Assembly (NCBI GenBank): GCA_963819605.1
Contig: CAWFWU010000010.1
Location: 101,710-165,709, forward strand
Direction of reading: 5' to 3'
DNA from: an uncultured Alphaproteobacteria bacterium
Lineage (GTDB): Bacteria; Pseudomonadota; Alphaproteobacteria; Rhizobiales; Hyphomicrobiaceae
Length of the DNA stretch: 64,000 nucleotides
Under the pieces are notes generated by a model, which worked only from the letters and a program-made list of their open reading frames with translations, was not told where the DNA came from and did no database searches. The first letter of the stretch is position 1; every line of letters begins with the position of its first letter. A program made the position numbers and the translations under genes. Positions 1 to 64,000 of this stretch are shown one piece after another.

Positions 1-319
1 CGGCCGGTGGGCCCTCGCGAATAATCTCTTCCGAGGCGACGGACTCAAATCCAGCAAGGTTCAACTTGCGCCGGAAAAGGCGAAACAGCGCCTTGGCTTT
101 GGTTGTCTCTTCTTCAAGTTGCTTTTGGCGAACGCCCATCCAGTGCTGATATTCACCGGGCTCAATGACATAGAGCATCACGATCGTACCAGACGACCGC
201 TGCACGCGGGACGCTGTGTAATAGAGTGCGCTTTCCACTTCCTGGCTCTCGTCCACGACGAGCAGGAACTTGCGGGTATGACCAGATTCGAATGACCGGC
301 GCGGCTTCATCGCATTCAT
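1..319 (-). CDS. Universal stress protein (UspA family), runs off the window edge
   Basis: My translation from ATG at 319: MNAMKPRRSFESGHTRKFLLVVDESQEVESALYYTASRVQRSSGTIVMLYVIEPGEYQHWMGV..., a Usp-type beta1-alpha1-beta2 start; directly downstream of trpS. Absent from the supplied ORF track because it is partial. Confidence 0.75.
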   Translation of the reverse strand, partial: MNAMKPRRSFESGHTRKFLLVVDESQEVESALYYTASRVQRSSGTIVMLYVIEPGEYQHWMGVRQKQLEEETTKAKALFRLFRRKLNLAGFESVASEEIIREGPPA

Positions 320-362
320 GCTGCCATCCCTGAGGCTTCACCGCAATCGAAGAGATATGTGG

Positions 363-1400
363 TTACGAGCGCAACAGGCCCACGATGTCCTTGACTTGAT
401 CCATGACCGGCTTGGCAATGGCGCGCGCCCGGGCCGAACCGCCGGCCAGGACCTTATCGATTTCCGCAGGATCGGCCATCAGCCGCTGTGCCTCCCCGCC
501 GATTTTGCCGAGCTTGTCGGTTGCCACTTCCGCGAGCGCCTTTTTGAAGGCGGAGAATTGCTGACCACCGAAGTCTTTAAGGACGCCTTCAACAGGCGTA
601 TCGGTCAGGGCCGCGTAAATGCCAACGAGGTTTTCAGCTTCCGGGCGGCCTTCGAAGCCCTTTTTCTCGCTTGGAATGCCGTCGGCGTCGGTTTTGGCCT
701 TCTGAATCTTTTTGGCGATCGTATCGGCATCGTCGGTCATGTTGATGCGTGACAAATCCGAGGGGTCGGACTTCGACATCTTTTTGGTGCCGTCGCGCAG
801 GCTCATGACGCGCGTCGCGGGGCCTGTGATCACCGGATCAGGCTGGGGAAAGAAAATGCCGCCGGCAAATCCAGCGGCAACGATTTCCTTCTTGAAGTCG
901 TTGTTGAATTTCTGCGCAATATCGCGCGCCAGTTCGAGATGCTGCTTTTGATCCTCGCCAACGGGCACGTGCGTCGCGCGATAGACGAGAATGTCGGCCG
1001 CCATCAGATTCGGGTATGCATACAATCCAACGGACGCCTGCTCTTTGTCCTTGCCAGCTTTCTCCTTGAACTGGGTCATGCGATTAAGCCAGCCAAGGCG
1101 CGCGACGCAGTTAAAGACCCACGCGAGTTCCGCGTGCTCGACGACTTGGGATTGGTTGAAGAGGATGCTCTTCTTCGGGTCGAGTCCGGCGGCGATGTAG
1201 GCGGCCGTGACCTGGCGGATGGAATTGCGAAGTTCAGCTGGGTCTTGCCACACCGTGATGGCGTGCAGATCAACGACGCAATAGATGCACTCGTGCGTCT
1301 CCTGCATCTTGATCCAATTGACCATGGCGCCGAGATAATTGCCGAGATGCAAGCTCCCGGTCGGTTGCATGCCGGAAAAGACGCGCGGGCTATTCTTCAT
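363..1400 (-). CDS. trpS: Tryptophan--tRNA ligase
   Basis: [14 protein letters not shown] (HIGH-like), [12 protein letters not shown] and KMSKS motifs. Confidence 0.98.
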
Positions 1401-1486
1401 CGTGATCCCAATCTTTGAATACGGCGCGGGTTATGGCCCGTCACATCAGGTGAGGCAAGGGCGAACATGGTTTTTGCCGGCCGGGA

Positions 1487-3067
1487 TCAGCCTGACCGGC
1501 GGGTAAACCGCTTCAACTGGGACGGCGTCATGACGCCCGTTGCCAGAATGAAAATAGCAAACGTCAAGAGACCAATCGTGACGAGGGCCGCGAGCGCCGC
1601 CGCTTCAACGAGTATCCCTCGCGACGCTTGCATAATGGGTCCAAGCCACCCGCTCGCCACATAGAGGACCGCTGCCATGGCAACGCTTGCCAAGCCTATC
1701 AAGGGCAAATTGCGGCGCAAGCGGTCATCAGTCTTGAAGTTACCGCGCTCGTGAAGTGTCGACCAAAGCAGCCACGCATTGAGCCAGCCGCCTAGCGACG
1801 TTGCCACCGCGATGCCAAGTTGCGGCATCCAGCCCCAACTGCGAAACAGGAAGAACAGCGCGATCGAGCCGAGCGTATTCGCCGTCAAACTGATCGCGGC
1901 GAAGCGCATCGGCGTTTTGGTGTCTTCGCGGGCGAAATAAGCCGGCGAGAAGACTTTGATCAACACGAATGCCGGCAGCCCAAGCGCAAAAATAGAAAGG
2001 ACTGCGGCTGTCGCTTGCGTATCTGACGCCTTAAACGCGCCGCGCTCGAACAGCACGTGGATGATTTCGGCCGGAATAATAGCCAGCGCCAGCGCGGCAG
2101 GAATCGTCAGCAGCATTGCGAATTCGAGGCTGCGATTTTGGCTGTCCATCACGCCGTCCATATTGCCGGCGCGCAATTGACGGGCAACATCCGGAAGCAA
2201 CACCACGCCGACGGCGATGCCGACGATGGCGAGCGGCAACTCATAGAGACGGTCGGCGTAGTAGAGCTGCGAGACGGCACCCGGCTGCATGGTTGCGATC
2301 ATCGTGCCGATTGCGATATTGAGCTGCGTCACACCGCCTGAAACGATACCCGGAATACCGAGCTGCCAAAGCCGCCTGAGATCATCGGTCCACTTGGGCC
2401 ATCGCAGCTTCAGCGTCAACCCGGCGCGCTTCATGCCCCACATGAGCAGCATCAGCTGGAGAATGCCGGCGGCGAATACGCCGAGTGCCTGAATGATACC
2501 GGCTTCCGCTCCGGCCTTGTAGCCGAGCCACAACGCTATCAGCGTCGCAGATGTCATCACCACGTTGAGTACGATCGAGACCGATGAACTTTCCGCAAAC
2601 CGCCCGACCGAATTCAACGCACCCGACATGAGCGCGACCAGAGACATGCACAAAAGATAAGGCATGGTGATGCGCGTCAGCAAAACGGCGAGATCGAATT
2701 TTTGAGGCTCGGCATCGAAACCGGGCGCTAGTCCATACATCAAGAACGGCATAGTCAGTTCCGCGACGATGGTCAGAATGAGCAGGATAAATAGAAGTCC
2801 CGCCATCGCCTCCTCGGCAAAAACGCGCGCGGCTTCCTTGCCCTCGCCTTCTACTTTTTTGGCGAAAATAGGCACGAACGCCGAATTGAATGCGCCTTCG
2901 CCGAATAACCGGCGGAACAAGTTTGGAAAGCGGAAAGCAACGACGAAGGCGTCCGCCACCCAGCCGGTACCGAGCGACGCTGCTATCAAGATGTCGCGGA
3001 CAAAGCCGAACACGCGGCTCAGAAGCGTCAACCCGCCGACGGTCGCGAAGGATTTGTAGAGTTTCAT
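1487..3067 (-). CDS. murJ: Lipid II flippase MurJ (MviN)
   Basis: T-LLSRVFGFVRD, AFRFPNLFRRLFGEGA, YYADRLYELP motifs; many hydrophobic helices. Confidence 0.96.
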   Translation of the reverse strand: MKLYKSFATVGGLTLLSRVFGFVRDILIAASLGTGWVADAFVVAFRFPNLFRRLFGEGAFNSAFVPIFAKKVEGEGKEAARVFAEEAMAGLLFILLILTIVAELTMPFLMYGLAPGFDAEPQKFDLAVLLTRITMPYLLCMSLVALMSGALNSVGRFAESSSVSIVLNVVMTSATLIALWLGYKAGAEAGIIQALGVFAAGILQLMLLMWGMKRAGLTLKLRWPKWTDDLRRLWQLGIPGIVSGGVTQLNIAIGTMIATMQPGAVSQLYYADRLYELPLAIVGIAVGVVLLPDVARQLRAGNMDGVMDSQNRSLEFAMLLTIPAALALAIIPAEIIHVLFERGAFKASDTQATAAVLSIFALGLPAFVLIKVFSPAYFAREDTKTPMRFAAISLTANTLGSIALFFLFRSWGWMPQLGIAVATSLGGWLNAWLLWSTLHERGNFKTDDRLRRNLPLIGLASVAMAAVLYVASGWLGPIMQASRGILVEAAALAALVTIGLLTFAIFILATGVMTPSQLKRFTRRSG

Positions 3068-3153
3068 GGAAGAAGGGAAGTAAAGCGCTTCGGCAGGCCG
3101 GGCAAGGGGAACAATTATCTGCTCAGCCGTCTACCGGTTTCCTGGTGTGCGCC

Positions 3154-5463
3154 TTATTCGGCGCGCGGCGCTGCCTCTACGACAGGACACGCATCTGCCG
3201 ATTCCCCTTTTTGCTTCATCACCCAGAACGCGCGTTTGTTATCCGGCCGGCTACTCGGATACTGGCACTCTGCAAACTCGTAGGTCGCGTTTTCGTCGGC
3301 GATCCGGCCGGGTGGAGACTTGATGACCCGGTCGGTCGATAAAATGCCTTTGATCTGTTCGAGTATTTCCGGCTCGAATGCGAATGCACTGTGATTCGCG
3401 CCGATGAACCGGCGCAGATTTCCCGAGCAATACCTGCCGCCTGAAGCATAAGTGACATCGACAACATCGACGCGGCCCGCCTCTTCCGGGAGTTCGATCG
3501 GGCGGCGGGACGAATCGAGCCCTCCCGCGCGCGGGCTGTTGCCTCGCAAGAGTTTAGAAAAGGCGATCGCGCCATCGCACGCGGAGGCGAATACAGTCAC
3601 GGTTCGCGCGAACTTCGCGATGTCCGGAATTTTCCTCTGAAATACAACGTCGGCAACATCGGGTGCCGCGAAAATCAAGTTCCTGAGCCGGACTCGATCT
3701 GTGCGTTCCTCGCCCTGACGCCGGTCGAATACGGCCGAGCGATTGCCGAGCGCGCGCAACAGAATTTGCGATCCCATACTGTGGGCGACGATGTCGAGTT
3801 CGAGACTCTTTGTGCGGCTCATAATAAGCTTGAGAAAGTACTGGAGATCGATCTCCGCCTGTTCGGCGATATCGATCGACGGCAAGTAAGCCCACTGGCT
3901 ATCTCGTGCCGGCCAGCTGAATAAGTAAACACGGCCCTTAAATTCCGAAGCGGCGGCCATTTGGGCAGCGCGCAAAACCCCGTCGGCGAACGAGTTGTTG
4001 TAGCCGTGCACGAATAGCATGGCCTTGGTCCAGCTATTCTTCACGGGATCCACGAAGTCCAAGTCATGGTCTTCGCTGACCTGATAGCCATGACGGATTG
4101 GACTGGCGGTTACGTCATAGTGGGCGTAACGCAAATTCGATGCACTGCCCGGATCTCCTTTTCCAACGAGACCGCGCAGATCAAATTCCAGCTTATAATT
4201 ATCTGGCACCCACACACGCGTGCAGCCTATGTGTAAGGCCGTATCCGGATCGGATTTGAAGAGTTCTCCGGCGGCTGCCTTGTTCGCTGCAGTGGCATCG
4301 CGGGATTGATACTTTTCGTGTTCCTTGCAATTCGTTGCGTAAACCACTGCAATCCATTGTCCGAACGTCTCGCGCTTGTTGACGCAATCCTTGCCGGTTT
4401 GCGCCAGCGTCCAGCCATTGAGCCGCTTGTAATCGCTGAGCATCAAATTCCACAGCACCTTGGTGAGGCGCTCCCAGTTCCGGGACAGCAACTGCTCCTC
4501 GTTCAGAGCAGCCCGGGCTTCCGGATCGGGATCGGGCAGCTTTGGTGCCGCGCGTGCCGCATCGGGCAATGGGTTCCAATCCGCGGTGAACTTCATACCG
4601 AGCACGCGGTTGCCGCGCCCCCAGCCGGCAGCGTTGTTGAGAAAGGTGGTGCCGCTCTTGTTTCTGGTTGCCGACTCGATGACGAAATCTTCACTCGTTA
4701 TCTCGCTGAAGAACATCCTGCGCCACACTTCGTCGCCGTCCGGTTCATCGGGCAGCAGCATCCCGGCGAGTGACAGCGGCGTATTCGCGCTCGTGCCTTG
4801 GACGAAACTGTGAACCCGGATGCTCTTGTCCGCACTACTAGTGTAAGTCCGCCATTGCGATCCGCTGCTGCCGGAGTCGGGCGTTTGCGAAACTAGTGCG
4901 GCGGGCAACCTCAAATTGCCGCCAAAAAATTGATCGCCGCCCGAAACGTCCTTGAACCCAGCAAATTTTTCCACCTCGTCCGCGACCCGGGCCAGTTCGG
5001 ATTTTTCCGTGTCGTTGAGGCCGCCAAAATTTTCTGTTCCTGAGGCAGACCTGAGAGCCATCACTGCTTCGCGAAAGTCATTGAGGGAGACGTGGCCAAG
5101 TTCGGCATCGAGAAGCCCTGAAGAAACCAACTGGCGATGCAAGCCCTCGTTTTTGAAATCGGCAAGTAGCTTAGCGCCCATAATCCGAACATTGCGAAGA
5201 TCGGCAAGTAGCGCTTCTTCGCTAGAGGTCAATACGCCGTCGCTATCGTGGGGCGACCCGACAAGGAGGCGGAATTTCCAGACCGCCTTGGCGTACGTGC
5301 TCTGCTCCAAGCCGTAGATGTTCTTGTCGGCGAGCTTCGTTCTGAACTCAGGGAAGAGTTCCAGCAAGGCACGCTGAGCGGGGGCTTCAGCCGCGCGCAC
5401 CGGCGATGATTGGGAACCCGATATGAGCAGAAACGCAAATAGTAAGCTCGGAAGTACACGCAT
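3154..5463 (-). CDS. Secreted protein with long unknown N-terminal region and C-terminal DUF900-type alpha/beta hydrolase
   Basis: Signal peptide MRVLPSLLFAFLLISGSQSSPVRA; FVHGYNNSF, LFSWPA, VAHSMG nucleophile elbow, FAAPDV. Confidence 0.75.
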   Translation of the reverse strand: MRVLPSLLFAFLLISGSQSSPVRAAEAPAQRALLELFPEFRTKLADKNIYGLEQSTYAKAVWKFRLLVGSPHDSDGVLTSSEEALLADLRNVRIMGAKLLADFKNEGLHRQLVSSGLLDAELGHVSLNDFREAVMALRSASGTENFGGLNDTEKSELARVADEVEKFAGFKDVSGGDQFFGGNLRLPAALVSQTPDSGSSGSQWRTYTSSADKSIRVHSFVQGTSANTPLSLAGMLLPDEPDGDEVWRRMFFSEITSEDFVIESATRNKSGTTFLNNAAGWGRGNRVLGMKFTADWNPLPDAARAAPKLPDPDPEARAALNEEQLLSRNWERLTKVLWNLMLSDYKRLNGWTLAQTGKDCVNKRETFGQWIAVVYATNCKEHEKYQSRDATAANKAAAGELFKSDPDTALHIGCTRVWVPDNYKLEFDLRGLVGKGDPGSASNLRYAHYDVTASPIRHGYQVSEDHDLDFVDPVKNSWTKAMLFVHGYNNSFADGVLRAAQMAAASEFKGRVYLFSWPARDSQWAYLPSIDIAEQAEIDLQYFLKLIMSRTKSLELDIVAHSMGSQILLRALGNRSAVFDRRQGEERTDRVRLRNLIFAAPDVADVVFQRKIPDIAKFARTVTVFASACDGAIAFSKLLRGNSPRAGGLDSSRRPIELPEEAGRVDVVDVTYASGGRYCSGNLRRFIGANHSAFAFEPEILEQIKGILSTDRVIKSPPGRIADENATYEFAECQYPSSRPDNKRAFWVMKQKGESADACPVVEAAPRAE

Positions 5464-5535
5464 CGAAACCCCACACCCACACCAGTACTAATGGTTTCTA
5501 GCATTTTGAGTACTGCGAGAGAATAGTTTAGAACG

Positions 5536-8322
5536 CTAGCCGGCCGGTTTGGCTTCGACTGGTGCCTGAATTGCTGCATGACCTGAGGGCTGTGCGCCTT
5601 GCAGCACTATCGTCAGGCGCTCCCGGATCGCGCTTTGTCTCGTATCATTATCGATCTTCTTGCCCGTCAAATCAGTGACATAAAACACGTCCACTGCCTT
5701 TTCGCCGAAGGTCGTTATGTGGGCCGAGGTGATATCGAGGGAGAGGTCAGAAAGGCTGCTGGTCAAGTCGTAGAGCAAACCCGGCCTATCGCGTCCGGCC
5801 ACTTCGATGACGGTGAAACGCTCGGATAATGCACTGTTGATGACCACTTCAGGTTCGACAGTAAACGCCTCTACACCGCGCACGCCGGAACGCTTTTTCT
5901 GCAGGAGCGTTGCAAGCCGCTCTTTGCCATCGAGCAGCCGGTCAATCGTATCGCCAATACGATTGGCGCGGCGGATTTCGTCGTCGTCGCTTGGGAACTC
6001 CCGGTTGAGCAGGAATGTATCGAGGGCAAAGCCGTCGCGCGTCGTCGTAATATGGGCGCCTGCGATGTTGGCGCCCGCCGCCGCGCAAGCTCCTGCGAAC
6101 AAGGCCAACAGGCGTGGATGGTTCGGCGCATAAACGGTCAGCTCCGTCACGGCGGTGAAACTGTCTGTTTTCACGCCGGTTGCAAGTTTCTTACCGGCAC
6201 TCTCGGCGCTTAGTAAGAGTTCAGCGTGCTCAACCTGAGTTGCCGTGTCAGTTCTCAGCCAGTAGTTGGCATAGTGCCGGTTAATAAAAGTCTGCACGTC
6301 AGCGGCTGGCCATTTGGCAAGCGCACTACGTAATGCGTCCTGAGATTCCGCAAGCCGCTCCTTGCGTCGTGTCTGCGTATGTCCGCCTGTGACCAGAGGC
6401 TCGGTTTCGTAATAGAGCGTGCGCAACAACTGACCCTTCCAGCCGTTCCAAACACCGGGACCGACGGCCCGGATATCGGAAACCGTCAAAAGGAAGAGCA
6501 GATTGAGGCGCTCGGGACTTTGCACACGCGCGGCAAAATCCTGCGCCGTTCTGGGGTCCGAGATATCGCGCGATTGCGCCACGTTGCTCATCGTCAAGTG
6601 CTCTTCGATCAGCCAGGCAACGAGTTCGGTTTCCGCTGCTGTCATGCCGAAGCGCGGACATAGCTCTCGCGCGACGCGCGCGCCGACAATCGAATGATCT
6701 TCGGTCCGGCCCTTCCCGATGTCGTGGAGGAACGCCGCCACGAAAAGGGCACGTCTGTTTTGAATCGATTTTATGATCGATGTCGATAGCGGCAACTCCA
6801 CCGCCATATCGCCTTTCTCGACCTCGATGAGATTGCCGACGGTACGCAACAAATGCTCATCAACCGTAAAGTGATGGTACATGTTGAACTGCATCATCGC
6901 GACGACGCGGCCGAAATCGGGAATGAACCGCCCCAAGACGCCAGCTTCATTCATGCGCCTGAGGACACTTTCAGGGTCGGACGATTGCGTTATCAAGTCG
7001 AGAAAGATCCGGTTTGCTTCTTCGTCGTTCCTCACTTTGTCGTCGATCAGGCGCAGCGACTGCCGCAACTGTCGGATCGCATTGGGATGCAGGTAGCCGC
7101 CCGTACTTTCTGCATGCGCAAAAAAGCGGATAAGATTGACGGGATCGCGTTTGAAGACGTCGGGATCGGAAACATTGAGGCGTTCGTTATCGACGCGAAA
7201 ATCGGTGCGCTGGCGCACCTGGCGCCGCCCTGCCCAGCCGAGTGGCTTGAAAAACCGGCTCAGCCTTGGCACTGCTTTCAGCTGCTGCATTTCCAATGCG
7301 CCGCACAGAATAGTGGTCAAATCGCCAACTTCCTTGGCAACGAGAAAATAGTGTTTCATGAAGCGTTCGACGGCACGCATGCCGCCGCGTTCGGAATACT
7401 TGAGGCCAGCCGCCATTGCGGGCTGCAACTCAAACGTCACGACTTCTTCCGCGCGCCCGGTCAAGAAGTGCAGCATGCAGCGCACGCTCCAGAGGAAATC
7501 TTCGCACTTGCCAAATGTCTGCACTTCTTCTGGCGTAAAGATTCCAGCCTTGACGGCGGCTTGCCCCACCTCTTGGCCGAAGATGTATTTCGACAACCAA
7601 TGCAGAGTATGCAAGTCACGCAAACCGCCCTTGCCGTCCTTCACGTTCGGTTCGACTTTGTAGCGGCTCTCGCCGGACCTGCGGATTCGCTCGTCGCGCT
7701 CGGCCATCTTCGCGTCGATAAACTGGCGGGCGGTGCCCTTGATCACATCCGAGCGGAACCGGTCCTCGAATTCGGCAAAGAGCTGGCGGTCACCGTGGAT
7801 GAGGCGCGCGTCAAGAAGCGCCGTGCGGATGGTGATGTCCGACGTGCCGAGTTTCACGCACTGATCAACGGTACGCGTTGCGTGACCGACTTTAAAACCG
7901 AGATCCCACAGCAGGTAGAGCATGTATTCGGCAACGCTTTCGCCCCAGGGGGTTTGCTTGTAGGGCAGTAAAAACAGCAGATCGATGTCGGACCCGGGTG
8001 CCAGAAGTCCGCGCCCATAGCCGCCAGTCGCAACAACGGCCATGCGCTCGGCGTCCGAAGGGTTGGTCGCGCGGTAAACATGGGTCACGGTATAATCATA
8101 GATCAGACGGATCAGTTCGTCTTGGAAACGCGACAGAGCCGCCGCGCAACTGCGGCCATTGCCGGTTGCCTCAAGGTGCTCGCGTGCCGTGTACCGCGCG
8201 AGTTTGACCAAGGCCTTCAGGCACTCAACGACAGCGGGACGCGGATCCACGCGATCATTGTAAAGGCCGGTGAGCGCTTCGCGCAGCTTTTGCGGATCAA
8301 AGAAAGGCGGATGCTTCAGCAT
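5536..8322 (-). CDS. glnD: [Protein-PII] uridylyltransferase/uridylyl-removing enzyme
   Basis: ATGGYGRG..SDIDLL NTase, HHFTVDEH and HDIGKG HD domain, two C-terminal ACT domains. Confidence 0.97.
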   Translation of the reverse strand: MLKHPPFFDPQKLREALTGLYNDRVDPRPAVVECLKALVKLARYTAREHLEATGNGRSCAAALSRFQDELIRLIYDYTVTHVYRATNPSDAERMAVVATGGYGRGLLAPGSDIDLLFLLPYKQTPWGESVAEYMLYLLWDLGFKVGHATRTVDQCVKLGTSDITIRTALLDARLIHGDRQLFAEFEDRFRSDVIKGTARQFIDAKMAERDERIRRSGESRYKVEPNVKDGKGGLRDLHTLHWLSKYIFGQEVGQAAVKAGIFTPEEVQTFGKCEDFLWSVRCMLHFLTGRAEEVVTFELQPAMAAGLKYSERGGMRAVERFMKHYFLVAKEVGDLTTILCGALEMQQLKAVPRLSRFFKPLGWAGRRQVRQRTDFRVDNERLNVSDPDVFKRDPVNLIRFFAHAESTGGYLHPNAIRQLRQSLRLIDDKVRNDEEANRIFLDLITQSSDPESVLRRMNEAGVLGRFIPDFGRVVAMMQFNMYHHFTVDEHLLRTVGNLIEVEKGDMAVELPLSTSIIKSIQNRRALFVAAFLHDIGKGRTEDHSIVGARVARELCPRFGMTAAETELVAWLIEEHLTMSNVAQSRDISDPRTAQDFAARVQSPERLNLLFLLTVSDIRAVGPGVWNGWKGQLLRTLYYETEPLVTGGHTQTRRKERLAESQDALRSALAKWPAADVQTFINRHYANYWLRTDTATQVEHAELLLSAESAGKKLATGVKTDSFTAVTELTVYAPNHPRLLALFAGACAAAGANIAGAHITTTRDGFALDTFLLNREFPSDDDEIRRANRIGDTIDRLLDGKERLATLLQKKRSGVRGVEAFTVEPEVVINSALSERFTVIEVAGRDRPGLLYDLTSSLSDLSLDITSAHITTFGEKAVDVFYVTDLTGKKIDNDTRQSAIRERLTIVLQGAQPSGHAAIQAPVEAKPAG

Positions 8323-8331
8323 GTTGAGAGA

Positions 8332-11178
8332 TTACCGCTCCTTCTTGCGCAGGGCACCTGCGAGAGATTTGAGTTCGTAAAGTTTTTCCAATGCCGCCTT
8401 TGGTGTCAATTCATCAGGCCGCACGGATTCGAGCATTTTTTCTATCTCGGAACCTTTTGGCTGACTTGGCCCGCTTTTGGGACGTACGGCAGCAAACAGA
8501 GGCAAATCGTCGAGCGCCGCCTCCTTGTCGCGCGGACGCCGGTCGCTCTTTTCCAGGAGCGCAAGCACTTCTCCCGCACGATTGACAACCGTTTGCGGAA
8601 GCCCCGCGAGCTTTGCAACTTGAATGCCATACGACCTGTTCGCAGCGCCCGCCTTGACCTTGTGCAAGAAAACAATCTCATCGTGCCACTCGGCAACATC
8701 CATGGTCACATTGGCTACTCCCGGCAAGCGGCGCGCCAATGCCGTCAGCTCATGGTAATGGGTTGCAAATAAGCAGCGGGCCTTGGTCACATCGTGTAGA
8801 TATTCAACTGTCGCCCAGGCAATCGAAAGACCGTCGAACGTTGCTGTGCCACGCCCAATTTCATCAAGTATTACGAGCGAGCGATTTGTTGCTTGATGCA
8901 GGATTGCTGCGGTCTCGACCATCTCAACCATAAAGGTCGAGCGCCCGCGCGCGAGGTCGTCCGATGCGCCGACGCGCGAAAACAGCCGGTCCACAATGCC
9001 GATGTGGGCGGATTTCGCGGGAACATAAGATCCAATCTGTGCCAAGACCGTCATCAAAGCGTTCTGACGCAGGAACGTCGATTTACCTGCCATGTTCGGA
9101 CCAGTCACGAGCCAGATCCGTGCGTCCGGCATTTCGTCGAACCCGGGCGGGGGAGCCGGACCTGCACGGCTCAACAAACAGTCGTTTTCAATGAACCCAC
9201 TTGTTTGCGATCCCGCCAGAGCCTGTTCTACGACCGAATGACGGCCACCGCGAATGTCGAACGTCTCGGAGGCATCGATTATGGGGCGCACATAATTCTG
9301 TTCGCGCGCCAGTACGGCAAGACTGGCGTACACGTCCAACACTGCAAGCGCCGACGCAACCCGGCCGAGCGCTTGATCCTGCTCGCCAATCGAGTGCGCC
9401 AACGCGTTGAAGATATCCTGTTCAAGATTTAGCGAGCGTTCAGTGGCAGTCGCGATCTGACCCTCGATCTCAATCAGCTCGGCCGTCGTGAAGCGCACCG
9501 CATTGGCCATTGTCTGGCGATGCCGGAATATTTCGCTAAGTGGTACCGAAAGCAAAGGTTTGGCATTAAGTTGCGTCGCTTCGATGAAGTAACCAAGGAT
9601 ATTGTTGTGACGCACTTTGAGAGTTTTGATTCCCGTCTCATCGACATAGCGCGCTTCGAGCGCCGCCATAACCGTACGGCTATCGTCACGCAAGCGGCGG
9701 GCGTCGTCCAGATCCTTGCTGTATCCGGATTTGATAAATCCGCCGTCGCGGCGCAAGTGCGGAAGTTCCTCCCCAAGCGCGGATTGAAGTGCCGCCACAA
9801 GCGCCGGCGCCACGCCCGAAAGCTCCTTTGCGATATCAGCCAACGCCATTGGCAGGCCAAGCCCGTCGGAAGACTGCTTGAGTGTTTGGCAGCATAACGA
9901 GGCTGCGGCCAACCCATCTCGCACAGCGCCGAGATCGCGCGGACCGCCACGGCCGAACGCAAGCCGGGTCAAAGCGCGGGCAATGTCGGGTGCCGAGCGC
10001 AGCGCCTCTCTCACGTCGTCACTCAGGCGCGGACGCTCAGCCAAAAAGCTGACGGCATCCAACCGGGCTTCAATCGCCTCCACGTTTGCAAGCGGACTGA
10101 CGAGCCGGGCCTGCAACTCGCGCGCGCCGGCGCCAGTTATCGTTCTGTCGATTGCAGACAACAAACTGCCCGACTTGCCGCCCGAGGAAGAGCGCACAAG
10201 TTCGAGACTCGCACGGCTTGCCGCATCGATTGTCAGAATAAAATCGGACCCTGTCTTTTTCGGCGCCCGGAGCAGTGGTTTGCGCCCCATCTGGGTGAGA
10301 TCGATGTATTTCAGCACGGCGCCGGTGGCTGCAAGTTCGGCGCGCGAGAACGTGCCAAAGGCTCCCAGCTCTTTGACACCAAGGCGCGCCTTGAGATCGC
10401 GTTCGCCCGAAATGCTGTCAAAATATGTTGCGGGAACTGGCGTCGGCTTTGCGCCCGCCACGTCGATCCATCTAAGCAGTTCGCTATCACGCAACAGGCC
10501 GTCCGATACCACTATCTCACTTGGCGATAGCCGCACGAGTTCGCCAGCGAGATCCGGGCCCTTGACCTCGCCAATTTCGCATTCGCCGGTCGAGATATCG
10601 ACCGATGCTAGCGCCAATGCGGCGCCCGGAGACAGAACGGAGCCATCCAATTCGCCATAGCGGAAAATTGCGGTCAGGTAATTTCGCGCCTTCGCGTCAA
10701 GCAGCGCCTCTTCCGTCAATGTGCCGGGCGTGACGAGGCGCACAACATCGCGTTTGACGACAGCTTTGGAGCCGCGCTTACGTGCTTCCGCCGGATCTTC
10801 GAGCTGCTCGCACACGGCAACGCGAAAGCCTTGGCGTATCAGCCGCTGCAGGTATTCATCGGCGCGATGGATCGGGACGCCGCACATCGGAATGTCCGAT
10901 CCTGCATGCTTGCCGCGTTTGGTCAGAACAATTCCGAGCGCCTGCGAGGCAACGGCCGCGTCCTCGAAAAAAAGTTCGTAAAAATCGCCCATCCGGTACC
11001 AGAGCAGGCTATCTGGATTGGCTGCCTTGATTTCCAGGTACTGCGCCATGGAGGGCGTCGCATCGATAGGCGCGGCACGAGTGCCGCCTGCATCCGGTTG
11101 CACGGACGTGTCCGCACCCGCAGCAACAGGGTCATACTCGCCGCTAATGCCGGTCTCTGATGCGCGCCGCTTCGACAT
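8332..11178 (-). CDS. mutS: DNA mismatch repair protein MutS
   Basis: TPSMAQYLEIK, RMGDFYELF, TGPNMAGKST, DEIGRGT, FATHYHEL. Confidence 0.98.
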   Translation of the reverse strand: MSKRRASETGISGEYDPVAAGADTSVQPDAGGTRAAPIDATPSMAQYLEIKAANPDSLLWYRMGDFYELFFEDAAVASQALGIVLTKRGKHAGSDIPMCGVPIHRADEYLQRLIRQGFRVAVCEQLEDPAEARKRGSKAVVKRDVVRLVTPGTLTEEALLDAKARNYLTAIFRYGELDGSVLSPGAALALASVDISTGECEIGEVKGPDLAGELVRLSPSEIVVSDGLLRDSELLRWIDVAGAKPTPVPATYFDSISGERDLKARLGVKELGAFGTFSRAELAATGAVLKYIDLTQMGRKPLLRAPKKTGSDFILTIDAASRASLELVRSSSGGKSGSLLSAIDRTITGAGARELQARLVSPLANVEAIEARLDAVSFLAERPRLSDDVREALRSAPDIARALTRLAFGRGGPRDLGAVRDGLAAASLCCQTLKQSSDGLGLPMALADIAKELSGVAPALVAALQSALGEELPHLRRDGGFIKSGYSKDLDDARRLRDDSRTVMAALEARYVDETGIKTLKVRHNNILGYFIEATQLNAKPLLSVPLSEIFRHRQTMANAVRFTTAELIEIEGQIATATERSLNLEQDIFNALAHSIGEQDQALGRVASALAVLDVYASLAVLAREQNYVRPIIDASETFDIRGGRHSVVEQALAGSQTSGFIENDCLLSRAGPAPPPGFDEMPDARIWLVTGPNMAGKSTFLRQNALMTVLAQIGSYVPAKSAHIGIVDRLFSRVGASDDLARGRSTFMVEMVETAAILHQATNRSLVILDEIGRGTATFDGLSIAWATVEYLHDVTKARCLFATHYHELTALARRLPGVANVTMDVAEWHDEIVFLHKVKAGAANRSYGIQVAKLAGLPQTVVNRAGEVLALLEKSDRRPRDKEAALDDLPLFAAVRPKSGPSQPKGSEIEKMLESVRPDELTPKAALEKLYELKSLAGALRKKER

Positions 11179-11423
11179 GGTGCTCGAATTCGATTCCTAA
11201 TCATTACTGGTCGCACATCCCGGCTTCGTTGTTAACGCGCTTCCTTGCGAGGATATGCCGCTGATTGCAGGTCGGATACTACGAAAGCCCTGCCTATGCA
11301 TAGGTTGTGCAGGAACGAACCACAACCTAGTGTGCGGGGCTCACGGTGTTCCTTTCGTCCCCGCTTCACGGTCCGGTTCCAAGAAGCCCGCCACATTCAA
11401 CGATTTCAACGGTAGACGCCACC

Positions 11424-13697
11424 ATGGCCACACAATTCCGTGCCGCGCGATTTACGGCCCAAGAAGCTTTGCAGTTTCACGCAGGCGGCAAGCCCGGCAA
11501 GCTGGAAATTACGCCGACAAAGCCGCTCGCTACTCAGCGAGATCTAGCCCTCGCTTACTCGCCCGGTGTCGCGGTGCCTGTGCTGGCCATCGCGCAAAAT
11601 CCGGCGGACGTGTACGCTTACACCAACAAGGGCAATCTGGTTGCCGTCGTCTCGAACGGTACGGCGATCCTTGGGCTCGGCAATTTAGGTGCACTCGCTG
11701 CAAAACCCGTCATGGAGGGAAAGGCGGCGCTCTTTAAACGCTTTGCCGACATCGACTCGATCGATCTGCTCGTTGATACCGAAGACGTCGAGGCTTTCAT
11801 CAACTCTGTGCGGTACCTCGGACCCTCGTTCGGCGGGATCAATCTTGAGGATATAAAGGCCCCCGATTGCTTCATCATCGAAGAGAAGCTGAAAGAGCTG
11901 CTCGATATCCCGGTGTTTCACGACGACCAGCACGGCACTGCGATTGTCGTCGCGGCCGGCGTACTCAATGGCTTGAAGGTCGTCGGCAAAGACATTGCCA
12001 AAGTGAAGCTTGTGTGCGCGGGAGCCGGAGCCGCCGCGTTAGCGTGTCTCAACTTACTTTTGAAGATCGGCTTAAAGCGCGAGAACGTCTTCGTATCCGA
12101 CATAGAGGGTGTCGTCTACGAAGGCCGCACCAAGCTGATGGACCCCTATAAGGCGCCGTTTGCACAGAAGACCAAGGCACGCCAACTCGCCGAAGTCATG
12201 AAAGGCGCCGACATCTTTCTCGGACTTTCAGCGGCGGGTGTCGTTTCGCGCGACATGGTCGTCTCGATGGCAGAGAAGCCGCTGATCTTCGCCATGGCCA
12301 ACCCTGATCCAGAAATCAGCCCCGACGACGTTCACTCCGCCCGCCCAGACGCGATCATGGCGACCGGGCGCTCCGACTATCCGAACCAAATCAACAATGT
12401 CTTGTGTTTCCCCTTCATCTTTCGCGGCGCGCTCGACGTTCAGGCGACGACCATCAACGACGCGATGAAAATCGCCGCCGCCGAAGCGATTGCCGAACTC
12501 GCGCGCGCAGAAGTTCCCGATCAGGTCATGGCCGCTTTCCACGGCGAGCGGCCGATGTTTGGTCCGGGCTATATTATTCCGGCACCCTTCGATCCGAGGC
12601 TGATGTCGCACGTGCCCGCCGCCGTTGCCAAAGCCGCGATGGATTCAGGCGTCGCGCGCAAACCTATTGTCGATCTCGATGCCTATGTTTCACGACTCAA
12701 AGGCCGTCTCGATCCGATTGTCGGCTGGCTGCAATCGACTTTTGATCAAGTGAGACGCGAGCCGAAACGCGTGGTCTTTACCGAAGGCGAAGATCAGGCT
12801 GTCATCCGCGCCGCGAATTCGTTCTTCAATCAAGGGTTCGGTCAGCCCATTCTGATCGGTACGCGCGAGGTTGTGACGGAACGTTTTCGCGAACTCGGCG
12901 TGCCGCTGAAAAGCGACTTCGAACTTGTTGACACGCGCACCTCGCCGCACATCGAAGAGTTTACCGAATTCCTTTATTCACGCCTTCAGCGCCGCGGTTA
13001 TCTGAAACGCGACTGTCAGCGCCTCGTTGCCAATGAGCGCAATGTGTTTGGTGCGCTCATGGTCGTGCATGGATATGCCGACGCCATGGTCTCAGGCGTG
13101 ACGCGCAACTGGACCAGCGTGTATCGCGACGTGCATCGTGTGTTAGACGAAAAGCCGGGACGCCACGTCATTGGCGTCTCGCTGGCACTGTGCCGCGGCC
13201 GTGCGGTCATCATCGCCGATACTAGCATTCACGACATGCCGACAGCTGAGCAACTCGCCAATATCGCAACCGAAGCAGCCCTTGCTGCCCGCAATCTTGG
13301 CATCGAACCGCGCGTCGCCCTGCTCGCTTATTCGACATTCGGGCAGCCGCGCGGCGAACGCTCGGACCAGGTGCTTGAAGCTGTGAAAATTCTTGACGAG
13401 CGCCAGGTTGATTTCGAGTACGACGGCGATATGGCGGCCGACGTTGCGCTGAACAAGGCGCTGATGGGGCATTATCCGTTCTGCCGTCTGAGCGACACCG
13501 CGAACGTTCTGGTCATGCCGGCATTCCACGCGGCGTCGATTTCGACAAAGATGCTCAAGGAACTTGGCGGTGCGACGATCATTGGGCCGATGATTGTCGG
13601 GTTATCGCATTCTGTGCAGATTTGTTCGTTTGGCGCGACCGACGCCGATGTCGTCAACATGGCGGCACTCGCGGCGTATGGTGCGGGGCGGGTGTGA
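11424..13697 (+). CDS. maeB: NADP-dependent malic enzyme with phosphotransacetylase-like C-terminal domain
   Basis: LAYSPGVA, FGGINLEDI, HDDQHGTA, ATGRSDYPNQ, then PTA-like VVFTEGED domain. Start placed at MATQFRA (11424) rather than the ORF-track start 11346. Confidence 0.95.
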   Translation: MATQFRAARFTAQEALQFHAGGKPGKLEITPTKPLATQRDLALAYSPGVAVPVLAIAQNPADVYAYTNKGNLVAVVSNGTAILGLGNLGALAAKPVMEGKAALFKRFADIDSIDLLVDTEDVEAFINSVRYLGPSFGGINLEDIKAPDCFIIEEKLKELLDIPVFHDDQHGTAIVVAAGVLNGLKVVGKDIAKVKLVCAGAGAAALACLNLLLKIGLKRENVFVSDIEGVVYEGRTKLMDPYKAPFAQKTKARQLAEVMKGADIFLGLSAAGVVSRDMVVSMAEKPLIFAMANPDPEISPDDVHSARPDAIMATGRSDYPNQINNVLCFPFIFRGALDVQATTINDAMKIAAAEAIAELARAEVPDQVMAAFHGERPMFGPGYIIPAPFDPRLMSHVPAAVAKAAMDSGVARKPIVDLDAYVSRLKGRLDPIVGWLQSTFDQVRREPKRVVFTEGEDQAVIRAANSFFNQGFGQPILIGTREVVTERFRELGVPLKSDFELVDTRTSPHIEEFTEFLYSRLQRRGYLKRDCQRLVANERNVFGALMVVHGYADAMVSGVTRNWTSVYRDVHRVLDEKPGRHVIGVSLALCRGRAVIIADTSIHDMPTAEQLANIATEAALAARNLGIEPRVALLAYSTFGQPRGERSDQVLEAVKILDERQVDFEYDGDMAADVALNKALMGHYPFCRLSDTANVLVMPAFHAASISTKMLKELGGATIIGPMIVGLSHSVQICSFGATDADVVNMAALAAYGAGRV

Positions 13698-13705
13698 GGT
13701 ACTTT

Positions 13706-13872
13706 CCCTCTCCCCATCTTGGCGGAGCCAAGCTTCGCTTGGACGGGAGAGGGTTAGGGTGAGGGGGCGCATTTTCTGCTGCCGCCAGAGACCGCCCCCT
13801 CACCCGGCGCGGAACATCACTTCCCAATCATCAGGTTCTCTGGCCGCGCCGGCCTCTCCCCAAGGGGAGAGG
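13706..13872. repeat. REP/CIR-like multi-hairpin intergenic element
   Basis: Four stems: ccctctccc/gggagaggg (13706-13753, with internal ccaagc-ttc-gcttgg hairpin), gggtgagggggcg/cgccccctcaccc, cggcgcgg/ccgcgccg and cctctcccc-aa-ggggagagg. Resembles the alphaproteobacterial CCCTCTCCC...GGGAGAGGG repeat family. Confidence 0.75.
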
Positions 13873-14109
13873 CTAAATTCTCCCGCGTTAACGACGAAAA
13901 ACAGTTGAGCGCAACGCTCCTTCGTGCTAGATTGACTACAGTGCCGAGATTGGCATCCGATGAACCGGTTCGTGAAAGCGAGCCGGTTTTTTTGTGGGTG
14001 GGATAAGGGGTGAGGCTCGGAACGGAAATTTACCAACGCTGCTTTAAACCCCAAGGAAAGGTTGGCATTCCGCGTCCAATATCCACAGCATCAGCAGGAG
14101 CCAGACCAA

Positions 14110-15276
14110 ATGTCGGTACGCGCACTCGTGATTTTCGTGGCGATGGCGATCTCGCTCTCGTCTGCAAATGCCGCCGGACTCTCGGTAAAGCTATCAAGTG
14201 TGGCACCAATTAGGCTCGGCGATCCTGTGCAGATTAACATCTCATACGGCGGAGTGCCGGAAGGAGCAGGTCTTGTCGTCTCTGTGGTTCCAGACTTACC
14301 TGAATCTGACTACGAGAAGTACGGCGTCTACGGTCGGCTATTGGTTTTGCAACCCGTGCCCATTTCAGGAAGCGGTCACCACACGGTCGATTGGGACACA
14401 AAAAATGTCGGATGTGATCCGGTGGACGCGCCAATGTGGTGCCCGTCCTTCCAGATTGGGCGTTATCGCATTAAAGCCGAAGCCTATGACACGTCCTTGT
14501 TTCCGCTGCTTGGGATGGTGCCCAGAACCACCGATCCACTATCACTTGCCGTCAGTCAGTCTCAAGCGTTCGAAGTTGTTGGTGAACCTGATATGGCTCC
14601 ATTGATCCTAGGCCTCGATCAAGCAGCCATCGGGTACTTGGCGGAAGCCGCAGGCGTTGGCCCGGGAGCGGTCACGAAGCATGTCGATACGACGAGTGAA
14701 CTTCAGTCACGTAGTGGAATGCTGTGTAAATCGTATACAGCGAAGCGACCATTTGCTGGGGGCGTAAGTGCGTGTATCCCAGCAGACGTAGTAGGCCCAT
14801 TCGGCGTACATCGTCATCGCGTCATGCATGAAGGTAAGGCCGATTTGGCGCCATCTATCGGGCCGGCCCCCGGGGTCGTTCCATACGACCAAGCCTTGGC
14901 GAAGGCTCGTGGCCTGGCCGATGGGCCTTACCAAAAAATCATCAACGCACAGGAAGATGCGCGATTTTCCGTCCGGACACAGCGCGGGACTGACGGCATC
15001 GGGCGGCCCGCTGGAGACAATGTTAATAGCTGGATACGCCGGGGCTGGGGGTACGATCTTAGTGCCGGAGTATCTGGATGGGAATATCGAGCACAGGACG
15101 ATGCTTGGATATTTGTTATCTACGAAGTGCAGGCAGGCGGTTCTTCAGCCACGCCAGACAGATTTGCAGATCAAGTGATGGTTCGTGTCGAGCATGATGG
15201 CCGTGCTTGCGTTGTCCGCACCGTTCCTTACAAGGGCTCATTCGAAATTGACGACAGCACAAAAGCGTGTCCCTGA
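14110..15276 (+). CDS. Hypothetical secreted protein
   Basis: Long ORF; caggag RBS before ATG 14110; signal peptide MSVRALVIFVAMAISLSSANAA; no family recognised. Confidence 0.7.
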   Translation: MSVRALVIFVAMAISLSSANAAGLSVKLSSVAPIRLGDPVQINISYGGVPEGAGLVVSVVPDLPESDYEKYGVYGRLLVLQPVPISGSGHHTVDWDTKNVGCDPVDAPMWCPSFQIGRYRIKAEAYDTSLFPLLGMVPRTTDPLSLAVSQSQAFEVVGEPDMAPLILGLDQAAIGYLAEAAGVGPGAVTKHVDTTSELQSRSGMLCKSYTAKRPFAGGVSACIPADVVGPFGVHRHRVMHEGKADLAPSIGPAPGVVPYDQALAKARGLADGPYQKIINAQEDARFSVRTQRGTDGIGRPAGDNVNSWIRRGWGYDLSAGVSGWEYRAQDDAWIFVIYEVQAGGSSATPDRFADQVMVRVEHDGRACVVRTVPYKGSFEIDDSTKACP

Positions 15277-15351
15277 CGGACGAGATTATTATGGGGCTTC
15301 CTCCTTCTTGGAGCTTCCGCTCCTGTCCCATTGTACCCACTCCCCCCTCCC

Positions 15352-16329
15352 TCACGCATCCACCGCAATGCGGCTCTTATTTTCGTCGGGTTGGCCGTAG
15401 TGTTCGAAGTACTTGGGATCGATTTTCTCGACCGGAAGCATGATGAGCACGTCGGTCGTGCCGAATTGCCTGTCTATCACCGCACCATCGCCAACGGTCG
15501 CGCCGAGACGCAAGTAGGCTTTGATCAGAGGCGGCATGGCTTTGAGCGCCGCTTTCATTTCAACTTTTTCTTTAGGCAGGCGGTCCATCGGCACATGAAG
15601 GCGGGCGTGCGCGCGGCATCGCCACTCGGGCGGCGACATGCGCATTGTGATGCAAGAAGCTCAGCGCCATGGCGTGCTCATCGGGGTCTGTGCCCTCGAA
15701 GCTGGCGCACCCAAGCATGACGTCGATTTTGTGTTCGCGCACATAAGTCCACAACCCATGCCAAAGAAGTTCGACGGTTCGCTTGTTGCGATAGGGCGCA
15801 AGCACGCAAGACCGGCCAAGCTCCATGAAACGATAGCCCGGCGAGCGCGACGCTGAGCAACGGTTTGAATGTCGTATTCGCCAGCCGTGTAAAATCCGAG
15901 CGAGCTTCCGCAACGTCCTGGCGCAAAACGCGATACGTTCCGACGACCGTCGGCGTCGGGCGGCCTACGCCGTGGCTCTTGCCCTCGGACTTGATGAGAT
16001 CGACGACGAGCAAGATGATCGCAAATCGCGTCATAAGCGTCTTCATCGCGGCGGCGGAATTGCGCGAGGCGGCTCGGCATTGCCGACATTTCTTCATAGA
16101 AGACTTGATAACGCAGGCGTTGCGCGAATTTGATCTCAGCGCGCGTTCGGGCCAGACGCACCTCGAGATTGCCGACGCGGCCATAAATCTTCGGTTCAAG
16201 GTGCCGGACAAACCTAGACAAATCCGGTGTCTTACTCTTGAAATTTCGCAGCGCCTCAAGGCTTCGTGGCAAGAAACGGGAATCATCACGTGCACTCGAT
16301 TGCGACCTAACCGGTCTGAGTACCTGCAT
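15352..16329 (-). pseudogene. olsB: Ornithine-lipid N-acyltransferase (GNAT, OlsB-like), broken by about five frameshifts
   Basis: Motifs LEVRLA..AQRLRYQVFYEEM, CDH|LLVVD, GFYTAGEYDI, ELGRSCV, GCASFEGTDP and PPLIKAYLRLGATVGDGAVIDRQFGTTDV are spread over all three minus frames. Confidence 0.75.
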
Positions 16330-16466
16330 GTCGCGTTCGACCCCGTATTGCGCCCGGCTGCTTAGCTTATAGCGGAACAGTTAGCACGATTCCATGACAG
16401 TTCTACAAAGGCCTGCCGGCAAGCCCGGTCTTAGTACAAGCTAGCGAACGATGTGCTTGGCATCAT

Positions 16467-16688
16467 CTACTTGGCATCGTCAATCGGCCGTCCGGCGTCC
16501 GCTATCAGCAATGGCACGCCATTTTTGATTGGGAAGGCAAGCCCAGCAGCACGGCTAATCAGTTCCTGCTTGGAGGCATCATATTCCAGTCTGGTCTTTG
16601 TAAGCGGGCACACGAGCAGTTCCAACAGCCTGGGATCGACGCCATGGCTTGGAGCTATTTCTGATTCATCAGCGGGCATTGCATTCAT
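16467..16688 (-). CDS. Trm112/YcaR (UPF0434) family protein
   Basis: DPRLLELLVCPLTKTRL...FPIKNGVPLL. Confidence 0.9.
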   Translation of the reverse strand: MNAMPADESEIAPSHGVDPRLLELLVCPLTKTRLEYDASKQELISRAAGLAFPIKNGVPLLIADAGRPIDDAK

Positions 16689-16706
16689 CCAAACTGTAAC
16701 CCGTCG

Positions 16707-17393
16707 CTACTGTAGCGTGGTACCGCTGCTGCCGTTCGACGCAAGTTCAATTTCCGCCAGCGCCACGAGAACTTCAGCTCTCGTTTTGAGATCGGCTGCT
16801 TCAAGCAAGGCTTGCTTTTCCTCAGGACCATATGGGCACATAACCGACAAGGCGTTGATCAGGTATTCATTCGACGCCCGCTGGATTGACGCCCAATCCG
16901 TCTTGAGTGAATTTGCTTCCAAATAGCTCTTGAGCACACGCAAAAGATTTGGCCGGTCGACAAATTCTTCGCCGAGACCTGCCGTTAAATCCGAAGCGAA
17001 GCGATCATAGCTCGCACTCATGACGCGGTAGGGTTTGCCGGTTACGGCTTCATCGATGATTTCGAAGCGCGTGAGACCCGTGAGCGTGATCACATAGCGG
17101 CCATCATCGAGTTCTTGGTACGACGTAATCCGGCCGGCACACCCGACGCGATGGAGGCCGAACGATTTCCCAAGCGGGCTCTCATCGACGTCGTCGTCAA
17201 CTGCACTGGATGGCTGCAGAACGCCTAGCACCCGTTCGCCCGACATCACGTCATCGATCATGCTCAAATAGCGCGGCTCGAAAACATTGAGCGGCAACGT
17301 GGCACGCGGCAACAAAATGGCGCCTCTCAGCGGGAAGACTGCAATCCTTGGGGGAAGGTCGGCTGGCCTGCGGTAGCGCTGTGCAAGTCCCAC
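16707..17393 (-). CDS. LON peptidase substrate-binding (N-terminal) domain protein
   Basis: IAVFPLRGAILLP..LPLNVFEPRY, VGCAGRI, EEKQALLEA; GTG start. Confidence 0.9.
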   Translation of the reverse strand: MGLAQRYRRPADLPPRIAVFPLRGAILLPRATLPLNVFEPRYLSMIDDVMSGERVLGVLQPSSAVDDDVDESPLGKSFGLHRVGCAGRITSYQELDDGRYVITLTGLTRFEIIDEAVTGKPYRVMSASYDRFASDLTAGLGEEFVDRPNLLRVLKSYLEANSLKTDWASIQRASNEYLINALSVMCPYGPEEKQALLEAADLKTRAEVLVALAEIELASNGSSGTTLQ

Positions 17394-17456
17394 GAGTTCA
17401 CGTCTCCTTCATTCAGTTCCGGCGGGTGGCCGGCCTCCGGGAGCTGCGCAAGCCCG

Positions 17457-18374
17457 TCAGCTAAACAACAGCGATGACAAACGGCGCCGGCCCTCGCCGA
17501 CCAGAGGTTCCTTTGAGCCCCAGGCATCAAAAAATTGCAGCAGCTGTTTGCGCGCCGCCTCTTCATTCCATTTGCGGTCGCGGCGCATGATTTCCAAGAG
17601 GTGATCGAGAGCTTCCGCTTTTTTCCCCATGCCCGCAAGGCCGATGGCCAAATCGAAGCGCGCCTGGTGGTCAGACGGATTGGTTTCCAGGCTCAGCTCA
17701 AACCCAGCAAGGTCGCCGACGTTCGCGGCCTTTTCCGCCAAGTCCAATGCAGCATTGACCGCCTCGACGGCCGGGATACTACGTTTTTCAGGGGCAACGA
17801 GAGAGATTGTCTGCCGGGCGCGGCCATAGTCGCCAGTCTTTAGATAACATTGGGCAAGGCCGGCAAGAGCCGCCACATTCTCGCGATCCTCCTGCAAAAT
17901 GGCCGCATAAATCTCGGCAGCCCCCTGCAGATCTCCCTCGTCGATCAATTCAGCCGCTGAATTGAGCACCGCCTCAATGTCATTGGCTTCATCTGCGCCA
18001 ACCAGACGCTCGACAAAAGCGCGCACTTCAGCCTCGGATTGCGCGCCGACAAAACCGTCGAGCGGGCGGCCATCGCGAAAGGCATAAACCGTCGGCATGG
18101 ATTGAATGCGCAGTTGCGCGGCGACGGCTTGATTTGCATCAACATCAATCTTGACCAACCTCACCTTGCCGGCAAAGGCTCGAACTACTCTTTCGAGGAT
18201 CGGCGTCAACTGTTTGCAGGGACCGCACCACGCGGCCCAAAAATCAACGATCACAAGCACGTCTTTCGAGGCTTCAATCACGTCCTTGACGAAAGAGGCG
18301 GTTGTGCCGTCCTTAATAAGTTCTCCATCGCCTACATTGGAAGGCGGGTTACTGCGGGTACCGAAGTCCATCAA
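17457..18374 (-). CDS. ybbN: Thioredoxin-TPR chaperedoxin (YbbN/CnoX family)
   Basis: DFWAAWCGPCK followed by a TPR region ending GRRRLSSLLFS. Confidence 0.9.
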   Translation of the reverse strand: MMDFGTRSNPPSNVGDGELIKDGTTASFVKDVIEASKDVLVIVDFWAAWCGPCKQLTPILERVVRAFAGKVRLVKIDVDANQAVAAQLRIQSMPTVYAFRDGRPLDGFVGAQSEAEVRAFVERLVGADEANDIEAVLNSAAELIDEGDLQGAAEIYAAILQEDRENVAALAGLAQCYLKTGDYGRARQTISLVAPEKRSIPAVEAVNAALDLAEKAANVGDLAGFELSLETNPSDHQARFDLAIGLAGMGKKAEALDHLLEIMRRDRKWNEEAARKQLLQFFDAWGSKEPLVGEGRRRLSSLLFS

Positions 18375-18412
18375 TCGTGTTTCCTCAACTGCGAAAAGGC
18401 AACGGCGCGCCG

Positions 18413-18919
18413 CTAAACGCCCGCAAGGCCCAGCGACTTTGGCTCGTGGCCGGTCTCACGAATGAACCGCAAAAGATCGGCCAATGCAATGTTCGTCGTT
18501 GCCGTGTTCTCTAGCGGGTGACAGTTGACGCTGTCATGCGCCAATAATTCCTGATCCAGAATGACACAGACGCGGCGTTGTTTGTCATTAATGATCGAAA
18601 AAGCTGTGACCGATCCGGGCGTGACGCCGAGCGTTTCCATGAGCAACTCGGGCCTTCCAAACGACAGCCGTCCGATCCCGAGACTGCGCGCCAGATACTT
18701 TAGATCCACCCGCGCCGAACTTTTGGCCACCACGAGTAGAAGCACGCCCTTCTCATCCTTGAGAAAAAGGTTCTTCGTGTGCGCGCCGGGTAACGCGATG
18801 ACTATCGTACTGCTCTCGGCAACGGTTCGAGCCGGCGGATGCTCGACCGTCGTTGTGTTGATTCCCATTGTGGCTAAATGGGCGAACAGGTCGTCGCGGG
18901 TGTGGGGTTTTGGGTTCAA
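18413..18919 (-). CDS. Prolyl-tRNA editing protein (YbaK/ProX family)
   Basis: HPPART, GAHTKNLFLKD, GVTPGSV, NCHPLENTAT. Confidence 0.9.
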   Translation of the reverse strand: MNPKPHTRDDLFAHLATMGINTTTVEHPPARTVAESSTIVIALPGAHTKNLFLKDEKGVLLLVVAKSSARVDLKYLARSLGIGRLSFGRPELLMETLGVTPGSVTAFSIINDKQRRVCVILDQELLAHDSVNCHPLENTATTNIALADLLRFIRETGHEPKSLGLAGV

Positions 18920-19078
18920 GATCGCCTCGGCACCAAGGGGGCAGACTGTCGTTTCATAAGGCTTGAACCCCCTGCTTCGGGGCGATGCAAGGGGCTTTGA
19001 GAGGGCTCTTGCAAACCAAAGTCACATGAGCCATAAGGCGTGTCTCGAAGCGCCAAAAGCGCTGACCCCAAGATGGAT

Positions 19079-19153
<75 letters not shown>

Positions 19154-19191
19154 GTTTTCATTGAATAATTTGGTAGTTTCCCCTTTTGGGG

Positions 19192-19213
19192 CGGCACGCA
19201 AACGGCACGCAAA
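19192..19213 (+). repeat. Tandem 11-bp repeat (cggcacgcaaa x2), probable integrase arm-type site
   Basis: Perfect tandem copy about 40 bp inside attL; the same 11-mer recurs at 44756-44766 near attR. Confidence 0.6.
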
Positions 19214-19550
19214 ATCTTACCCAGTGCGTGTTTTGTTGCCTGCAAGTGCTGCGGGTCAGCGGCCGCATACATCTCGGTCACGTTGTGACCTGGCATCTTG
19301 TGACCGAGCAGCGCTGCCACTTCCCACACCGGTACGCTTTCGGCTCTTAGCCATCGCGCAACCGTATGACGGAGGCTGTAGGGGTTGGCATCTTCTGCGA
19401 GGCCTTGACGAGCTGTTGCCCATGACGACTTGACCCTGAGCAGCTGCTTGCCTCTGAAATGAATCACAGGATCGTCTGAGGGCCCCCAGGCTTGAAGCAG
19501 CTTGCGGATCTCCGAACACATCGGAATGTTGGCGCGGCGTTTTTTGCTTT

Positions 19551-20630
19551 GTGATCATCCGGGCGGCACTCATCAAGAACTACCTCGCTGAACTTTTCCA
19601 AGGCCGCGCTCAGTTTCTCTGGGCCGTCCATGACGACACCGCAGCGCCTCATGCCCACGTCGTCTTCGTCGATAAAGATAGTGCTAGCGGCAGGCGCGTG
19701 GCACAGCTCACCGAACGAGCCAGCGCACTTCGTTGGCGCATGGTCTGGGAAGATTGCTGCAACCGCGCTCTCACCTTGGCTGGCTCGGTTGCACGCATGT
19801 CGCGCTTGGGGAAGCACAGCCAGCACCACCAGTTGTTCAATGCTGAAGCAAAGCTTGATCGTGCTGGAGTGTCGAAGTTGGCCGATGCCCCAACCGCCTC
19901 CCAATAGCCCCAGAAGCCACCCCTACGTCCGCAACCAACTGAGTTAGAACCAATCATCAAACATGGAGAATCCAATGTTGAGCGAGACACTGTGATGGAT
20001 GCCATCATCAAACAGGATGCAGAAACTCCTTCGATTGCAGCTGTGGTCGCCTTTGTTGCAAGCCAAGTGTTGGAACTTGAACGGCTCAGAGCCGCTAAAC
20101 AAACCATCGCAGATTATCGCGCGTCTTACGCTCAAGTGACCGCCAATCTTCTCCGAACGCAGACCCGCATGGAGTCGATTGATCCCGAGCTGCAACGTGC
20201 CGGAGCCAGGGTGATCAAAGCAGAGCAAGAGGAAGCGCGGCATAAGGGATTGCTGAAGCGCTTGTGGCAGATGGTCAGTCCTGCCGCCAGCTCACGCGCT
20301 AAGGCGGCGAAAACCGCCGCCCAGATGGCCGTCTATGCGCTCTCAACCACGCGCATCAAAGCCAACAGTTTGTTGCGCGAAGCCCAAGCCTTGGAGGCCG
20401 AGCAAAAGGCGCTGCATGAAAAGGCCAATGCGTTGAAGTCCAGTCTGGCCATTTATGGAACCGACGAGGATGTTGCCATTGCTGAGCAGGCGCTCATCAG
20501 AACCATTGCGGTCAATACGGCGGAGTTGAGCGCTGTCAAACTCTCTCATGCATTGCTGACAGGCGAGATCACCCCCGACGAACACCGGCACCTGTTGCGG
20601 GCTGTCGATAAGGGTGGGCTGGAGGCTTAG
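19551..20630 (+). pseudogene. HUH relaxase (VirD2/MOBP-like) fragment plus coiled-coil tail, 5'-truncated, internal TAG at 19905-19907
   Basis: AVHDDTAAPHAHVVF His-triad motif III. ORFs 19551-19907 and 19992-20630 are in one frame separated by a single TAG. No N-terminal catalytic Tyr motif. Confidence 0.6.
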
Positions 20631-20746
20631 CGGTTGGCATGGCTACCTTTTTTGGCCTGTCTTGCGATTTGCGTCACAAAAATCATTTAAGTTAGATGTT
20701 GCAGATAAATCAGATGAGCCCTATAATGTCTTGAAAGGAGATCATC

Positions 20747-21223
20747 ATGAGCCGCCAGACAACGCCTATCACCACTGAAACCGCCGCACTCGCGCAGACC
20801 CTTTTGGGCACTGTGGGTCACCTGGAGTCCTTTACGATTGGCAACCCGGAAACTGGCATCTCCGCGCCACTGCCGCCGCACATCGCGCAACTCATTCGTC
20901 AGGTGTTGACGAGCTTGGCAGCCGGTCGCGAGGTTACAATTTCTGAAAACTTGACGGAACTCACCCCGAATGAAGCCGCAGACGTCCTCAACGTTTCGCG
21001 CACATACATTATCAAGTTGCTTGATGACGGCGTACTTCCTTACCGGTTAGTCGGTACGCACCGCCGTATCCCCTATGCCGATCTGTTGGCCCACAAGACA
21101 GAGGTGCAAGCGCGTTCACGTGCCGCGCTCGAAGAACTTTATGAAATTGATCGTGAGCTTGGGTTGGATCAGCTCGATGGTCCGCCGCCAGACAAATGCG
21201 TGTATCGGACCGACCGTTCCTGA
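20747..21223 (+). CDS. Excisionase-like HTH antitoxin of a PIN toxin pair
   Basis: ELTPNEAADVLNVSRTYIIKLLDDG.LPYRLVGTHRRI; TGATG overlap with the PIN gene. Confidence 0.85.
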   Translation: MSRQTTPITTETAALAQTLLGTVGHLESFTIGNPETGISAPLPPHIAQLIRQVLTSLAAGREVTISENLTELTPNEAADVLNVSRTYIIKLLDDGVLPYRLVGTHRRIPYADLLAHKTEVQARSRAALEELYEIDRELGLDQLDGPPPDKCVYRTDRS

Positions 21224-21807
21224 TGACCGCAGTCCCCGCCGTATTCGTTGATACCAATGCGCTCTATTCCACGGCGCTACGGGACATCTTTATCGAACTT
21301 GCCGCTGCGGGCGTGATCCGCCTGTATTGGTCACAAACCGTCATTGATGAGCTGAATACCGCCATCCTGAAGCAACGCCCGCAAACACCGGTTCATCGCA
21401 TTGCTACTCGAACAGCCGCAATGAACTACACTTTGCCGACAGCCATGGTGGTACCGAACCCCGAGCGAAAATTGAAGGCCACGCTGCCCGATCCTAAAGA
21501 TGCGCATGTCCTTGCCGCCGCGCTTGATGCTGGCTGTAGTCTCATCATAACATTCAATTTGCGTGACTTTCCAACTGCCGAATTGCAACGCGAAAGCGTT
21601 CCCATCCGGGCAGTACATCCCGATGAATTCCTGGTCACACTGCTCACCACAAACGCCACGCCCGTTTTGAAAATCATTCAAGACGTTGCGAAGAAATTAA
21701 ACAAGCCGCCGATGCCGTGGCCGGACTACCTTGCCAGCCTTGTGAAATCTGAGCTTCGGCAAACGGCGGCTTTGTTGCAATATCTTGTGCCACCGCCAAG
21801 TTCATGA
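21223..21807 (+). CDS. PIN-domain (VapC-like) toxin
   Basis: VFVDTNALY, WSQTVIDE, LPDPKDAHVLAAA, IITFNLRDFP. Confidence 0.88.
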   Translation: MTAVPAVFVDTNALYSTALRDIFIELAAAGVIRLYWSQTVIDELNTAILKQRPQTPVHRIATRTAAMNYTLPTAMVVPNPERKLKATLPDPKDAHVLAAALDAGCSLIITFNLRDFPTAELQRESVPIRAVHPDEFLVTLLTTNATPVLKIIQDVAKKLNKPPMPWPDYLASLVKSELRQTAALLQYLVPPPSS

Positions 21808-21853
21808 CGTAGCGATGGTGGCGGCGCCAGCAGAAAATGAGGGAGTTGAAATC

Positions 21854-22003
21854 ATGGACGGTTTAGAGGCGTTGCGCCAAGCAATCGACGAAGGCGATGC
21901 AGCTTTCGCGCGTGGCGAGTTCAAAAGCTACACCATCCCTGGCGAACTTGCGGCAGACCTCAAAACTAGGCTCCTAAAGAGCCAAGACGGCGTAAGCGAC
22001 TAA
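21854..22003 (+). pseudogene. C-terminal remnant of a ParD-type antitoxin
   Basis: LEALRQAIDEGDAAFARGEF resembles ParD C-terminal helices; no N-terminal RHH domain. Confidence 0.45.
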
Positions 22004-22054
22004 GCGCTTGTGGCAAATATCCAAGAGCTGGTCTTAAACAATAAAACCCAACAG

Positions 22055-22357
22055 CTAGAACAGGGCTCTCACATCGCGCGCACCATGCACCACCCTGATG
22101 ATCGTCAGGGCAACATCATCGAACATGTAATAGATGACATAGTTCTTGTAGGGCGCCGCACGCAGCCCTGGCACAATTTGGTCACGCGGTGCCCCCATTC
22201 CCGGGAATTCTAGTAAAGGGGCAAACTTCGCTTCAATCTGTTGGACAAATGCAGACGCAGCTTTAGGTGAATCCTCGGCGATGTAGGCCCAAATCTCGGC
22301 CAGGTCTGCCTCGGCAATGGGCGTAATCAGCAGCTGCAAAGGCTTGGCTCTAGCCAT
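22055..22357 (-). CDS. parE: ParE/RelE family toxin
   Basis: ITPIAEADLAEIWAYIAEDSP...FPGMGAPRD..PGLR..PYKNYVIYY...IIRVVHGARD; start set at ATG 22357. Confidence 0.9.
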   Translation of the reverse strand: MARAKPLQLLITPIAEADLAEIWAYIAEDSPKAASAFVQQIEAKFAPLLEFPGMGAPRDQIVPGLRAAPYKNYVIYYMFDDVALTIIRVVHGARDVRALF

Positions 22358-22361
22358 GCCG

Positions 22362-22631
22362 CTAGCGTTTCTTTGCCGCCAAGCGCTCACCCGCCTTGAT
22401 GATCCGGGCCGGATCGAACGGACGCGCTTTGCCAGCTTTGGCTTGTTTGATGCCAACGGCTACGTCATTGCGTAACGACTGGAGTTCCTGAGCGCGCCGC
22501 GCTTCCGCAAGCTCCCAATCACGCAAGGCTTGGCGCATGACCTCACTCACCGAACCGTAGTTGCCGGTTTGAACCGCTGTTTTAACACGGTCGGCAAGGT
22601 CAGGTGTCAGTGTGATTGTCAGTCGTTCCAT
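22362..22631 (-). CDS. parD: ParD family antitoxin (RHH)
   Basis: MERLTITLT...VQTGNYGSVSEVMRQALRDWE; immediately upstream of parE. Confidence 0.9.
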   Translation of the reverse strand: MERLTITLTPDLADRVKTAVQTGNYGSVSEVMRQALRDWELAEARRAQELQSLRNDVAVGIKQAKAGKARPFDPARIIKAGERLAAKKR

Positions 22632-22699
22632 GAGGATGGTCCTTTCGTGCTCTTATGGAGAGTAGCACAAAATCATACTTTGTCACACTATCGTTTGAG

Positions 22700-22785
22700 A
22701 AATGGAACTTAGACAACTCTAAGTCCCAAAATAGTGGCATGAGTTCTCATAAAATGGGACTTAGAGCCGTGTTTTGGGACTCAAA
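22700..22785. repeat. Four copies of a ~14-bp WWWTGGGACTTAGAG motif (operator or res-like site)
   Basis: tggaacttaga-caac-tctaagtccca inverted pair, then aaaatgggacttagag and ttttgggactcaaa; atgag-tt-ctcat palindrome in between. Confidence 0.55.
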
Positions 22786-24220
22786 TCAACCTGGCCGGTG
22801 CACGAGGATACGTCACCGCATTCCCCTTGATCCGATAGACCCTGTCGAGAACGGCTGTCTTGCTCCCCAGCACCACCGCGAGTTTATCGGGGCCGAGCTT
22901 GAACAGTTCGTCGGCACTGAGCACCTGGCGGGCGGCTTCGCTGACGCTCACGTCCCTGCCCTTCGTGATCGGGTTCACCGTCCGCTGACCGGCCAACTTG
23001 GCAATCAGCTCATAATCCTGCGGTGACTTCAGGCCGCCACACATCGCGATGTCACTGTTGCTAAATAGCGTGGCCCCATCAGCCTTGCCCATGTATTGCG
23101 TCAGCTGACTTGGGCTTTGATAACAAAGGAATATGGTCACACCTGCCTTGCGCAGCTCCACCACCGCCTGCACAAGCGGCGCGCATTTGCCAACCACGCT
23201 GCCTTCATCAATGAGGATCTGAGTTCGGCGCGGCAACGGCCCTGCTTTCGCATAGAGCCGCGCCAAGCTCCCTGCAGCTTGGCCGAAGAACATCCGCACC
23301 AAATGCTTGCTGGTATCCGCGCCAAGCACGCCACCGCATAGAAATACGGCGCACGGCTGCTCGGCTGTCAATTCGTCGTCCCATTTGAGCGTATCTGTCC
23401 GATCGGTCAGCGCCCGGAATGCGCGCCATGTCCACGCTTCGAGCGCATTGGTAAGCGTGCTTTTGAAACTGCCGCTTTCGCTCAGGCCCACTGATCGCCA
23501 AGCGTTGACTGCGAGGCGCAGGCTGTCGTCGCCGTTTTGCAGCATCTGCTTGAAGGCCTGCTCTTGTTGATCGTTGGCCTTCAAGAGAAGCAGGTTGGCG
23601 ATACCGTAAGGCGTCGCGTTGGGCCGGTCGTGTTGATACAGCCAGCCGAGAACGCCTTTGATGAACACCGCGCCCATATCGCGGAAGTGGCTGCCGGATT
23701 TGCCGGTCACATCCACATCGGCAACGATCAAGTTGGCGATATCACGCACGTCACGATCCCAGGTGCGCGGCGTGCTGCCCTCAAGATATGTGGAAGGGTT
23801 GTAGCCTAAGCCGGTTGCGGGGTCGTCCAGATCAACTTTGATGACGCGATAGCCTTGGGCTTCAAGCGGCCCTTTGAAACGCGTCCAAAGCTGCTTGGGT
23901 GGGTCTTGGACAATGAGATTGTTGCCGTTCGCGTAGTGCAGTGCGGCGCCCATGGTCAAACTCTTGCCCGCGCCGCGCGCGCCAAACATCAGCACGCAGC
24001 TCTCGTGATGCGTTCGAACCAGCTGCCGTTGCAGAAAGCCGAGCGGAAAGCCGTCGCCGTTCGCGAGTTCGCGACGCGTGGCCAGCCGCGCTGTGCCCCA
24101 GGTTGGCGTGCGGCGCCATTGTTTCCACGTCTTCTTGACCCACTTGCACGCCTCCCAGCCCCAACCCGCAGCACGGAACGGAAATGCAATCACGTCAAAG
24201 ATCGGTTGGAAAAGAGCCAT
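22781..24220 (-). CDS. VirD4/TraG-like type IV coupling protein
   Basis: WGTARLA, Walker A GARGAGKS, VQDPP, GYNP, Walker B ILIDE, YQSPSQL. Confidence 0.85.
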   Translation of the reverse strand: MALFQPIFDVIAFPFRAAGWGWEACKWVKKTWKQWRRTPTWGTARLATRRELANGDGFPLGFLQRQLVRTHHESCVLMFGARGAGKSLTMGAALHYANGNNLIVQDPPKQLWTRFKGPLEAQGYRVIKVDLDDPATGLGYNPSTYLEGSTPRTWDRDVRDIANLIVADVDVTGKSGSHFRDMGAVFIKGVLGWLYQHDRPNATPYGIANLLLLKANDQQEQAFKQMLQNGDDSLRLAVNAWRSVGLSESGSFKSTLTNALEAWTWRAFRALTDRTDTLKWDDELTAEQPCAVFLCGGVLGADTSKHLVRMFFGQAAGSLARLYAKAGPLPRRTQILIDEGSVVGKCAPLVQAVVELRKAGVTIFLCYQSPSQLTQYMGKADGATLFSNSDIAMCGGLKSPQDYELIAKLAGQRTVNPITKGRDVSVSEAARQVLSADELFKLGPDKLAVVLGSKTAVLDRVYRIKGNAVTYPRAPARLI

Positions 24221-24471
24221 CTCCCTGACGTATCAGAGATCGCGTGCGATGGAGCAGGCCGGACACCACGTGCCACTGGCTGCACTCATTTGCTACCCGC
24301 AGCAGCGGTTCCACCAGCGCCGCATGGCCTGCGTTGAGAGCGTTCTTTCTATAAATCTTTCTTTCTTGCGATGTTGCAAGATTGCAATATAGCCAACTTG
24401 GTTTCTGTCTTTGTTTCTTTCAAAATTTCATTCTTGAAAGCAATATTCAGGACACCAACGAAAGATCACAG

Positions 24472-25158
24472 GTGTTCATCAGCTTTATCAGCCAAAAAGG
24501 CGGGACGAGTAAAACTACGCTCGCGCTTCACGTCGCCGCTCTTATGGCAGCCGCCGGCCAAAAGACACTTCTCATCGACGCCGACCCGCAAGCCAGTTCA
24601 ATGGCATGGTTCGCTTGCCGCGTTGGCCACAAGCAGCCAAGCCCCAAGGGCTTAACGGTGATGGCCATCAACAATGGCACAATCACCGACCAACTTCCTG
24701 AACTGGCCAATTCCTATGATTGCATCATCATCGATGGCCCACCGCGCGGTGACCGCATCGCCCGCGATGTGATCCTCGCCAGCGACATCGTCATCATCCC
24801 CACGCGCCTGTCCGGCTTTGACGTGTGGGCAGGTGACAGCATCACCAAAACTATTGAATAGCTTCGCCCAATTCAGAAGATGGCCTCCAAACGCCCTCTG
24901 GATTGGTTTTACGTCGTCAACCAGAAGAACCCCCGCACCACAGTCGGAAAAGTAATCCTACGCGCTCTGGAGCAGCATCAGGGGCATATTCTCGACAGCC
25001 ATATCTGCGAACGCACCTGTTTCATCGAAAGCACAAGCCAAGGCCTGACCATTCTGGAGACAGAACAGCCGGGCAGCAAAGCGCTGCGCGAAATAACAGC
25101 GCTTGCCGAAGAAATCCGATCACTCATCCACCAACGACACAACAGGAGCGCCGCCTAG
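24472..25158 (+). pseudogene. parA: Plasmid-type ParA with in-frame TAG at 24859-24861
   Basis: SQKGGTSKTT (Gly to Ser in the deviant Walker A), IDADPQ, IIDGPP; the two ORF-track pieces are in the same frame across one TAG. Confidence 0.85.
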
Positions 25159-25467
25159 ATGAACCGCATGAAGGACTTCACCGCCCACAACCCAACTGGC
25201 GCCACGCCTGGCATGGAGCCGGTCAACCTGGATGTGTTGAAAGCAGCCGTTGCCAATGAAATGGCACCAACGCCTGCAAGTAGCCCACAGGCAGCTACGT
25301 CAAGTCAGAGCCTGACGCCCAAGAACTTGCGCTTGCCGAGCGATCTGGTGGATTTCATCGACTACGTCTACACCAAAGACCACCGCATGAAGAAACAGGA
25401 CGCCTACACGTTGGCGCTAGAAAAGTTCTTCCGGCCCCTCATGCCAAACCGTGGCAACAGCGTTTGA
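25159..25467 (+). CDS. Small ParA partner, probable C-terminal ribbon-helix-helix (ParG-like)
   Basis: Abuts parA (TAG-ATG); disordered N-terminus then KNLRLPSDLVDFIDY...KKQDAYTLALEKFF. Confidence 0.55.
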   Translation: MNRMKDFTAHNPTGATPGMEPVNLDVLKAAVANEMAPTPASSPQAATSSQSLTPKNLRLPSDLVDFIDYVYTKDHRMKKQDAYTLALEKFFRPLMPNRGNSV

Positions 25468-26518
25468 CGACGACATGGACGGCCACGCTCAGCCACCTGC
25501 CATCCACGACGCCGACTTACTTGCCGAACGCGATGCTGCCCGGGGCAGGCCTGGGTTCAACTACATTGAAATGTCCCTGATTGCCCGCCAAGTGGAGCGT
25601 GACAGGCTTGCGGCTCTAACACCCAGCCAACGACGCCGCGCCGTCACCCGCACAAGTTTTGAAACACAGCCCGCCAGCCTTGATGACTTGCGTCTCATCC
25701 ACAGCGTTCTGGCGATTTGTGGCCTTCCGTACAAGCGCCTGCCAATCGAGGTCCGCGAGTTCGAACGCCGCCAAAGCAACATGGCCCTGGACGTGTCAGC
25801 AGGTTCACTCCGCAACGACAGGGGTGAAAACATTCCCCAGCCGCTGCCATTCGGCCCAAAAGCACGGCTTGTCTTGATGCATCTATGCAGCCAGGCCGTT
25901 TACAACAGGTCACCGACCATCGACCTCAATGAAACCTTCACCGCATTTGTTCGTGAGCTAGGATTTAACGACAGCGGCGGCCCTCGGGGCGCACTTACCG
26001 CATTCAAGCATCAGCTCAACGCACTGGCGGCCCGCACGATGAAGGTCAGCGTCTGACAGCCCGGCGTTGGCGTTCGGACAGAGCACATCACACCGATCAA
26101 GAGCTTCGAGCTTTGGCTGTCCGACAACATGCACCAGCGGGCGCTTTGGCCAAGTAGCCTGACATTCAGCACCGACTTTTATGAAAGCCTTCGCGCCCAT
26201 GCCGTGCCGCTGAATATTCGGGCCATCTGAGCCTTTGCAGGTTCGGCCCGCACGCTCGATGCCTATTATTGGCTTGGCTACCGCATGACCCGTCTCAAAG
26301 CGCAAACAGTGATTTCATGGGATGCGCTGGCTGAACAATTCGGCGAAGGCTATGCCCGCCAACGCGATTTCAAAGCCAGCTTCATCCGCGATATCGCCGA
26401 CATCAAAGAGCTATTCCCGAAGCTTCCAGTGACGACGAACGAACGGGGTCTCCTACTCAAACCTGCGAGCTTAGAAGCGTTGGCCTTACCTGCGCCACGA
26501 TCCAAAAAGTCATCATAA
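25451..26518 (+). pseudogene. repA: Plasmid replication initiator (RepA_C family) with two in-frame TGA stops (26054, 26228)
   Basis: HSVLAICGLPY, LPFGPKARL, QLNALAA, LWPSSLTFSTDFYESL..HAVPL, LDAYYWL.YR, ISWDAL.EQFG..Y; one frame throughout. Confidence 0.85.
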
Positions 26519-26525
26519 TTGCGCT

Positions 26526-26660
26526 CGCTGAGTTGGTCGCGCTTATCCCACTTCGCCCGCTGAGTTGGTCACCGATCCCCGCTGACTTGGTCGCGTATAT
26601 ATAGAACAGAAAACTTCAGAACAGTTCTCTCAGAACACTTCTCAGAATTTTCAGAAAAGG
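26526..26660 (+). other. Putative iteron oriV
   Basis: Three cgctga(g/c)ttggtc repeats starting at 26526, 26558 and 26580 (32 and 22 bp apart), then an AT-rich tract with repeated cagaa, directly after repA. Confidence 0.7.
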
Positions 26661-27195
26661 ATCTGCGTGATTTTGTCGGAAAGAAAAGTGGTCCAAAATA
26701 TGCTGTGGTGAATTTATCCGTTCAGCAATCCTTGCCGAACCATTGCAACCAGGAGCGTGAGTGAGTCTTCCTTGGAAATGCGGCCGGTAACGTAGAGGTC
26801 ATCAAAGCGTGCATCGACTTTGCAATGCACGGCCCTTTGTAGCCTGTTCAGCTCCGTACCTAACCGCAAGCCTTCCCGCCGCTGTTCGGCTTCTTTCGCA
26901 CCCGTCGTCGGGACACGTGCCTCGAACGGTGCCAACAACGCGTCAACGGTCGTTTCAGACGTCTTGGTCCTGACCCTCTCCTGCCTGCGAATTCTATCAC
27001 AACGCGCTTACACGAGCAGGCTTAGCTGTTATCGGTTCACGCAACAGAAAAGCGCCCCAACCAAAAAGGTGGAGCGCCATCACTTTCGACGGTCATCGGC
27101 TCCTCAGCCTGTACCGCAGTGCCATCATACCTTCCTTATCGTCCGCGCCAAGCCACCCCGCCCAAGGCGTAAGCACATAGAATGCCGTATTATAC

Positions 27196-27888
27196 TTGTT
27201 ACGAAAATCACCATTTCCTGAACCTAAATACCTCGGGAGCGCGAGGGCAGAGCCCTCGCACCTCAAGCTCGCCGCAGGCGGCCGCCCCCCGCCCGCAACC
27301 AAACTTGCCCGGCTCAAGTCGCTGGCTTTCGACACCGAAGTACGCCGCCGCGCCTTGGATATCTCACGGCCCCACCACCACCCATGGTTTGCGAGCGGCC
27401 ACCGCGACGACGCGCCATCACTCGCGAGCCTGTTGACGCCGATGGTCAAAGCCACCGGTCCTGGCCACCCCGTGTTCACGATCACGGCCAAAGACATCGC
27501 CTTTTGCTTTTATGGCTTGGGTTTCATCGGCCGCCGCGAATTGCAAGCCTCGCTGGAAAACTTCGCGCAGGAAGAACAGCGTCTGTTTGCCGGCCGTTTG
27601 GCCAAGGCTAAACACCGGCCGCCTCCACCGCCTCCCAAACCGAAGCGCCCCGCTTTTGAGCGCCCCCAGCTTGCCCTCAAGCAGAAGCTGGTAGCCCGCC
27701 TCTGGCACATCCAAGCAGCCGTGGCGCTCCATCACCAACGTGAGCACGCCTTTGAAGAGCGGTATGTTCAACGCACCTGGGCCAAACAACAGCGTCAGCG
27801 CGATCGGGAAACGCGAGACCAGGAGCGGATCAATCGCTCCCGCATAAGGACTCGGCCACCGGTGCCGTCATCGAACATCGAGAGTTGA
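27196..27888 (+). CDS. Hypothetical protein (basic, Pro-rich linker)
   Basis: 230-aa ORF in the element backbone; no family recognised. Confidence 0.45.
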   Translation: MLRKSPFPEPKYLGSARAEPSHLKLAAGGRPPPATKLARLKSLAFDTEVRRRALDISRPHHHPWFASGHRDDAPSLASLLTPMVKATGPGHPVFTITAKDIAFCFYGLGFIGRRELQASLENFAQEEQRLFAGRLAKAKHRPPPPPPKPKRPAFERPQLALKQKLVARLWHIQAAVALHHQREHAFEERYVQRTWAKQQRQRDRETRDQERINRSRIRTRPPVPSSNIES

Positions 27889-28240
27889 AGTCACAGCCCT
27901 CGGATTTTCATCGTCTTAGTCAGCTTTAATTGAGGTTGACCTTCCAAGGTGCGGACGTGGCCACCACCGGTGCACTTGACCCAATACGGTCGCGCGCTTC
28001 AAAGGCCGCCGTTCGCCAAGATGGCAGCTTGTGAAAAATGCTGACGAAACGGAACCGCCGCGCCACCTTTTCCGACAGCACAGACCCAGTGGGGACCTGC
28101 GCTTGCCGCAGCAGCTCTGGGATTTTGTCGACGCGTACCTCTCTCTGTGTGGCCCAGATTGGACGAGCCGCACGGAGGAGGTTGGTTGACAATTCCTCAG
28201 CGTTCGAGAATTGATTGTGAACATATAGTAGGAGGGTCCA

Positions 28241-31063
28241 ATGTCGTCTGGCCCACGTGCTTTTCCGGATCATTTTATTTCAATTTATCAGTCAGCCGTG
28301 GAAGAATTGGCGCGAGATCGTGCCAAAAGATTGCCCGAGGCCAACGGTCCCGAGACAGAGACGAAGGGATTGGATTTCGCCTCCGCCATGAATGCGGCGG
28401 CAGCTGAACTCGGTGCGCTTCGGATGCACGGACGCGTGTACAGCCCGCAAGGAGAGCAAAAGTCGATCGGCACTGTGATGACTTGCGCCAGCCTCGGGCT
28501 CAAGTACATGGAGGCGCTTATAAAAGGCGACGAAGTCGCGGCCAGAGCGATCGAGGGCAAGTTAAGCGACGCAAAGTGTGACCCTGGATGGGCCTCGACA
28601 CTGGGCGAATATTACAGTTCTTATCTTGGTGCCGATGGCGCTAGACGACCGATCCCATATCGTCGCGCCGCAACAGTTGGACCGGCCGTCATCACGATTC
28701 AAGCGAACGCACGAATCGCAATCGTTGGAGACTGGGGCACTGGAGCAATCCCTGCCATTCGCGTCGCACGGCAGATCGCGCAGCTCAAACCGGACATACT
28801 GGTCCATTTGGGCGACATCTATTATTCTGGCACGCCAAATGAATGCAAAGATAACTTCATCGACATTCTTGATAATGTCTTTGATCGTGCGCGGACCAAG
28901 CTACCCGTATTCACACTGGCCGGCAATCACGACATGTACAGTGGCGGCGCCGGCTTTTATTCTCTCATCGACCGGCTCAATGAAGGGCCTATGCAGCAGC
29001 GAGCCAGCTTTTTCTGTCTCAGAAGTTCTGACAATGCGTGGCAGCTTCTGGGGATGGATACCGGGCTCAACGACTACGCGCCGCTGTCGGTCACTGAGAC
29101 CCTAACCCACCTGGAGGCTGACGAAGAACAGTGGCACCTTGATCGAATCGTAGAATTTCCCGGAAAGACAATACTGCTCTCGCATCATCAACTCTTCTCA
29201 GCGTTCTCTCAAATTGGCGCCGAGAACGAACGAGGACGGCTTTGCGCACATAATCCGCGACTTCTCGAAAGCTATGAGAAGTTCGTCAAAACAGGAAAGA
29301 CGATCTCGGCCTGGTTTTGGGGGCACGAACATAGCCTATACCTCTATGACGGCTATTTGAACCTATCGAGAGGCCGCTGCCTAGGCCACGGCGCCATTCC
29401 GGTTTTCGCCAGTGAAGAACCCTACTTGCCGCTTAGAAATCTCCGCGACCCGCCTTCCATTCTTAAAGACTTGAATGTCGGGCACTCAGGTGACGTGTAT
29501 GCAAACGGCTTCGCAATTCTGGATCTAGAACCGGCGAAGAAAGACGCGACGGTCAGATATTTTCAGGATGTACAAGGCGCCACGAACGAAGTCTATTCCG
29601 AGTCCCTCGTAGCCGCCGGCAGTGCAAGCAAGACAAAGCCTATGCCGCCGCCAACATCGGCGGAGACCATATTTTTTGCGCCTCAGGCTCCGAACCGGAA
29701 AAAGCGCAGCAGCAAGGTAGCGTTTGTGGTTGGCAATCAACACTATCGCGACGTCTCGAAACTGACGAACCCGGCCGCCGACGCCGGTATCGTGCGCACT
29801 GAATTGGAGCAACTCGGCTTCGAAGTCTATGGCGGAGTGAATTTCGACTTGAATGCAATTCGCGATCGTTTTGACTACTTCGAAAGCCAGATTGGCAAAG
29901 CCGAGGTCGCCCTGCTTTATTACTCTGGGCACGGCGTGCAAATCGATGGTCAGAACTACGTGGTCCCGATCGATGGCAGCATGACGTCACTTTTGGCGTC
30001 GGCGCGCGAGACGCAGATACAGAGCCTCGTCAACCGGATGGCACAGAGCAGCAAGAAATGCTTGGTCTTCCTGGATGCATGCCGCGACAATCCTTTCATC
30101 GAGAGCATCGCCGAACCAGCAAACAATGCCAAGCGCGTTGGTTTACAGGAGACCCAATCAATTGCCGCCTTTATCTCTCACGGCCTGGCTCCGGTGGACG
30201 TCAGAGGAAAAGTTCAGGCCTTCATCGCTTTTGCCGCCGCGCCTGGGAAATATGCTTACGGCAGCGACGGCCGCTACAGCTACTTCACGCAGGGTCTCGT
30301 CTCGCACCTTAATACGCAAGGTTTAAGTATCGATGGCCTGATGAATCGCGTGCGCCAAGACGTCAAGGGCGCAACAGGCGAGACACAAGATCCTTGGAGT
30401 CAGACCAACCTCACTAATGACTACTACTTCAAGCCGGCTTCCCTGCTCCCCGCTTATGTCATGGCCCTTTTAGGTGCCCTCTCTGGATTCGTGACAGCTT
30501 GGAGAACCTTCGATCCGACGGGGCTCTTCCAAAACGGATGGAACGGATGGGGTGGCGCATTTTTCGGACTCGTTGTGGGTTTCGGCGTGTGGCGATGGGG
30601 GCGGCGCAATTTTTGGGCGGCGGGCCTGGCATTTCTGTCTGTCACGCTGGCCTTCAAACTTGCCTTTTTCTACATGGACTGGATCGGCACCACTGACCTA
30701 GACAAACGCTCAAACAGAATCGGGCCATTTTTTGAAAACGCAAAGCTGATGCGCGATATGATAGGTGCCTCGATTGCCGCAAGCATCTGCATGTTAGGTA
30801 CGATTCTCGGTGCCGCCGTCACCACGCCCGCGCTACGTCGTCCAAACGCCTACGTCATGATGCTATTTGCTGGCCTCCTCGTCGTTCCAGTTGTGGGGTT
30901 GGTAATGGCGGCCCAGTCATTTGAACTCCCCGGATTCAACAAAGATGACTATGATCGTCTCGCTGCGATCTTAGGTGCGATGACTTGGCAGGCCGGTCTA
31001 GGTTTCACGATTGGCTACGGACTGAGCCAATACGTACCCGAGCCTGGTGAGCGAAAGCTTTGA
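28241..31063 (+). CDS. Metallophosphoesterase + caspase (C14) + multi-TM fusion protein
   Basis: GDWG, HLGDIYY, GNHD, SHH and GHEH phosphoesterase motifs; FVVGNQHY, YYSGHG and FLDACR caspase dyad; hydrophobic C-terminus of about six helices; ggaggg RBS. Confidence 0.88.
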   Translation: MSSGPRAFPDHFISIYQSAVEELARDRAKRLPEANGPETETKGLDFASAMNAAAAELGALRMHGRVYSPQGEQKSIGTVMTCASLGLKYMEALIKGDEVAARAIEGKLSDAKCDPGWASTLGEYYSSYLGADGARRPIPYRRAATVGPAVITIQANARIAIVGDWGTGAIPAIRVARQIAQLKPDILVHLGDIYYSGTPNECKDNFIDILDNVFDRARTKLPVFTLAGNHDMYSGGAGFYSLIDRLNEGPMQQRASFFCLRSSDNAWQLLGMDTGLNDYAPLSVTETLTHLEADEEQWHLDRIVEFPGKTILLSHHQLFSAFSQIGAENERGRLCAHNPRLLESYEKFVKTGKTISAWFWGHEHSLYLYDGYLNLSRGRCLGHGAIPVFASEEPYLPLRNLRDPPSILKDLNVGHSGDVYANGFAILDLEPAKKDATVRYFQDVQGATNEVYSESLVAAGSASKTKPMPPPTSAETIFFAPQAPNRKKRSSKVAFVVGNQHYRDVSKLTNPAADAGIVRTELEQLGFEVYGGVNFDLNAIRDRFDYFESQIGKAEVALLYYSGHGVQIDGQNYVVPIDGSMTSLLASARETQIQSLVNRMAQSSKKCLVFLDACRDNPFIESIAEPANNAKRVGLQETQSIAAFISHGLAPVDVRGKVQAFIAFAAAPGKYAYGSDGRYSYFTQGLVSHLNTQGLSIDGLMNRVRQDVKGATGETQDPWSQTNLTNDYYFKPASLLPAYVMALLGALSGFVTAWRTFDPTGLFQNGWNGWGGAFFGLVVGFGVWRWGRRNFWAAGLAFLSVTLAFKLAFFYMDWIGTTDLDKRSNRIGPFFENAKLMRDMIGASIAASICMLGTILGAAVTTPALRRPNAYVMMLFAGLLVVPVVGLVMAAQSFELPGFNKDDYDRLAAILGAMTWQAGLGFTIGYGLSQYVPEPGERKL

Positions 31064-31451
31064 GAGCACATTGCACGGCAATATCGGTGGCCGGGTAGTC
31101 CACGGGCACGGGTTCTTATACAGCGCCGGAAGAGTGCAGGTTGAAATGTTGCTGGCGTCCGCGGACGCTATCAGCCTCGGCGTCAGCATACATGATATGG
31201 CGAGCGGCGAGCTAGCGTTCAGGAAGGGGACTGCCGCAAAGCCCCTTCGTCAGTACGACCGCAAAGCAGAATCGCTGCGCGCGTAGCATCGCTCGATCTC
31301 CACCAAGTTGGGAAATCTGGTCGTCACCTACTTGGATCAGAAGGCCGCGTTCCGTTTAGAGTTTCCGGAATTGTTTCCTCAGCTCAATGCGTTAGTTGAA
31401 ATTGGCACGCGCGTTCGGCTCGAACAATTTCGAGCCCCAAGGAGACGATAG
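31047..31451 (+). pseudogene. Small hypothetical ORF with one in-frame TAG (31284-31286)
   Basis: The 79-aa ORF continues in frame for 54 protein-like codons (HRSISTKLGNLVVTYLDQKAAFRLEFPELFPQLNALVEIG...) to TAG 31449-31451; overlaps the end of the caspase gene. Confidence 0.4.
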
Positions 31452-31665
31452 CGGCGCTCGGCCAATCCTACCACACGCAAGGATGCATTGGGACGCGACG
31501 TCCGTCCGGATAATGAACCCGATTGCCCGACTGGCGTAGCCGTGCATCAGCCAATGGTACTTGTACGCGGGCGGGCTGGCGTTCCGGCGGAGATCGGGTA
31601 GTGTTGTGGTCCGCGCCTCATATTCTTGCGCGGATGACCCAGGCTTTTTTGCCGGTGAGTTCGAC

Positions 31666-33759
31666 ATGAGTTTTTCTCGTCGCATTCTCAATGAGCTGCG
31701 CTCGTACCCCGGTATGGTCCGCTGGTATGATCCAAAGCAGTTGTCGGAAACGGGAATGCGGGACGTTATTACCCGCATTTTTGGCCAATTCGCCGACCAA
31801 CGCATGCTCCAGGCGACTGTCGACGGCTTCAGCCCAGAAGTGATGCAGAACGTGGTGAGCAAGCGCCACGATTACTCCAAAGACGACCAGTTCAAGCGCG
31901 CCGAGGCCGTCTGGGTCGATTACACCGCCGATCTTGGCGACGGTTTTGACGCGACGTACGCCATCGCGTCGCTCATTTCGGCCGGTGAGGTCGAGGTCGA
32001 AGGTGCCGGTACGTTGCCGGGCGGCAAATTTCTTTTGCTGGGCGGAGATCAAGTCTACCCATTTCCCTCGCGCGCTGACTACGAGCAGAAATTCGCCAAG
32101 CCTTATGCTATGGCCTTGCCGCGCACGCCGTCGCAACCAGCAGAGCGTTTCATGTTTGCACTGCCTGGCAACCATGATTGGTATGACGGACTCAACGCCT
32201 TCGACAACATGTTCTGTAAGGCGCGCTACGCGTCGTATGGAACCGAGCGCTCTGACAACAGGATCGGCGGCTGGGTCTGTCCGCAGCACCGCAGCTACTG
32301 GTCGATTAAGTTGCCACACAATTGGTGGATCTGGGGCGCCGACATCCAGCTGTCGCATTATCTCGATGCCGGACAAATCCTCTACTTCAAAGAAGTAGCG
32401 CGGGATATGAAGGCCGCCTCGCCGGCCGATCCGCCCAAGGTCATTTTGTGTATTTCCGAACCGAGCTGGATGAAGGAGCGACGCAGCGAGGACCAAGGCG
32501 AGCAGAACCTCGACACCATTGTCAACATTGCGCTCGACAACCACGCCCGCATCGCCGCCGTGCTGACGGGAGACACTCACCACTACAACCGTTATTTCGC
32601 ACCAAGCCACGGCTTGAACCTGATCACGGCCGGCGGCGGTGGCGCATATTTTTCGCCAACCCACCTGCTGAAAGACAAGCTCAAGATGAAGTTCGAGGGC
32701 GATGACATCGATCTCGAACTCAATTGCAAGGCGTCGCCAAAGCCCGGCGCGCCACCTCAAGAAAGCTGTTGGCCGCCACGGGCGCGCTCGCGCTTGCTAT
32801 CGTTCAACACGTTGGGCTTTCCATTGCGAAACTACGCCTTCGCGCTTGCGCTTGGGTTCATCTATTGGCTCTTGGCTTGGCCGTTCGCCTTTTCCGAGGT
32901 TGCGTTCAAAGATTATCAGCAGCACACGGTCCACGAATGGGTGTTTGGCGTGAAGGCCACATCGGCCGGTGAGGCGGTGCGCGGTGCAACGGCAACTCTG
33001 CAATCGGCTGTGCAGGCCGTGGAGCCTCTCTCGTGGTCGGAGATGCCGCTCCTCACCTTGCAGGCGGGTATCTCCAACCCGGTTCTGGGTCTGTCAGCAC
33101 TCGTCATTCTGCTGATCCTCATTTTCTATGCCGAGGCGCCCAGCATGATTCAAAGGGTCTTGATGGGCTTTTTGCACTGGCTCGCCCATCTTGCTACTGC
33201 GGTCGTCATGTTCGTGGTGTTGACCCACCTGCTGACCCAAATTATCAACGCACTTGTAACTGTGTCGGCGCTCGTTCCGTCGGCGTTGCGCGTCAGCCAG
33301 ACGACGGCGGAATTGGCTGGGCACTTCCTGGCGCCACCGCTGATGTGGGGAATCGGGGGATTCTGCGGCGGACTGGTCTGGGGGCTCTATCTAACAATTT
33401 CGTGTCTGTTTAATCGTCATTGCGATCAGGCGTTCTCTTCGATGCGGCTGCCGATCTACCGTCACTTCCTGAGAATGAAGATCGAACGCGACACGTTGAC
33501 GATCTATCCGATCGGGTTGACTAATGTGCCGTCGCGGTGGCGGTGGAGGGCTGCGGAGAAGGATCAATGTGGTCTCATCACGGGGCCGCTCTTCGTGCCG
33601 CAACGGCCGTTCAAACCACAATTGATCGACGGTCCAATCGTCATTCCTGCGAACAGCTTGCGGGGGCGGGATCTGTCTATGCGCAAGAAGGGGCCGCTGT
33701 CACTTTCCCCTTCCGAGCAATTGCCGTCGATTGGTTTGGTCCGCGTCAGAACGGAATGA
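31666..33759 (+). CDS. Membrane-anchored metallophosphoesterase
   Basis: DYTADLGDG, GGDQVYP, PGNHDWYD and GDTHHY motifs, followed by several TM helices; start set at MSFSRR (31666). Confidence 0.85.
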   Translation: MSFSRRILNELRSYPGMVRWYDPKQLSETGMRDVITRIFGQFADQRMLQATVDGFSPEVMQNVVSKRHDYSKDDQFKRAEAVWVDYTADLGDGFDATYAIASLISAGEVEVEGAGTLPGGKFLLLGGDQVYPFPSRADYEQKFAKPYAMALPRTPSQPAERFMFALPGNHDWYDGLNAFDNMFCKARYASYGTERSDNRIGGWVCPQHRSYWSIKLPHNWWIWGADIQLSHYLDAGQILYFKEVARDMKAASPADPPKVILCISEPSWMKERRSEDQGEQNLDTIVNIALDNHARIAAVLTGDTHHYNRYFAPSHGLNLITAGGGGAYFSPTHLLKDKLKMKFEGDDIDLELNCKASPKPGAPPQESCWPPRARSRLLSFNTLGFPLRNYAFALALGFIYWLLAWPFAFSEVAFKDYQQHTVHEWVFGVKATSAGEAVRGATATLQSAVQAVEPLSWSEMPLLTLQAGISNPVLGLSALVILLILIFYAEAPSMIQRVLMGFLHWLAHLATAVVMFVVLTHLLTQIINALVTVSALVPSALRVSQTTAELAGHFLAPPLMWGIGGFCGGLVWGLYLTISCLFNRHCDQAFSSMRLPIYRHFLRMKIERDTLTIYPIGLTNVPSRWRWRAAEKDQCGLITGPLFVPQRPFKPQLIDGPIVIPANSLRGRDLSMRKKGPLSLSPSEQLPSIGLVRVRTE

Positions 33760-33781
33760 TTGCGTCCGCAGAAATCTTGTA

Positions 33782-35596
33782 ATGAGTGCAGCCATGACGC
33801 TGAATTTGTCGAAATCAATAGAACAGATGGCGCCGTCCTACGATGCTGTTGTGGTCGGTTCGGGCTATGGGGGTGGCGTCGCTGCCTGCCGGCTCGCGCG
33901 CTGTGGCCTGTCAGTTGCGGTGCTTGAACGCGGCCGCGAATATGCCCCGGGTGAATTCCCAACAAACCCGATGCAGGCGACCAGGGCCCTTCAGGTCACA
34001 GGCGCTTCGGGAACCATGGGTTCGCCAATGGCGCTCTTTGATATACGTGCCGGAGACGGGGTACATGTCTTGAAGGCTTGCGGGCTCGGGGGCACCTCGC
34101 TCATTAACGCCGGCGTGTGCCTATCGCCCGATGAACGCGTTTTCAAATCCTCCTTGTGGCCCGGCGAGATTCGGTCCGACGGCATGCTGGCCGACGGCTA
34201 TTTGAAGGCGCGCGCCATGTTGCGTCCCGCAGCCCAGCCTGGTTGGCGCGATTTTCCAAAAGTGAAGGCGCTCGCCACCGCCGCGCAGGCCTTCAACGAA
34301 ACGCTGCAGCCGGCCCCTATTCACGTTGCCTTTTCCAAGGGACCAAATGCCGCCGGTGTCGAGCAGCCGGCCTGCACGGCATGCGGCGATTGCTGCGGCG
34401 GCTGCAACGTCGGTGCCAAAACGACCGTGCGCAACACATACCTGGCGGCGGCCAATGCGGCGGGTGCCGCGATCTTTACACAAACCGACGTGCGTCTGGT
34501 CAGCAAGGAGAGCGACGGACGCTGGCGCGTGACGTTCGCGGCGCTTGGCGATGGGCACGCGGGCCATGAATATTTCGTGCTAGCGGGTATCGTCGTCCTG
34601 GCAGGGGGGACGCTAGGTTCGACAGAAATACTCATGCGCTCCCGCGCTGCCGGCTTGGCGCTGTCCGACACGCTCGGGGCTCGCGTAACGAGCAATGGTG
34701 ATGTCATCGCGCTCGCCTACAATACGGTGTATCCCGTGCATGGTGTCGGTGTTGGTCATCCCTCCCGTTTAGGCGGCATTCCGGTTGGTGCTGCGGTCAA
34801 TGGCCTGCTGGACCTACGCGACGGTGTGCCACTCGAGGAGGGCTTGGCCATCGTCGAATGTGCTCTGCCGAGTTCGCTGGCACCCTTGCTGCCCGGCTTG
34901 CTTGCCGCCGGTTCGGCTGTCTTCGGCAAGGATGCCGATCGCTCATTGGCGAGCGAGATGGGCGAGATCAAACGTACGGCATCCGGTTTTCTTGGGGGTG
35001 CCTCTGGCGGCGCTGTCAATAACACGGAGACATTCTTGGCCGTCGGGCACGATGCCGGTGATGGCCGCATGGCATTCGAGGATGACAGGGTTCGATTGAT
35101 ATGGCCGCAGGCGGCCAAGCATCAGGTGTTCGCACGTATCGACGACGCGATCAAAAAAGCATCGTATGCGCTCGGCGGCACCTACTTGCGCAATCCGGCT
35201 TCAATAGAGTTTCTGGGAGGAAACTTATTGACCGTCCATCCGCTCGGTGGCGCGGTCATAGCGGCCGACCGTACAGGAGGCGTCGTCAATCATAAGTGCC
35301 AGGTCTTCGACACTACGCCCGGAACCTTTCCAGACAACGTGCATCGCGGACTCTACGTGTGCGATGGGTCCGTCGTCCCATGCCCGCTCGGTGTGCATCC
35401 TCTGCTGACGATCACAGCTATTGCCGAGCGAGCGATGGTGCACCTGGCAAACGACCGCAAGCTGATTGAAAAACCCCGTTCGGTACCACAGATAGCGCCG
35501 GTGTCCGCGCGGCCAGTCTTGACCCCCGGCATTCCGGTTCCTCCCGCGCCGCGGCGGATCAGTCTTTGGAATTTTATTGCCGGGCGCTGGCGTTGA
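33782..35596 (+). CDS. Cholesterol-oxidase-like (ChoD-type) GMC oxidoreductase
   Basis: VVVGSGYGG, LERG, GLGGTSLINA, CTACGDCCGGC, TVHPLGG, YVCDGS..P..LGVHP..TITAIAER. Confidence 0.88.
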   Translation: MSAAMTLNLSKSIEQMAPSYDAVVVGSGYGGGVAACRLARCGLSVAVLERGREYAPGEFPTNPMQATRALQVTGASGTMGSPMALFDIRAGDGVHVLKACGLGGTSLINAGVCLSPDERVFKSSLWPGEIRSDGMLADGYLKARAMLRPAAQPGWRDFPKVKALATAAQAFNETLQPAPIHVAFSKGPNAAGVEQPACTACGDCCGGCNVGAKTTVRNTYLAAANAAGAAIFTQTDVRLVSKESDGRWRVTFAALGDGHAGHEYFVLAGIVVLAGGTLGSTEILMRSRAAGLALSDTLGARVTSNGDVIALAYNTVYPVHGVGVGHPSRLGGIPVGAAVNGLLDLRDGVPLEEGLAIVECALPSSLAPLLPGLLAAGSAVFGKDADRSLASEMGEIKRTASGFLGGASGGAVNNTETFLAVGHDAGDGRMAFEDDRVRLIWPQAAKHQVFARIDDAIKKASYALGGTYLRNPASIEFLGGNLLTVHPLGGAVIAADRTGGVVNHKCQVFDTTPGTFPDNVHRGLYVCDGSVVPCPLGVHPLLTITAIAERAMVHLANDRKLIEKPRSVPQIAPVSARPVLTPGIPVPPAPRRISLWNFIAGRWR

Positions 35597-35661
35597 GCCG
35601 GCCGCCTGACGCGGCGCGAATGACTGCCCGTGCCGCCGTCCATGTGTTGTGAACTAAGGGG

Positions 35662-38600
35662 ATGCCTATGCGCCGGCTTTCGCGATCAGTCGCCGACCTC
35701 AAGATGCAATACGACGTCATCGTCGTCGGATCGGGATACGGCGCTGGCGTTGCTGCCTCCCGCATGGCGCGCTGCGGACGCCGCGTTTGCGTGCTGGAAC
35801 GCGGCCGCGAATTTGCGCTCGGCGAGTTTCCCGACCGGATCGGAGAAGCCCGCGAAGAGACGCGCATTACGACAAGTGGCAAGTCGGTCGGGTCGGAGTT
35901 GGCCCTGTACGATTTACGGCTCGGCCGCGACATGAACGTGCTGCTCGGCTGCGGGTTGGGCGGGGGATCTCTAATCAACGCCAACGTCGCCTTGCCACCG
36001 GACGATCGAATTTGGAATGATCCAGTATGGCCGCAGGCCTTACGCGGCGATAAGGATGGCACGCGCCTTGAAGGCTTCGTGCGTGCCCGCCAGATGTTGC
36101 GGCCCGTGCCCTACCCAAATGCCGTTCCATTGCCCAAGCTCAAAGCGCTGGAGATGGCGGGACAGGCGCTCGGTGCCGATGCCGTTCGCCCGCCCATCAC
36201 GGTGACGTTTGTACCCACCAGGAACCACGCCGGTGTTGAGCAGCCGGCCTGCACCTTGTGCGGTGATTGTTGTGCCGGATGCAACGTCGGCGCCAAGACG
36301 ACGGTGCAGTTCTCCTATATGGCCGATGCCGAAAGCCACGGCGCTGAGATTTTTACGCAGGTACGCGTCACGCGGCTGGCACGCGAGCGCGGGCGCTGGC
36401 GTATTTATTTCCAACCGCTCGGCATGGTGCGCGACAAGTTCGGCGCGCCCGAAATGTCGCTGATCGCGGAGGTTGTTGTTCTGGGTGCGGGCGCGTTGGG
36501 CTCGACCGAGATACTGTTACGTTCGGCGGCGAACGGCCTGCCCGTTTCGTCTGCTGTGGGCCAACGCTTTACCGGCAACGGAGATGTGCTTGCGTTCGCC
36601 TACAATAACGACGTGGAGATCAACGGCATCGGCTTTGGTCATCCACCGCAAGCCAACCCCGGCCCGGTCGGGCCCTGCATCACGGGCATCATCGATATGC
36701 GCGACAGCCCGCTGCTTGACGATGGCATGGTTATCGAGGAGGGTTCCATTCCTTCTGGGCTCGCGCCTATCCTTCCCGCCACGATGGCGGGCGGCGCGCG
36801 GGCCTTCGGAGTCGATACCGACTTCGGCGTGAAAGACGAGTTGGACGAGGCTGCGCGCCAAGCGATGAGCCTCGTATTCGGTGCCTACCACGGCGCAGTA
36901 CACAACACGCAGACGTTTCTGGTGATGGCACACGACGGCGCCGGCGGCCGCTTGCAACTTGAAAACGACAAGCTTGAAGTGTCCTGGCCGGGCGTTGCGG
37001 AACTGCAGGTTTTCAAGACCATCAGTGAGCGCCTGGAAAAGGCAACCCGCGCGACTGGGGGGACTTACACGCGAAATCCGATGACGACGACGCTGCTGGG
37101 AAATAATCTCATCACGGTGCATCCCCTCGGCGGGTGCGGCATGGCCGAGAGGCACGATGCCGGGGTCGTCAATCACAAGTGCCAGGTGTTCGATGCAAGC
37201 CCGGGCGCACCCCCCGATGCCGTGCTTGAAGGACTTTACGTTTGCGATGGCGCCGTCATGCCGCGTTCGCTCGGTGTCAATCCATTTCTGACGATTACGG
37301 CTCTTGCAGAGCGCGCCATGATCCATTTGGCACGCGACTATCAGTGGTCGTTCACAACTGAGGCTCGCAAGCCGGCGCCGGCGATGGCCTTTGTGCCACC
37401 CGTGCCTGTGCCGTCATTTTCACAGGAACCCGCGACCGGGGTTGAATTCACCGAGCGTATGGCCGGTTACCTGTCGTTCGAACCGGTCGTGCCGCACGAC
37501 ACTGCGTTCGCCAAGGGAAAAGCCGCCGATCAGTCCTTCGCCTTCACGGTGACGGTGCTCATCGACGATGTGGATCGTTTCATTGCTGATCCGGCGCACA
37601 AGGGCCGCCTCATCGGGACGGTGGATTGCCTTGCGCTTTCGCCGTCACCGCTCGATATCTTTGATGGTACGTTCAATCTGATGCGCGCCGAACAGTCGGC
37701 GGTGGAGACGAAGCGCTTCGACTATGCGTTCTCTGCTGTGACGCGTGAGGGTGCGGAGTATCAATTTGCCGGCTACAAGATCGTGCGCAATGATGCCGGA
37801 CTTGATTTGTGGCGCGATACCACAAAGCTTTATTTTGATATCGCCCGGGGGCGTGTTGGGCGGCAGGGCGCACTGGGCCGAGGCATGCTGGAAATCCGGC
37901 CCAAGGATTTTGCCGTCCAACTGCAGACCGTGCGTGGCACCGGCGGTACTGGGACCCTTGATCGGACGAAAGCGGTCGCCAAGTTCGGCCAGTTCTTCGG
38001 GGGGGAATTGTTCAGCACATTTGGCGGCCTCTTCACACGCAGTACGCGATACGACGCGGGCGCACCGCGCAAAAAGCGGAATCTGCGGGCTCCTGAACCC
38101 GAACTTCATATGTTCAAGGCGGCGGACGGCAAGCTGTTGCGTTTGACGCGCTATAATGGCGGGACGAAAGGGCCGGTACTTTTGGCGCACGGCCTGGGCG
38201 TATCGAGCCTCATCTTTTCCATCGATACCATCGATACTAATCTGCTCGAATACCTAGTTGCCGCCGGCTACGATTGCTGGCTGCTCGACTTCCGCGCCAG
38301 CATCGATTTGCCATATGCCAAGACCCAGTGGAGCGGCGACGACGTGGCGCTCTACGATTATCCTGCTGCCGTGGCGAAGGTGCGTGCGGAGACCGGCGCG
38401 CAGTCCGTGCAGGTCGTGGCGCACTGCTTTGGCGGCACGACATTCTCGATGGCGTTGCTGGCGGGGCTCGAAGGTGTGCGCTCGGCGGTCATCTCGCAGA
38501 TCTCGACCGATTACGTCGTGCCCTATTTTCCGCAGAAGCTGCTGGCGCAACTCCATTTGCCGCAACTCTTCGATCACATCGGTCTCGACGTCATCGACGC

Positions 38601-39114
38601 GCGCGCCACGGTGGCTGATGGCATGGGAGAGCGCCTGCTCGACTGTTTCTTGCGCTTCGCAGTTCCGATGCCGCGAGCGGAACGCAACAGAAGCGCGACG
38701 AGCGCGCGGATCAGTGCACTTTACGGGCGCCTCTATCAGCTCGACCAGCTCAACGCCGAAACATTCGAGGCGGGACTGCCGGAGATGTTCGGCGAGGCCA
38801 ATATCTCGGCATTCAAGCAGCTCGCTTACTTCGTGCGGCTTGGGCATGTCGTGGATAAAACCGGGGCTGACGTGTACCTTCCCAACATTGCAAGGATGGC
38901 CATGCCGATCCTGTTCGTGCATGGCGCAGCCAACGCCTGCTTCAAGCCAGAGAGTACACAGCGCACGCTCACGCGGTTGGCTGCGGCCAACGGTGCAGGG
39001 TACTACGACCGCAAGGAGATCCCAGGTCACGGCCACATCGACTGTATATTCGGAAAGAACGCCGTGAGCGCTGTCTATCCTTATATACGGCGGCATCTGG
39101 ACGCGAGCGCCTGA
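35662..39114 (+). CDS. GMC oxidoreductase + unnamed central domain + alpha/beta hydrolase fusion
   Basis: Same GMC motifs (GSGYGAG, CTLCGDCCAGC, TVHPLGG); central VEFTERMAG... domain; hydrolase with LAHGLG, VVAHCFGG and GHGHIDC. Confidence 0.88.
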   Translation: MPMRRLSRSVADLKMQYDVIVVGSGYGAGVAASRMARCGRRVCVLERGREFALGEFPDRIGEAREETRITTSGKSVGSELALYDLRLGRDMNVLLGCGLGGGSLINANVALPPDDRIWNDPVWPQALRGDKDGTRLEGFVRARQMLRPVPYPNAVPLPKLKALEMAGQALGADAVRPPITVTFVPTRNHAGVEQPACTLCGDCCAGCNVGAKTTVQFSYMADAESHGAEIFTQVRVTRLARERGRWRIYFQPLGMVRDKFGAPEMSLIAEVVVLGAGALGSTEILLRSAANGLPVSSAVGQRFTGNGDVLAFAYNNDVEINGIGFGHPPQANPGPVGPCITGIIDMRDSPLLDDGMVIEEGSIPSGLAPILPATMAGGARAFGVDTDFGVKDELDEAARQAMSLVFGAYHGAVHNTQTFLVMAHDGAGGRLQLENDKLEVSWPGVAELQVFKTISERLEKATRATGGTYTRNPMTTTLLGNNLITVHPLGGCGMAERHDAGVVNHKCQVFDASPGAPPDAVLEGLYVCDGAVMPRSLGVNPFLTITALAERAMIHLARDYQWSFTTEARKPAPAMAFVPPVPVPSFSQEPATGVEFTERMAGYLSFEPVVPHDTAFAKGKAADQSFAFTVTVLIDDVDRFIADPAHKGRLIGTVDCLALSPSPLDIFDGTFNLMRAEQSAVETKRFDYAFSAVTREGAEYQFAGYKIVRNDAGLDLWRDTTKLYFDIARGRVGRQGALGRGMLEIRPKDFAVQLQTVRGTGGTGTLDRTKAVAKFGQFFGGELFSTFGGLFTRSTRYDAGAPRKKRNLRAPEPELHMFKAADGKLLRLTRYNGGTKGPVLLAHGLGVSSLIFSIDTIDTNLLEYLVAAGYDCWLLDFRASIDLPYAKTQWSGDDVALYDYPAAVAKVRAETGAQSVQVVAHCFGGTTFSMALLAGLEGVRSAVISQISTDYVVPYFPQKLLAQLHLPQLFDHIGLDVIDARATVADGMGERLLDCFLRFAVPMPRAERNRSATSARISALYGRLYQLDQLNAETFEAGLPEMFGEANISAFKQLAYFVRLGHVVDKTGADVYLPNIARMAMPILFVHGAANACFKPESTQRTLTRLAAANGAGYYDRKEIPGHGHIDCIFGKNAVSAVYPYIRRHLDASA

Positions 39115-39378
39115 TGGCCGTTGCGGCGGTATTCGAGACAATCATGCACTCCAATGGAAAATCGCAACTCGCCGACCATGCGCTTTCTGCATCGAGGAGC
39201 GAGTCGAGCAGAGTCCGCAGCCAGCGAATCCTGACGGTTCGCGAGGCAAGGACTGAAGACCGGACTTGTCCCAAGGCCGAAGGTTAGGCCGCGTCACATT
39301 TCTACGCGCTACTCGGGCTTAAGCAGACGAGCAAGCCATCAGCCAGCCCAAACTACAACCGCACGATCGGATTGAAGT

Positions 39379-40281
39379 GTGATGGTCACCACACGTCCAG
39401 CTCTTGACAGCTCGAAACTGAGTGAACGGCTTGAGCACTTCATTGCACTGATCGCCAGCGAAGATCATGCCCAGGAAATATCGCATCGTTGCGGGCTGCC
39501 ACCCGAGCGCGCGCGACTACTGCTCAATACCTACTGCAACGAAGCGCGTGTCGGGCTATCCCTGGTCGCGGCCAGCCTGCGACCAGGCCTGCGTGTGCTG
39601 GAAGTTGGAACCGGTGTCGGGTTGCTTGCAAGCGTCCTGGCGGAACAGGGCGTCAACATTGTGGGCGTCGAGCCTGGCGATGCCGGATTCGGATTTATGC
39701 CAACGCTGGCGTCCATCGTGACGGTCTGCGTGGGGTTAGAACGGCCTTTTGTGCCGTTGTCGATCGGCGTCGCCGCACTTGAGCCCGCACAGCATGGCCA
39801 GTTCGATCTCATCTACTCCATCAACGTCTTAGAACATCTGAGCGCTCTAGACGCTGCCATTGCGGCCATGGCGCGGGTGCTAGCCGAAAACGGCACCATG
39901 GTGCATATGTGCCCCAACTATGCTGTACCCTATGAGCCGCATTTGACCATTCCTCTGATTCCAGGTGCCCCCTATTACACGCGGTATCTGTTTCCAAGCC
40001 ACGCGCGCCGTTATCCTGGCTTGTGGGACGAATTGAACTTCATTACCGCGGGCCGCCTCCGCCGCCTCAGCCGCAAGCATGGGCTGACGGCAAGATTTGA
40101 TTCGGGCGTGATGGGAGCCATGGTGCGGCGAATTCTGACGGACCCGATCCTCGCCGCACGCCAGGGTGCGGGAATGCGTATGACAGCCGCAGCGTTGCAG
40201 AAAACCGGGGGGCTCGCAGTTATAGACCGCATTCCAGCTGGTCTTTCGACACCAATGATTGCGCGGCTGGCGAAGAGTTAG
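39379..40281 (+). CDS. Class I SAM-dependent methyltransferase
   Basis: VLEVGTGVG, VGVEP, FDLIYSINVLEH, LAENG. Confidence 0.85.
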   Translation: MMVTTRPALDSSKLSERLEHFIALIASEDHAQEISHRCGLPPERARLLLNTYCNEARVGLSLVAASLRPGLRVLEVGTGVGLLASVLAEQGVNIVGVEPGDAGFGFMPTLASIVTVCVGLERPFVPLSIGVAALEPAQHGQFDLIYSINVLEHLSALDAAIAAMARVLAENGTMVHMCPNYAVPYEPHLTIPLIPGAPYYTRYLFPSHARRYPGLWDELNFITAGRLRRLSRKHGLTARFDSGVMGAMVRRILTDPILAARQGAGMRMTAAALQKTGGLAVIDRIPAGLSTPMIARLAKS

Positions 40282-40515
40282 CAGGCTGTTGAAGTTCTCG
40301 GCTGCTGACAACGCGGGGCGAATAGGATTCCGTAGCCCCATGGATTGCAAGGGGGCTGAGATGCGTGGATCGGAAGCAATGTCTGGGTCGATGTTCTCGT
40401 ATGTTGATCTATAAGCCCGTGATCCACCCGACGATCTGCTGCGTTTGATCCGCGAGGTCGTCAACGAGACTCAGCTCGGCCTCGATGCCGAGTTTTCCCC
40501 GCCGGAAAGGCGGCT
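40282..40515 (+). mobile_element. Degenerate IS5-family left end and transposase N-terminus
   Basis: caggctgttgaa terminus; MRGSEAMSGSMFSYVDL*ARDPPDDLLRLIREVVN...SPPERRL with in-frame TAA and an internal deletion. Confidence 0.65.
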
Positions 40516-40663
40516 GAGAGAGACAGCGTCCGCTTGCAGATGTCCAGCTGCCTTGCGCGCACACTCGTCGCAAGTACCTGCGGCGACCAACGTGTTGTCC
40601 GCTTCCTCTGCACTGCAACTAAAACCCCTTGCCATTACTCAGTTCACGTCTTATGATTGAGAT

Positions 40664-40960
40664 GTGAACCGTGACGACGCTATCGCCCGCATCAAGAAGT
40701 CCGAACAGGCTATTCGTACTTTTGGCGCCTCTGCACTCTATTTATTCGGCTCGACCGCTCGCAACGAAGCCAAACCCACGTCCGACGTCGATATCTTCAT
40801 CGATAGCGACCCAAAAAAGCCGCTCGGGTTTTTGGAATTCTTTGGCTTGGAAGAGCTGCTGGAAGACACCCTCGGTGCCAAGGTCGATCTCTGCACGCGT
40901 CCCGAGCTTCACCCGGCGTTGCTTGCCGAAATTGAACAGAGTGCCATTCACGTCCTGTGA
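40664..40960 (+). CDS. Minimal nucleotidyltransferase (MNT) antitoxin
   Basis: LYLFGSTARNEAKPTSDVDIFID; GTGA overlap with the next gene. Confidence 0.9.
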   Translation: MNRDDAIARIKKSEQAIRTFGASALYLFGSTARNEAKPTSDVDIFIDSDPKKPLGFLEFFGLEELLEDTLGAKVDLCTRPELHPALLAEIEQSAIHVL

Positions 40961-41298
40961 TCCGCTCAACGCGCCCGCGCCTTGAGGATATCGAGCAGAA
41001 CATCACGCTTGCGCTGGCGTTCGTTCATCAGCGCACCCTCAAGCATGTCACTCACGACTTTGCCCTGCGCTACGCGCTCCAGCACGCTCTTTTGATCATT
41101 TCCGAGGCGGTGAAAAATCTTCCCGCTGACCTGTGCGCCGAACACCCCGAAATCCCGTGGCGCAAAATCAAATCTCTCGGCGACAAGTTGCGGCACGAAT
41201 ACCACCGCATTAGTCCAGAAATTATTTGGGACGTGGCAACGGTTCACCTCAAACCGCTGCACCAAGTCGTCAAGGCAATGCTCGTACACGCCGATTAG
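40957..41298 (+). CDS. HepT/DUF86 HEPN ribonuclease toxin
   Basis: IISEAVKNLP...PEIPWRKI..LGDKLRHEY...IIWD. Confidence 0.88.
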   Translation: MIRSTRPRLEDIEQNITLALAFVHQRTLKHVTHDFALRYALQHALLIISEAVKNLPADLCAEHPEIPWRKIKSLGDKLRHEYHRISPEIIWDVATVHLKPLHQVVKAMLVHAD

Positions 41299-41498
41299 CA
41301 CGGGATAGCGTCCTGACTACCCTTGCGGTGTAGGCCCAACAACCGTCCAAGAGCCCACTCGCGAGGGTTTGCTTCATTTAACGCGGTTGCTAGCCCCCCC
41401 GTAAACAACAAGCCCATTCAGAGGGATATTGGTTTTGAGGGTGACGTCAAAATGCTCAGACCACTCGCCGGACGTGTTGGATTGGGGTAATATGAGGC

Positions 41499-42179
41499 AT
41501 GGTCGCCACGTTCGCCCCCAAACTCGATATCCTTCCGCCAGCGCAAAGGCAGCTTTGGGGTGAGCTATCGTCTGTGCCCGAAGAATTTGTCCTCTATGGC
41601 GGAACGGCGCTGGCGCTGCATCTCGGGCACCGCGATTCGATCGATTTTGATTTCTTCGCCAATCGCGACTTTGATCCAAAGCAGCTTTACGACGGCGTGC
41701 CGTTTCTTCAAGGTTCCCGCATTATCCAACAGCAGCCCAGCACGCTAACCTGTCTTGTCGGCCGGGACGGCGACGTGAAGGTATCGTTTTTCGGCGTGCC
41801 GCGGATTGCACATATCCTGCCGCCCCACATTTGCTCCGACAATGGCTTGAAAGTCGCATCCCTGCTGGATCTCGCGGGCACAAAGGCGGGTGTGGTGCAA
41901 CAGCGGGCGCAGGCGAAGGACTATATGGACATTGATGCCTTGATCCAGGCTGGCATTGGCCTGCCCGAAGCCCTGGCCGCAGCCAAACTTGTTTATGGCG
42001 CATCTTTTGCTCCGACCCCGACGCTCAAGGCTTTGACCTTCTTTGGGGACGGAGATTTGGCCACACTACCGATGGGGGTGCGGCAGCGTCTCGTTCTTGC
42101 TGCGGCGCAGGTCGACCCTTTGCGGCTGCCGAGCCTTACACGGACCGACCTTCGGACCACAAACCGTGACACCGAGTAA
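41499..42179 (+). CDS. AbiEii/AbiGii-type nucleotidyltransferase toxin
   Basis: FVLYGGTALALHLGHRDSIDFDFF, KDYMDI. Confidence 0.88.
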   Translation: MVATFAPKLDILPPAQRQLWGELSSVPEEFVLYGGTALALHLGHRDSIDFDFFANRDFDPKQLYDGVPFLQGSRIIQQQPSTLTCLVGRDGDVKVSFFGVPRIAHILPPHICSDNGLKVASLLDLAGTKAGVVQQRAQAKDYMDIDALIQAGIGLPEALAAAKLVYGASFAPTPTLKALTFFGDGDLATLPMGVRQRLVLAAAQVDPLRLPSLTRTDLRTTNRDTE

Positions 42180-42185
42180 ATCAGC

Positions 42186-42485
42186 ATGACCTCACTGCCC
42201 GCCACGCCCGAACTCTTGCGCGCCGCCCGCCGCATCATATGGTTCATGGAGCCTGAGCAAGCTTTGGAAAATACCGTGCAGTTGCTTGCCTATGCCATGA
42301 AGCATTCGATGGACGAGGACATGGCCTTGCTTCTTGAACATGTGGGTATGGATGGACTGAGGCAAGCACTTGAAAGCGCGCCGCCCGGCATCATCGACGA
42401 GCGTTCGTGGTCCTATTGGAATGCCAGGATCGGGCGCTATCCGGCTCCACCGATGCCACAACGCACCTTTGGTGAGCGCGTGTAA
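42186..42485 (+). CDS. Small hypothetical protein, probable partner of the AbiEii gene
   Basis: Starts 6 bp after the toxin stop; RRIIWF...APPGIIDERSWSYWN. Confidence 0.65.
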   Translation: MTSLPATPELLRAARRIIWFMEPEQALENTVQLLAYAMKHSMDEDMALLLEHVGMDGLRQALESAPPGIIDERSWSYWNARIGRYPAPPMPQRTFGERV

Positions 42486-42528
42486 GTACGCTCCCTTGTC
42501 ATAATTACTCTTTATACTTATAATTAAC

Positions 42529-42828
42529 ATGATGAATCGGTCCGAAGTCTTGTCACGCCTCCGCGATGCCGCCATGGCCTTGCGGGCGTTGGGCGCCTTA
42601 CATCTCTTTCTTTTTGGATCGACCGCGCGAGATACCGCCCGACCTGAATCGGATGTCGATATTTTCATCGACCGCGATCCCGAACAGCCAATGGGCCTCT
42701 TGGGCTTGGCGAAGCTTGAAGCCCAGCTTGAGACAATTCTTGGAACACCCGTCGATGTTACGACGCGTGGAAGTTTGCATCCCCTTCTGCGGGCTTCAAT
42801 TGAACAGCAGGCCATCCAAGTCTTTTGA
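42529..42828 (+). CDS. Second MNT antitoxin
   Basis: LFLFGSTARDTARPESDVDIFID. Confidence 0.9.
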   Translation: MMNRSEVLSRLRDAAMALRALGALHLFLFGSTARDTARPESDVDIFIDRDPEQPMGLLGLAKLEAQLETILGTPVDVTTRGSLHPLLRASIEQQAIQVF

Positions 42829-43196
42829 CAATGGCCCGTTCCCCCCTGCTCCGTCTTTTTGATATGCGGGCCGCGATCCAGGCTGCCTTCGCGATGACGG
42901 AGGGCGTCAGCAAAGGCCTTTTAGATGCTGACACTGTTCTTCACGCGGCGTGCATGTTCAAGATTCTTATCACGGCTGAAGCTGCTCGTGACCTGCCGCA
43001 GGATTTGTTGAAAGCCAACCCAGACGTTGATTGGCGCGGCCTCATCAACATGGGTAACTTGCTCAAACACCAGTATTTCCGGATCGAGACGGACGTCGTG
43101 TGGGAAACCATTAAAACGGATCTTCCCATTTTGCTCGCGGCTGTCGAACGCATGATCAAAGTTGAGCAGGCCTCGATGTTGGAACCGGTGGGGTGA
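42825..43196 (+). CDS. Second HepT/DUF86 HEPN toxin
   Basis: ITAEAARDLP...PDVDWRGL..MGNLLKHQY...VVWE. Confidence 0.85.
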   Translation: MTMARSPLLRLFDMRAAIQAAFAMTEGVSKGLLDADTVLHAACMFKILITAEAARDLPQDLLKANPDVDWRGLINMGNLLKHQYFRIETDVVWETIKTDLPILLAAVERMIKVEQASMLEPVG

Positions 43197-43318
43197 CACG
43201 TGCTCATTGCGGGACCGAAGGATTGGCGCGTTAAAACAACAACTATTCCGGAAACATCTGTATTATTGCGCTAAATAACGATGTTCGCTACGGCTCCAAC
43301 CCCTTAGGGCCGTTCTAT

Positions 43319-43738
43319 TCACTTCGATCCGGAAACGGCAACAACGTAGTGCGCTCCCCACCCTGCAGGCTCGGCAGAGTGATGTTCGTTAAAGAGTCCC
43401 CGCCGGGCAATCTCGGCGCCAAGCATCAAAACTTCCTGCCGTGTGGCTTTCCCCAAAATAACCAGCTCGCCCAATCGCTGGCGGGCGATGTTGTCCCCCG
43501 CACCTTGAATGCGGGCCAATTGGTAGCCGAAGTCGGCCTCTGTGCGTGCCGTCGCGATGCCTTCTGCCGTACGGGTGGCAGGACGTGCCTCAAACGGCCC
43601 CAGCAATTCATCAAGGGCGCAAGTGCTACGGACGATGGTCATGTCATTCATCTCCACGCCATGAACATTAGCACAAATCTGTGCCTGACAGGACTCGTGC
43701 ATGAAGGGTACCGTCGGGTTAGGGCGTTTTCGCAACAA
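43319..43738 (-). CDS. Hypothetical protein, weak VbhA-antitoxin-like helix pattern
   Basis: FGYQLARIQG...LGELVILGKATRQEVL; true start uncertain. Confidence 0.3.
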   Translation of the reverse strand: MLRKRPNPTVPFMHESCQAQICANVHGVEMNDMTIVRSTCALDELLGPFEARPATRTAEGIATARTEADFGYQLARIQGAGDNIARQRLGELVILGKATRQEVLMLGAEIARRGLFNEHHSAEPAGWGAHYVVAVSGSK

Positions 43739-43776
43739 ATTTTCTGCAGGTCATTGATATAAAAATTAAATCCGCA

Positions 43777-44349
43777 TTATACGCTGCGCTCCAAGGCCCT
43801 CCACAACGTCGCCCGGTGCACGCCGAGTTCGATCGCCAGGACTTGCTTGTCCAGCAGAGGATCGGCCGCCAATCGCGCGCGGATACCCGCCAGTTCCGTC
43901 GCTGACAATTTCGGCTTGCGACCTCCCTTGCGCCCACGGGCACGGGCCGCTGCCAGCCCGGCGCACGTGCGTTCCGACATCAACTCGCGTTCAAACTCGG
44001 CAAGTGCTGCGAAAATGCCAAACACCTATTTGCCTGCCGCCGTGCCGGTGTCGATGTCAGCCCCGTGGCCGGTGAGAACCTTGAACGCCACTTGGCGTTC
44101 GGCCAGTTGCTGCACCGTAGTCACGAGATGGCGGAGGCTGCGCCCCAGGCGGTCAAGCTTCCAGACAACGAGAGTGTCCCCTGCCCGCAGCGCTTTGAGG
44201 CACGCCTCCAACCCAGGCCGGTCATCCTGCTTGCCGGAGGCTTTATCGAGGTAGATGTCGCGTTCGGCCACGCCGGCCGCCAGCAGGACATCCCGCTGCA
44301 AATCCGTGGACTGGTCGGCGGTCGAAACCCGCATATAGCCGATGAGCAT
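43777..44349 (-). pseudogene. Serine resolvase/invertase with in-frame TAG at 44026-44028
   Basis: IGYMRVST, KLDRLGRS, GK*VFGIFAALAEFER, GRKGGRKP, C-terminal HTH; the two pieces are in frame. Confidence 0.9.
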
Positions 44350-44744
44350 GCGGGCATTGCATCACGACCAAATGAATGTGCCTAGCGCAGATGATGAAAT
44401 GGTGAGCACCTATGTTGCGAAATCGCTGAAAATGCTCCGAAGGCGCAACATGAATGTGCAACGAGATTTTGCAACGTCGCGAGCCGCGCATTGCCGCCGA
44501 TCGGCGTGCGGGCGGCGCCATGTTGTAAAAACGAAGGTTTGTGCGACTGACGGACGGCCCGCCCCAATAAGAATTACGTTCTGGATTAAAATTGCAGTGG
44601 GCCAGGGCCTCGCTATTCGCGGACCGTCCGCTACGGCCAAGAGCGCGAACGCGAAATGTTGACTATCGTGGGGCGTGACACGCCAATTAGGCAGCCACCG
44701 TCACCGAGAATTGACAAAGGCAGCTATTGCCCTGAATTGTTTGC

Positions 44745-44766
44745 TGTCACGCAACCGGCACGCAAA
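44745..44766 (+). repeat. Tandem 11-bp arm-type repeat near attR
   Basis: tgtcacgcaac-cggcacgcaaa; an inverted ggcacgca copy lies at 44819-44826. Confidence 0.55.
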
Positions 44767-44884
44767 ACGTAAACCGTCCCGCCGCTGAAAGCCCGCAAAT
44801 CCTGGGTTTTGAACTCAGTGCGTGCCACAGCCCGCCACCTCAAGCACCTTGATAATACTCACTAATATCTAGATCTTCCCCTTA

Positions 44885-44926
44885 CCAAGGTCGGGGTCGA
44901 GGGTTCGATCCCCTTCGCCCGCTCCA
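44885..44926 (+). repeat. attR core (42 bp, 3' half of tRNA-Gly)
   Basis: Identical to 19112-19153; extends by cctt with one mismatch. Confidence 0.95.
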
Positions 44927-44954
44927 AGTTGTGTACTTCCGAATGTTTGAAACG

Positions 44955-44990
44955 AAAACGGGCGCCTCGTGAGATGCGCCCGCTTGTTTA
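44955..44990. terminator. Probable intrinsic terminator after attR (bidirectional)
   Basis: aaaa-cgggcgc...gcgcccg-cttgttt. Confidence 0.5.
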
Positions 44991-45012
44991 TCGAATTGGA
45001 TTACGCGGCGCC

Positions 45013-45762
45013 TTACCAGTGACCTCGGTGACCCGTCCGCGACCAGCCATAGCCTCCCTGGCGAACCAACACTTGCTCGTGGCGCACACCCGACACCGGC
45101 GGATGATGAATCACACGTTCGCCGCCCGCACGTACGACGACCTGGCGATGGACCCAGCTATATACCGGTGGCGTGTATACTTTTTGAACAGTTGCCGGAC
45201 GGACAAGGACCGGCTTGGTGACCGTTTCGTAGAGTGCGGGCGTCACTTGAGCGACCCGGCGCGCAGGTGAAACAACAACTTGCCGCTCAACTTCGCGAGT
45301 AACGGCCGGTACTTCGACTTTGCAAATTCTTTCGCCGTGACCGAGGAACCCACGACGGTGTTCCCAGCGCACGCTTGCTGGCTGCACCAGCACGGATTCG
45401 CGAATGGTTCTCGTGACAGCTGGCGCTTCGACATAGGCCGTCTGGGCAGGAGAGACGAGCACGCGTTCGGAGCGGTGGCCGTATTGCGCCGGAGTTTCGA
45501 CTGCACTCCAGCGGCCAGGCGAAACGACGATACGCTCGGACCGTGTTTCGACGACCGGCGCCCTGCGAACAACCTGAGTGAAACCAGGCCGCACCACAAC
45601 TTGTCTTGTCTGGGTTGCATAAACGTCTGGTAGGCGGACCTTTTGATAGCAGCCGATTTCACGCCCGCCCCGGCCGCAACCGTGATCGAAGGCGAGCGCC
45701 TGGCCGGCAAACGCCGCGCTTAATGCGGCCGCGGCAATGGCGGCCATAGGTAAGTTACGCAT
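45013..45762 (-). CDS. Secreted Val/Pro/Arg-rich repeat protein
   Basis: Signal peptide ending AFAGQALA; about eight P-A-x6-V-[LV]-V-x-P-type repeats. Confidence 0.75.
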   Translation of the reverse strand: MRNLPMAAIAAAALSAAFAGQALAFDHGCGRGGREIGCYQKVRLPDVYATQTRQVVVRPGFTQVVRRAPVVETRSERIVVSPGRWSAVETPAQYGHRSERVLVSPAQTAYVEAPAVTRTIRESVLVQPASVRWEHRRGFLGHGERICKVEVPAVTREVERQVVVSPARRVAQVTPALYETVTKPVLVRPATVQKVYTPPVYSWVHRQVVVRAGGERVIHHPPVSGVRHEQVLVRQGGYGWSRTGHRGHW

Positions 45763-46057
45763 GTTGAAAGTCTCCTGCTGAGAACGCGAGTCACGGGGCG
45801 TGATTTAGGGCCACGAATTAGGGCCGCAAAGTTGGCTTTAATGGACAGAGACCCTAAGGCCAGTGGGGTGAGAGCCGCACTTTGCCCCGCCCTAACGTCC
45901 GTAGGTGCCCTCTGTACACGACAATAAACCAAGGGCGCCTGGCCCCGAAGGACTAGCCTCGGGTTTGGTAAACCTGTTAATCGTTGTAGAATGCTCCGGC
46001 GACTTTCGACCCTGCGAACACGTGAACTCGCAAACGAACATAAGGACTTTGTAAACC

Positions 46058-46687
46058 ATGCTGGCTTCGTCTTTGAATTCGCGGATGCGTCCGCTCGCAC
46101 TCCTGGCAACTATGATCGCTGCGCTCGCCGTTGCAGGCTGTGGCGTCAACAATATCCCAACCTACGAACAGTCGGCGAAGGCCGCCTGGAGTGAAGTCTT
46201 GAGCCAGTACAAGCGGCGCACCGACCTGATCCCGAACCTTGTCGAGACGGTCAAAGGTTTTGCCGAGCAAGAGAAATCCGTACTGACCGAGGTCGTCGAA
46301 GCCCGCGCCAAAGCAACAAATGCACAGATCAATTTGCCAGCTGACGTGCTGACGAACCCTGACGCAATGAAGAAGCTTCAGGAAGCACAAGGGCAACTCT
46401 CAGGTGCCCTCGGCCGGCTTCTGGTCACGATCGAAAAATATCCCGATATTAAATCGGGGCAAAACTTTCTGGCGCTGCAAAGCGCACTTGAGGGAACCGA
46501 GAACCGCATCGGTGTGTCGCGGCGCGATTACATTGAAGCCGTGCGCGTCTACAATACAGAGTTGAACACCATTCCTGGCCGTTGGTGGAAATCATTCATG
46601 TATCCTGCGTCGAAGGAAATGGCGTCGTTCGATATTCCGGCAGAAGAACAGAAAACGCCGAAGGTCGATTTCGACACCAAGAAATAA
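46058..46687 (+). CDS. lemA: LemA family protein
   Basis: Lipobox LAVAGC; AWSEVLSQYKRRTDLIPNLV, LEGTENRI. Confidence 0.93.
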   Translation: MLASSLNSRMRPLALLATMIAALAVAGCGVNNIPTYEQSAKAAWSEVLSQYKRRTDLIPNLVETVKGFAEQEKSVLTEVVEARAKATNAQINLPADVLTNPDAMKKLQEAQGQLSGALGRLLVTIEKYPDIKSGQNFLALQSALEGTENRIGVSRRDYIEAVRVYNTELNTIPGRWWKSFMYPASKEMASFDIPAEEQKTPKVDFDTKK

Positions 46688-46719
46688 GCGCCGGCTTTAC
46701 CTCGAGAGGATGCTGTCCC

Positions 46720-47592
46720 ATGGGTGGCGCCGCGACCCTGACGCCGGGCGTACATGCTTGCAAGAGCCAGGCGAGATGCGCATTAATTGCGTTTCTCGCC
46801 TGCATCTTTGCACTTGCCGGCCCGGTGTTGTTCGCGCTCGCGGCGCCCAATTATCCAGAAATCAGCGGCCAAATTGTCGATACCGCCAACCTGCTCAATG
46901 CAGATGATCGTGCGGCCGTTTTGGCCGAGTTGCAGTCGCTTGAAGGCAAATCCACCGATCAAGTGGCCGTTGTCACGGTCAAGTCCCTCGACGGCTATGC
47001 CATCGAAGATTACGGCATCGGCCTCGCGCGCAAATGGCAAATCGGTCAGAAAGACAAAGACAACGGCATATTGCTCATCGTTGCCCCGAACGAGCGCAAA
47101 GTGCGCATCGAGGTTGGCCGCCGTCTCGAACCCGTGATGACCGACACGATGTCGAAGATCATCATCACCAATGCCATGTTACCGAAATTCCGCCGCGGCG
47201 ACTATTCAGGCGGCATTCGCGATGGCGTCCGTGACATCAAAGACGTTCTGCTGGGCGATGCAGAGGCGGTCAAGGATCGGGCCAAAGGCGGACGAACGCC
47301 CGAGAACGATCCCACAGCGATCATGCACCTCATCATATTTGCCGCCATCATCGCGCTGATATTCTGGCAGATGAGAAAAGCTGCTGAAGCCCAGCGGCAA
47401 TGGGAACAAAATCTAACCCCTGAAGAACGGCGCCGGCTACAGCGCGAGCGGCGGCGCAACCGGGGCGGCAACGTCATTGTCATCCCCGGCGGATCCGGCG
47501 ACTGGGGCGGCGGGTGGAGCGGCGGCAGCGGTGGCGGCTGGTCTGGCGGCGGTGGAACGTTCGGCGGCGGCGGCGCATCGGGCGACTGGTAG
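46720..47592 (+). CDS. TPM domain protein (YgcG-like) with Gly-rich tail
   Basis: VDTANLL, RKWQIGQKDKDNGILL, RIEVG, GGGTFGGGGASGDW; start set at ATG 46720. Confidence 0.9.
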   Translation: MGGAATLTPGVHACKSQARCALIAFLACIFALAGPVLFALAAPNYPEISGQIVDTANLLNADDRAAVLAELQSLEGKSTDQVAVVTVKSLDGYAIEDYGIGLARKWQIGQKDKDNGILLIVAPNERKVRIEVGRRLEPVMTDTMSKIIITNAMLPKFRRGDYSGGIRDGVRDIKDVLLGDAEAVKDRAKGGRTPENDPTAIMHLIIFAAIIALIFWQMRKAAEAQRQWEQNLTPEERRRLQRERRRNRGGNVIVIPGGSGDWGGGWSGGSGGGWSGGGGTFGGGGASGDW

Positions 47593-47649
47593 ACATTGGT
47601 AGTCTTTAGGCATCAAGAGACGCAGGAACGGAATTTGAGCGAGTAAGAC

Positions 47650-48270
47650 ATGCCATTGTTTTCGACAGAAGAAAAAGAGCGCATTTCAGCTGCGATAACC
47701 GCCGCCGAGCGCAAGACCTCGGGCGAGATCGTCGCCGTTGTTGCCCAGTCGAGCGACAGTTATCTCTATATGCCTTTTCTCGTTGCAGCGCTGATCGCCC
47801 TCATCATTCCTTGGCCGCTCATTCATTTCACTTGGATGACAGTCCAATACATCTACCTCATACAGCTTGCCGCATTCTTCGCATTGCTGGCGCTCATATG
47901 GCCGAAGGCAATTAGGACGGCGCTGGTGCCAAAATCAATTCGCGCCGCGCACGCCAAGCGTCGTGCCACAGAGCAGTTCTTAGTTCAGAACCTGCACACG
48001 ACAGCCGGACGCACAGGCATCCTGATTTTCGTTTCGGTTGCGGAGCGTCATGCGGAGATCTTGGCCGACAAAGGTATTGATCAGCGCGTTCCTCTAGGAA
48101 CATGGCAAGAGATCGTCGATAGACTAACCAAAGAAATCTCTGAAGGCCGCGCGGCTGAAGGGTTTGTCCACGCCATTGAGACGGCTGGCAATCATCTCGC
48201 TAAACATTTCCCACCGGGAAAAGTTGACCCCAACGAGTTGCCCGACCACCTCATCGTGCTCGATAACTGA
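47650..48270 (+). CDS. TPM domain membrane protein
   Basis: AERKTSGEIV, TAGRTGILIFVSVAER, NELPD; third gene of the lemA operon. Confidence 0.88.
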   Translation: MPLFSTEEKERISAAITAAERKTSGEIVAVVAQSSDSYLYMPFLVAALIALIIPWPLIHFTWMTVQYIYLIQLAAFFALLALIWPKAIRTALVPKSIRAAHAKRRATEQFLVQNLHTTAGRTGILIFVSVAERHAEILADKGIDQRVPLGTWQEIVDRLTKEISEGRAAEGFVHAIETAGNHLAKHFPPGKVDPNELPDHLIVLDN

Positions 48271-48357
48271 GTTCGCGCCGTCTCGCGAGATTGAGTCGCG
48301 CCAAATCATGGTACAAGCCGCACCGGGAAACGCGCGTCGCTTCTAGGGGAAACGGCC

Positions 48358-49824
48358 ATGACAGCACCGATCATCGCAACCGGGACAAACGCGGCCGGCG
48401 AAACCGTGACGCGGGCCCCACTTCGAGCGCGCGTATCGTGGATGCTGTTCGATTGGGCGGCGCAGCCTTACTACACGCTGGTACAGACTTTTCTGTTCGC
48501 GCCGTATTTCGCCAACGCCGTTGTAAACAATCAAGCCTGCGGCACACTCATCGCGGAAGGCAGCGAAAAAGCCGCGTGCGGACAAGCGTTGTGGGGATAT
48601 GCAGCGGCCATTGCCGGGCTGCTCATCGCCATCATCTCGCCCTTCCTCGGCGCGCTGGCGGACGGCCGGGGAAGACGCAAACCCTGGATCGTGCTGCTAT
48701 CGCTCATTTTCCTTGCCGGGCTTTCAACTCTCTGGCTTGCGACGCCTGGTGCTTCAACAAGCACATTGGCACTTGTCCTCGGCGGCTTCATCATCGCCAC
48801 GCTGGCGGCCGAACTGATGGGCGTCTTCTCAAACGCCATCATGACGGGGCTGGTGCCCAAAAGCGAACTCGGCACACTCTCTGGAACAGGCTGGGCTGTT
48901 GGATATTTCGGTGGGCTAGCCAGCCTCGCGCTGGTCGCCGGATTTCTGGTGCCGCTGCCGGGCGAAGCTAAAACGCTGCTCGGTTTCGATCCCTTGCTGC
49001 AACTCGATCAATCAACGCGGCAGGGCGACCGCCTCACGGGGCCGTTCTCGGCCTTGTGGTTCGTGGTCTTTATGATTCCGTTTTTCATGTTCGTGCCCGA
49101 CAAGGTTGCCACAAAAGTACGAGCACATCCGCAACGTTCGGCCGGCGCGGAACTCTGGGACACAATCAAGTCTCTCCCCTCAATGCCGAGCCTGCTGATG
49201 TTTCTCATCGCCCGCATGCTCTACACCGACGGGCTGACCGCCATCTTCACATTTGGCGGCATTTACGGGGCGTCCGTCTTCAATTGGGGGCCACTGGAGC
49301 TAGGCATGTTTGGCATCGTGCTCACTCTCTTTGGGGCCCTTGGCGCGCTGATTGGCGGGCGTCTTGATGATAAGCTTGGACCGAAGACAGTCATCATTGC
49401 CGCGCTGATTATTCTGTTGGCCGGCGCCATCGGCATCCTGTCCGTCGATCAGACACACATTCTGTTCTCGACCGAAGTGGCAGCCAAAGCGGTAGGCTCG
49501 AAGCCGTTTTCCGCGCTTGGAGAACAGGTGTTCTTGGCATTTGCCGTAATCGTTGGGCTTGTTGCAGCACCTGTTCAGGCCGCAAGCCGCTCCTTGCTCG
49601 CGCGCCTGGCACCGGCCGATAAGATCACACAGTTTTTTGGACTGTTTGCATTTTCGGGAAAAGTGACCGCATTCCTGGCGCCGTTCCTTGTCGCGCTGGT
49701 TACGCAGATTTCTGGAAGTCAGCGCATCGGCATGTCGGCCGTGTTGGCGTTCCTCGTTATCGGGGCATCCATGATGCTGTTTGTGAAGACGGAGCCAAAC
49801 CGCACCAAGAATGAGGGTGTCTGA
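48358..49824 (+). CDS. MFS transporter (UMF1 family)
   Basis: [41 protein letters not shown]. Confidence 0.9.
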
Positions 49825-49896
49825 CCGTCCGGGTCTGACACCAATGGACAAATTGCGCGATCAAACGGTGTCAGACCCAGAGGGTCAGACACCTCT
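49813..49896. repeat. REPIN-like nested inverted repeat
   Basis: ggtgtctgacc (49816) gggtctgacacc (49831) ... ggtgtcagaccc (49867) ggtcagacacc (49883), between convergent MFS and purH genes. Confidence 0.7.
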
Positions 49897-49905
49897 CTCC
49901 CAACC

Positions 49906-51489
49906 TCAATGCCTAAAATGGCGCATGCCGGTCATCACCATGGCGAGACCTTTTTCATCCGCCGCCTTGATGACTTCGTCATCGCGCACGGAGCCGCCCG
50001 GCTGAATGACCGCCGTGACACCGGCTTCCGCCGCCGTTAGCAAGCCATCGGCAAACGGGAAGAAGGCGTCGGAGGCGACAACAGAGCCGCGTGTCAGGGG
50101 TTCGCTCAAGCCCGCGGCTTTTGCAGCGTCAGTTGCCTTCAGGACCGCAATGCGCGCGGAATCGACCCGGCTCATTTGTCCGGCTCCAATACCGACAGTC
50201 GCGCCGTTTTTGGCATAGACGATAGCGTTAGATTTGACGTGCTTGGCGACGCGGAACGCGAACTTCAGGTCTGCGAGTTCGGCAGCAGCCGGCGCGCGCT
50301 TTGTGACAACCTTTAATTCAAGATCATCGACGACGCCGTTGTCGCGCGATTGAACCAGCAGTCCACCCGCGATGGAACGCACGTTCAATCCGCCGGAGCG
50401 CGGATCTGACAGTCCGCCGGTCACGAGAAGGCGCAAATTCTTCTTCGCCGCGAAAATAGCTTTCGCCTCGTCCGATGCATCCGGCGCGATAACAACTTCG
50501 GTAAAGATCTTGCACATTTCCTCGGCGGCGGCGGCATCCAGTTTCTGGTTGACCGCAATGATGCCGCCAAAAGCGCTGACCGAATCGCATTGCAGAGCCT
50601 TGAGATAGGCGTCCTTCAATGAACTGCCAGTCGCAACGCCGCATGGATTTGCATGTTTGATAATGGCGACGGCCGGCACAGCGGGCGCGAATTCCGAGAC
50701 CAGCTCGAACGCGGCATCGGTGTCGTTTAGATTATTGTACGACAACTCCTTGCCTTGCAGCTGTCGCGCGGTGGCAACACCGAAGCGCTTGCGGTCCGAG
50801 ACATAGACCGCCGCCTGCTGGTGCGGATTTTCGCCGTAGCGCAGCGCTTGACCAAGTCGCCCGCCGAATGCGCGCCAGGTGGGCGCCGGGGTCTTCAAGT
50901 GATCTGCAAACCAGTTGCTGATCGCGGCGTCGTAAGCAGCAGTGCGGGCAAAGGCCTTGGCTGCCATCTCCTTGCGGAAACGCAAAGTCGTCGCGCCGCC
51001 GTTCGCCGCCATCTCGGCCAACAGGCCTGCATAGTCTTCCGCTTCGACAATGACCGTCACGCCGTCATGGTTCTTGGACGCCGCGCGGATCATGGCCGGC
51101 CCGCCAATGTCGATGTTTTCAACGCAGTCGTCGTAGCCAGAATTCTTGGCGACGGTCGCTTCAAAGGGGTAGAGATTGACCACAAGGAGATCGATAGGCG
51201 CGATGCCGTGATCGGCCGCAGCTTTGTCGTGTTCCGCGTTGCCGCGAATGGCAAGGAGCCCGCCGTGCACTTTGGGATGCAAAGTCTTGACGCGTCCGTC
51301 CATCATCTCGGGAAAGCCCGTCAATTCGGAGACATCCTTGACAGCGATGCCAGCCGCCTTGATCGCCGCTGACGTGCCGCCGGTCGATACCAGTTCGACA
51401 CCTTGAGCGATGAGTGCGCGGGCAAAATCGATGAGGTCCGCTTTGTCCGAGACAGAGAGAAGCGCGCGGCGGATTTTTTGAGTTCTCAT
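49906..51489 (-). CDS. purH: Bifunctional AICAR transformylase/IMP cyclohydrolase
   Basis: [38 protein letters not shown]. Confidence 0.98.
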
Positions 51490-51595
51490 GAAGCGACAGC
51501 CCTCGAAGCGTTTGCAACGCCGGTTATCACGCCTCCGCCCTTGAGAACATAGCCCTGAAGGGGCAAAGCGCCGTCATGTCGCGCTTTTTGCGCGT

Positions 51596-53299
51596 TTATG
51601 GACTGGTCTTGAAGACCCGCCAACGCACTTCGGTTTCGCCAAATGTTGCTCCACGCAGCACGATCTGCATGCCGGGCCTCGGCCCCGTACTTTCGGCAAA
51701 CAACAGGCTTTCCTCGATTGTCAGTTCGGCGCCTTCAGCTTCAAAGGTCCACTTGCGCCCATCACGCATGGTGATGACGCTGGCGCTTTGACTTTCTCCC
51801 GCCGAGACTTTGCAGTCGGGATGAACATGAAAATGTATGGCAAATGGCAAATCAGCCTTGAGCCGCAATTTGCCTTGCGGCGGCTCAAGCCGGTCCAGCC
51901 CTTCTATCAGCCGGCCATCGTTTGAAACCGATATGCGCCGGTTGTGCATCAGTCCGAAACGCTTGACGTAACCGTCATGGCTTGCGGCAAGCACGGCTGC
52001 GCCGCCTTCGTCGCTCAATCGCGCCAAAGCCAAATCTGGGCCACGGATGGGGAGGCCACCAGCGAGACTTTCGAGCTTATCGTGGCGTACGAGACGCGAA
52101 GATGAACTTTCCGAGAGGCAAAGCGTGTTGTGCGAGGCCGTCGCGCGCGCGACGGCATTCCAGTCGTCGTCCGCAGGACCCGGGAACCCGCCATTGACGA
52201 ACAGCATGCGATTGCCATCCGACATTTCAAACGACAGACATCCCGATTGCGCTTCCGCCGACATCTCAACCGGCGGCGGCGAGCCGACATCGGCGACGAT
52301 CAGCGTCGAACCCCGCTCAAGCCGGGCGTAACCTGAATCGACGGCCTGCGAAACAGCTTCCAGCGCACCGTCCGAGTAGCCGAGTACTGTTGCGAGTGCC
52401 GCTGGTGCCCCGGCACTGACGCCGTTGAATCGCGCCAGAACGCCATCGCCCATGCGCATGAAACGCAAGAATGCCAGCGCCTTTTTCACGGTCGAGGCGT
52501 ATTCTTCGGGGGCCGCATAGCCGCGCGCCTGGAAACATTGCCCGAGTGGCAAAAGATCCAAGACAAGATCTGCCAGCACGCTGGCGTTGCGGCTTGCGTG
52601 CCCGCCGTCGTTCAGAATTTGGCGCTTAAGTTCGGCGATAAGCTGGATCTGCGCTTCCTTCAATTGCCGGTCATGGCCCGAAACGGCGAGATCACTGAGA
52701 ACAAGCGCGATGAGACTGACGAGACGAGGAACGCCGTCGGGCGCGTTGCGCCAGGTGGTGTTGAGTGCCGCAACTTGTTCGCCGAGGCTCGACATGATCT
52801 GCGAATAGGTTTTCGCGTCCGTGCCCTCAAGCAGCATGTTGGCTTGAGCGATCCACGAAATGATGCGCCGTCCGATAACGGCCGGCTCGTAGGCGATGCC
52901 TCTTGGCGTTCTCTGCGTCGCGATCCAATCAATGACGAGTTCGCGGGCTGCGTCATAAGCTGCTTCTTCCTCGGTCGCGGCAAGATGCCGGAGCCAGCCG
53001 AAGCCATGCAGTTCGCGTTCCCAAGCAAGGCTCGGCGCCTTGATGCGGAATGGCGATGCGCCCTTGAGGTCGGCTACTTGGCAAGCCAGCCCAAAATGGC
53101 TCTCCTGAATTTCATTCCAAAAACTCGGATCGGCGGAACGAAGCTCCTGCGGGACAATCAAGATCTGGTCGGCGGCCGCGCCACCATACCGCCAACGTAA
53201 AAACGGTGACGACAATGTACGCGTAACGGCGCGGCGGCGCGTCTGCTTCGCCGAAAGCGCTCTGATCTTCAGCCGCTCGCTGAGGCTCAATCCTGCCAT
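51596..53299 (-). CDS. Heparinase II/III-like protein
   Basis: ELHGFGWLRHL, DGGHASRN, ARATASHNTL, ASHDGY; sits between rsmB and purH. Confidence 0.85.
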   Translation of the reverse strand: MAGLSLSERLKIRALSAKQTRRRAVTRTLSSPFLRWRYGGAAADQILIVPQELRSADPSFWNEIQESHFGLACQVADLKGASPFRIKAPSLAWERELHGFGWLRHLAATEEEAAYDAARELVIDWIATQRTPRGIAYEPAVIGRRIISWIAQANMLLEGTDAKTYSQIMSSLGEQVAALNTTWRNAPDGVPRLVSLIALVLSDLAVSGHDRQLKEAQIQLIAELKRQILNDGGHASRNASVLADLVLDLLPLGQCFQARGYAAPEEYASTVKKALAFLRFMRMGDGVLARFNGVSAGAPAALATVLGYSDGALEAVSQAVDSGYARLERGSTLIVADVGSPPPVEMSAEAQSGCLSFEMSDGNRMLFVNGGFPGPADDDWNAVARATASHNTLCLSESSSSRLVRHDKLESLAGGLPIRGPDLALARLSDEGGAAVLAASHDGYVKRFGLMHNRRISVSNDGRLIEGLDRLEPPQGKLRLKADLPFAIHFHVHPDCKVSAGESQSASVITMRDGRKWTFEAEGAELTIEESLLFAESTGPRPGMQIVLRGATFGETEVRWRVFKTSP

Positions 53300-53435
53300 T
53301 GGCTCGCCGTTGGGTCCTGCATTTTTACCGGCGCCCAGAAGTGGAATCGCCGCGTGTATCGTTCGTCCCGACTATCCGCTCCGTCGAGCCAAAACAAGGC
53401 ATCGGACGGACCCGGCCCCATTTGCCGGAGTAAAA

Positions 53436-54833
53436 CTAGCGACTGCGGGAGAGGAGTGACACGAAAAAACCATCCATACCCTGCTGGCCGGGCCGCAAGG
53501 AACCGAAATACGACGGCAAGGTCCTCAGATCGCCCTCGACTGTTAGCCAGGCGCGTTCGCCGCCGGCCGAGGCAATGTCTATGGGTATCCGTCGGAAATC
53601 GCCGTGGCCGGCAAGAAAATGCGCAATCTGCCCGGCACCTTCGTCGTCTTCCAAAGAGCATGTGCAGTAGAGAAGTTTCCCGCCCGGTTTCACAAGTTTT
53701 GCAGCGGCGTCGAGCATCTTGACCTGGGACTGCGCCAGCGAGGCGACATCCTCGGGGCGCTTCAGATAGAGGATATCGGGGTGACGGCGGATCGTTCCCG
53801 TCGCCGTGCAGGGTGCGTCGAGCAACACGGCATCAAAAAGCCGCCCCGGCGCCCAGGTGATTATGTTACTGACCACCGTCTCAACCGAAAGCTTCAGTCG
53901 CGCGAGATTCGAAGTGAGCCGCGCCGCGCGCGCCGGCGACAACTCAACAGCCACCACGTTTGCGCCTGCACTCGCCAGTTGCGCCGTCTTGCCGCCGGGT
54001 GCCGCACAAAGATCGGCGATGTCGAGACCCTTGACGTCACCAAGAATTCTGGCCGGCAGCGTGGCGGCCGCATCCTGCACCCACCATGCACCGTCATCAT
54101 ATCCTGCAATATCTTCGATACGGCCCGCTTCTGTCAGTCGCACGGATCCTGGTGATAGAACGATGCCGCCGAGCTTCTCTGCCCATTCGCCCGCATCGCC
54201 TTTGACGGTCAGATCCAACGGCGGCTCTTGGAGGGAAGCCTCTGCGATCTGCCGCGCGGCGTCGGCGCCATATGCGGCACGCCAGCGCGCCATCAACCAG
54301 TGAGGAACATTAAGTTCCACCGCATCGAGGCCAGCCAGAATTTCTTCGCCTTGCTCCGAGACGCGGCGCAGAACGGCATTTGTCAATTTTGCAAAGCGCC
54401 CGGTACTGGGATCGGCGCGGCATTGATCGACAGCGAGGGAGATGGCCGCGTGAGGCGGCGTTTTAAGAAAAAGCAACTGCGCCCCGGCGCTAAGCAGGAT
54501 CGCTTCGAGCTTACCTTCTTTGGCTGCAATCGGCTTATCCAGGAATTTAGCGAGCACCGCTTTTATTTCGCCGCGCCGGCGCAGAACAGTCGTGGCGATT
54601 GCACGTGCAAAGGCGCGGTCGCGGGGGGCGAGTTTTGCTGCATCCGCCGCGCGCTGAAAGGCATCGTCAAACGAACGGCGCTGATCGAGCACCGCGAAGA
54701 TAGCGGAGGCTGCAAGCTGACGGGCGGCTAGCCCTTCCGGCGCAACGAAAGGCTTGCGCCGGCGCACCTCCCGCTCATTGCTGGAGGTTTGGCTCGATGT
54801 ATGCGGCCGCGCCGGAGGCGTCTCTTTGTTCAA
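53436..54833 (-). CDS. rsmB: RsmB/NOP family RNA m5C methyltransferase with NusB-like domain
   Basis: WWVQDAAA, DLCAAPGGKT, LDAPCTATGTIRRHPD, YCTCSL. Confidence 0.9.
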   Translation of the reverse strand: MNKETPPARPHTSSQTSSNEREVRRRKPFVAPEGLAARQLAASAIFAVLDQRRSFDDAFQRAADAAKLAPRDRAFARAIATTVLRRRGEIKAVLAKFLDKPIAAKEGKLEAILLSAGAQLLFLKTPPHAAISLAVDQCRADPSTGRFAKLTNAVLRRVSEQGEEILAGLDAVELNVPHWLMARWRAAYGADAARQIAEASLQEPPLDLTVKGDAGEWAEKLGGIVLSPGSVRLTEAGRIEDIAGYDDGAWWVQDAAATLPARILGDVKGLDIADLCAAPGGKTAQLASAGANVVAVELSPARAARLTSNLARLKLSVETVVSNIITWAPGRLFDAVLLDAPCTATGTIRRHPDILYLKRPEDVASLAQSQVKMLDAAAKLVKPGGKLLYCTCSLEDDEGAGQIAHFLAGHGDFRRIPIDIASAGGERAWLTVEGDLRTLPSYFGSLRPGQQGMDGFFVSLLSRSR

Positions 54834-54852
54834 TTGGCACTAGCCTTGGTGG

Positions 54853-55839
54853 TTATGATTGCCACGGTCCGCGCGATTGCTCGCCGTACTTCCGGCCTGC
54901 AACCCACACGCCGCCGTCTGCGCCGCGGTCCACTTGTCCACCGGCACCGGGCTCAAAGGCAAGGCCACCATCTGTCACGCCCATCTCTCGCGCGAGAGCT
55001 TCGAGTTCCGCAATGCGGTTGTCGGGATTGGGGTGCGTCGAGAATAGACTATCCAGTCCACGCCCATTCAGCGGATTTATGATGAACACATGTGCGGCAG
55101 CCGGGAATTGCTCGGCGCGCGGGTTTTGAATCTTCTTAGCCATAACGCTGATCTTCTTTAACGCCGATGCAAGCCACAGCGGGTTGCCTGCGATCAACGC
55201 TCCCATACGGTCGGCCTGATACTCGCGCGAGCGGCTAATGGCCATTTGCACCATCATGGCAGCCAGAGGGGCAACGATGACGGCGAACAGCGTGCCGATG
55301 AGCCCCAAGCCGCGATCATCGTTGCGGGCGCCGCCAAACAGCATGCCGAGTTGCAGATATTGCGCAAACATGGACACCGCGCCGCCAATCGTTGCGGCAA
55401 CGGCCATTGTTAGTGTGTCGCGATTCTTAATATGCGCGAGCTCGTGCGCCATGACGCCGGCGAGTTCTTCGCGCGTTAACGCTTCGAGCAAGCCGGTCGA
55501 TGCGCAGACAGCCGCGCGCGACGGGCTGCGCCCGGTGGCGAACGCGTTCGGCTGGGGCGTGTTCATAATATAGACGCGCGGCATCGGCAGATCGGCACGC
55601 TGCACCAGTTCGCGCACGAGGCCGACAAACTCAGGCGCGGTCTGGTCGTTAACTTCCTGGGCCTTGAACATTTTCAAGACCATGGTGTCTGACTTCCAAA
55701 GACTGACCACGTTCATGACCAGCGCAACAATAAACGCCAGGATGAGGCCGGATTGACCGCCAACGGCAGCGCCCATGACGGCAAAAATCGCTGTCAGTGC
55801 TGCCAGTAACAGCGCTGTTCTCGCGTAGTTCATCGGCAT
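54853..55839 (-). CDS. htpX: Zinc metalloprotease HtpX
   Basis: QPNAFATGR, AHELAH, ISRSREY, STHP. Confidence 0.95.
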   Translation of the reverse strand: MPMNYARTALLLAALTAIFAVMGAAVGGQSGLILAFIVALVMNVVSLWKSDTMVLKMFKAQEVNDQTAPEFVGLVRELVQRADLPMPRVYIMNTPQPNAFATGRSPSRAAVCASTGLLEALTREELAGVMAHELAHIKNRDTLTMAVAATIGGAVSMFAQYLQLGMLFGGARNDDRGLGLIGTLFAVIVAPLAAMMVQMAISRSREYQADRMGALIAGNPLWLASALKKISVMAKKIQNPRAEQFPAAAHVFIINPLNGRGLDSLFSTHPNPDNRIAELEALAREMGVTDGGLAFEPGAGGQVDRGADGGVWVAGRKYGEQSRGPWQS

Positions 55840-55981
55840 GCCGGTCCTCCACTACTCAAGTGCGCGGCGCCAAGACATTCCAAAGGCGCCGGTCAAACGT
55901 ATATATGGTGTATGGCCTTCAAGGTTAAGTGCCTGGAGCCCAAGCCCAGTGACCACGCCGCAAATCCCGAGAGATTGTGCC

Positions 55982-56209
55982 ATGACGACCGACGAAGCCA
56001 CCGGCCCAGACGTACTTACTGAAGCTCCAAGCCCCACAACAAAGGCGCTGACGCCCGAGGCACAGCGCGCCCTGGCCGAAGCTGAGACCAGGCGCGGCGC
56101 GCAAGAAACCGCTGATAAAGCGCGGGCCGAAGAGATTGGCGGCCGGAAAGGTCCCGACCCTGTCCGATTTGGGGACTGGGAGGTGGGCGGCATTGCCAGT
56201 GATTTCTGA
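55982..56209 (+). CDS. DUF1674 family protein
   Basis: EIGGRKGPDPVRFGDWEVGGIASDF C-terminus. Confidence 0.88.
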   Translation: MTTDEATGPDVLTEAPSPTTKALTPEAQRALAEAETRRGAQETADKARAEEIGGRKGPDPVRFGDWEVGGIASDF

Positions 56210-56445
56210 TTTTGTTTCAGAAGTGTACACGCAAGTATTTACAAATCGTGACAAGCTTTATGGCAATTTGGAACGCTTGCGTTAACGGACGCGAAATGAA
56301 GCACTTTTCCGGACTTCGCACGCTCGTTTACCGAATAAACACCATCTGAAGCGGCAAAACCGGTTTTGGCCGCCCATTCACCGGCTGCGGCACTGCCGTT
56401 GCATCACTCCCCGCATCGACAAACTTTTGTGTCGCGGAGAGACAG

Positions 56446-57681
56446 ATGTACACGTACCAGCCACTTGGCATTAAGAAATTTGGGTCTGACGACCGGGGTG
56501 CAGTTGCAATTACTTTCGGCGTCATGTCGTTGGCCTTGTTCTTCATGGCGGGCGTCGCCATCGATTATACGCGCGTCATGAACGTGCGCGGGCGGCTCGT
56601 GGAAGCCGCAGACGCTGCCGTTCTCGCGGCAGGTAAGGCGCTGCTCCAAGGGCAGTCCGAGGGCGACATTCAGCAATTGGCCCTCACGTACTTCAATGAG
56701 AACATCAAGTCGATTTCGAATGCCGCCGTCATCGGCGCGCCAACCGTTAGCGTCGACGCCACAACGGGCGCGGTCACTCTCGACGTCAAGGCGACTGTGG
56801 ATATGACGCTTGCCGGACTTGGCGGCTTCCATACACAGGACGTTGACGTTGAGACAGAAGCGGTGTTCTCGCAGAAGGATATCGAAGTTGGTATGGCGCT
56901 GGATATTACAGGGTCGATGGCATGGGCCGACAGCAACGGCGAAGCGAAAATAAAAGGCCTCAAATCCGCGTTCGAGAAATTCGCTGACCGGCTCATTCCG
57001 GACGTACCCAGCGAAAATCATCGCGTGCGCATTGGCGTGGCACCGTATTCGGCCAGCGTAAATCTTGGCGAATATGCTGCAGGAGTTACCGATAATAAGA
57101 GCACAAACGGTTGTGTCGTTGAGCGCAAGTCTGGGCTTTTCTCTGACAGCACGGACGTCTTCTACGCTTTGCCAAAGTCGGCACCGAAATCGTCATGCCC
57201 GCCGAATGCCGTCGCGCCGCTCAGCGATGACAAAGAAGCCCTCATTAGCATGGTCAAGAGCTTCAATCCGAACGGAATGACAGCAGGCCACCTCGGTGCA
57301 CAATGGGCATGGAATGTGGTATCCGACCAGTGGGGCGGTACATGGAATGGCGACAGCACACCTGACAGCTACGCTCGCGTCACCGAAGGCAAACTGTTGA
57401 AGGCCGTGGTTTTGATGACTGATGGCGAATTCAACACCAAGTACTACGGTGCCGGATCGCCTCAGCAGGCCATCGCACTTTGCAATGCCATGAAAACAAA
57501 GGGTGTCGTTGTGTTCTCTGTCGGCTTTGGCCTCGGCGGAAATTCGGATGCTCTCAACACACTCAAGACATGTGCAACGCCGGGCGACGGATACTTTGCC
57601 GATACCTCGAACGCCTCAGAACTTGAACAGGCCTTCGAGAAATTCGCTGGCAAGCTGACCGAACTCCGCCTCTCGAAGTAA
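56446..57681 (+). CDS. TadG-like (Flp pilus-associated) protein with vWA domain
   Basis: DDRGAVAITFG pilin-like N-terminus, AADAAVLA, LDITGSM, LMTDGEFN. Confidence 0.88.
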   Translation: MYTYQPLGIKKFGSDDRGAVAITFGVMSLALFFMAGVAIDYTRVMNVRGRLVEAADAAVLAAGKALLQGQSEGDIQQLALTYFNENIKSISNAAVIGAPTVSVDATTGAVTLDVKATVDMTLAGLGGFHTQDVDVETEAVFSQKDIEVGMALDITGSMAWADSNGEAKIKGLKSAFEKFADRLIPDVPSENHRVRIGVAPYSASVNLGEYAAGVTDNKSTNGCVVERKSGLFSDSTDVFYALPKSAPKSSCPPNAVAPLSDDKEALISMVKSFNPNGMTAGHLGAQWAWNVVSDQWGGTWNGDSTPDSYARVTEGKLLKAVVLMTDGEFNTKYYGAGSPQQAIALCNAMKTKGVVVFSVGFGLGGNSDALNTLKTCATPGDGYFADTSNASELEQAFEKFAGKLTELRLSK

Positions 57682-57726
57682 TGTCTCCAACGATCTCAAC
57701 GGCAAGTCCCACACTTGCCAAAACTT

Positions 57727-57762
57727 GGGCGCTCCTTCACAGGTAGCGCCCTTTTCTTTTGT
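57727..57762 (+). terminator. Intrinsic terminator
   Basis: gggcgct...agcgccc stem followed by ttttctttttg. Confidence 0.65.
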
Positions 57763-57854
57763 TTGAGCGGCTGGCCGCAAAAAACCCACAACTCGACCGC
57801 ATCACCGTGCCGCCGACTTAATTTCGATTCCCAGAACGAGTAGTGATCCCCTGA

Positions 57855-58566
57855 ATGCGCAAGCCCCGGCGTCTGCTCTCGAGATTGCTTCTCCTCGTAT
57901 TGGTGGCCGCTGCAATCTTTGCAGCGTTCTGGCTTGGCCTTGTGCCGCAACGCTTCAGTCCCGTTTGCGCCATTGAACCTCAGTGAACCCAATTCCTACT
58001 TTCTCAATATGCGGCTAGCGGCCCTAAAGGGCGATGCGAGCCTGTGTCAGGCTGTCTTAAAAACACCTCTCGTCGAGGCGAGCGCAATTCCGGACGAACC
58101 CATAATAAATGGCTGCGGGTGGAAGAACGCGGTTCGGTTGTCGAACGCCGGAGGCACGAGGCTTTCAGCCGACAAAGTCACCTGCGAAATGGCAGCGGCT
58201 CTCACCATGTGGCTGGAGCACGAGGTGCAGGCTGCCGCGGAGCGCAATTTTTCAGAGCGTGTGACGAGCGTCAAGCACATGGGCACATACGCGTGCCGGA
58301 ATATCGCCGGCAGCAAATTCTGGAAAGGCTTTCGCAGCCAGCACGCGACCGCCAGCGCGATTGACATCGAGTCTTTCACGCTTTCCGGCGGCCGGGCGAT
58401 TTCCGTATTAAGGAATTGGAAAGGTGATACGCCAGAAGCGCGCTTTTTGCACGAAATTCACAGTCGCGCATGCCGCTACTTCCGCGTCGCTATCGGCCCA
58501 GACTTCAACGCGGCCCACGCCAACCATTTCCATTTCGATCGCGGCGCGCTGAAGAGCTGCCGTTAA
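57855..58566 (+). pseudogene. Extensin-like C-terminal domain protein with a +1 frameshift near 57961-57964
   Basis: MRKPRRLLSRLLLLVLVAAAIFAAFWLGLVPQRFSP is in one frame; FAPLNLSEP...GTYACRNI..SQHATASAID..GPDFNAAHANHFH is in the next. Confidence 0.75.
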
Positions 58567-58722
58567 CAGGACAAGCCCTGTTCAAAGATCCCGCGCGTTA
58601 ATGTTTCATCAACCTTAGCACTTGGGAATGGCAAAAAGCCCAACGGTCTGCCTTCGAAATAGAGAAATTTTTATTGAAATCGGTTCACTACTAACCGGAG
58701 CTAACCGAGAGAGTTCCCAATC

Positions 58723-59985
58723 ATGCGCAGTTTCTGGACAAATCCGCCGGCGTTTCACCGTGACGAACGCGGCAGCGTATCGATACTCTTCGGATTGAGT
58801 TGCATCGTATTGTTCGTTATCATGGGGATTGCGATCAACTCGGCACGCTATCAGGACATCGCAACCCGGACTCAGGCCGGCTTGGATGGCGCCACGCTCG
58901 CAGCTGCAAAAATGCTTGCCGATGACGATGCTTCCGTCGGCGACGTACAGGATCGAGCCAAGAAATACTTCGATGCCACAGTCGAAACATTCGGCGTCGA
59001 TCCCGCTTACATCTCGCCGCTGCAGGTCGTCGTCGATCGCGCAACAGGAGCGGTCGAATCGAGCGTCCAGATCAAAGTTTCGAATTTCTTTGCAACAATC
59101 GCCGGCCTCGACCGCTTGACGGTCATCAACCGCGCGTCGAAAGTCGTCTACGACATGCAAAAGATCGAACTTGCTCTTGTTCTCGACGTCACCGGCTCGA
59201 TGAACGCCAAAAATAAGCTTGGCGATATGAAGGCCGCATCGGAAGACATTATCGACGCGCTCTTCGACAAGAGCATCAGCGAAAGTCATACCCGCATTGC
59301 TGTCGCCCCATTCTCTTCCTCTGTGGACGCCGGCATGTATCGGGCAGCGGTCGCCGACACAACGGGTGCGGTGGCAGATAATTGCGTTATAGAACGCGCA
59401 AATACTACTGACGCCGCGCCGATAGGGGTGAACCGCCTAAAGACTGCACCCTCGGCGGCGCCGCTCGGCATGTACGAATGCCCCGATGCAACAGTCATTC
59501 CTCTGCTTGGTATGAGCCAGAGCGATACCTTGAAGAGCAAAATCAACGCCTACGTGGCCAGCGGCTGGACCGCCGGTCATATTGGAGCGGCGTGGGGCTG
59601 GTATCTATTGTCGCCTGAATGGGATTCCGTCTTCCCCGGGGCCAGCAAGCCTAACGACTACGATTCCCAAAAGGTTGCCAAAGCGGTCGTCATCATGACC
59701 GATGGCGAATTCAACGCTGCCTATCTCAATGGCGACTTGGCATCAGGCGATCCGGCTCAAGCCGACCTCGCTTACACGCAGTTCCAATCTCTTTGCTTGG
59801 GCATGAAAGACAAAGGCATCCGCATCTTCACCGTCGGATACGATTTGCCAGCCGCAGGGCGGGCAATGGCAGAGTTAGAAACTTGTGCGACGACAGGCGA
59901 TTTTTACGCTGCAGCGGCCGGCAATCTCAAAAAGGTTTTCAAAGACATCGCCAACTCGCTAACGGCCCTGCGTGTTAGCAACTGA
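58723..59985 (+). CDS. Second TadG-like vWA protein
   Basis: DERGSVSILFG, LDGATLAAA, LDVTGSM, IMTDGEFN. Confidence 0.88.
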   Translation: MRSFWTNPPAFHRDERGSVSILFGLSCIVLFVIMGIAINSARYQDIATRTQAGLDGATLAAAKMLADDDASVGDVQDRAKKYFDATVETFGVDPAYISPLQVVVDRATGAVESSVQIKVSNFFATIAGLDRLTVINRASKVVYDMQKIELALVLDVTGSMNAKNKLGDMKAASEDIIDALFDKSISESHTRIAVAPFSSSVDAGMYRAAVADTTGAVADNCVIERANTTDAAPIGVNRLKTAPSAAPLGMYECPDATVIPLLGMSQSDTLKSKINAYVASGWTAGHIGAAWGWYLLSPEWDSVFPGASKPNDYDSQKVAKAVVIMTDGEFNAAYLNGDLASGDPAQADLAYTQFQSLCLGMKDKGIRIFTVGYDLPAAGRAMAELETCATTGDFYAAAAGNLKKVFKDIANSLTALRVSN

Positions 59986-60012
59986 GTCTTTGTGCAGATT
60001 TCTGTGCAGAAA

Positions 60013-60040
60013 TGGCATGGCCCCAAGGCCATGCCACTTT
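60013..60040. terminator. Bidirectional terminator between convergent genes
   Basis: tggcatggcc-ccaa-ggccatgcca perfect 10-bp stem. Confidence 0.7.
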
Positions 60041-60065
60041 AATTTCTAACCCGCCCCTTGGCCTA

Positions 60066-62009
60066 TCAGGATTTGCGGTTTTGCCGGTTGCCGATGAGGT
60101 CGTCAACAACGGCCGGATCGGCAAGCGTTGACGTATCGCCGAGGCTGCCAAAATCGTCTTCCGCGATTTTGCGCAGAATACGCCGCATGATTTTACCAGA
60201 TCGCGTCTTCGGCAGCCCCGGAGAAAACTGAATGAGATCCGGCGAGGCGATGGGGCCGATTTCCTTGCGGACGTGCGCGACGAGTTCTTTGCGCAAGGCG
60301 TCGTCGCCCTTCTCCCCCGCGTTCAAAGTGACGTAGCAGTAGATGCCTTGCCCTTTGACGTCGTGGGGATAACCGACAACGGCGGCTTCCGCGACCTTGG
60401 CATGAGAAACAAGTGCGCTTTCGACTTCAGCCGTTCCCATGCGGTGGCCCGAGACGTTGATGACGTCATCGACGCGGCCCGTGATCCAGTAATAACCGTC
60501 GGCATCGCGGCGGCAGCCGTCGCCGGTAAAGTACAAGTTCGGGTAAGCCGAGAAATAGGTCTGTTCAAAGCGCGCATGATCGCCGTAGATTGTGCGCGCT
60601 AGCCCTGGCCAGGCGTCGAGAATGACGAGGTTGCCCTGCGCCGCGCCTTCCAAAAACGCGCCCTTGTCATCGACGAGCGCCGGTTGCACGCCGAAAAACG
60701 GGCGCGTCGCCGAACCAGGTTTCAGTGCTGTCGCGCCGGGCAGCGGCGTGATCAGAATCCCGCCCGTTTCCGTCTGCCACCATGTATCGACGATCGGGCA
60801 GCGGGCATTACCGATAACGTGGTAGTACCATTCCCAAGCTTCTGGATTGATGGGCTCTCCAACCGAGCCAAGAATTCGCAACGACGCCCGGCTCGTTTTT
60901 GTGACAAGTGCGTCGCCAAGGCCCATGAGCGCACGGATAGCGGTCGGCGCGGTGTAGAAGATATTGACCTTCCACTTATCGATGACCTCCCAGAAGCGCG
61001 ATGCGGTCGGGTAAGTCGGGATGCCTTCGAACATGAGCGTCGTGGCGCCATTGGCGAGCGGCCCATAAACGATATAGCTGTGCCCTGTGACCCAGCCGAC
61101 GTCTGCCGTGCACCAGTAGATGTCGCCGTCATGATAATCGAACACATATTGATGCGTCATTGCGGCGTGCAGGAGATAGCCGCCGGTCGAGTGCACGACG
61201 CCTTTAGGTTTTCCGGTTGATCCAGATGTGTAGAGGATAAAGAGCGGATCTTCGGCATTCATTTCGACGGGCGGGCAATCGGCGCCTACCGTTTCGAGTT
61301 CTTCGTGCAGCCACACATCGCGTCCGGCGGTCCACGGCACTGGATTGCCGGTCCGGCGCACAACGAGAACCTTCTCGCCGCCCTTGCACTTGGCGAGCGC
61401 CAAATCGACGTTCTTTTTCAGCGGAACAGGTTTACCGCCGCGCAGGCCTTCGTCGGCTGTGATGACGAATTTAGAATCCGCGTCATCGATGCGGTTCTGG
61501 AGACTGTCCGGCGAGAACCCGCCGAAGACGATCGAGTGGATGGCGCCGATACGCGTGCACGCCAGCATGGCGTAGGCCGCTTCCGGAATCATCGGCAGGT
61601 AAATGGTAACGCAGTTGCCCTTCTTCACGCCGAGCTTCTTCAAGACGTTGGCAAATTTCTGCACGCGCTCGTGGAGCTGTCGGTAGGTAATCTTTTCGCT
61701 TTCGGCCGGGTTGTCGCCTTCCCATATAATGGCGACCTGATCTCCCCGCTTGGCGAGGTGCCGGTCGATGCAATTTGCCGAAATGTTGAGCGTGCCGTCT
61801 TCGAACCACCGAATCGAAACATTGCCCGGTGCAAACGACGTGTTCTTGACCTTGGTGAAGGGCTTGATCCAGTCGAGCCGCTTGGCGGCGTCGCCCCAAA
61901 AGCCGTTCGGGTCTGCCACCGACCTGGCGTACATCTCGCGGTACTTGGCATCATCGATGTGAGCGTGAGCGGCAACGTGAGCAGCCACCGGATAGACCTT
62001 ATCGGACAT
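60066..62009 (-). CDS. acs: Acetyl-CoA synthetase
   Basis: [31 protein letters not shown]. Confidence 0.98.
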
Positions 62010-62149
62010 TCCTTTGTTCCTCCCAGATGGCCGCTTCGCCGAGCGGCGCTTATTTTTTTAGTTTTGCGACTTTGAACCAGAACTATGCGCTTTAATCCGG
62101 CCTCACTCACATTGCTCGAAAGTCGAAAACGCGAAAAAGACGCAGCTGA

Positions 62150-62569
62150 CTAAACGCCCCACAGTCCGAGTATAGCGCCCTGCAAGACCAAAACCGCCAG
62201 CCAATGCCCGCCGTCAATGACGGTCAGCGACGTTTTCGAACCTTGGAAACCGTTATTGACGACCATGCTCGTGATGACGAACCCGAGCCAGCAGAGTGCG
62301 CCCGTCAGCACGCCGTTCTTCAGCGTAAATCCAGTTGCTCCAAGGTGCCCCATGACGCCAGCCAGTATGAGTGACATCAGAACTAGCGCGCCGAAGGTGA
62401 GCGCCATAAGCCCGACCGGCATAGCCTGATCCTTGCACTCTTCCGGCGTCTTCCCGAGAGCGGCCATCCATTGCTTCTGAAACAGCATGCCGTACCAGAC
62501 CCATCCAAGCATGAAACTGGCGACGGCTGCTGCCAGAACGGCGACGTAGTTGATCCCTGCAAATGTCAT
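62150..62569 (-). CDS. DUF1761 membrane protein
   Basis: INYVAVLAAAVASFMLGWVWY...WM; IDGGHW. Confidence 0.85.
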   Translation of the reverse strand: MTFAGINYVAVLAAAVASFMLGWVWYGMLFQKQWMAALGKTPEECKDQAMPVGLMALTFGALVLMSLILAGVMGHLGATGFTLKNGVLTGALCWLGFVITSMVVNNGFQGSKTSLTVIDGGHWLAVLVLQGAILGLWGV

Positions 62570-62660
62570 GAAGCAATCCTCCGGTTATGCCCTCCCGCAA
62601 TCAGGGCCGGCCCGGCCGATCCTAGCAAATCGAATTGAGTTTGCGCAGTATGGTAAAGCA

Positions 62661-63332
62661 CTAAAGCCGCCAGACGGCCGTTTTTTTGACCTCGGAATCT
62701 TCAAGTTCGCGGGAGACAGCCACTTGGTATTCGGCAACGGCCGAGAACCGGCCACGGGGAAAGTAGTTGCGCTCCGGATCGCCGATGAGGATCACTGCGC
62801 CAAGCTCGCTTGCAGCTTCAATGTAGGCCAACACGCGATCGGCAAGCTGGCGCTCGTAGAAAAGGTCGCCGACGAGCACGACGTCGAATAGGACCGGCGG
62901 CGTGGCCAGCAGATCCTCGGCTGTGATCTCAATGACGACTTTGTTTGTCGCCGCATTGAGCAGAACGGCAGCGAGTGCGAGATGATCAATGTCGGCGGCG
63001 ATGACGTCGCGTGCGCCGGCTCTCTTCGCGGCGATGGCCGTTAAGCCTGAGCCTGATCCCAAATCGAGGACGCGCTTTCCCCGGGTGAATTCGGGATTAT
63101 CGAGAATGTAGCGCGCCAACACCTGCCCGCCCGCCCAGGCGAAAGCCCAATAGGGCGGCGGCACATTGATTTGGCCGAGTTCGTCTTCGGTTTTTTGCCA
63201 GATGGGTACGGATTCGTCGGCGAGTTGCAGGACGATCTCAGGGACCAGTGGCGGCGCAATTGGACGTGTGTTGGCGCGGATGAAGGCGTTGACGGCTCGG
63301 GCGTCAGAGGTGTCCAGCCGGGGAGCGCTCAT
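62661..63332 (-). CDS. Class I SAM methyltransferase (ETFB-lysine methyltransferase/Methyltransf_16-like)
   Basis: PPPYWAFAWAGGQVLARY, VLDLGSGSG, GDLFYE, IGDPER; ATGA overlap with the EVE gene. Confidence 0.88.
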   Translation of the reverse strand: MSAPRLDTSDARAVNAFIRANTRPIAPPLVPEIVLQLADESVPIWQKTEDELGQINVPPPYWAFAWAGGQVLARYILDNPEFTRGKRVLDLGSGSGLTAIAAKRAGARDVIAADIDHLALAAVLLNAATNKVVIEITAEDLLATPPVLFDVVLVGDLFYERQLADRVLAYIEAASELGAVILIGDPERNYFPRGRFSAVAEYQVAVSRELEDSEVKKTAVWRL

Positions 63333-63805
63333 CTCGCGCGGAGCTTTTTGAGGTCCAGCCCGCCCATGCCGCAGACCTCGGCCCATTCGTCCGCCGTCAC
63401 AGGCTGCACCGAAAGCCGCGAGTTTTTCACCAGGACCATATTCGCCAATCGCTCGTTGAGCTTGATCGCGTCGAGCGTAACAGGTTTCGGCATCGCCGCC
63501 ACGGCTTTGACGTCCACGCACTCCCATGTCCCGGTCTCGGCAGTTGGATCGGGATGAGCGAGGGTGGTGACTTCGCAAATGCCGGCGACTTCCTTGCCGA
63601 TGTTGGAGTGGTAGAAAAATCCGAGATCGCCGATCTTCATAGCCCGCATGTTGTTGCGCGCTTGATAGTTGCGAACGCCCGACCAGGGTTCGCCGTTCGC
63701 GCCTTTGGCGTGCAGCATGTCCCAGGAGAAAACATCGGGTTCGGATTTGAGCAGCCAGTATTGGGGTGAAGCGGCAAGCAGCGAACTTTTCGGCTTAGTG
63801 GCCAT
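63329..63805 (-). CDS. EVE domain protein
   Basis: [37 protein letters not shown]. Confidence 0.93.
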
Positions 63806-63916
63806 TGTTTCCCTTTTTCGCACGCCTTCCCTAACGCCCAGCCGCGACAGCCTACGGCGCTTCCGGCCGGCTCGAGGAACGAGAGTCGGAAGCGCCCAAC
63901 AAAAGAGCGCGAAGGC

Positions 63917-63992
<76 letters not shown>

Positions 63993-64000
63993 ATTAGCGG

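Follow-up and report, generated by a model that had tools for sequence, protein, structure and literature searches.

A conserved phosphoesterase-GMC-hydrolase operon carried on a decayed tRNA-Gly island beside a caspase gene and a methyltransferase gene of probably independent origin

Introduction

Caspase-like Peptidase_C14 proteases with a His/Cys dyad act as effectors of bacterial conflict systems, in which EACC1-associated caspases are accompanied by NTPase, EAD or EACC1 partners (Kaur et al., eLife 2020 and 2021). Together with caspases, calcineurin-like phosphoesterase domains are listed among the effectors of such systems (PMC8195603; bioRxiv 10.1101/2022.07.19.500537). The calcineurin-like fold and its conserved metal-binding motif set are also found in purple acid phosphatases and in the acid-sphingomyelinase-like phosphodiesterases SMPDL3A/B. 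Among flavoenzymes, the class I GMC-type cholesterol oxidases ChoA/ChoB of Streptomyces and Brevibacterium (PDB 1B4V, 1COY) combine an FAD-binding GxGxGG motif with a catalytic histidine in HPLGG. Lysosomal acid lipase and gastric lipase (PDB 6V7N, 1HLG) are capped alpha/beta hydrolases with a serine nucleophile, and the PHA synthase PhaC carries a cysteine in its nucleophile elbow. Finally, tRNA-integrated islands and integrative mobilisable elements insert at the 3' end of a tRNA gene, leave a direct repeat, hold an integrase beside the tRNA and carry relaxase, coupling-protein and partition genes along with toxin-antitoxin cargo.

Relatives of all of these occur within the window, a 64,000-nucleotide stretch of DNA from an uncultured alphaproteobacterium. 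A first-pass annotation had taken the genes at 28241-40281 for a single protease-gated system acting in defence, cell death or signalling. We report that this region is very probably the mosaic cargo of a decayed element, made up of three evolutionarily independent units: a phosphoesterase-caspase gene (g1), an operon of a phosphoesterase and two GMC flavoenzymes (g2-g3-g4) and a methyltransferase gene (g5).

Results

Five intact genes on a decayed element

The five long open reading frames g1-g5 (Table 1) are intact and all lie on the plus strand; their domain assignments (Pfam, all five genes) and the catalytic motifs of the large genes proved correct. A sixth gene had been counted, but its lone candidate is a 79-aa frame at 31047-31286 that falls outside the DNA homology with the closest g1 relative, leaving five credible genes. 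The shared orientation is real and unremarkable, because most island genes lie on the plus strand. Short gaps, previously ascribed to most of the cluster, separate only the genes within g2-g3-g4 (22 and 71 bp), as against 602 bp between g1 and g2 and 264 bp between g4 and g5. The 602-bp spacer gave no Rfam match and no homology to the flanks of the g1 relative or the g2-g4 relative. GC3 is 0.61 in g1 versus 0.67-0.72 in g2-g4.

Table 1. Positions of the analysed features in the window, with the basis of each assignment.
Feature	Position	Strand	Basis and remarks
tRNA-Gly(GCC)	19079..19153	+	ARAGORN + Rfam; 3' part forms the island's left attachment site
Integrase fragment	19090-19521	-	Pfam; adjoins tRNA-Gly
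Decayed mobility/maintenance genes	19090..26056	.	Pfam + ORF list; integrase fragment, relaxase fragment, HTH+PIN pair, ParE, TraG/VirD4-like gene, split ParA, truncated RepA_C
g1, single-gene cassette, 940 aa	28241..31063	+	Pfam Metallophos + Peptidase_C14, alignment, hydropathy
g1-g2 spacer, 602 bp	31064..31665	.	Without credible gene
g2, membrane metallophosphoesterase, 697 aa	31666..33759	+	Pfam Metallophos, invariant motifs, AF2 model, hydropathy; recorded start used; the 732-aa ORF listed from 31561 is an upstream extension
g3, GMC flavoenzyme, about 604 aa	33782..35596	+	Pfam, NCBIfam, PDB alignment, tblastn
g4, three-part fusion, 1148 aa	35668..39114	+	Pfam GMC + Abhydrolase_1
g5, class I SAM-dependent methyltransferase, 300 aa	39379..40281	+	Pfam Methyltransf_23
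Toxin-antitoxin-type cargo and recombinase remnant	40664..44349	.	Pfam + ORF list; two MNT+HepT pairs, AbiEii-like gene, resolvase N-terminal fragment
Direct repeat of tRNA-Gly 3' end	44885..44926	+	Right attachment site

Downstream of this cargo, a 32-bp exact match to the tRNA-Gly 3' end (44895-44926; chance expectation 0), lengthened to about 42 bp by alignment, closes an island of 25.8 kb (about 19.15-44.93 kb). Breakage of the surrounding mobility genes had been noted and was confirmed: integrase, relaxase, split ParA, RepA_C and resolvase persist in fragments, with a largely intact TraG/VirD4-like gene as the exception. Because a tRNA-Gly gene, a repeat of its own 3' end and broken mobility genes are found together, we place the five-gene region on an integrative, mobilisable element that inserted at tRNA-Gly and has since decayed. 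This element shares with described tRNA-integrated islands its insertion site, direct repeat, tRNA-adjacent integrase, relaxase, coupling-protein and partition genes and toxin-antitoxin cargo. In contrast to them, most of its mobility genes are truncated, so it is probably immobile, and its cargo includes one copy of an operon whose counterparts in relatives are chromosomal. The sequence was found solely in metagenomic DNA runs.

A phosphoesterase-caspase protein that appears to move as a single gene

The g1 product comprises an N-terminal helical region, a metallophosphoesterase domain (about aa 158-460) with the motifs GDWGTG, GDIYYSG, GNHD, SHHQ and WGHEH, a caspase-like Peptidase_C14 domain (aa 492-729) with the dyad His564 (YYSGHG) and Cys614 (LDACRD), and a C-terminal membrane region of at least four helices predicted from hydropathy (aa 735-890). 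The dyad is shared with the EACC1-associated caspases; however, g1 has no NTPase, EAD or EACC1 partner, scores 26.5 bits on the EACC1-type caspase model (cut-off, 140) and joins its caspase to a phosphoesterase and a membrane anchor in one stand-alone protein. We found no published description of this architecture.

DNA homology to an 86%-identical relative is confined to 28156-31053, and g1 relatives at 86, 64, 49 and 45% identity have unrelated neighbors. In other relatives, the caspase is exchanged for trypsin-like or NUC1 nuclease domains. Judged from these sequences, the family is built on one N-terminal phosphoesterase module with exchangeable protease or nuclease domains, and g1 appears to be a self-contained protein, predicted to be membrane-anchored, that is mobile as a single gene. 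Some relatives adjoin STAND/NACHT, RtcR-RtcB or helicase genes, that is, defence-island-like surroundings; g1 itself is probably a stand-alone effector of the conflict or cell-death type.

g2-g3-g4 is a widely conserved operon

The gene order g2, GMC, GMC-mid-hydrolase, in which 'mid' denotes the central part of g4, is kept in all ten loci with g2 identity of at least 48%, several of which share their chromosomal flanks, in stable synteny. DNA homology to a g2-g4 relative is confined to 31664-39118. Where both flanks extend for at least 6 kb (46 loci), GMC, mid and hydrolase domains occur in 23, 22 and 20 loci, respectively. In the wider g2 family, about half of the members lack a GMC gene within 10 kb; g2-type enzymes thus also exist outside the GMC module. 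Separate-gene versions of the module domains, in some cases together with patatin-mid and an acetoacetate-decarboxylase-like gene, occur in Bacteroidota, Acidobacteriota, Gemmatimonadota, Actinomycetota and Betaproteobacteria, and fusion proteins join the partners directly (P0435, g2-mid-hydrolase; P0495, g2-mid; P0494, Metallophos-GMC-mid; P0419, SRPBCC-mid-hydrolase).

Thus, g2-g3-g4 is a genuine, widely conserved operon. No PADLOC or NCBIfam system matched it, and we found no paper or curated family naming it. The earlier suggestion of a selected, membrane-associated and unnamed lipid or ester module is plausible for these three genes, given their order, their domain fusions and the lack of a PADLOC or NCBIfam system, and does not extend to the whole cluster.

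Neighborhoods and homology borders separate three units

Recurrence of the full neighborhood across genomes, which the first-pass annotation had put forward as a check, was seen in none of 84 g2-family loci, where neither a g1-like nor a g5-like gene occurs, and in none of five g1-family contexts. Homology to relatives ends exactly at the borders of g1 and of g2-g4. The closest relative of g5 (61% identity) lies within a sugar-modification cluster, and g5 is absent from the 84 g2 loci; because of this, it is orphan cargo, not an operon member. The division into three independent units rests on these observations together with the unrelated neighbors of g1, the long spacers and the GC3 split.

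A single protease-gated system of all five or six genes would fit their adjacency and co-orientation on an island with toxin-antitoxin and Abi-type genes, as well as the known use of caspase and calcineurin-like phosphoesterase domains in conflict systems. Beyond the missing recurrence, the separate homology blocks and the long spacers, however, PADLOC returned weak, generic matches only, and the close g2-g4 relatives reside in stable syntenic chromosomal surroundings, untypical of defence genes. We regard a single system as highly improbable: homologues occurring separately without a conserved neighborhood, the outcome that the annotation itself named as refuting it, are what we found for g1 and g5, and the one-system reading is largely refuted. 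The proposed protease gate is likewise not supported, nor is a role of the cluster as a whole in defence or cell death.

A narrower coupling, with the g1 phosphoesterase acting on the same substrate class as g2-g4, the caspase as output and g5 unrelated, would agree with the position of g1 directly upstream of g2. Moreover, on Ralstonia megaplasmids (127 records match the hydrolase region; three were inspected), the GMC-mid-hydrolase gene is followed, two genes downstream, by one for a g1-type phosphoesterase (33% identity to g1), and two fusions combine such domains (P0390, g1-type phosphoesterase, mid and hydrolase; P0406, GMC, mid and g1-type phosphoesterase). The module-associated phosphoesterases are, however, 28-34% identical to g1, no closer than generic family members; the caspase- or trypsin-bearing relatives (42-86% identical; four caspase-type and one trypsin-type) never adjoin the module; two stand-alone g1-type phosphoesterases likewise lack it; and the g1 cassette occurs elsewhere with different flanks. 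Functional coupling of g1 to g2-g4 in this locus is therefore quite unlikely, and what remains is a weak link at the family level, through Ralstonia and the two fusion proteins.

Enzymes of the g2-g3-g4 operon

The g2 protein consists of a catalytic domain (about aa 80-340), four to five transmembrane helices (aa 392-582, by hydropathy) and a C-terminal beta domain, with the motifs DLGDG, GGDQVYP, GNHD, GDTHHY and PTH intact and invariant. Its AF2 model (pLDDT 70.6) gave purple acid phosphatase and SMPDL3A as best Foldseek matches. Fold and metal-binding motif set are common to both sides, but identity is 12-16%, query TM-scores are low (0.19-0.24), motif I of g2 reads D-x-G rather than D-x-H, and g2 adds the transmembrane helices and the beta domain.

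The g3 protein and the GMC domain of g4 are paralogues, with about 51-53% identity. In g4, this domain (aa 1-560) is followed by mid (about aa 583-798; 37414-38061), a new beta-rich domain, and an alpha/beta hydrolase (about aa 824-1148). Among solved structures, ChoA/ChoB are closest in sequence to both GMC proteins (E about 1e-19 to 1e-21); the FAD-binding motif and the histidine of HPLGG are retained in both, and g4 also keeps the Asn of GVNP. An inserted CxxCxxCxxxC motif (g3, aa 198-208; g4, aa 195-205), missing from 1COY in the alignment, sets them apart and occurs in 39 of the 40 GMC proteins of the module; g4 is, in addition, fused to two further domains, and there is no secretion signal. 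Because this cysteine motif is of the ferredoxin type, the module GMC enzymes are probably dehydrogenases rather than oxidases.

The g4 hydrolase carries its nucleophile, Cys920, in AHCFGG, and a cysteine occupies this position in 30 of 31 hydrolase copies. Its best Foldseek match was lysosomal acid lipase/cholesteryl ester hydrolase, with gastric lipase, PhaC and PhaZ also among the matches. It shares the capped fold of the two lipases (target TM-score, 0.65-0.72) at a sequence identity of 18-19%, with cysteine in place of their serine, and differs from both lipases and PhaC in being fused behind a GMC enzyme and the new beta domain.

Discussion

Two specific substrates can be weighed for the operon. 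In the first, g2-g4 would catabolize or remodel sterol or hopanoid esters through cholesteryl-ester-hydrolase-like and cholesterol-oxidase-like steps. The closest solved GMC relatives and the hydrolase fold point this way, as do a cholesterol oxidase model as the best NCBIfam match and the lipid-binding SRPBCC domain fused to mid-hydrolase in P0419 and annotated beside the module in Rhizobium. That model match reaches, however, only 151-155 bits against a cut-off of 850, and the hydrolase nucleophile is Cys, not Ser. Sterol synthesis is not known in many of the carriers, among them Pedobacter, Ralstonia and Streptomyces, and hopanoids do not occur in all carriers. A sterol or hopanoid substrate is, overall, unlikely.

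Turnover of 3-hydroxyacyl esters or a polyester likewise has a low probability. Here, a PhaC-like Cys hydrolase would act on an ester or thioester, followed by oxidation of the 3-hydroxy to a 3-keto group and, in lineages with an acetoacetate-decarboxylase-like gene, by decarboxylation. The nucleophile box similar to that of PHA synthases, the PhaC and PhaZ fold matches, a PHA synthase gene adjoining the module in one locus (L004) and lying within about 6 kb of it on a Rhizobium plasmid, and an acetoacetate-decarboxylase-family gene in the operon of 11 loci and in Streptomyces are consistent with such a route. Against it, the hydrolase scores about 20 bits on PhaC models with cut-offs of 365-622, PHA-gene adjacency is confined to these two cases, acetoacetate-decarboxylase-family proteins are often not decarboxylases, and the phosphoesterase partner is left unexplained.

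We infer a broader role for g2-g4 in membrane lipid or ester processing, not defence. The operon would act at the membrane on a substrate that is a hydrophobic ester or phospho-ester, in a putative series of three steps: the Cys-nucleophile hydrolase of g4 may cleave or transfer an acyl ester via a thioester intermediate, the GMC flavoenzymes of g3 and g4 may oxidize a freed alcohol, and the membrane phosphoesterase g2 may remove a phosphate-linked group, with the beta-rich mid domain as the putative hub that ties the enzymes of the module together.

Island structure and gene content

The five genes g1 to g5 lie within an integrated element that begins at a tRNA-Gly gene with an integrase fragment beside it and ends in a direct repeat of the 3′ part of this tRNA gene, an arrangement that identifies it as a tRNA-integrated island. 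The last 32 bases of the tRNA recur exactly at the far end, where no chance matches were expected, and alignment extends the 3′ repeat to ~42 bp, bounding an element of 25.8 kb. The island contents ahead of g1 comprise an integrase fragment, a relaxase fragment, an HTH+PIN pair, ParE, a TraG/VirD4-like gene, a split ParA and a truncated RepA; g5 is followed by two MNT+HepT pairs, an AbiEii-like gene and a resolvase fragment. Only the last ~55 catalytic-domain residues of the integrase are left. The toxin-antitoxin-type genes on both sides are apparently intact and the mobility genes are broken, while the ~2.1 kb upstream of g1 contains no credible open reading frame (ORF), its longest ORFs being without a Pfam match, and is probably decayed sequence.

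The first-pass annotation had described island cargo amid broken mobility genes, and the tRNA repeat and the gene fragments bear this out. It was likewise right about the long intact ORFs, of which five occupy the + strand at 28.2-40.3 kb, and about the intact catalytic motifs, which are present in all five. It had also counted a sixth gene, which is not credible: the sole candidate, an ORF of 79 aa, falls outside the sequence shared with the closest g1 relative.

Features of the island, with coordinates in the window
Feature	Position	Strand	Description
tRNA-Gly(GCC)	19079-19153		
3′ direct repeat, tRNA copy	19112-19153		~42 bp by alignment
Toxin-antitoxin-type genes before g1	20747-22456		HTH+PIN, ParE
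Probably decayed sequence	26056-28156		No credible ORF
DNA homology to g1 relative	28156-31053		Limited to this block
g1	28241-31063	+	940 aa; Metallophos aa 158-365, Peptidase_C14 aa 492-729 (Pfam)
79-aa ORF	31047-31286		Only candidate for a sixth gene
DNA homology to best g2-g4 relative	31664-39118		Limited to this block
g2	start 31666	+	697-aa product on record; weak, above-threshold Metallophos match (Pfam)
g3	33782-35596	+	GMC flavoenzyme
g4	35668-39114	+	1148 aa; GMC flavoenzyme, ~260 residues without Pfam match, alpha/beta hydrolase
g5	39379-40281	+	Class I SAM methyltransferase (Pfam)
Toxin-antitoxin-type genes after g5	40664-43196		Two MNT+HepT pairs, AbiEii-like
3′ direct repeat, distal copy	44885-44926		~42 bp by alignment
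Exact copy of last 32 bases of tRNA	44895-44926		

The caspase-like domain of g1 scored 118.4 bits against the Pfam Peptidase_C14 cut-off of 21.4, and the phosphoesterase domains of g1 (59 bits) and g2 (27.6 bits) both exceeded the PF00149 cut-off of 21.5, with metal-binding motifs that are invariant in the respective alignments. Similarly, g3 and g4 belong to the GMC superfamily, as their N- and C-terminal domains scored above the cut-offs and both carry the FAD motif and the active-site His. Hydropathy analysis revealed at least four hydrophobic helices after the caspase domain of g1 (aa 735-890) and predicted four to five transmembrane helices in g2 (aa 392-582). An Rfam scan returned the tRNA as its sole match, with no riboswitch in the spacers, and a promoter/terminator scan gave counts at the level of shuffled sequence. 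A megablast search of the 12-kb block against plasmids gave no match; the sequence was matched in metagenomic DNA runs only, and the closest relatives are from Hyphomicrobium and metagenome-assembled Hyphomicrobiaceae genomes. The window itself is part of a 300-kb contig.

Three independent units rather than one system

The first-pass annotation had joined these genes into one protease-gated system. The neighbourhood does not recur across genomes, and the single system is not supported. No g1-like or g5-like sequence was found at any of 84 g2-family loci (the best 80 of at least 571 relatives plus four earlier loci), and the GMC genes, g2-like genes and g5-like genes were absent from all five g1-family contexts examined. 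DNA homology to the g1 relative and to the best g2-g4 relative is confined to two separate blocks, and GC3 is 0.61 in g1 versus 0.67-0.72 in g2-g4. The closest g5 relative (61% identity) adjoins genes for a glycosyltransferase, a DegT-type aminotransferase, a sugar dehydratase and an acetyltransferase. Together, the neighbourhoods of the relatives, the homology blocks and GC3 indicate three independent units: g1, the g2-g3-g4 operon and g5. The intergenic gaps measure 602 bp (g1-g2), 22 bp (g2-g3), 71 bp (g3-g4) and 264 bp (g4-g5). The cluster that ends in the closest g5 relative (L092, 1-8870) further encodes an AMP-dependent synthetase and a second methyltransferase, its glycosyltransferase being of the GT2 type, and looks like a surface-glycan modification cluster.

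Searching PADLOC-DB 2.0 identified no known anti-phage system and no significant component match for g1-g5; weak generic matches were limited to caspase (30 bits), PDC-S10 (15.6 bits) and mad2 (36.9 bits), with none for g2 and g4. What the region carries is ordinary mosaic island cargo, among it a copy of a widely conserved enzyme operon and a stand-alone phosphoesterase-caspase gene. The candidate new defence system fails, which spares the cloning and phage challenge of the whole 12-kb block. Overall, the original observation was largely right and its reading as one protease-gated system was not; the interest of the region is moderate and rests on the g2-g3-g4 module and on g1 separately, not on their combination.

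A conserved phosphoesterase-GMC-hydrolase operon

The order g2-g3-g4 recurs in differing surroundings, and its partners are fused in some organisms, as expected of a conserved operon. Downstream of each g2 relative at 73, 58 or 48% identity lie genes for a ~600-aa GMC protein and a ~1144-aa GMC-hydrolase protein; the flanks differ and are housekeeping-like. In a census that used one genome per species, at least 571 g2 relatives were found among 600 listed stretches, and the best 80 loci were kept together with the four earlier ones. Within this set, the order was retained wherever identity to g2 reached at least 48% (ten loci), and several of these loci also have common chromosomal neighbours. 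Within 10 kb of the g2-family gene, a GMC domain was present at 39, the mid domain (a segment of g4 predicted to be beta-rich) at 37 and the hydrolase at 31 of the 84 loci; the module is present at about half of the distant g2 loci.

Versions of the operon with separate genes occur in Bacteroidota, Rhodothermales, Acidobacteriota, Gemmatimonadota, Rhodocyclales and Streptomyces. These encode, in order, a Cys-type alpha/beta hydrolase, an acetoacetate-decarboxylase-family protein, small membrane proteins (DUF1772/Anthrone_oxy, DUF4345), a patatin-mid fusion, a g2-type phosphoesterase and a GMC-mid fusion. A paralogous g2 subfamily in Hyphomicrobiaceae (L016-L020, L027-L031; 34-41% identity), which has longer inserts in the membrane region, mostly lacks a GMC, mid or hydrolase neighbour, L029 being the exception, indicating that g2-type enzymes also have other roles. 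One contig labelled Heliobacteriaceae carries a tandem pair of g2-family genes (L061, 148-3077).

Fusions through a new domain

An exhaustive search with the mid domain (g4 aa ~583-798) retrieved 1328 representative proteins at E values up to 0.001, and architectures were read from the best 150. The domain stood alone in 63 of these and occurred as GMC-mid-hydrolase in 31, GMC-mid in 26, mid-hydrolase in 19 and patatin-mid in five; single proteins showed the architectures g2-mid-hydrolase, g2-mid, g1-type phosphoesterase-mid-hydrolase and GMC-mid-g1-type phosphoesterase (the g1-type and g2-type phosphoesterases are separate families). The operon is supported by three partner fusions, namely P0435 (g2-mid-hydrolase), P0495 (g2-mid) and P0494, a Metallophos-GMC-mid protein by Pfam, which also recognizes an SRPBCC-mid-hydrolase protein (P0419). 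Fusions and synteny together establish that phosphoesterase, GMC enzyme, mid domain and hydrolase are functionally linked.

The mid domain, predicted to be beta-rich, matched no family in Pfam, and its profile matched nothing below E = 1.8 among PDB sequences; in a Foldseek search with a model containing it, matches were dominated by the hydrolase domain. Kinship with the acetoacetate-decarboxylase-like protein of the extended operon was rejected (hhalign probability 0.2). The literature searched gave no published description of the module or of its Ralstonia gene, and neither the module nor g1 was described in the curated models (PADLOC, NCBIfam) and literature searched.

Putative chemistry of the module

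The GMC domains of the module are nearest to cholesterol oxidases and keep the catalytic His, but fall far below the family cut-off, with g3 and g4 scoring 154.5 and 150.7 bits against 850 for the ChoA/ChoB equivalog NF058674. Sterol or hopanoid esters are one conceivable substrate class for g2-g4. Choline dehydrogenase is also a GMC enzyme; choline/glycerophosphodiester catabolism was set aside, as the choline dehydrogenase model scored 15-23 bits versus ~150 for the cholesterol-oxidase model. A CxxCxxCxxxC motif is found in 39 of 40 module GMC proteins, but not in the aligned Brevibacterium cholesterol oxidase, and weak Pfam Fer4 matches accompany it. This is the classical ferredoxin cluster-binding spacing, from which we infer that the module GMC enzymes may be iron-sulfur flavoprotein dehydrogenases.

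In fold, the g4 hydrolase most resembles lysosomal acid lipase and gastric lipase, with PhaC and PhaZ also matched by Foldseek. In 30 of 31 hydrolase copies from different phyla, fused or free, Cys serves as the nucleophile (H-C-x-G), and this Cys and His1123 are invariant in close homologues. A Cys nucleophile is shared with PhaC and is not family-defining by itself; the hydrolase scored 21.1 bits with the PHA synthase model TIGR01838 (cut-off 622.65) and 20.4 bits with TIGR01836 (cut-off 365.3). 3-Hydroxyacyl esters or polyester form a second conceivable substrate class, favoured by the similar fold and nucleophile and weakened by scores well short of PhaC membership. At two unrelated loci, the module has PHA synthase genes next to it or no more than ~6 kb away, encoding class I PhaC (L004, 17722-19650) and, on a Rhizobium leguminosarum plasmid, class III PhaC/PhaE (L101, 1-1408). 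The g2 model (pLDDT 70.6) matched purple acid phosphatases and SMPDL3A/B. Judging from sequences and models, we infer that g2-g4 would form a membrane-associated pathway acting on a hydrophobic substrate, combining ester cleavage or acyl transfer with alcohol oxidation and phospho-ester cleavage.

g1 as a candidate conflict effector

All eight aligned g1 relatives with a C-terminal caspase retain the catalytic residues His564 and Cys614; in two others, the caspase is N-terminal instead. The first 460 residues of g1 (helical region and phosphoesterase) share 42-50% identity with proteins carrying a trypsin-like domain, a NUC1 nuclease or both, and more distant relatives bear PQQ propellers or no extra domain.

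Genomic contexts vary. The gene upstream of P0001 (86% identity to g1) is an N6 methyltransferase fragment; P0002 (64%) lies between DUF4833 and DUF2141 genes near a NACHT/STAND gene, P0005 (49%) between DUF2141 and uvrB, and P0009 (45%) between RtcR/RtcB/Ro60 genes and a DUF6361-helicase-Cas3-like block. A trypsin-bearing relative from Bradyrhizobium stands among nSTAND1, EAD1-trypsin and lipase genes. Of the four caspase-type contexts, two (P0002 contig; L090/L091) have a small DUF2141 gene directly adjoining the g1 relative, once upstream and once downstream; the window has none.

Caspase and calcineurin-like phosphoesterase domains are listed among the effector domains of bacterial conflict systems (PMC8195603; bioRxiv 10.1101/2022.07.19.500537). 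Neither an NTPase nor an adaptor accompanies g1 as a partner, and the protein scored 26.5 bits with the EACC1-associated caspase model NF047832 (NCBIfam) against a cut-off of 140. In g1, a compact single-gene protein, phosphoesterase and caspase domains are joined to a membrane anchor. Since relatives swap the protease for trypsin-like or nuclease domains, it is a plausible candidate effector of conflict that would act on its own.

A possible link between g1 and the module

On Ralstonia megaplasmids, a GMC-mid-hydrolase gene precedes a cytochrome c gene, after which comes the gene for a g1-type phosphoesterase of 395 aa (33% identity to g1, E = 7e-27); a match to the hydrolase region is present in 127 Ralstonia records. 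At these loci (L099, 7246-13960; L100), the GMC-mid-hydrolase gene is annotated choD, and the 628-aa gene annotated cytochrome c, which fits the dehydrogenase idea, encodes N-terminal membrane segments and CxxCH motifs. Together with P0406, which fuses GMC and mid domains to a g1-type phosphoesterase, these loci indicate that both phosphoesterase families of the window can partner the module.

A functional coupling of g1 with g2-g4 is nevertheless improbable. Module-associated g1-type phosphoesterases are no closer to g1 than generic family members, and none of the protease-bearing g1 relatives examined lies next to the module. A general association of stand-alone g1-type phosphoesterases with the module was rejected (0 of 2 examined). 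We consider it just as doubtful that g1 is a protease-armed derivative of the module's usual phosphoesterase partner, acting with g2-g4 on this island; if it were, the module would make or consume a membrane lipid or ester signal linked to caspase-like proteolysis, with cell death or defence as the output.

Implications

The operon spans many phyla and its chemistry is unusual, bringing together GMC flavoenzymes with a ferredoxin-type Cys motif, alpha/beta hydrolases with Cys in place of Ser and a domain absent from Pfam that ties in phosphoesterases and patatin-like lipases. As Ralstonia and Streptomyces carry versions of the module, tests are possible in tractable organisms. The module defined by the mid domain would represent an undescribed, widespread bacterial lipid or ester pathway.

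What the first reader, a model, noticed from the sequence alone, without database searches (positions are those of the whole stretch)
28241..31063. Phosphoesterase-caspase-membrane tri-domain protein
Seen: N-terminal GDWG/GDIYY/GNHD/GHEH metallophosphoesterase (D-x-G variant, as in purple acid phosphatase types), a Pro-rich basic linker (KTKPMPPP...NRKKRSSK), an intact caspase dyad (SGHG, DACR) and about six TM helices. Inference: the membrane part may sense a signal, and the caspase may release or activate the phosphoesterase or cleave a neighbouring protein.
Basis: partly seen in the sequence, partly recalled or inferred. Interest (0 to 1): 0.72.

Follow-up and report, generated by a model that had tools for sequence, protein, structure and literature searches.

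The report
Membrane-anchored caspase fused to a phosphoesterase
This is a real, rare bacterial gene. It joins a purple-acid-phosphatase-type phosphoesterase, a MALT1-like caspase protease and a six-helix membrane anchor in one protein. It most likely belongs to the "protease plus latent killer enzyme" modules that bacteria use in conflicts with phages, a class whose phosphoesterase branch is untested.

Summary
ORF 28241-31063 (+) encodes 940 aa with a strong ribosome-binding site. It has a complete PAP-type metallophosphoesterase (MPP) motif set, a disordered Pro- and Lys/Arg-rich linker, a caspase fold with an intact His564/Cys614 dyad, and six C-terminal TM helices. All catalytic residues are invariant in 12 homologues down to 39% identity.

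The protein joins two pre-existing units:
- **MPP cassette (aa 1-456).** It occurs elsewhere fused or adjacent to trypsin, caspase, S41 and S8 proteases, to EndoNS nuclease, and in TIR-TIR-caspase-MPP operons. It also sits next to homologues of the GMC-oxidoreductase/lipase gene found 4.6 kb downstream in this window.
- **Caspase-6TM unit.** It also exists alone.

The caspase is closest to the MALT1 paracaspase and has an acidic S1 pocket, so Arg/Lys cleavage is inferred. The MPP is closest to mammalian purple acid phosphatase. The TM bundle matches no solved fold and has no periplasmic domain. The gene lies in a 25.8-kb tRNA-Gly island full of toxin-antitoxin and Abi genes.

Best reading: a membrane-tethered, single-chain protease-phosphoesterase conflict module. 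Cleavage, substrate and trigger are all untested. It is a new variant of a predicted but uncharacterised kind.

The parts
28230..28236 (+). Shine-Dalgarno-like AGGAGGG, 5 nt before the ATG
28241..31063 (+). Whole gene, 940 aa plus stop: MPP cassette, linker, caspase, 6TM
28241..29608 (+). MPP cassette, aa 1-456. It has a helical N-terminal subdomain (aa ~10-130), a PAP-type metallophosphoesterase core and a C-terminal beta-hairpin. This block is shared as a unit with more than 100 other proteins.
28727..28738 (+). MPP motif I, GDWG (Asp164)
   Evidence: invariant
28811..28825 (+). MPP motif II, GDIYY (Asp192; Tyr195 is the PAP-type Tyr ligand)
28922..28933 (+). MPP motif III, GNHD (Asn229, His230)
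29180..29188 (+). MPP motif IV, SHH (His315/His316)
29321..29332 (+). MPP motif V, GHEH (His362, His364)
29609..29713 (+). Disordered Pro- and Lys/Arg-rich linker, aa 457-491. It contains a semi-conserved short strand, TIFFAP (aa 476-481), and a basic run, NRKKRSSK. Candidate release site.
29714..30427 (+). Caspase (Peptidase_C14) domain, aa 492-729, closest to the MALT1 paracaspase
29924..29935 (+). SGHG, catalytic His564
30074..30085 (+). DACR, catalytic Cys614. Asp612 aligns with the S1-pocket Asp of MALT1.
30125..30160 (+). Low-confidence loop, aa 629-640, after the catalytic Cys (p20/p10-like junction). It carries a semi-conserved AK(R). Candidate autoprocessing site.
30428..31060 (+). 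Six-helix membrane bundle, aa 730-940. Conserved motifs are WRWG, FFENxKLMRD and TPALRR. Loops are short and there is no periplasmic domain.
35662..39114 (+). Possible functional partner: a 1150-aa fusion of a GMC oxidoreductase (cholesterol-oxidase-like), an 'X' domain and an acid-lipase-like alpha/beta hydrolase. Homologues at 47-49% identity sit next to MPP-cassette genes in other phyla.
33731..35596 (+). Paralogous GMC oxidoreductase, a tandem duplicate of the N-terminal part of the next gene
31561..33759 (+). Second, unrelated Metallophos protein with its own C-terminal hydrophobic region. The likely true start is the ATG at 31666. It has no specific similarity to the cassette.
19107..19153 (+). 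Left boundary of the genomic island: 3' end of tRNA-Gly(GCC)
44880..44926 (+). Right boundary of the island: 47-nt direct repeat of the tRNA-Gly 3' end (98% identical)

Best explanation
The protein is a self-contained, membrane-tethered protease-phosphoesterase conflict (abortive-infection type) module. Both enzyme domains face the cytoplasm, held by a C-terminal six-helix bundle.

**Shown**
- Both active sites are intact and conserved.
- The protein is a fusion of a mobile MPP cassette with a pre-existing caspase-6TM unit.
- The cassette is habitually partnered with proteases.

**Inferred**
- The paracaspase-like domain is latent as a monomer. It is switched on when the membrane domains cluster or change state, for example on phage-induced membrane or envelope perturbation.
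- It cuts after Arg/Lys. The cuts would fall in the disordered basic linker and/or flexible loops of the cassette, in cis or in trans, and possibly in other cell proteins.
- Cleavage frees or unlocks the PAP-type binuclear phosphoesterase. That enzyme then destroys an essential phosphoester pool, either nucleotide- or NAD-derived molecules or phospholipid-derived head groups. The result stops growth of the infected cell.
For: - **Domains and invariant catalytic residues:**
- **Models:** the AlphaFold full-length model has pLDDT 84.9 with a disordered linker and a disordered caspase loop.
- **Caspase type:** the caspase is nearest the Arg-specific MALT1 paracaspase. Asp514 and Asp612 align with the two MALT1 S1 aspartates.
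- **MPP type:** the MPP is nearest mammalian purple acid phosphatase, including the entry with the inhibitory 'repression loop'.
- **Cassette fusions:** aa 1-456 recurs as a block fused to Trypsin_2, Trypsin_2+EndoNS, caspase and S41.
- **Cassette operons:** it recurs in TIR-TIR-caspase-small-MPP operons (caspase in 15, the two TIR genes in 12 and 11, the small gene in 9 of 80 genome loci) and directly after S8 subtilases.
- **TM domain:** it is found only behind caspase domains.
- **Topology:** no signal peptide, and the short cytoplasmic loops are purely basic.
- **Genomic setting:** a tRNA-Gly island with PIN, ParE, two MNT/HEPN pairs and AbiEii. Homologues lie next to NACHT-STAND, Cas3-like and RtcR/RtcB genes.
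- **Literature:** a metallophosphoesterase is listed among ten protease-associated effector families. Four of the others were shown to be protease-activated zymogens (PMC12642450). Bacterial caspase-like proteases are Arg-specific executioners (10.1101/2024.10.24.620036). Caspase-activated nucleases are also described (PMC12799240).
Against: - There is no experiment on any member.
- No Arg/Lys is conserved in a loop of the cassette across 56 sequences, and the linker sequence drifts. A fixed cleavage site is therefore not evident.
- No sensor such as a STAND, ABC or TIR protein is nearby in the window.
- PADLOC gives only weak hits.
- About a fifth of cassette loci carry GMC oxidoreductase, lipase or cytochrome c neighbours that look metabolic rather than immune.
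- I could not check that this cassette belongs to the published 'MPE' family, because Krishnan 2020 is not held.
Confidence: 0.45

Rival explanations
1. Two parallel warheads with no zymogen step. The caspase itself is the executioner, a promiscuous Arg-specific protease as in type IV Thoeris or PCaspase. The MPP is a second, independent effector. The membrane domain only regulates or localises both, and the linker is never cut.
For: Bacterial caspase-like effectors degrade many proteins after Arg (10.1101/2024.10.24.620036). Stand-alone caspase-6TM proteins exist without any MPP. No conserved cleavage site was found.
Against: The cassette pairs with four different protease folds, including in fusions that already carry a nuclease warhead. 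Independent effectors explain this less well than a protease-substrate relation does.
Confidence: 0.2
2. The MPP is a regulator that degrades a nucleotide signal and acts as an off-switch or threshold, not an effector. It would hydrolyse a TIR-type ADP-ribose-derived (or similar) activator of the attached protease, as ring nucleases do in type III CRISPR.
For: The cassette closes TIR-TIR-caspase operons that resemble type IV Thoeris. From my own knowledge, some metallophosphoesterases (ADPRibase-Mn) hydrolyse ADP-ribose and cyclic ADP-ribose.
Against: There is no TIR or other signal synthase in the window island among the ORFs scanned. Many cassette contexts (trypsin-EndoNS, GMC-lipase, patatin) have no nucleotide synthase. 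The closest structures are acid phosphatases, not nucleotide pyrophosphatases.
Confidence: 0.12
3. The protein is part of a lipid-processing or envelope-remodelling gene set and not an immune system. The MPP would act as a phosphodiesterase on phospholipid-derived head groups at the membrane. It would work together with the downstream cholesterol-oxidase-like GMC enzymes, the acid-lipase-like hydrolase and the methyltransferase. The caspase would serve as a maturation or turnover protease.
For: GMC-X-lipase homologues (47-49% identity) are adjacent to cassette genes in Acetobacteraceae, Acidobacteria, Bacteroidota and Bryobacteraceae. Patatin-X + GMC + MPP operons also occur. A second tri-domain gene (L088) has such a GMC next to it. 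The lipase domain resembles gastric and lysosomal acid lipase. The protein is membrane-anchored.
Against: Four other full-length homologues have no GMC or lipase neighbour. A 600-bp gap separates the gene from the downstream cluster. Patatin and alpha/beta hydrolases are themselves common death effectors (PMC12642450). The gene lies in a TA-rich mobile island.
Confidence: 0.18

Closest known systems
Protease-effector modules of prokaryotic defence: trypsin-MBL nuclease, Canu caspase-nuclease, caspase-alpha/beta-hydrolase, and the predicted 'MPE' class (PMC12642450, PMC12799240)
   Same: A hydrolase is habitually fused or adjacent to proteases of several unrelated folds. It carries disordered segments. 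It sits in variable or defence-type islands.
   Different: Here the effector is a PAP-type metallophosphoesterase, whose class has not been tested experimentally. Protease and effector are one polypeptide, with the effector N-terminal. The only candidate sensor is a membrane bundle rather than a STAND, Hachiman or ABC protein. Sequence membership in the published MPE family could not be checked.
Type IV Thoeris caspase-like effector (ThsE / PsCaspase) and PCaspase
   Same: A bacterial C14 protease. Specificity for basic P1 is inferred here and demonstrated there. Related cassette loci carry a TIR-TIR-caspase arrangement.
   Different: The window has no TIR partner. The protein carries a membrane anchor and a fused phosphoesterase. 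The nearest solved sequence is MALT1.
Human MALT1 paracaspase
   Same: It is the best sequence and structure match for the caspase domain. The His/Cys dyad and two acidic S1 residues align. MALT1 is activated by induced proximity, without obligatory processing (my own knowledge).
   Different: Identity is about 21%. The protein has no death domain and no Ig domains. It is bacterial and membrane-bound.
Mammalian purple (tartrate-resistant) acid phosphatase
   Same: It has the same motif variant (GDxG / GDxxY / GNHD / H / GHxH) and is the best structural match (TM about 0.69 normalised to the target). It is a latent enzyme relieved by proteolytic cleavage of a repression loop (title of 2bq8, and my own knowledge).
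   Different: The cassette has an extra ~150-aa helical N-terminal subdomain. The protein is cytoplasmic rather than secreted or lysosomal. Identity is 17-19%. Whether an equivalent inhibitory loop exists was not tested.
Membrane-associated prokaryotic metacaspases and orthocaspases (survey in PMC3501461)
   Same: A caspase homologue with predicted TM helices. About 15% of prokaryotic metacaspases have them.
   Different: That survey of 112 architectures does not mention a phosphatase or phosphoesterase fusion in its main text. The six-helix bundle here is a specific family found only behind caspase domains.

Membership tests
Calcineurin-like metallophosphoesterase superfamily, purple-acid-phosphatase type | Five motifs that supply seven metal ligands: GDxG, GDxxY, GNH(D/E), an H motif and GHxH | tested here: met
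   Asp164, Asp192, Tyr195, Asn229, His315/316, His362 and His364 are all present. They are invariant or at least 90% conserved in 56 sequences. Pfam PF00149 scores 59 bits against a cutoff of 21.5.
Calcineurin-like metallophosphoesterase superfamily, purple-acid-phosphatase type | Beta-sandwich MPP fold similar to solved PAPs | tested here: met
   Foldseek matches 2bq8, 1war, 1ute and 1qhw with E 3e-11 to 4e-10 and TM(target) 0.64-0.69. The phmmer search of PDB returns PAPs as the only significant hits.
Calcineurin-like metallophosphoesterase superfamily, purple-acid-phosphatase type | Fe(III)-M(II) centre and phosphoester hydrolysis | not testable with these tools
   This needs purified protein, metal analysis and substrate assays.
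Peptidase C14 (caspase / metacaspase / paracaspase) | Caspase-hemoglobinase fold with a His-Cys catalytic dyad | tested here: met
   PF00656 gives E 5e-34. His564 and Cys614 are invariant and align with the MALT1 'YYAGHG' and 'LDMC' motifs. Foldseek gives E 3e-12 to MALT1.
Peptidase C14 (caspase / metacaspase / paracaspase) | Acidic S1 pocket that gives Arg/Lys P1 specificity (the paracaspase/metacaspase branch) | tested here: inconclusive
   Asp514 and Asp612 align with the Asp of MALT1 'PLVDV' and 'LDMC'. By my recollection these are S1 residues Asp365 and Asp462. The third MALT1 residue (Glu500) lies outside the aligned stretch. Activity is untested.
Protease-associated MPE effector module (Krishnan et al. 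2020, as cited in PMC12642450) | A metallophosphoesterase encoded next to or fused with a protease | tested here: met
   It is fused here. The cassette is also fused or adjacent to S1, C14, S41 and S8 proteases elsewhere.
Protease-associated MPE effector module (Krishnan et al. 2020, as cited in PMC12642450) | Sequence membership in the published MPE family, and linkage to an ABC-3C or other sensor | not tested
   The source paper is not held. No ABC or STAND sensor gene was found among the window ORFs scanned.
Type IV Thoeris | A TIR-domain signal synthase encoded with the caspase-like effector | tested here: not met
   No TIR domain was found among the ORFs of the window island that were scanned. 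TIR genes occur only in related cassette operons of other genomes, for example L021.
EACC1-associated caspase (NCBIfam NF047832) | Score above the curated cutoff | tested here: not met
   26.5 bits against a cutoff of 140.

The most novel reading that the evidence does not exclude
The 456-aa MPP cassette would be a new class of protease-gated phosphoesterase death effector. This gene would be a complete one-protein immune system: an intramembrane sensor, a paracaspase-like switch and a releasable PAP-type enzyme. After release, that enzyme would attack a phosphoester pool not yet known as an immune target, for example phospholipid-derived head groups acting together with GMC oxidases and lipases, or NAD-derived signals.
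Probability: 0.25. Interest if true: 0.8.

Novelty: new variant of a known kind. Interest (0 to 1): 0.6.

Why it matters
Protease-activated effectors have just emerged as a dominant logic of bacterial immunity, but the phosphoesterase branch has never been tested. This gene puts protease, candidate substrate and candidate sensor in one polypeptide. One construct and two point mutants (C614A and an MPP-dead mutant) could show three things:
- whether a PAP-type enzyme is a protease-gated effector;
- what it hydrolyses;
- whether a membrane bundle can act as the trigger.

The comparison also links the cassette to type IV Thoeris-like TIR-caspase operons and to GMC-oxidase/lipase clusters. Those links widen the set of systems that such an experiment would explain. 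The parallels with MALT1 and with proteolytically activated mammalian acid phosphatase add evolutionary interest.

Tried and rejected
- **Plasmid search.** Megablast of 22-34 kb against plasmids found no match.
- **Exact protein look-up.** The protein is not in the contig collection. One sequencing run holds only 6% of the gene's words. The source organism is therefore unidentified. The best homologue, at 86% identity, is from a Hyphomicrobium MAG.
- **L047.** The genome scan seemed to show a second full-length gene here. It is in fact a caspase(331)-small-MPP operon with a broken MPP.
- **P0122.** It looked like a stand-alone caspase-TM protein. It is a tri-domain gene split by a scaffold gap. 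P0126 is a genuine stand-alone.
- **Metagenome scan with caspase-TM patterns.** 79 of 80 loci were caspase-only relatives without this TM domain or the MPP. One locus (L091) is another tri-domain fragment.
- **Conserved Arg/Lys cleavage site in the cassette.** Only structural Arg/Lys residues are conserved.
- **Fold search of the TM bundle.** Nothing significant was found: best E 0.09, TM 0.35.
- **Downstream Metallophos gene as a paralogue of the cassette.** Rejected, because the similarity is only at superfamily level.
- **Periplasmic location of the enzyme domains**, suggested by conserved cysteines and cytochrome c neighbours. Rejected, because no signal peptide occurs in any cassette protein inspected and the loop charges fit an N-in topology.
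Full report
**1. Is it there?**

Yes. The + strand carries one uninterrupted ORF, 28241-31063, of 940 codons. An AGGAGG lies five bases before the ATG. Homologues start with the same MxxGPRxFPDHF, so the start is right.

- GDWG at aa 163, GDIYY 191, GNHD 228, SHH 314, GHEH 361 and GHG 382 in the phosphoesterase;
- SGHG 562 and DACR 612 in the caspase.

Pfam confirms Metallophos at aa 158-365 (E 1e-15) and Peptidase_C14 at aa 492-729 (E 5e-34). The linker, aa 457-491, has 6 Pro and 7 Lys/Arg in 36 residues. Hydropathy shows five strong hydrophobic segments and one Gly-rich one.

AlphaFold2 models the whole protein well: pLDDT 84.9, pTM 0.63. It shows six helices between aa 736 and 929. The low-confidence parts are the linker (463-472, 483-485) and a loop after the catalytic Cys (629-640). 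No paralogue of any of the three parts occurs elsewhere in the window.

**2. Conservation and rarity**

A search of 5.8 billion protein clusters gave only 12 full-length relatives, at 86-38% identity. Nearly all are metagenomic. The best is annotated only as 'caspase family protein' from a Hyphomicrobium MAG. In the 13-sequence alignment every metal ligand, the His/Cys dyad and several membrane-domain motifs (WRWG, FFENxKLMRD, TPALRR) are invariant or nearly so. Both enzymes are therefore under selection to stay active.

Two further instances turned up:
- a gene split by a scaffold gap (L088);
- a contig-end fragment (L091).

No intact full-length copy appeared among the best 80 loci from 185,579 species-representative genomes. 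The architecture is real but rare.

**3. Anatomy: a fusion of two older units**

*(a) The MPP cassette.* Residues 1-456 behave as one cassette. More than 100 other proteins match the query from residue 1 to exactly 456 at 33-50% identity. In those proteins the cassette takes several forms:
- C-terminal to Trypsin_2;
- C-terminal to Trypsin_2 + Endonuclease_NS;
- C-terminal to a caspase, or to Peptidase_S41;
- free-standing;
- N-terminal to PQQ or FG-GAP propellers.

None of those inspected has a signal peptide. The cassette includes a ~130-aa helical N-terminal subdomain with its own conserved residues: SxxQS, two Cys and CDPxW.

*(b) The caspase-6TM unit.* A search of 1.84 billion representatives with the membrane domain alone gave 25 hits. 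All ten hits scanned with Pfam carry a caspase domain, immediately before the membrane match in every case, and eight of them are 455-546-aa caspase + bundle proteins. At least one of these is a genuine stand-alone gene. One carries an extra C-terminal trypsin domain and one has an unknown 530-aa N-terminus.

The window protein is therefore the MPP cassette, a linker and the caspase-6TM unit.

**4. What each part resembles**

*The MPP.* Its nearest solved relatives, by sequence and by fold, are mammalian purple (tartrate-resistant) acid phosphatases. phmmer gives E 6e-5. Foldseek gives E 3e-11 with TM 0.69 normalised to the target. The hits include the entry that shows the inhibitory repression loop. 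The D-x-G / GDxxY motif variant fits that type.

*The caspase.* Its nearest relative is the human MALT1 paracaspase (phmmer E 6.5e-12, Foldseek E 3e-12). In the printed alignment His564 and Cys614 match the MALT1 dyad. Asp514 and Asp612 match the Asp of 'PLVDV' and 'LDMC'. By my recollection these are S1 residues Asp365 and Asp462 of that Arg-specific enzyme. Cleavage after Arg/Lys is therefore inferred, not shown.

*The membrane domain.* Modelled alone it is a confident compact six-helix bundle (pLDDT 90, pTM 0.86). It has no significant match in the PDB (best E 0.09) and no extracytoplasmic domain. The absence of a signal peptide places the N-terminus in the cytoplasm. So do the purely basic short loops GRRN and TPALRR, set against neutral or acidic alternate loops. 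Both enzymes therefore face the cytoplasm. This topology is an inference.

**5. Company the cassette keeps**

I called ORFs around the cassette in 80 genome loci and clustered the neighbours. Three themes recur.

*(i) Proteases.* Besides the fusions, up to 15 loci (Afipia, Bradyrhizobium, Nitrobacter, Methylobacterium, Methylocapsa and others) carry some or all of an operon TIR(160 aa)-TIR/ThsB-like(123)-caspase(331)-small(92-100)-MPP(460). The caspase is present in 15 of the 80 loci, the two TIR genes in 12 and 11, and the small gene in 9. This resembles type IV Thoeris (TIR + Arg-specific caspase-like effector; 10.1101/2024.10.24.620036) with the cassette appended. In L077 and L079 a Peptidase_S8 sits directly before the cassette. 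Four unrelated protease folds are thus linked to it.

*(ii) Other 'warheads'.* These include the EndoNS nuclease, patatin and an alpha/beta hydrolase.

*(iii) A GMC-oxidoreductase theme.* The window gene 35662-39114 encodes a 1150-aa fusion of GMC, an 'X' domain and an acid-lipase-like hydrolase. Full-length homologues at 47-49% identity lie immediately beside cassette genes in Acetobacteraceae, Acidobacteria, Bacteroidota and Bryobacteraceae loci. They often come with a RoxA-like dihaem cytochrome c. Patatin-X + GMC + MPP operons share both the GMC and the X domain. L088, the second tri-domain gene with flanks, also has such a GMC next to it.

The window's own arrangement, with the tri-domain gene followed 4.6 kb downstream by this GMC-lipase gene, is therefore probably not accidental. 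Four other full-length homologues lack it, however, and share no neighbours apart from a DUF2141 gene next to two of them.

**6. Setting in the window**

A 47-nt repeat of the 3' end of tRNA-Gly(GCC) at 19107-19153 and 44880-44926 (98% identical) brackets a 25.8-kb island. The island holds:
- HTH-PIN, ParE, two MNT/HEPN-like pairs and AbiEii;
- a TraG/VirD4 gene;
- split ParA and RepA remnants;
- a serine recombinase interrupted by a stop codon.

It is a decaying mobile element rich in toxin and abortive-infection genes. About 350 bp of non-coding DNA precedes the gene. No convincing ORF lies between the RepA remnant and the gene. A ~600-bp gap follows the gene. Homologues sit beside a NACHT/DUF4062 STAND protein, a Cas3-like helicase cluster and an RtcR/RtcB/Ro60 RNA-repair operon.

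**7. How it most likely works**

Recent work shows that MBL nucleases, alpha/beta hydrolases, Pepco and EACC1 are latent effectors released by site-specific cuts from partner trypsin-, caspase- or subtilisin-like proteases. That work lists a metallophosphoesterase ('MPE') among the ten protease-associated effector families, still uncharacterised (PMC12642450; PMC12799240). The cassette's habit of changing protease partners while staying intact is the same pattern.

My best account (confidence 0.45) is a membrane-tethered protease-effector module:
1. The six-helix bundle holds the protein at the inner face of the membrane. By clustering or conformational change, it brings two paracaspase-like domains together.
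2. The activated protease cuts after Arg/Lys in the exposed basic linker and/or cassette loops, and perhaps in other proteins.
3. The freed or unlocked PAP-type enzyme hydrolyses an essential phosphoester pool.

What is shown: domain identity, conserved active sites, modular origin and recurrent protease linkage. What is inferred: topology, P1 specificity, activation by proximity, cleavage, the effector role and the substrate.

Weak points:
- no conserved Arg/Lys in cassette loops;
- a drifting linker;
- no recognised sensor gene nearby;
- the metabolic look of the GMC/cytochrome contexts.

**8. Rivals**
- Caspase and MPP are parallel effectors without any cleavage step (0.20).
- The protein is a component of a lipid-processing or envelope-remodelling set together with the GMC, lipase and methyltransferase genes (0.18).
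- The MPP is an off-switch that degrades a nucleotide signal, as suggested by the TIR operons (0.12).

Each rival is separable from the main model by the C614A and MPP-dead mutants and by substrate assays.

**9. Comparison and novelty**

The protein is a bona fide member of the MPP superfamily (PAP type) and of peptidase family C14 (paracaspase/metacaspase side). It fails the tests for type IV Thoeris, because no TIR is present, and for the EACC1-type caspase, scoring 26 bits against a cutoff of 140. Membership of the published MPE family could not be tested.

Caspase homologues with TM helices are known. A 2012 survey of 112 architectures does not mention a phosphoesterase fusion in its main text. 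I rate the finding a new variant of a known, computationally predicted but experimentally untouched kind. Interest: 0.6.

Noticed in passing
window 19107-19153 and 44880-44926 (tRNA-Gly at 19079-19153): A 47-nt direct repeat of the tRNA-Gly(GCC) 3' end (98% identical) brackets a 25.8-kb genomic island that contains the finding.
   Followed up: yes
window 24382-24861 + 24880-25158; 25451-26056 + 26285-26518; 44026-44349 + 43777-44025 (minus strand): The ParA, RepA and serine-recombinase genes each appear split into two ORFs. The recombinase is split by an in-frame stop. The mobile element looks decayed.
   Followed up: partly
window 20747-21807, 22055-22456, 40664-41298, 41499-42179, 42529-43196: The island is dense in toxin-antitoxin and Abi genes: HTH_17+PIN, ParE, two nucleotidyltransferase/HEPN-like pairs and AbiEii. 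The MNT/HEPN assignment rests on reading the sequences and was not scanned.
   Followed up: partly
window 33731-35596 and 35662-39114: Two tandemly duplicated cholesterol-oxidase-like GMC genes (DNA repeats 72-77% identical at ~1.87-kb spacing). The second is fused to an 'X' domain and an acid-lipase-like alpha/beta hydrolase. Full-length homologues sit next to MPP-cassette genes in several phyla.
   Followed up: partly
L080 4244-11047; L081 4403-11137; L083 6533-13155: A conserved three-gene cluster: GMC-X-lipase (~1150 aa), a RoxA-like dihaem cytochrome c with an N-terminal TM segment (~625 aa), and the MPP cassette (~450 aa). It occurs in Acidobacteria, Bacteroidota and Bryobacteraceae. Its function is unknown.
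   Followed up: partly
L021 7781-11374 (Afipia birgiae); similar in L013, L014, L016, L019, L022, L024, L028, L031, L033, L035, L036: The operon TIR-TIR(ThsB-like)-caspase(331 aa)-small(92-100 aa)-MPP cassette resembles type IV Thoeris with two extra genes. L021 also has an upstream caspase-DEAD-helicase fusion of 1032 aa.
   Followed up: partly
window 31561-33759: A second, unrelated Metallophos protein with a long hydrophobic C-terminal half. The ORF's TTG start is probably wrong, and an ATG at 31666 (MSFSRRILNEL...) looks better.
   Followed up: partly
window 28241-29608 (aa 82, 113, 202, 259, 380): Five cysteines of the MPP cassette are invariant or at least 90% conserved across 56 sequences. 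Two of them are in the helical N-terminal subdomain (TCA, CDPxW). Their role, whether metal site, redox or structural, is unexplained.
   Followed up: no
P0142 (846 aa) and P0136 (1082 aa): Other elaborations of the caspase-6TM unit. One has a C-terminal trypsin-like domain. The other has an unknown ~530-aa N-terminal region with a peptidoglycan-binding-like stretch.
   Followed up: no
contexts of P0002 and P0005 (L004 3772-4245): A small DUF2141 gene lies directly next to the tri-domain gene in two of the four homologue contexts looked up by protein. No such gene was recognised next to the window copy.
   Followed up: no
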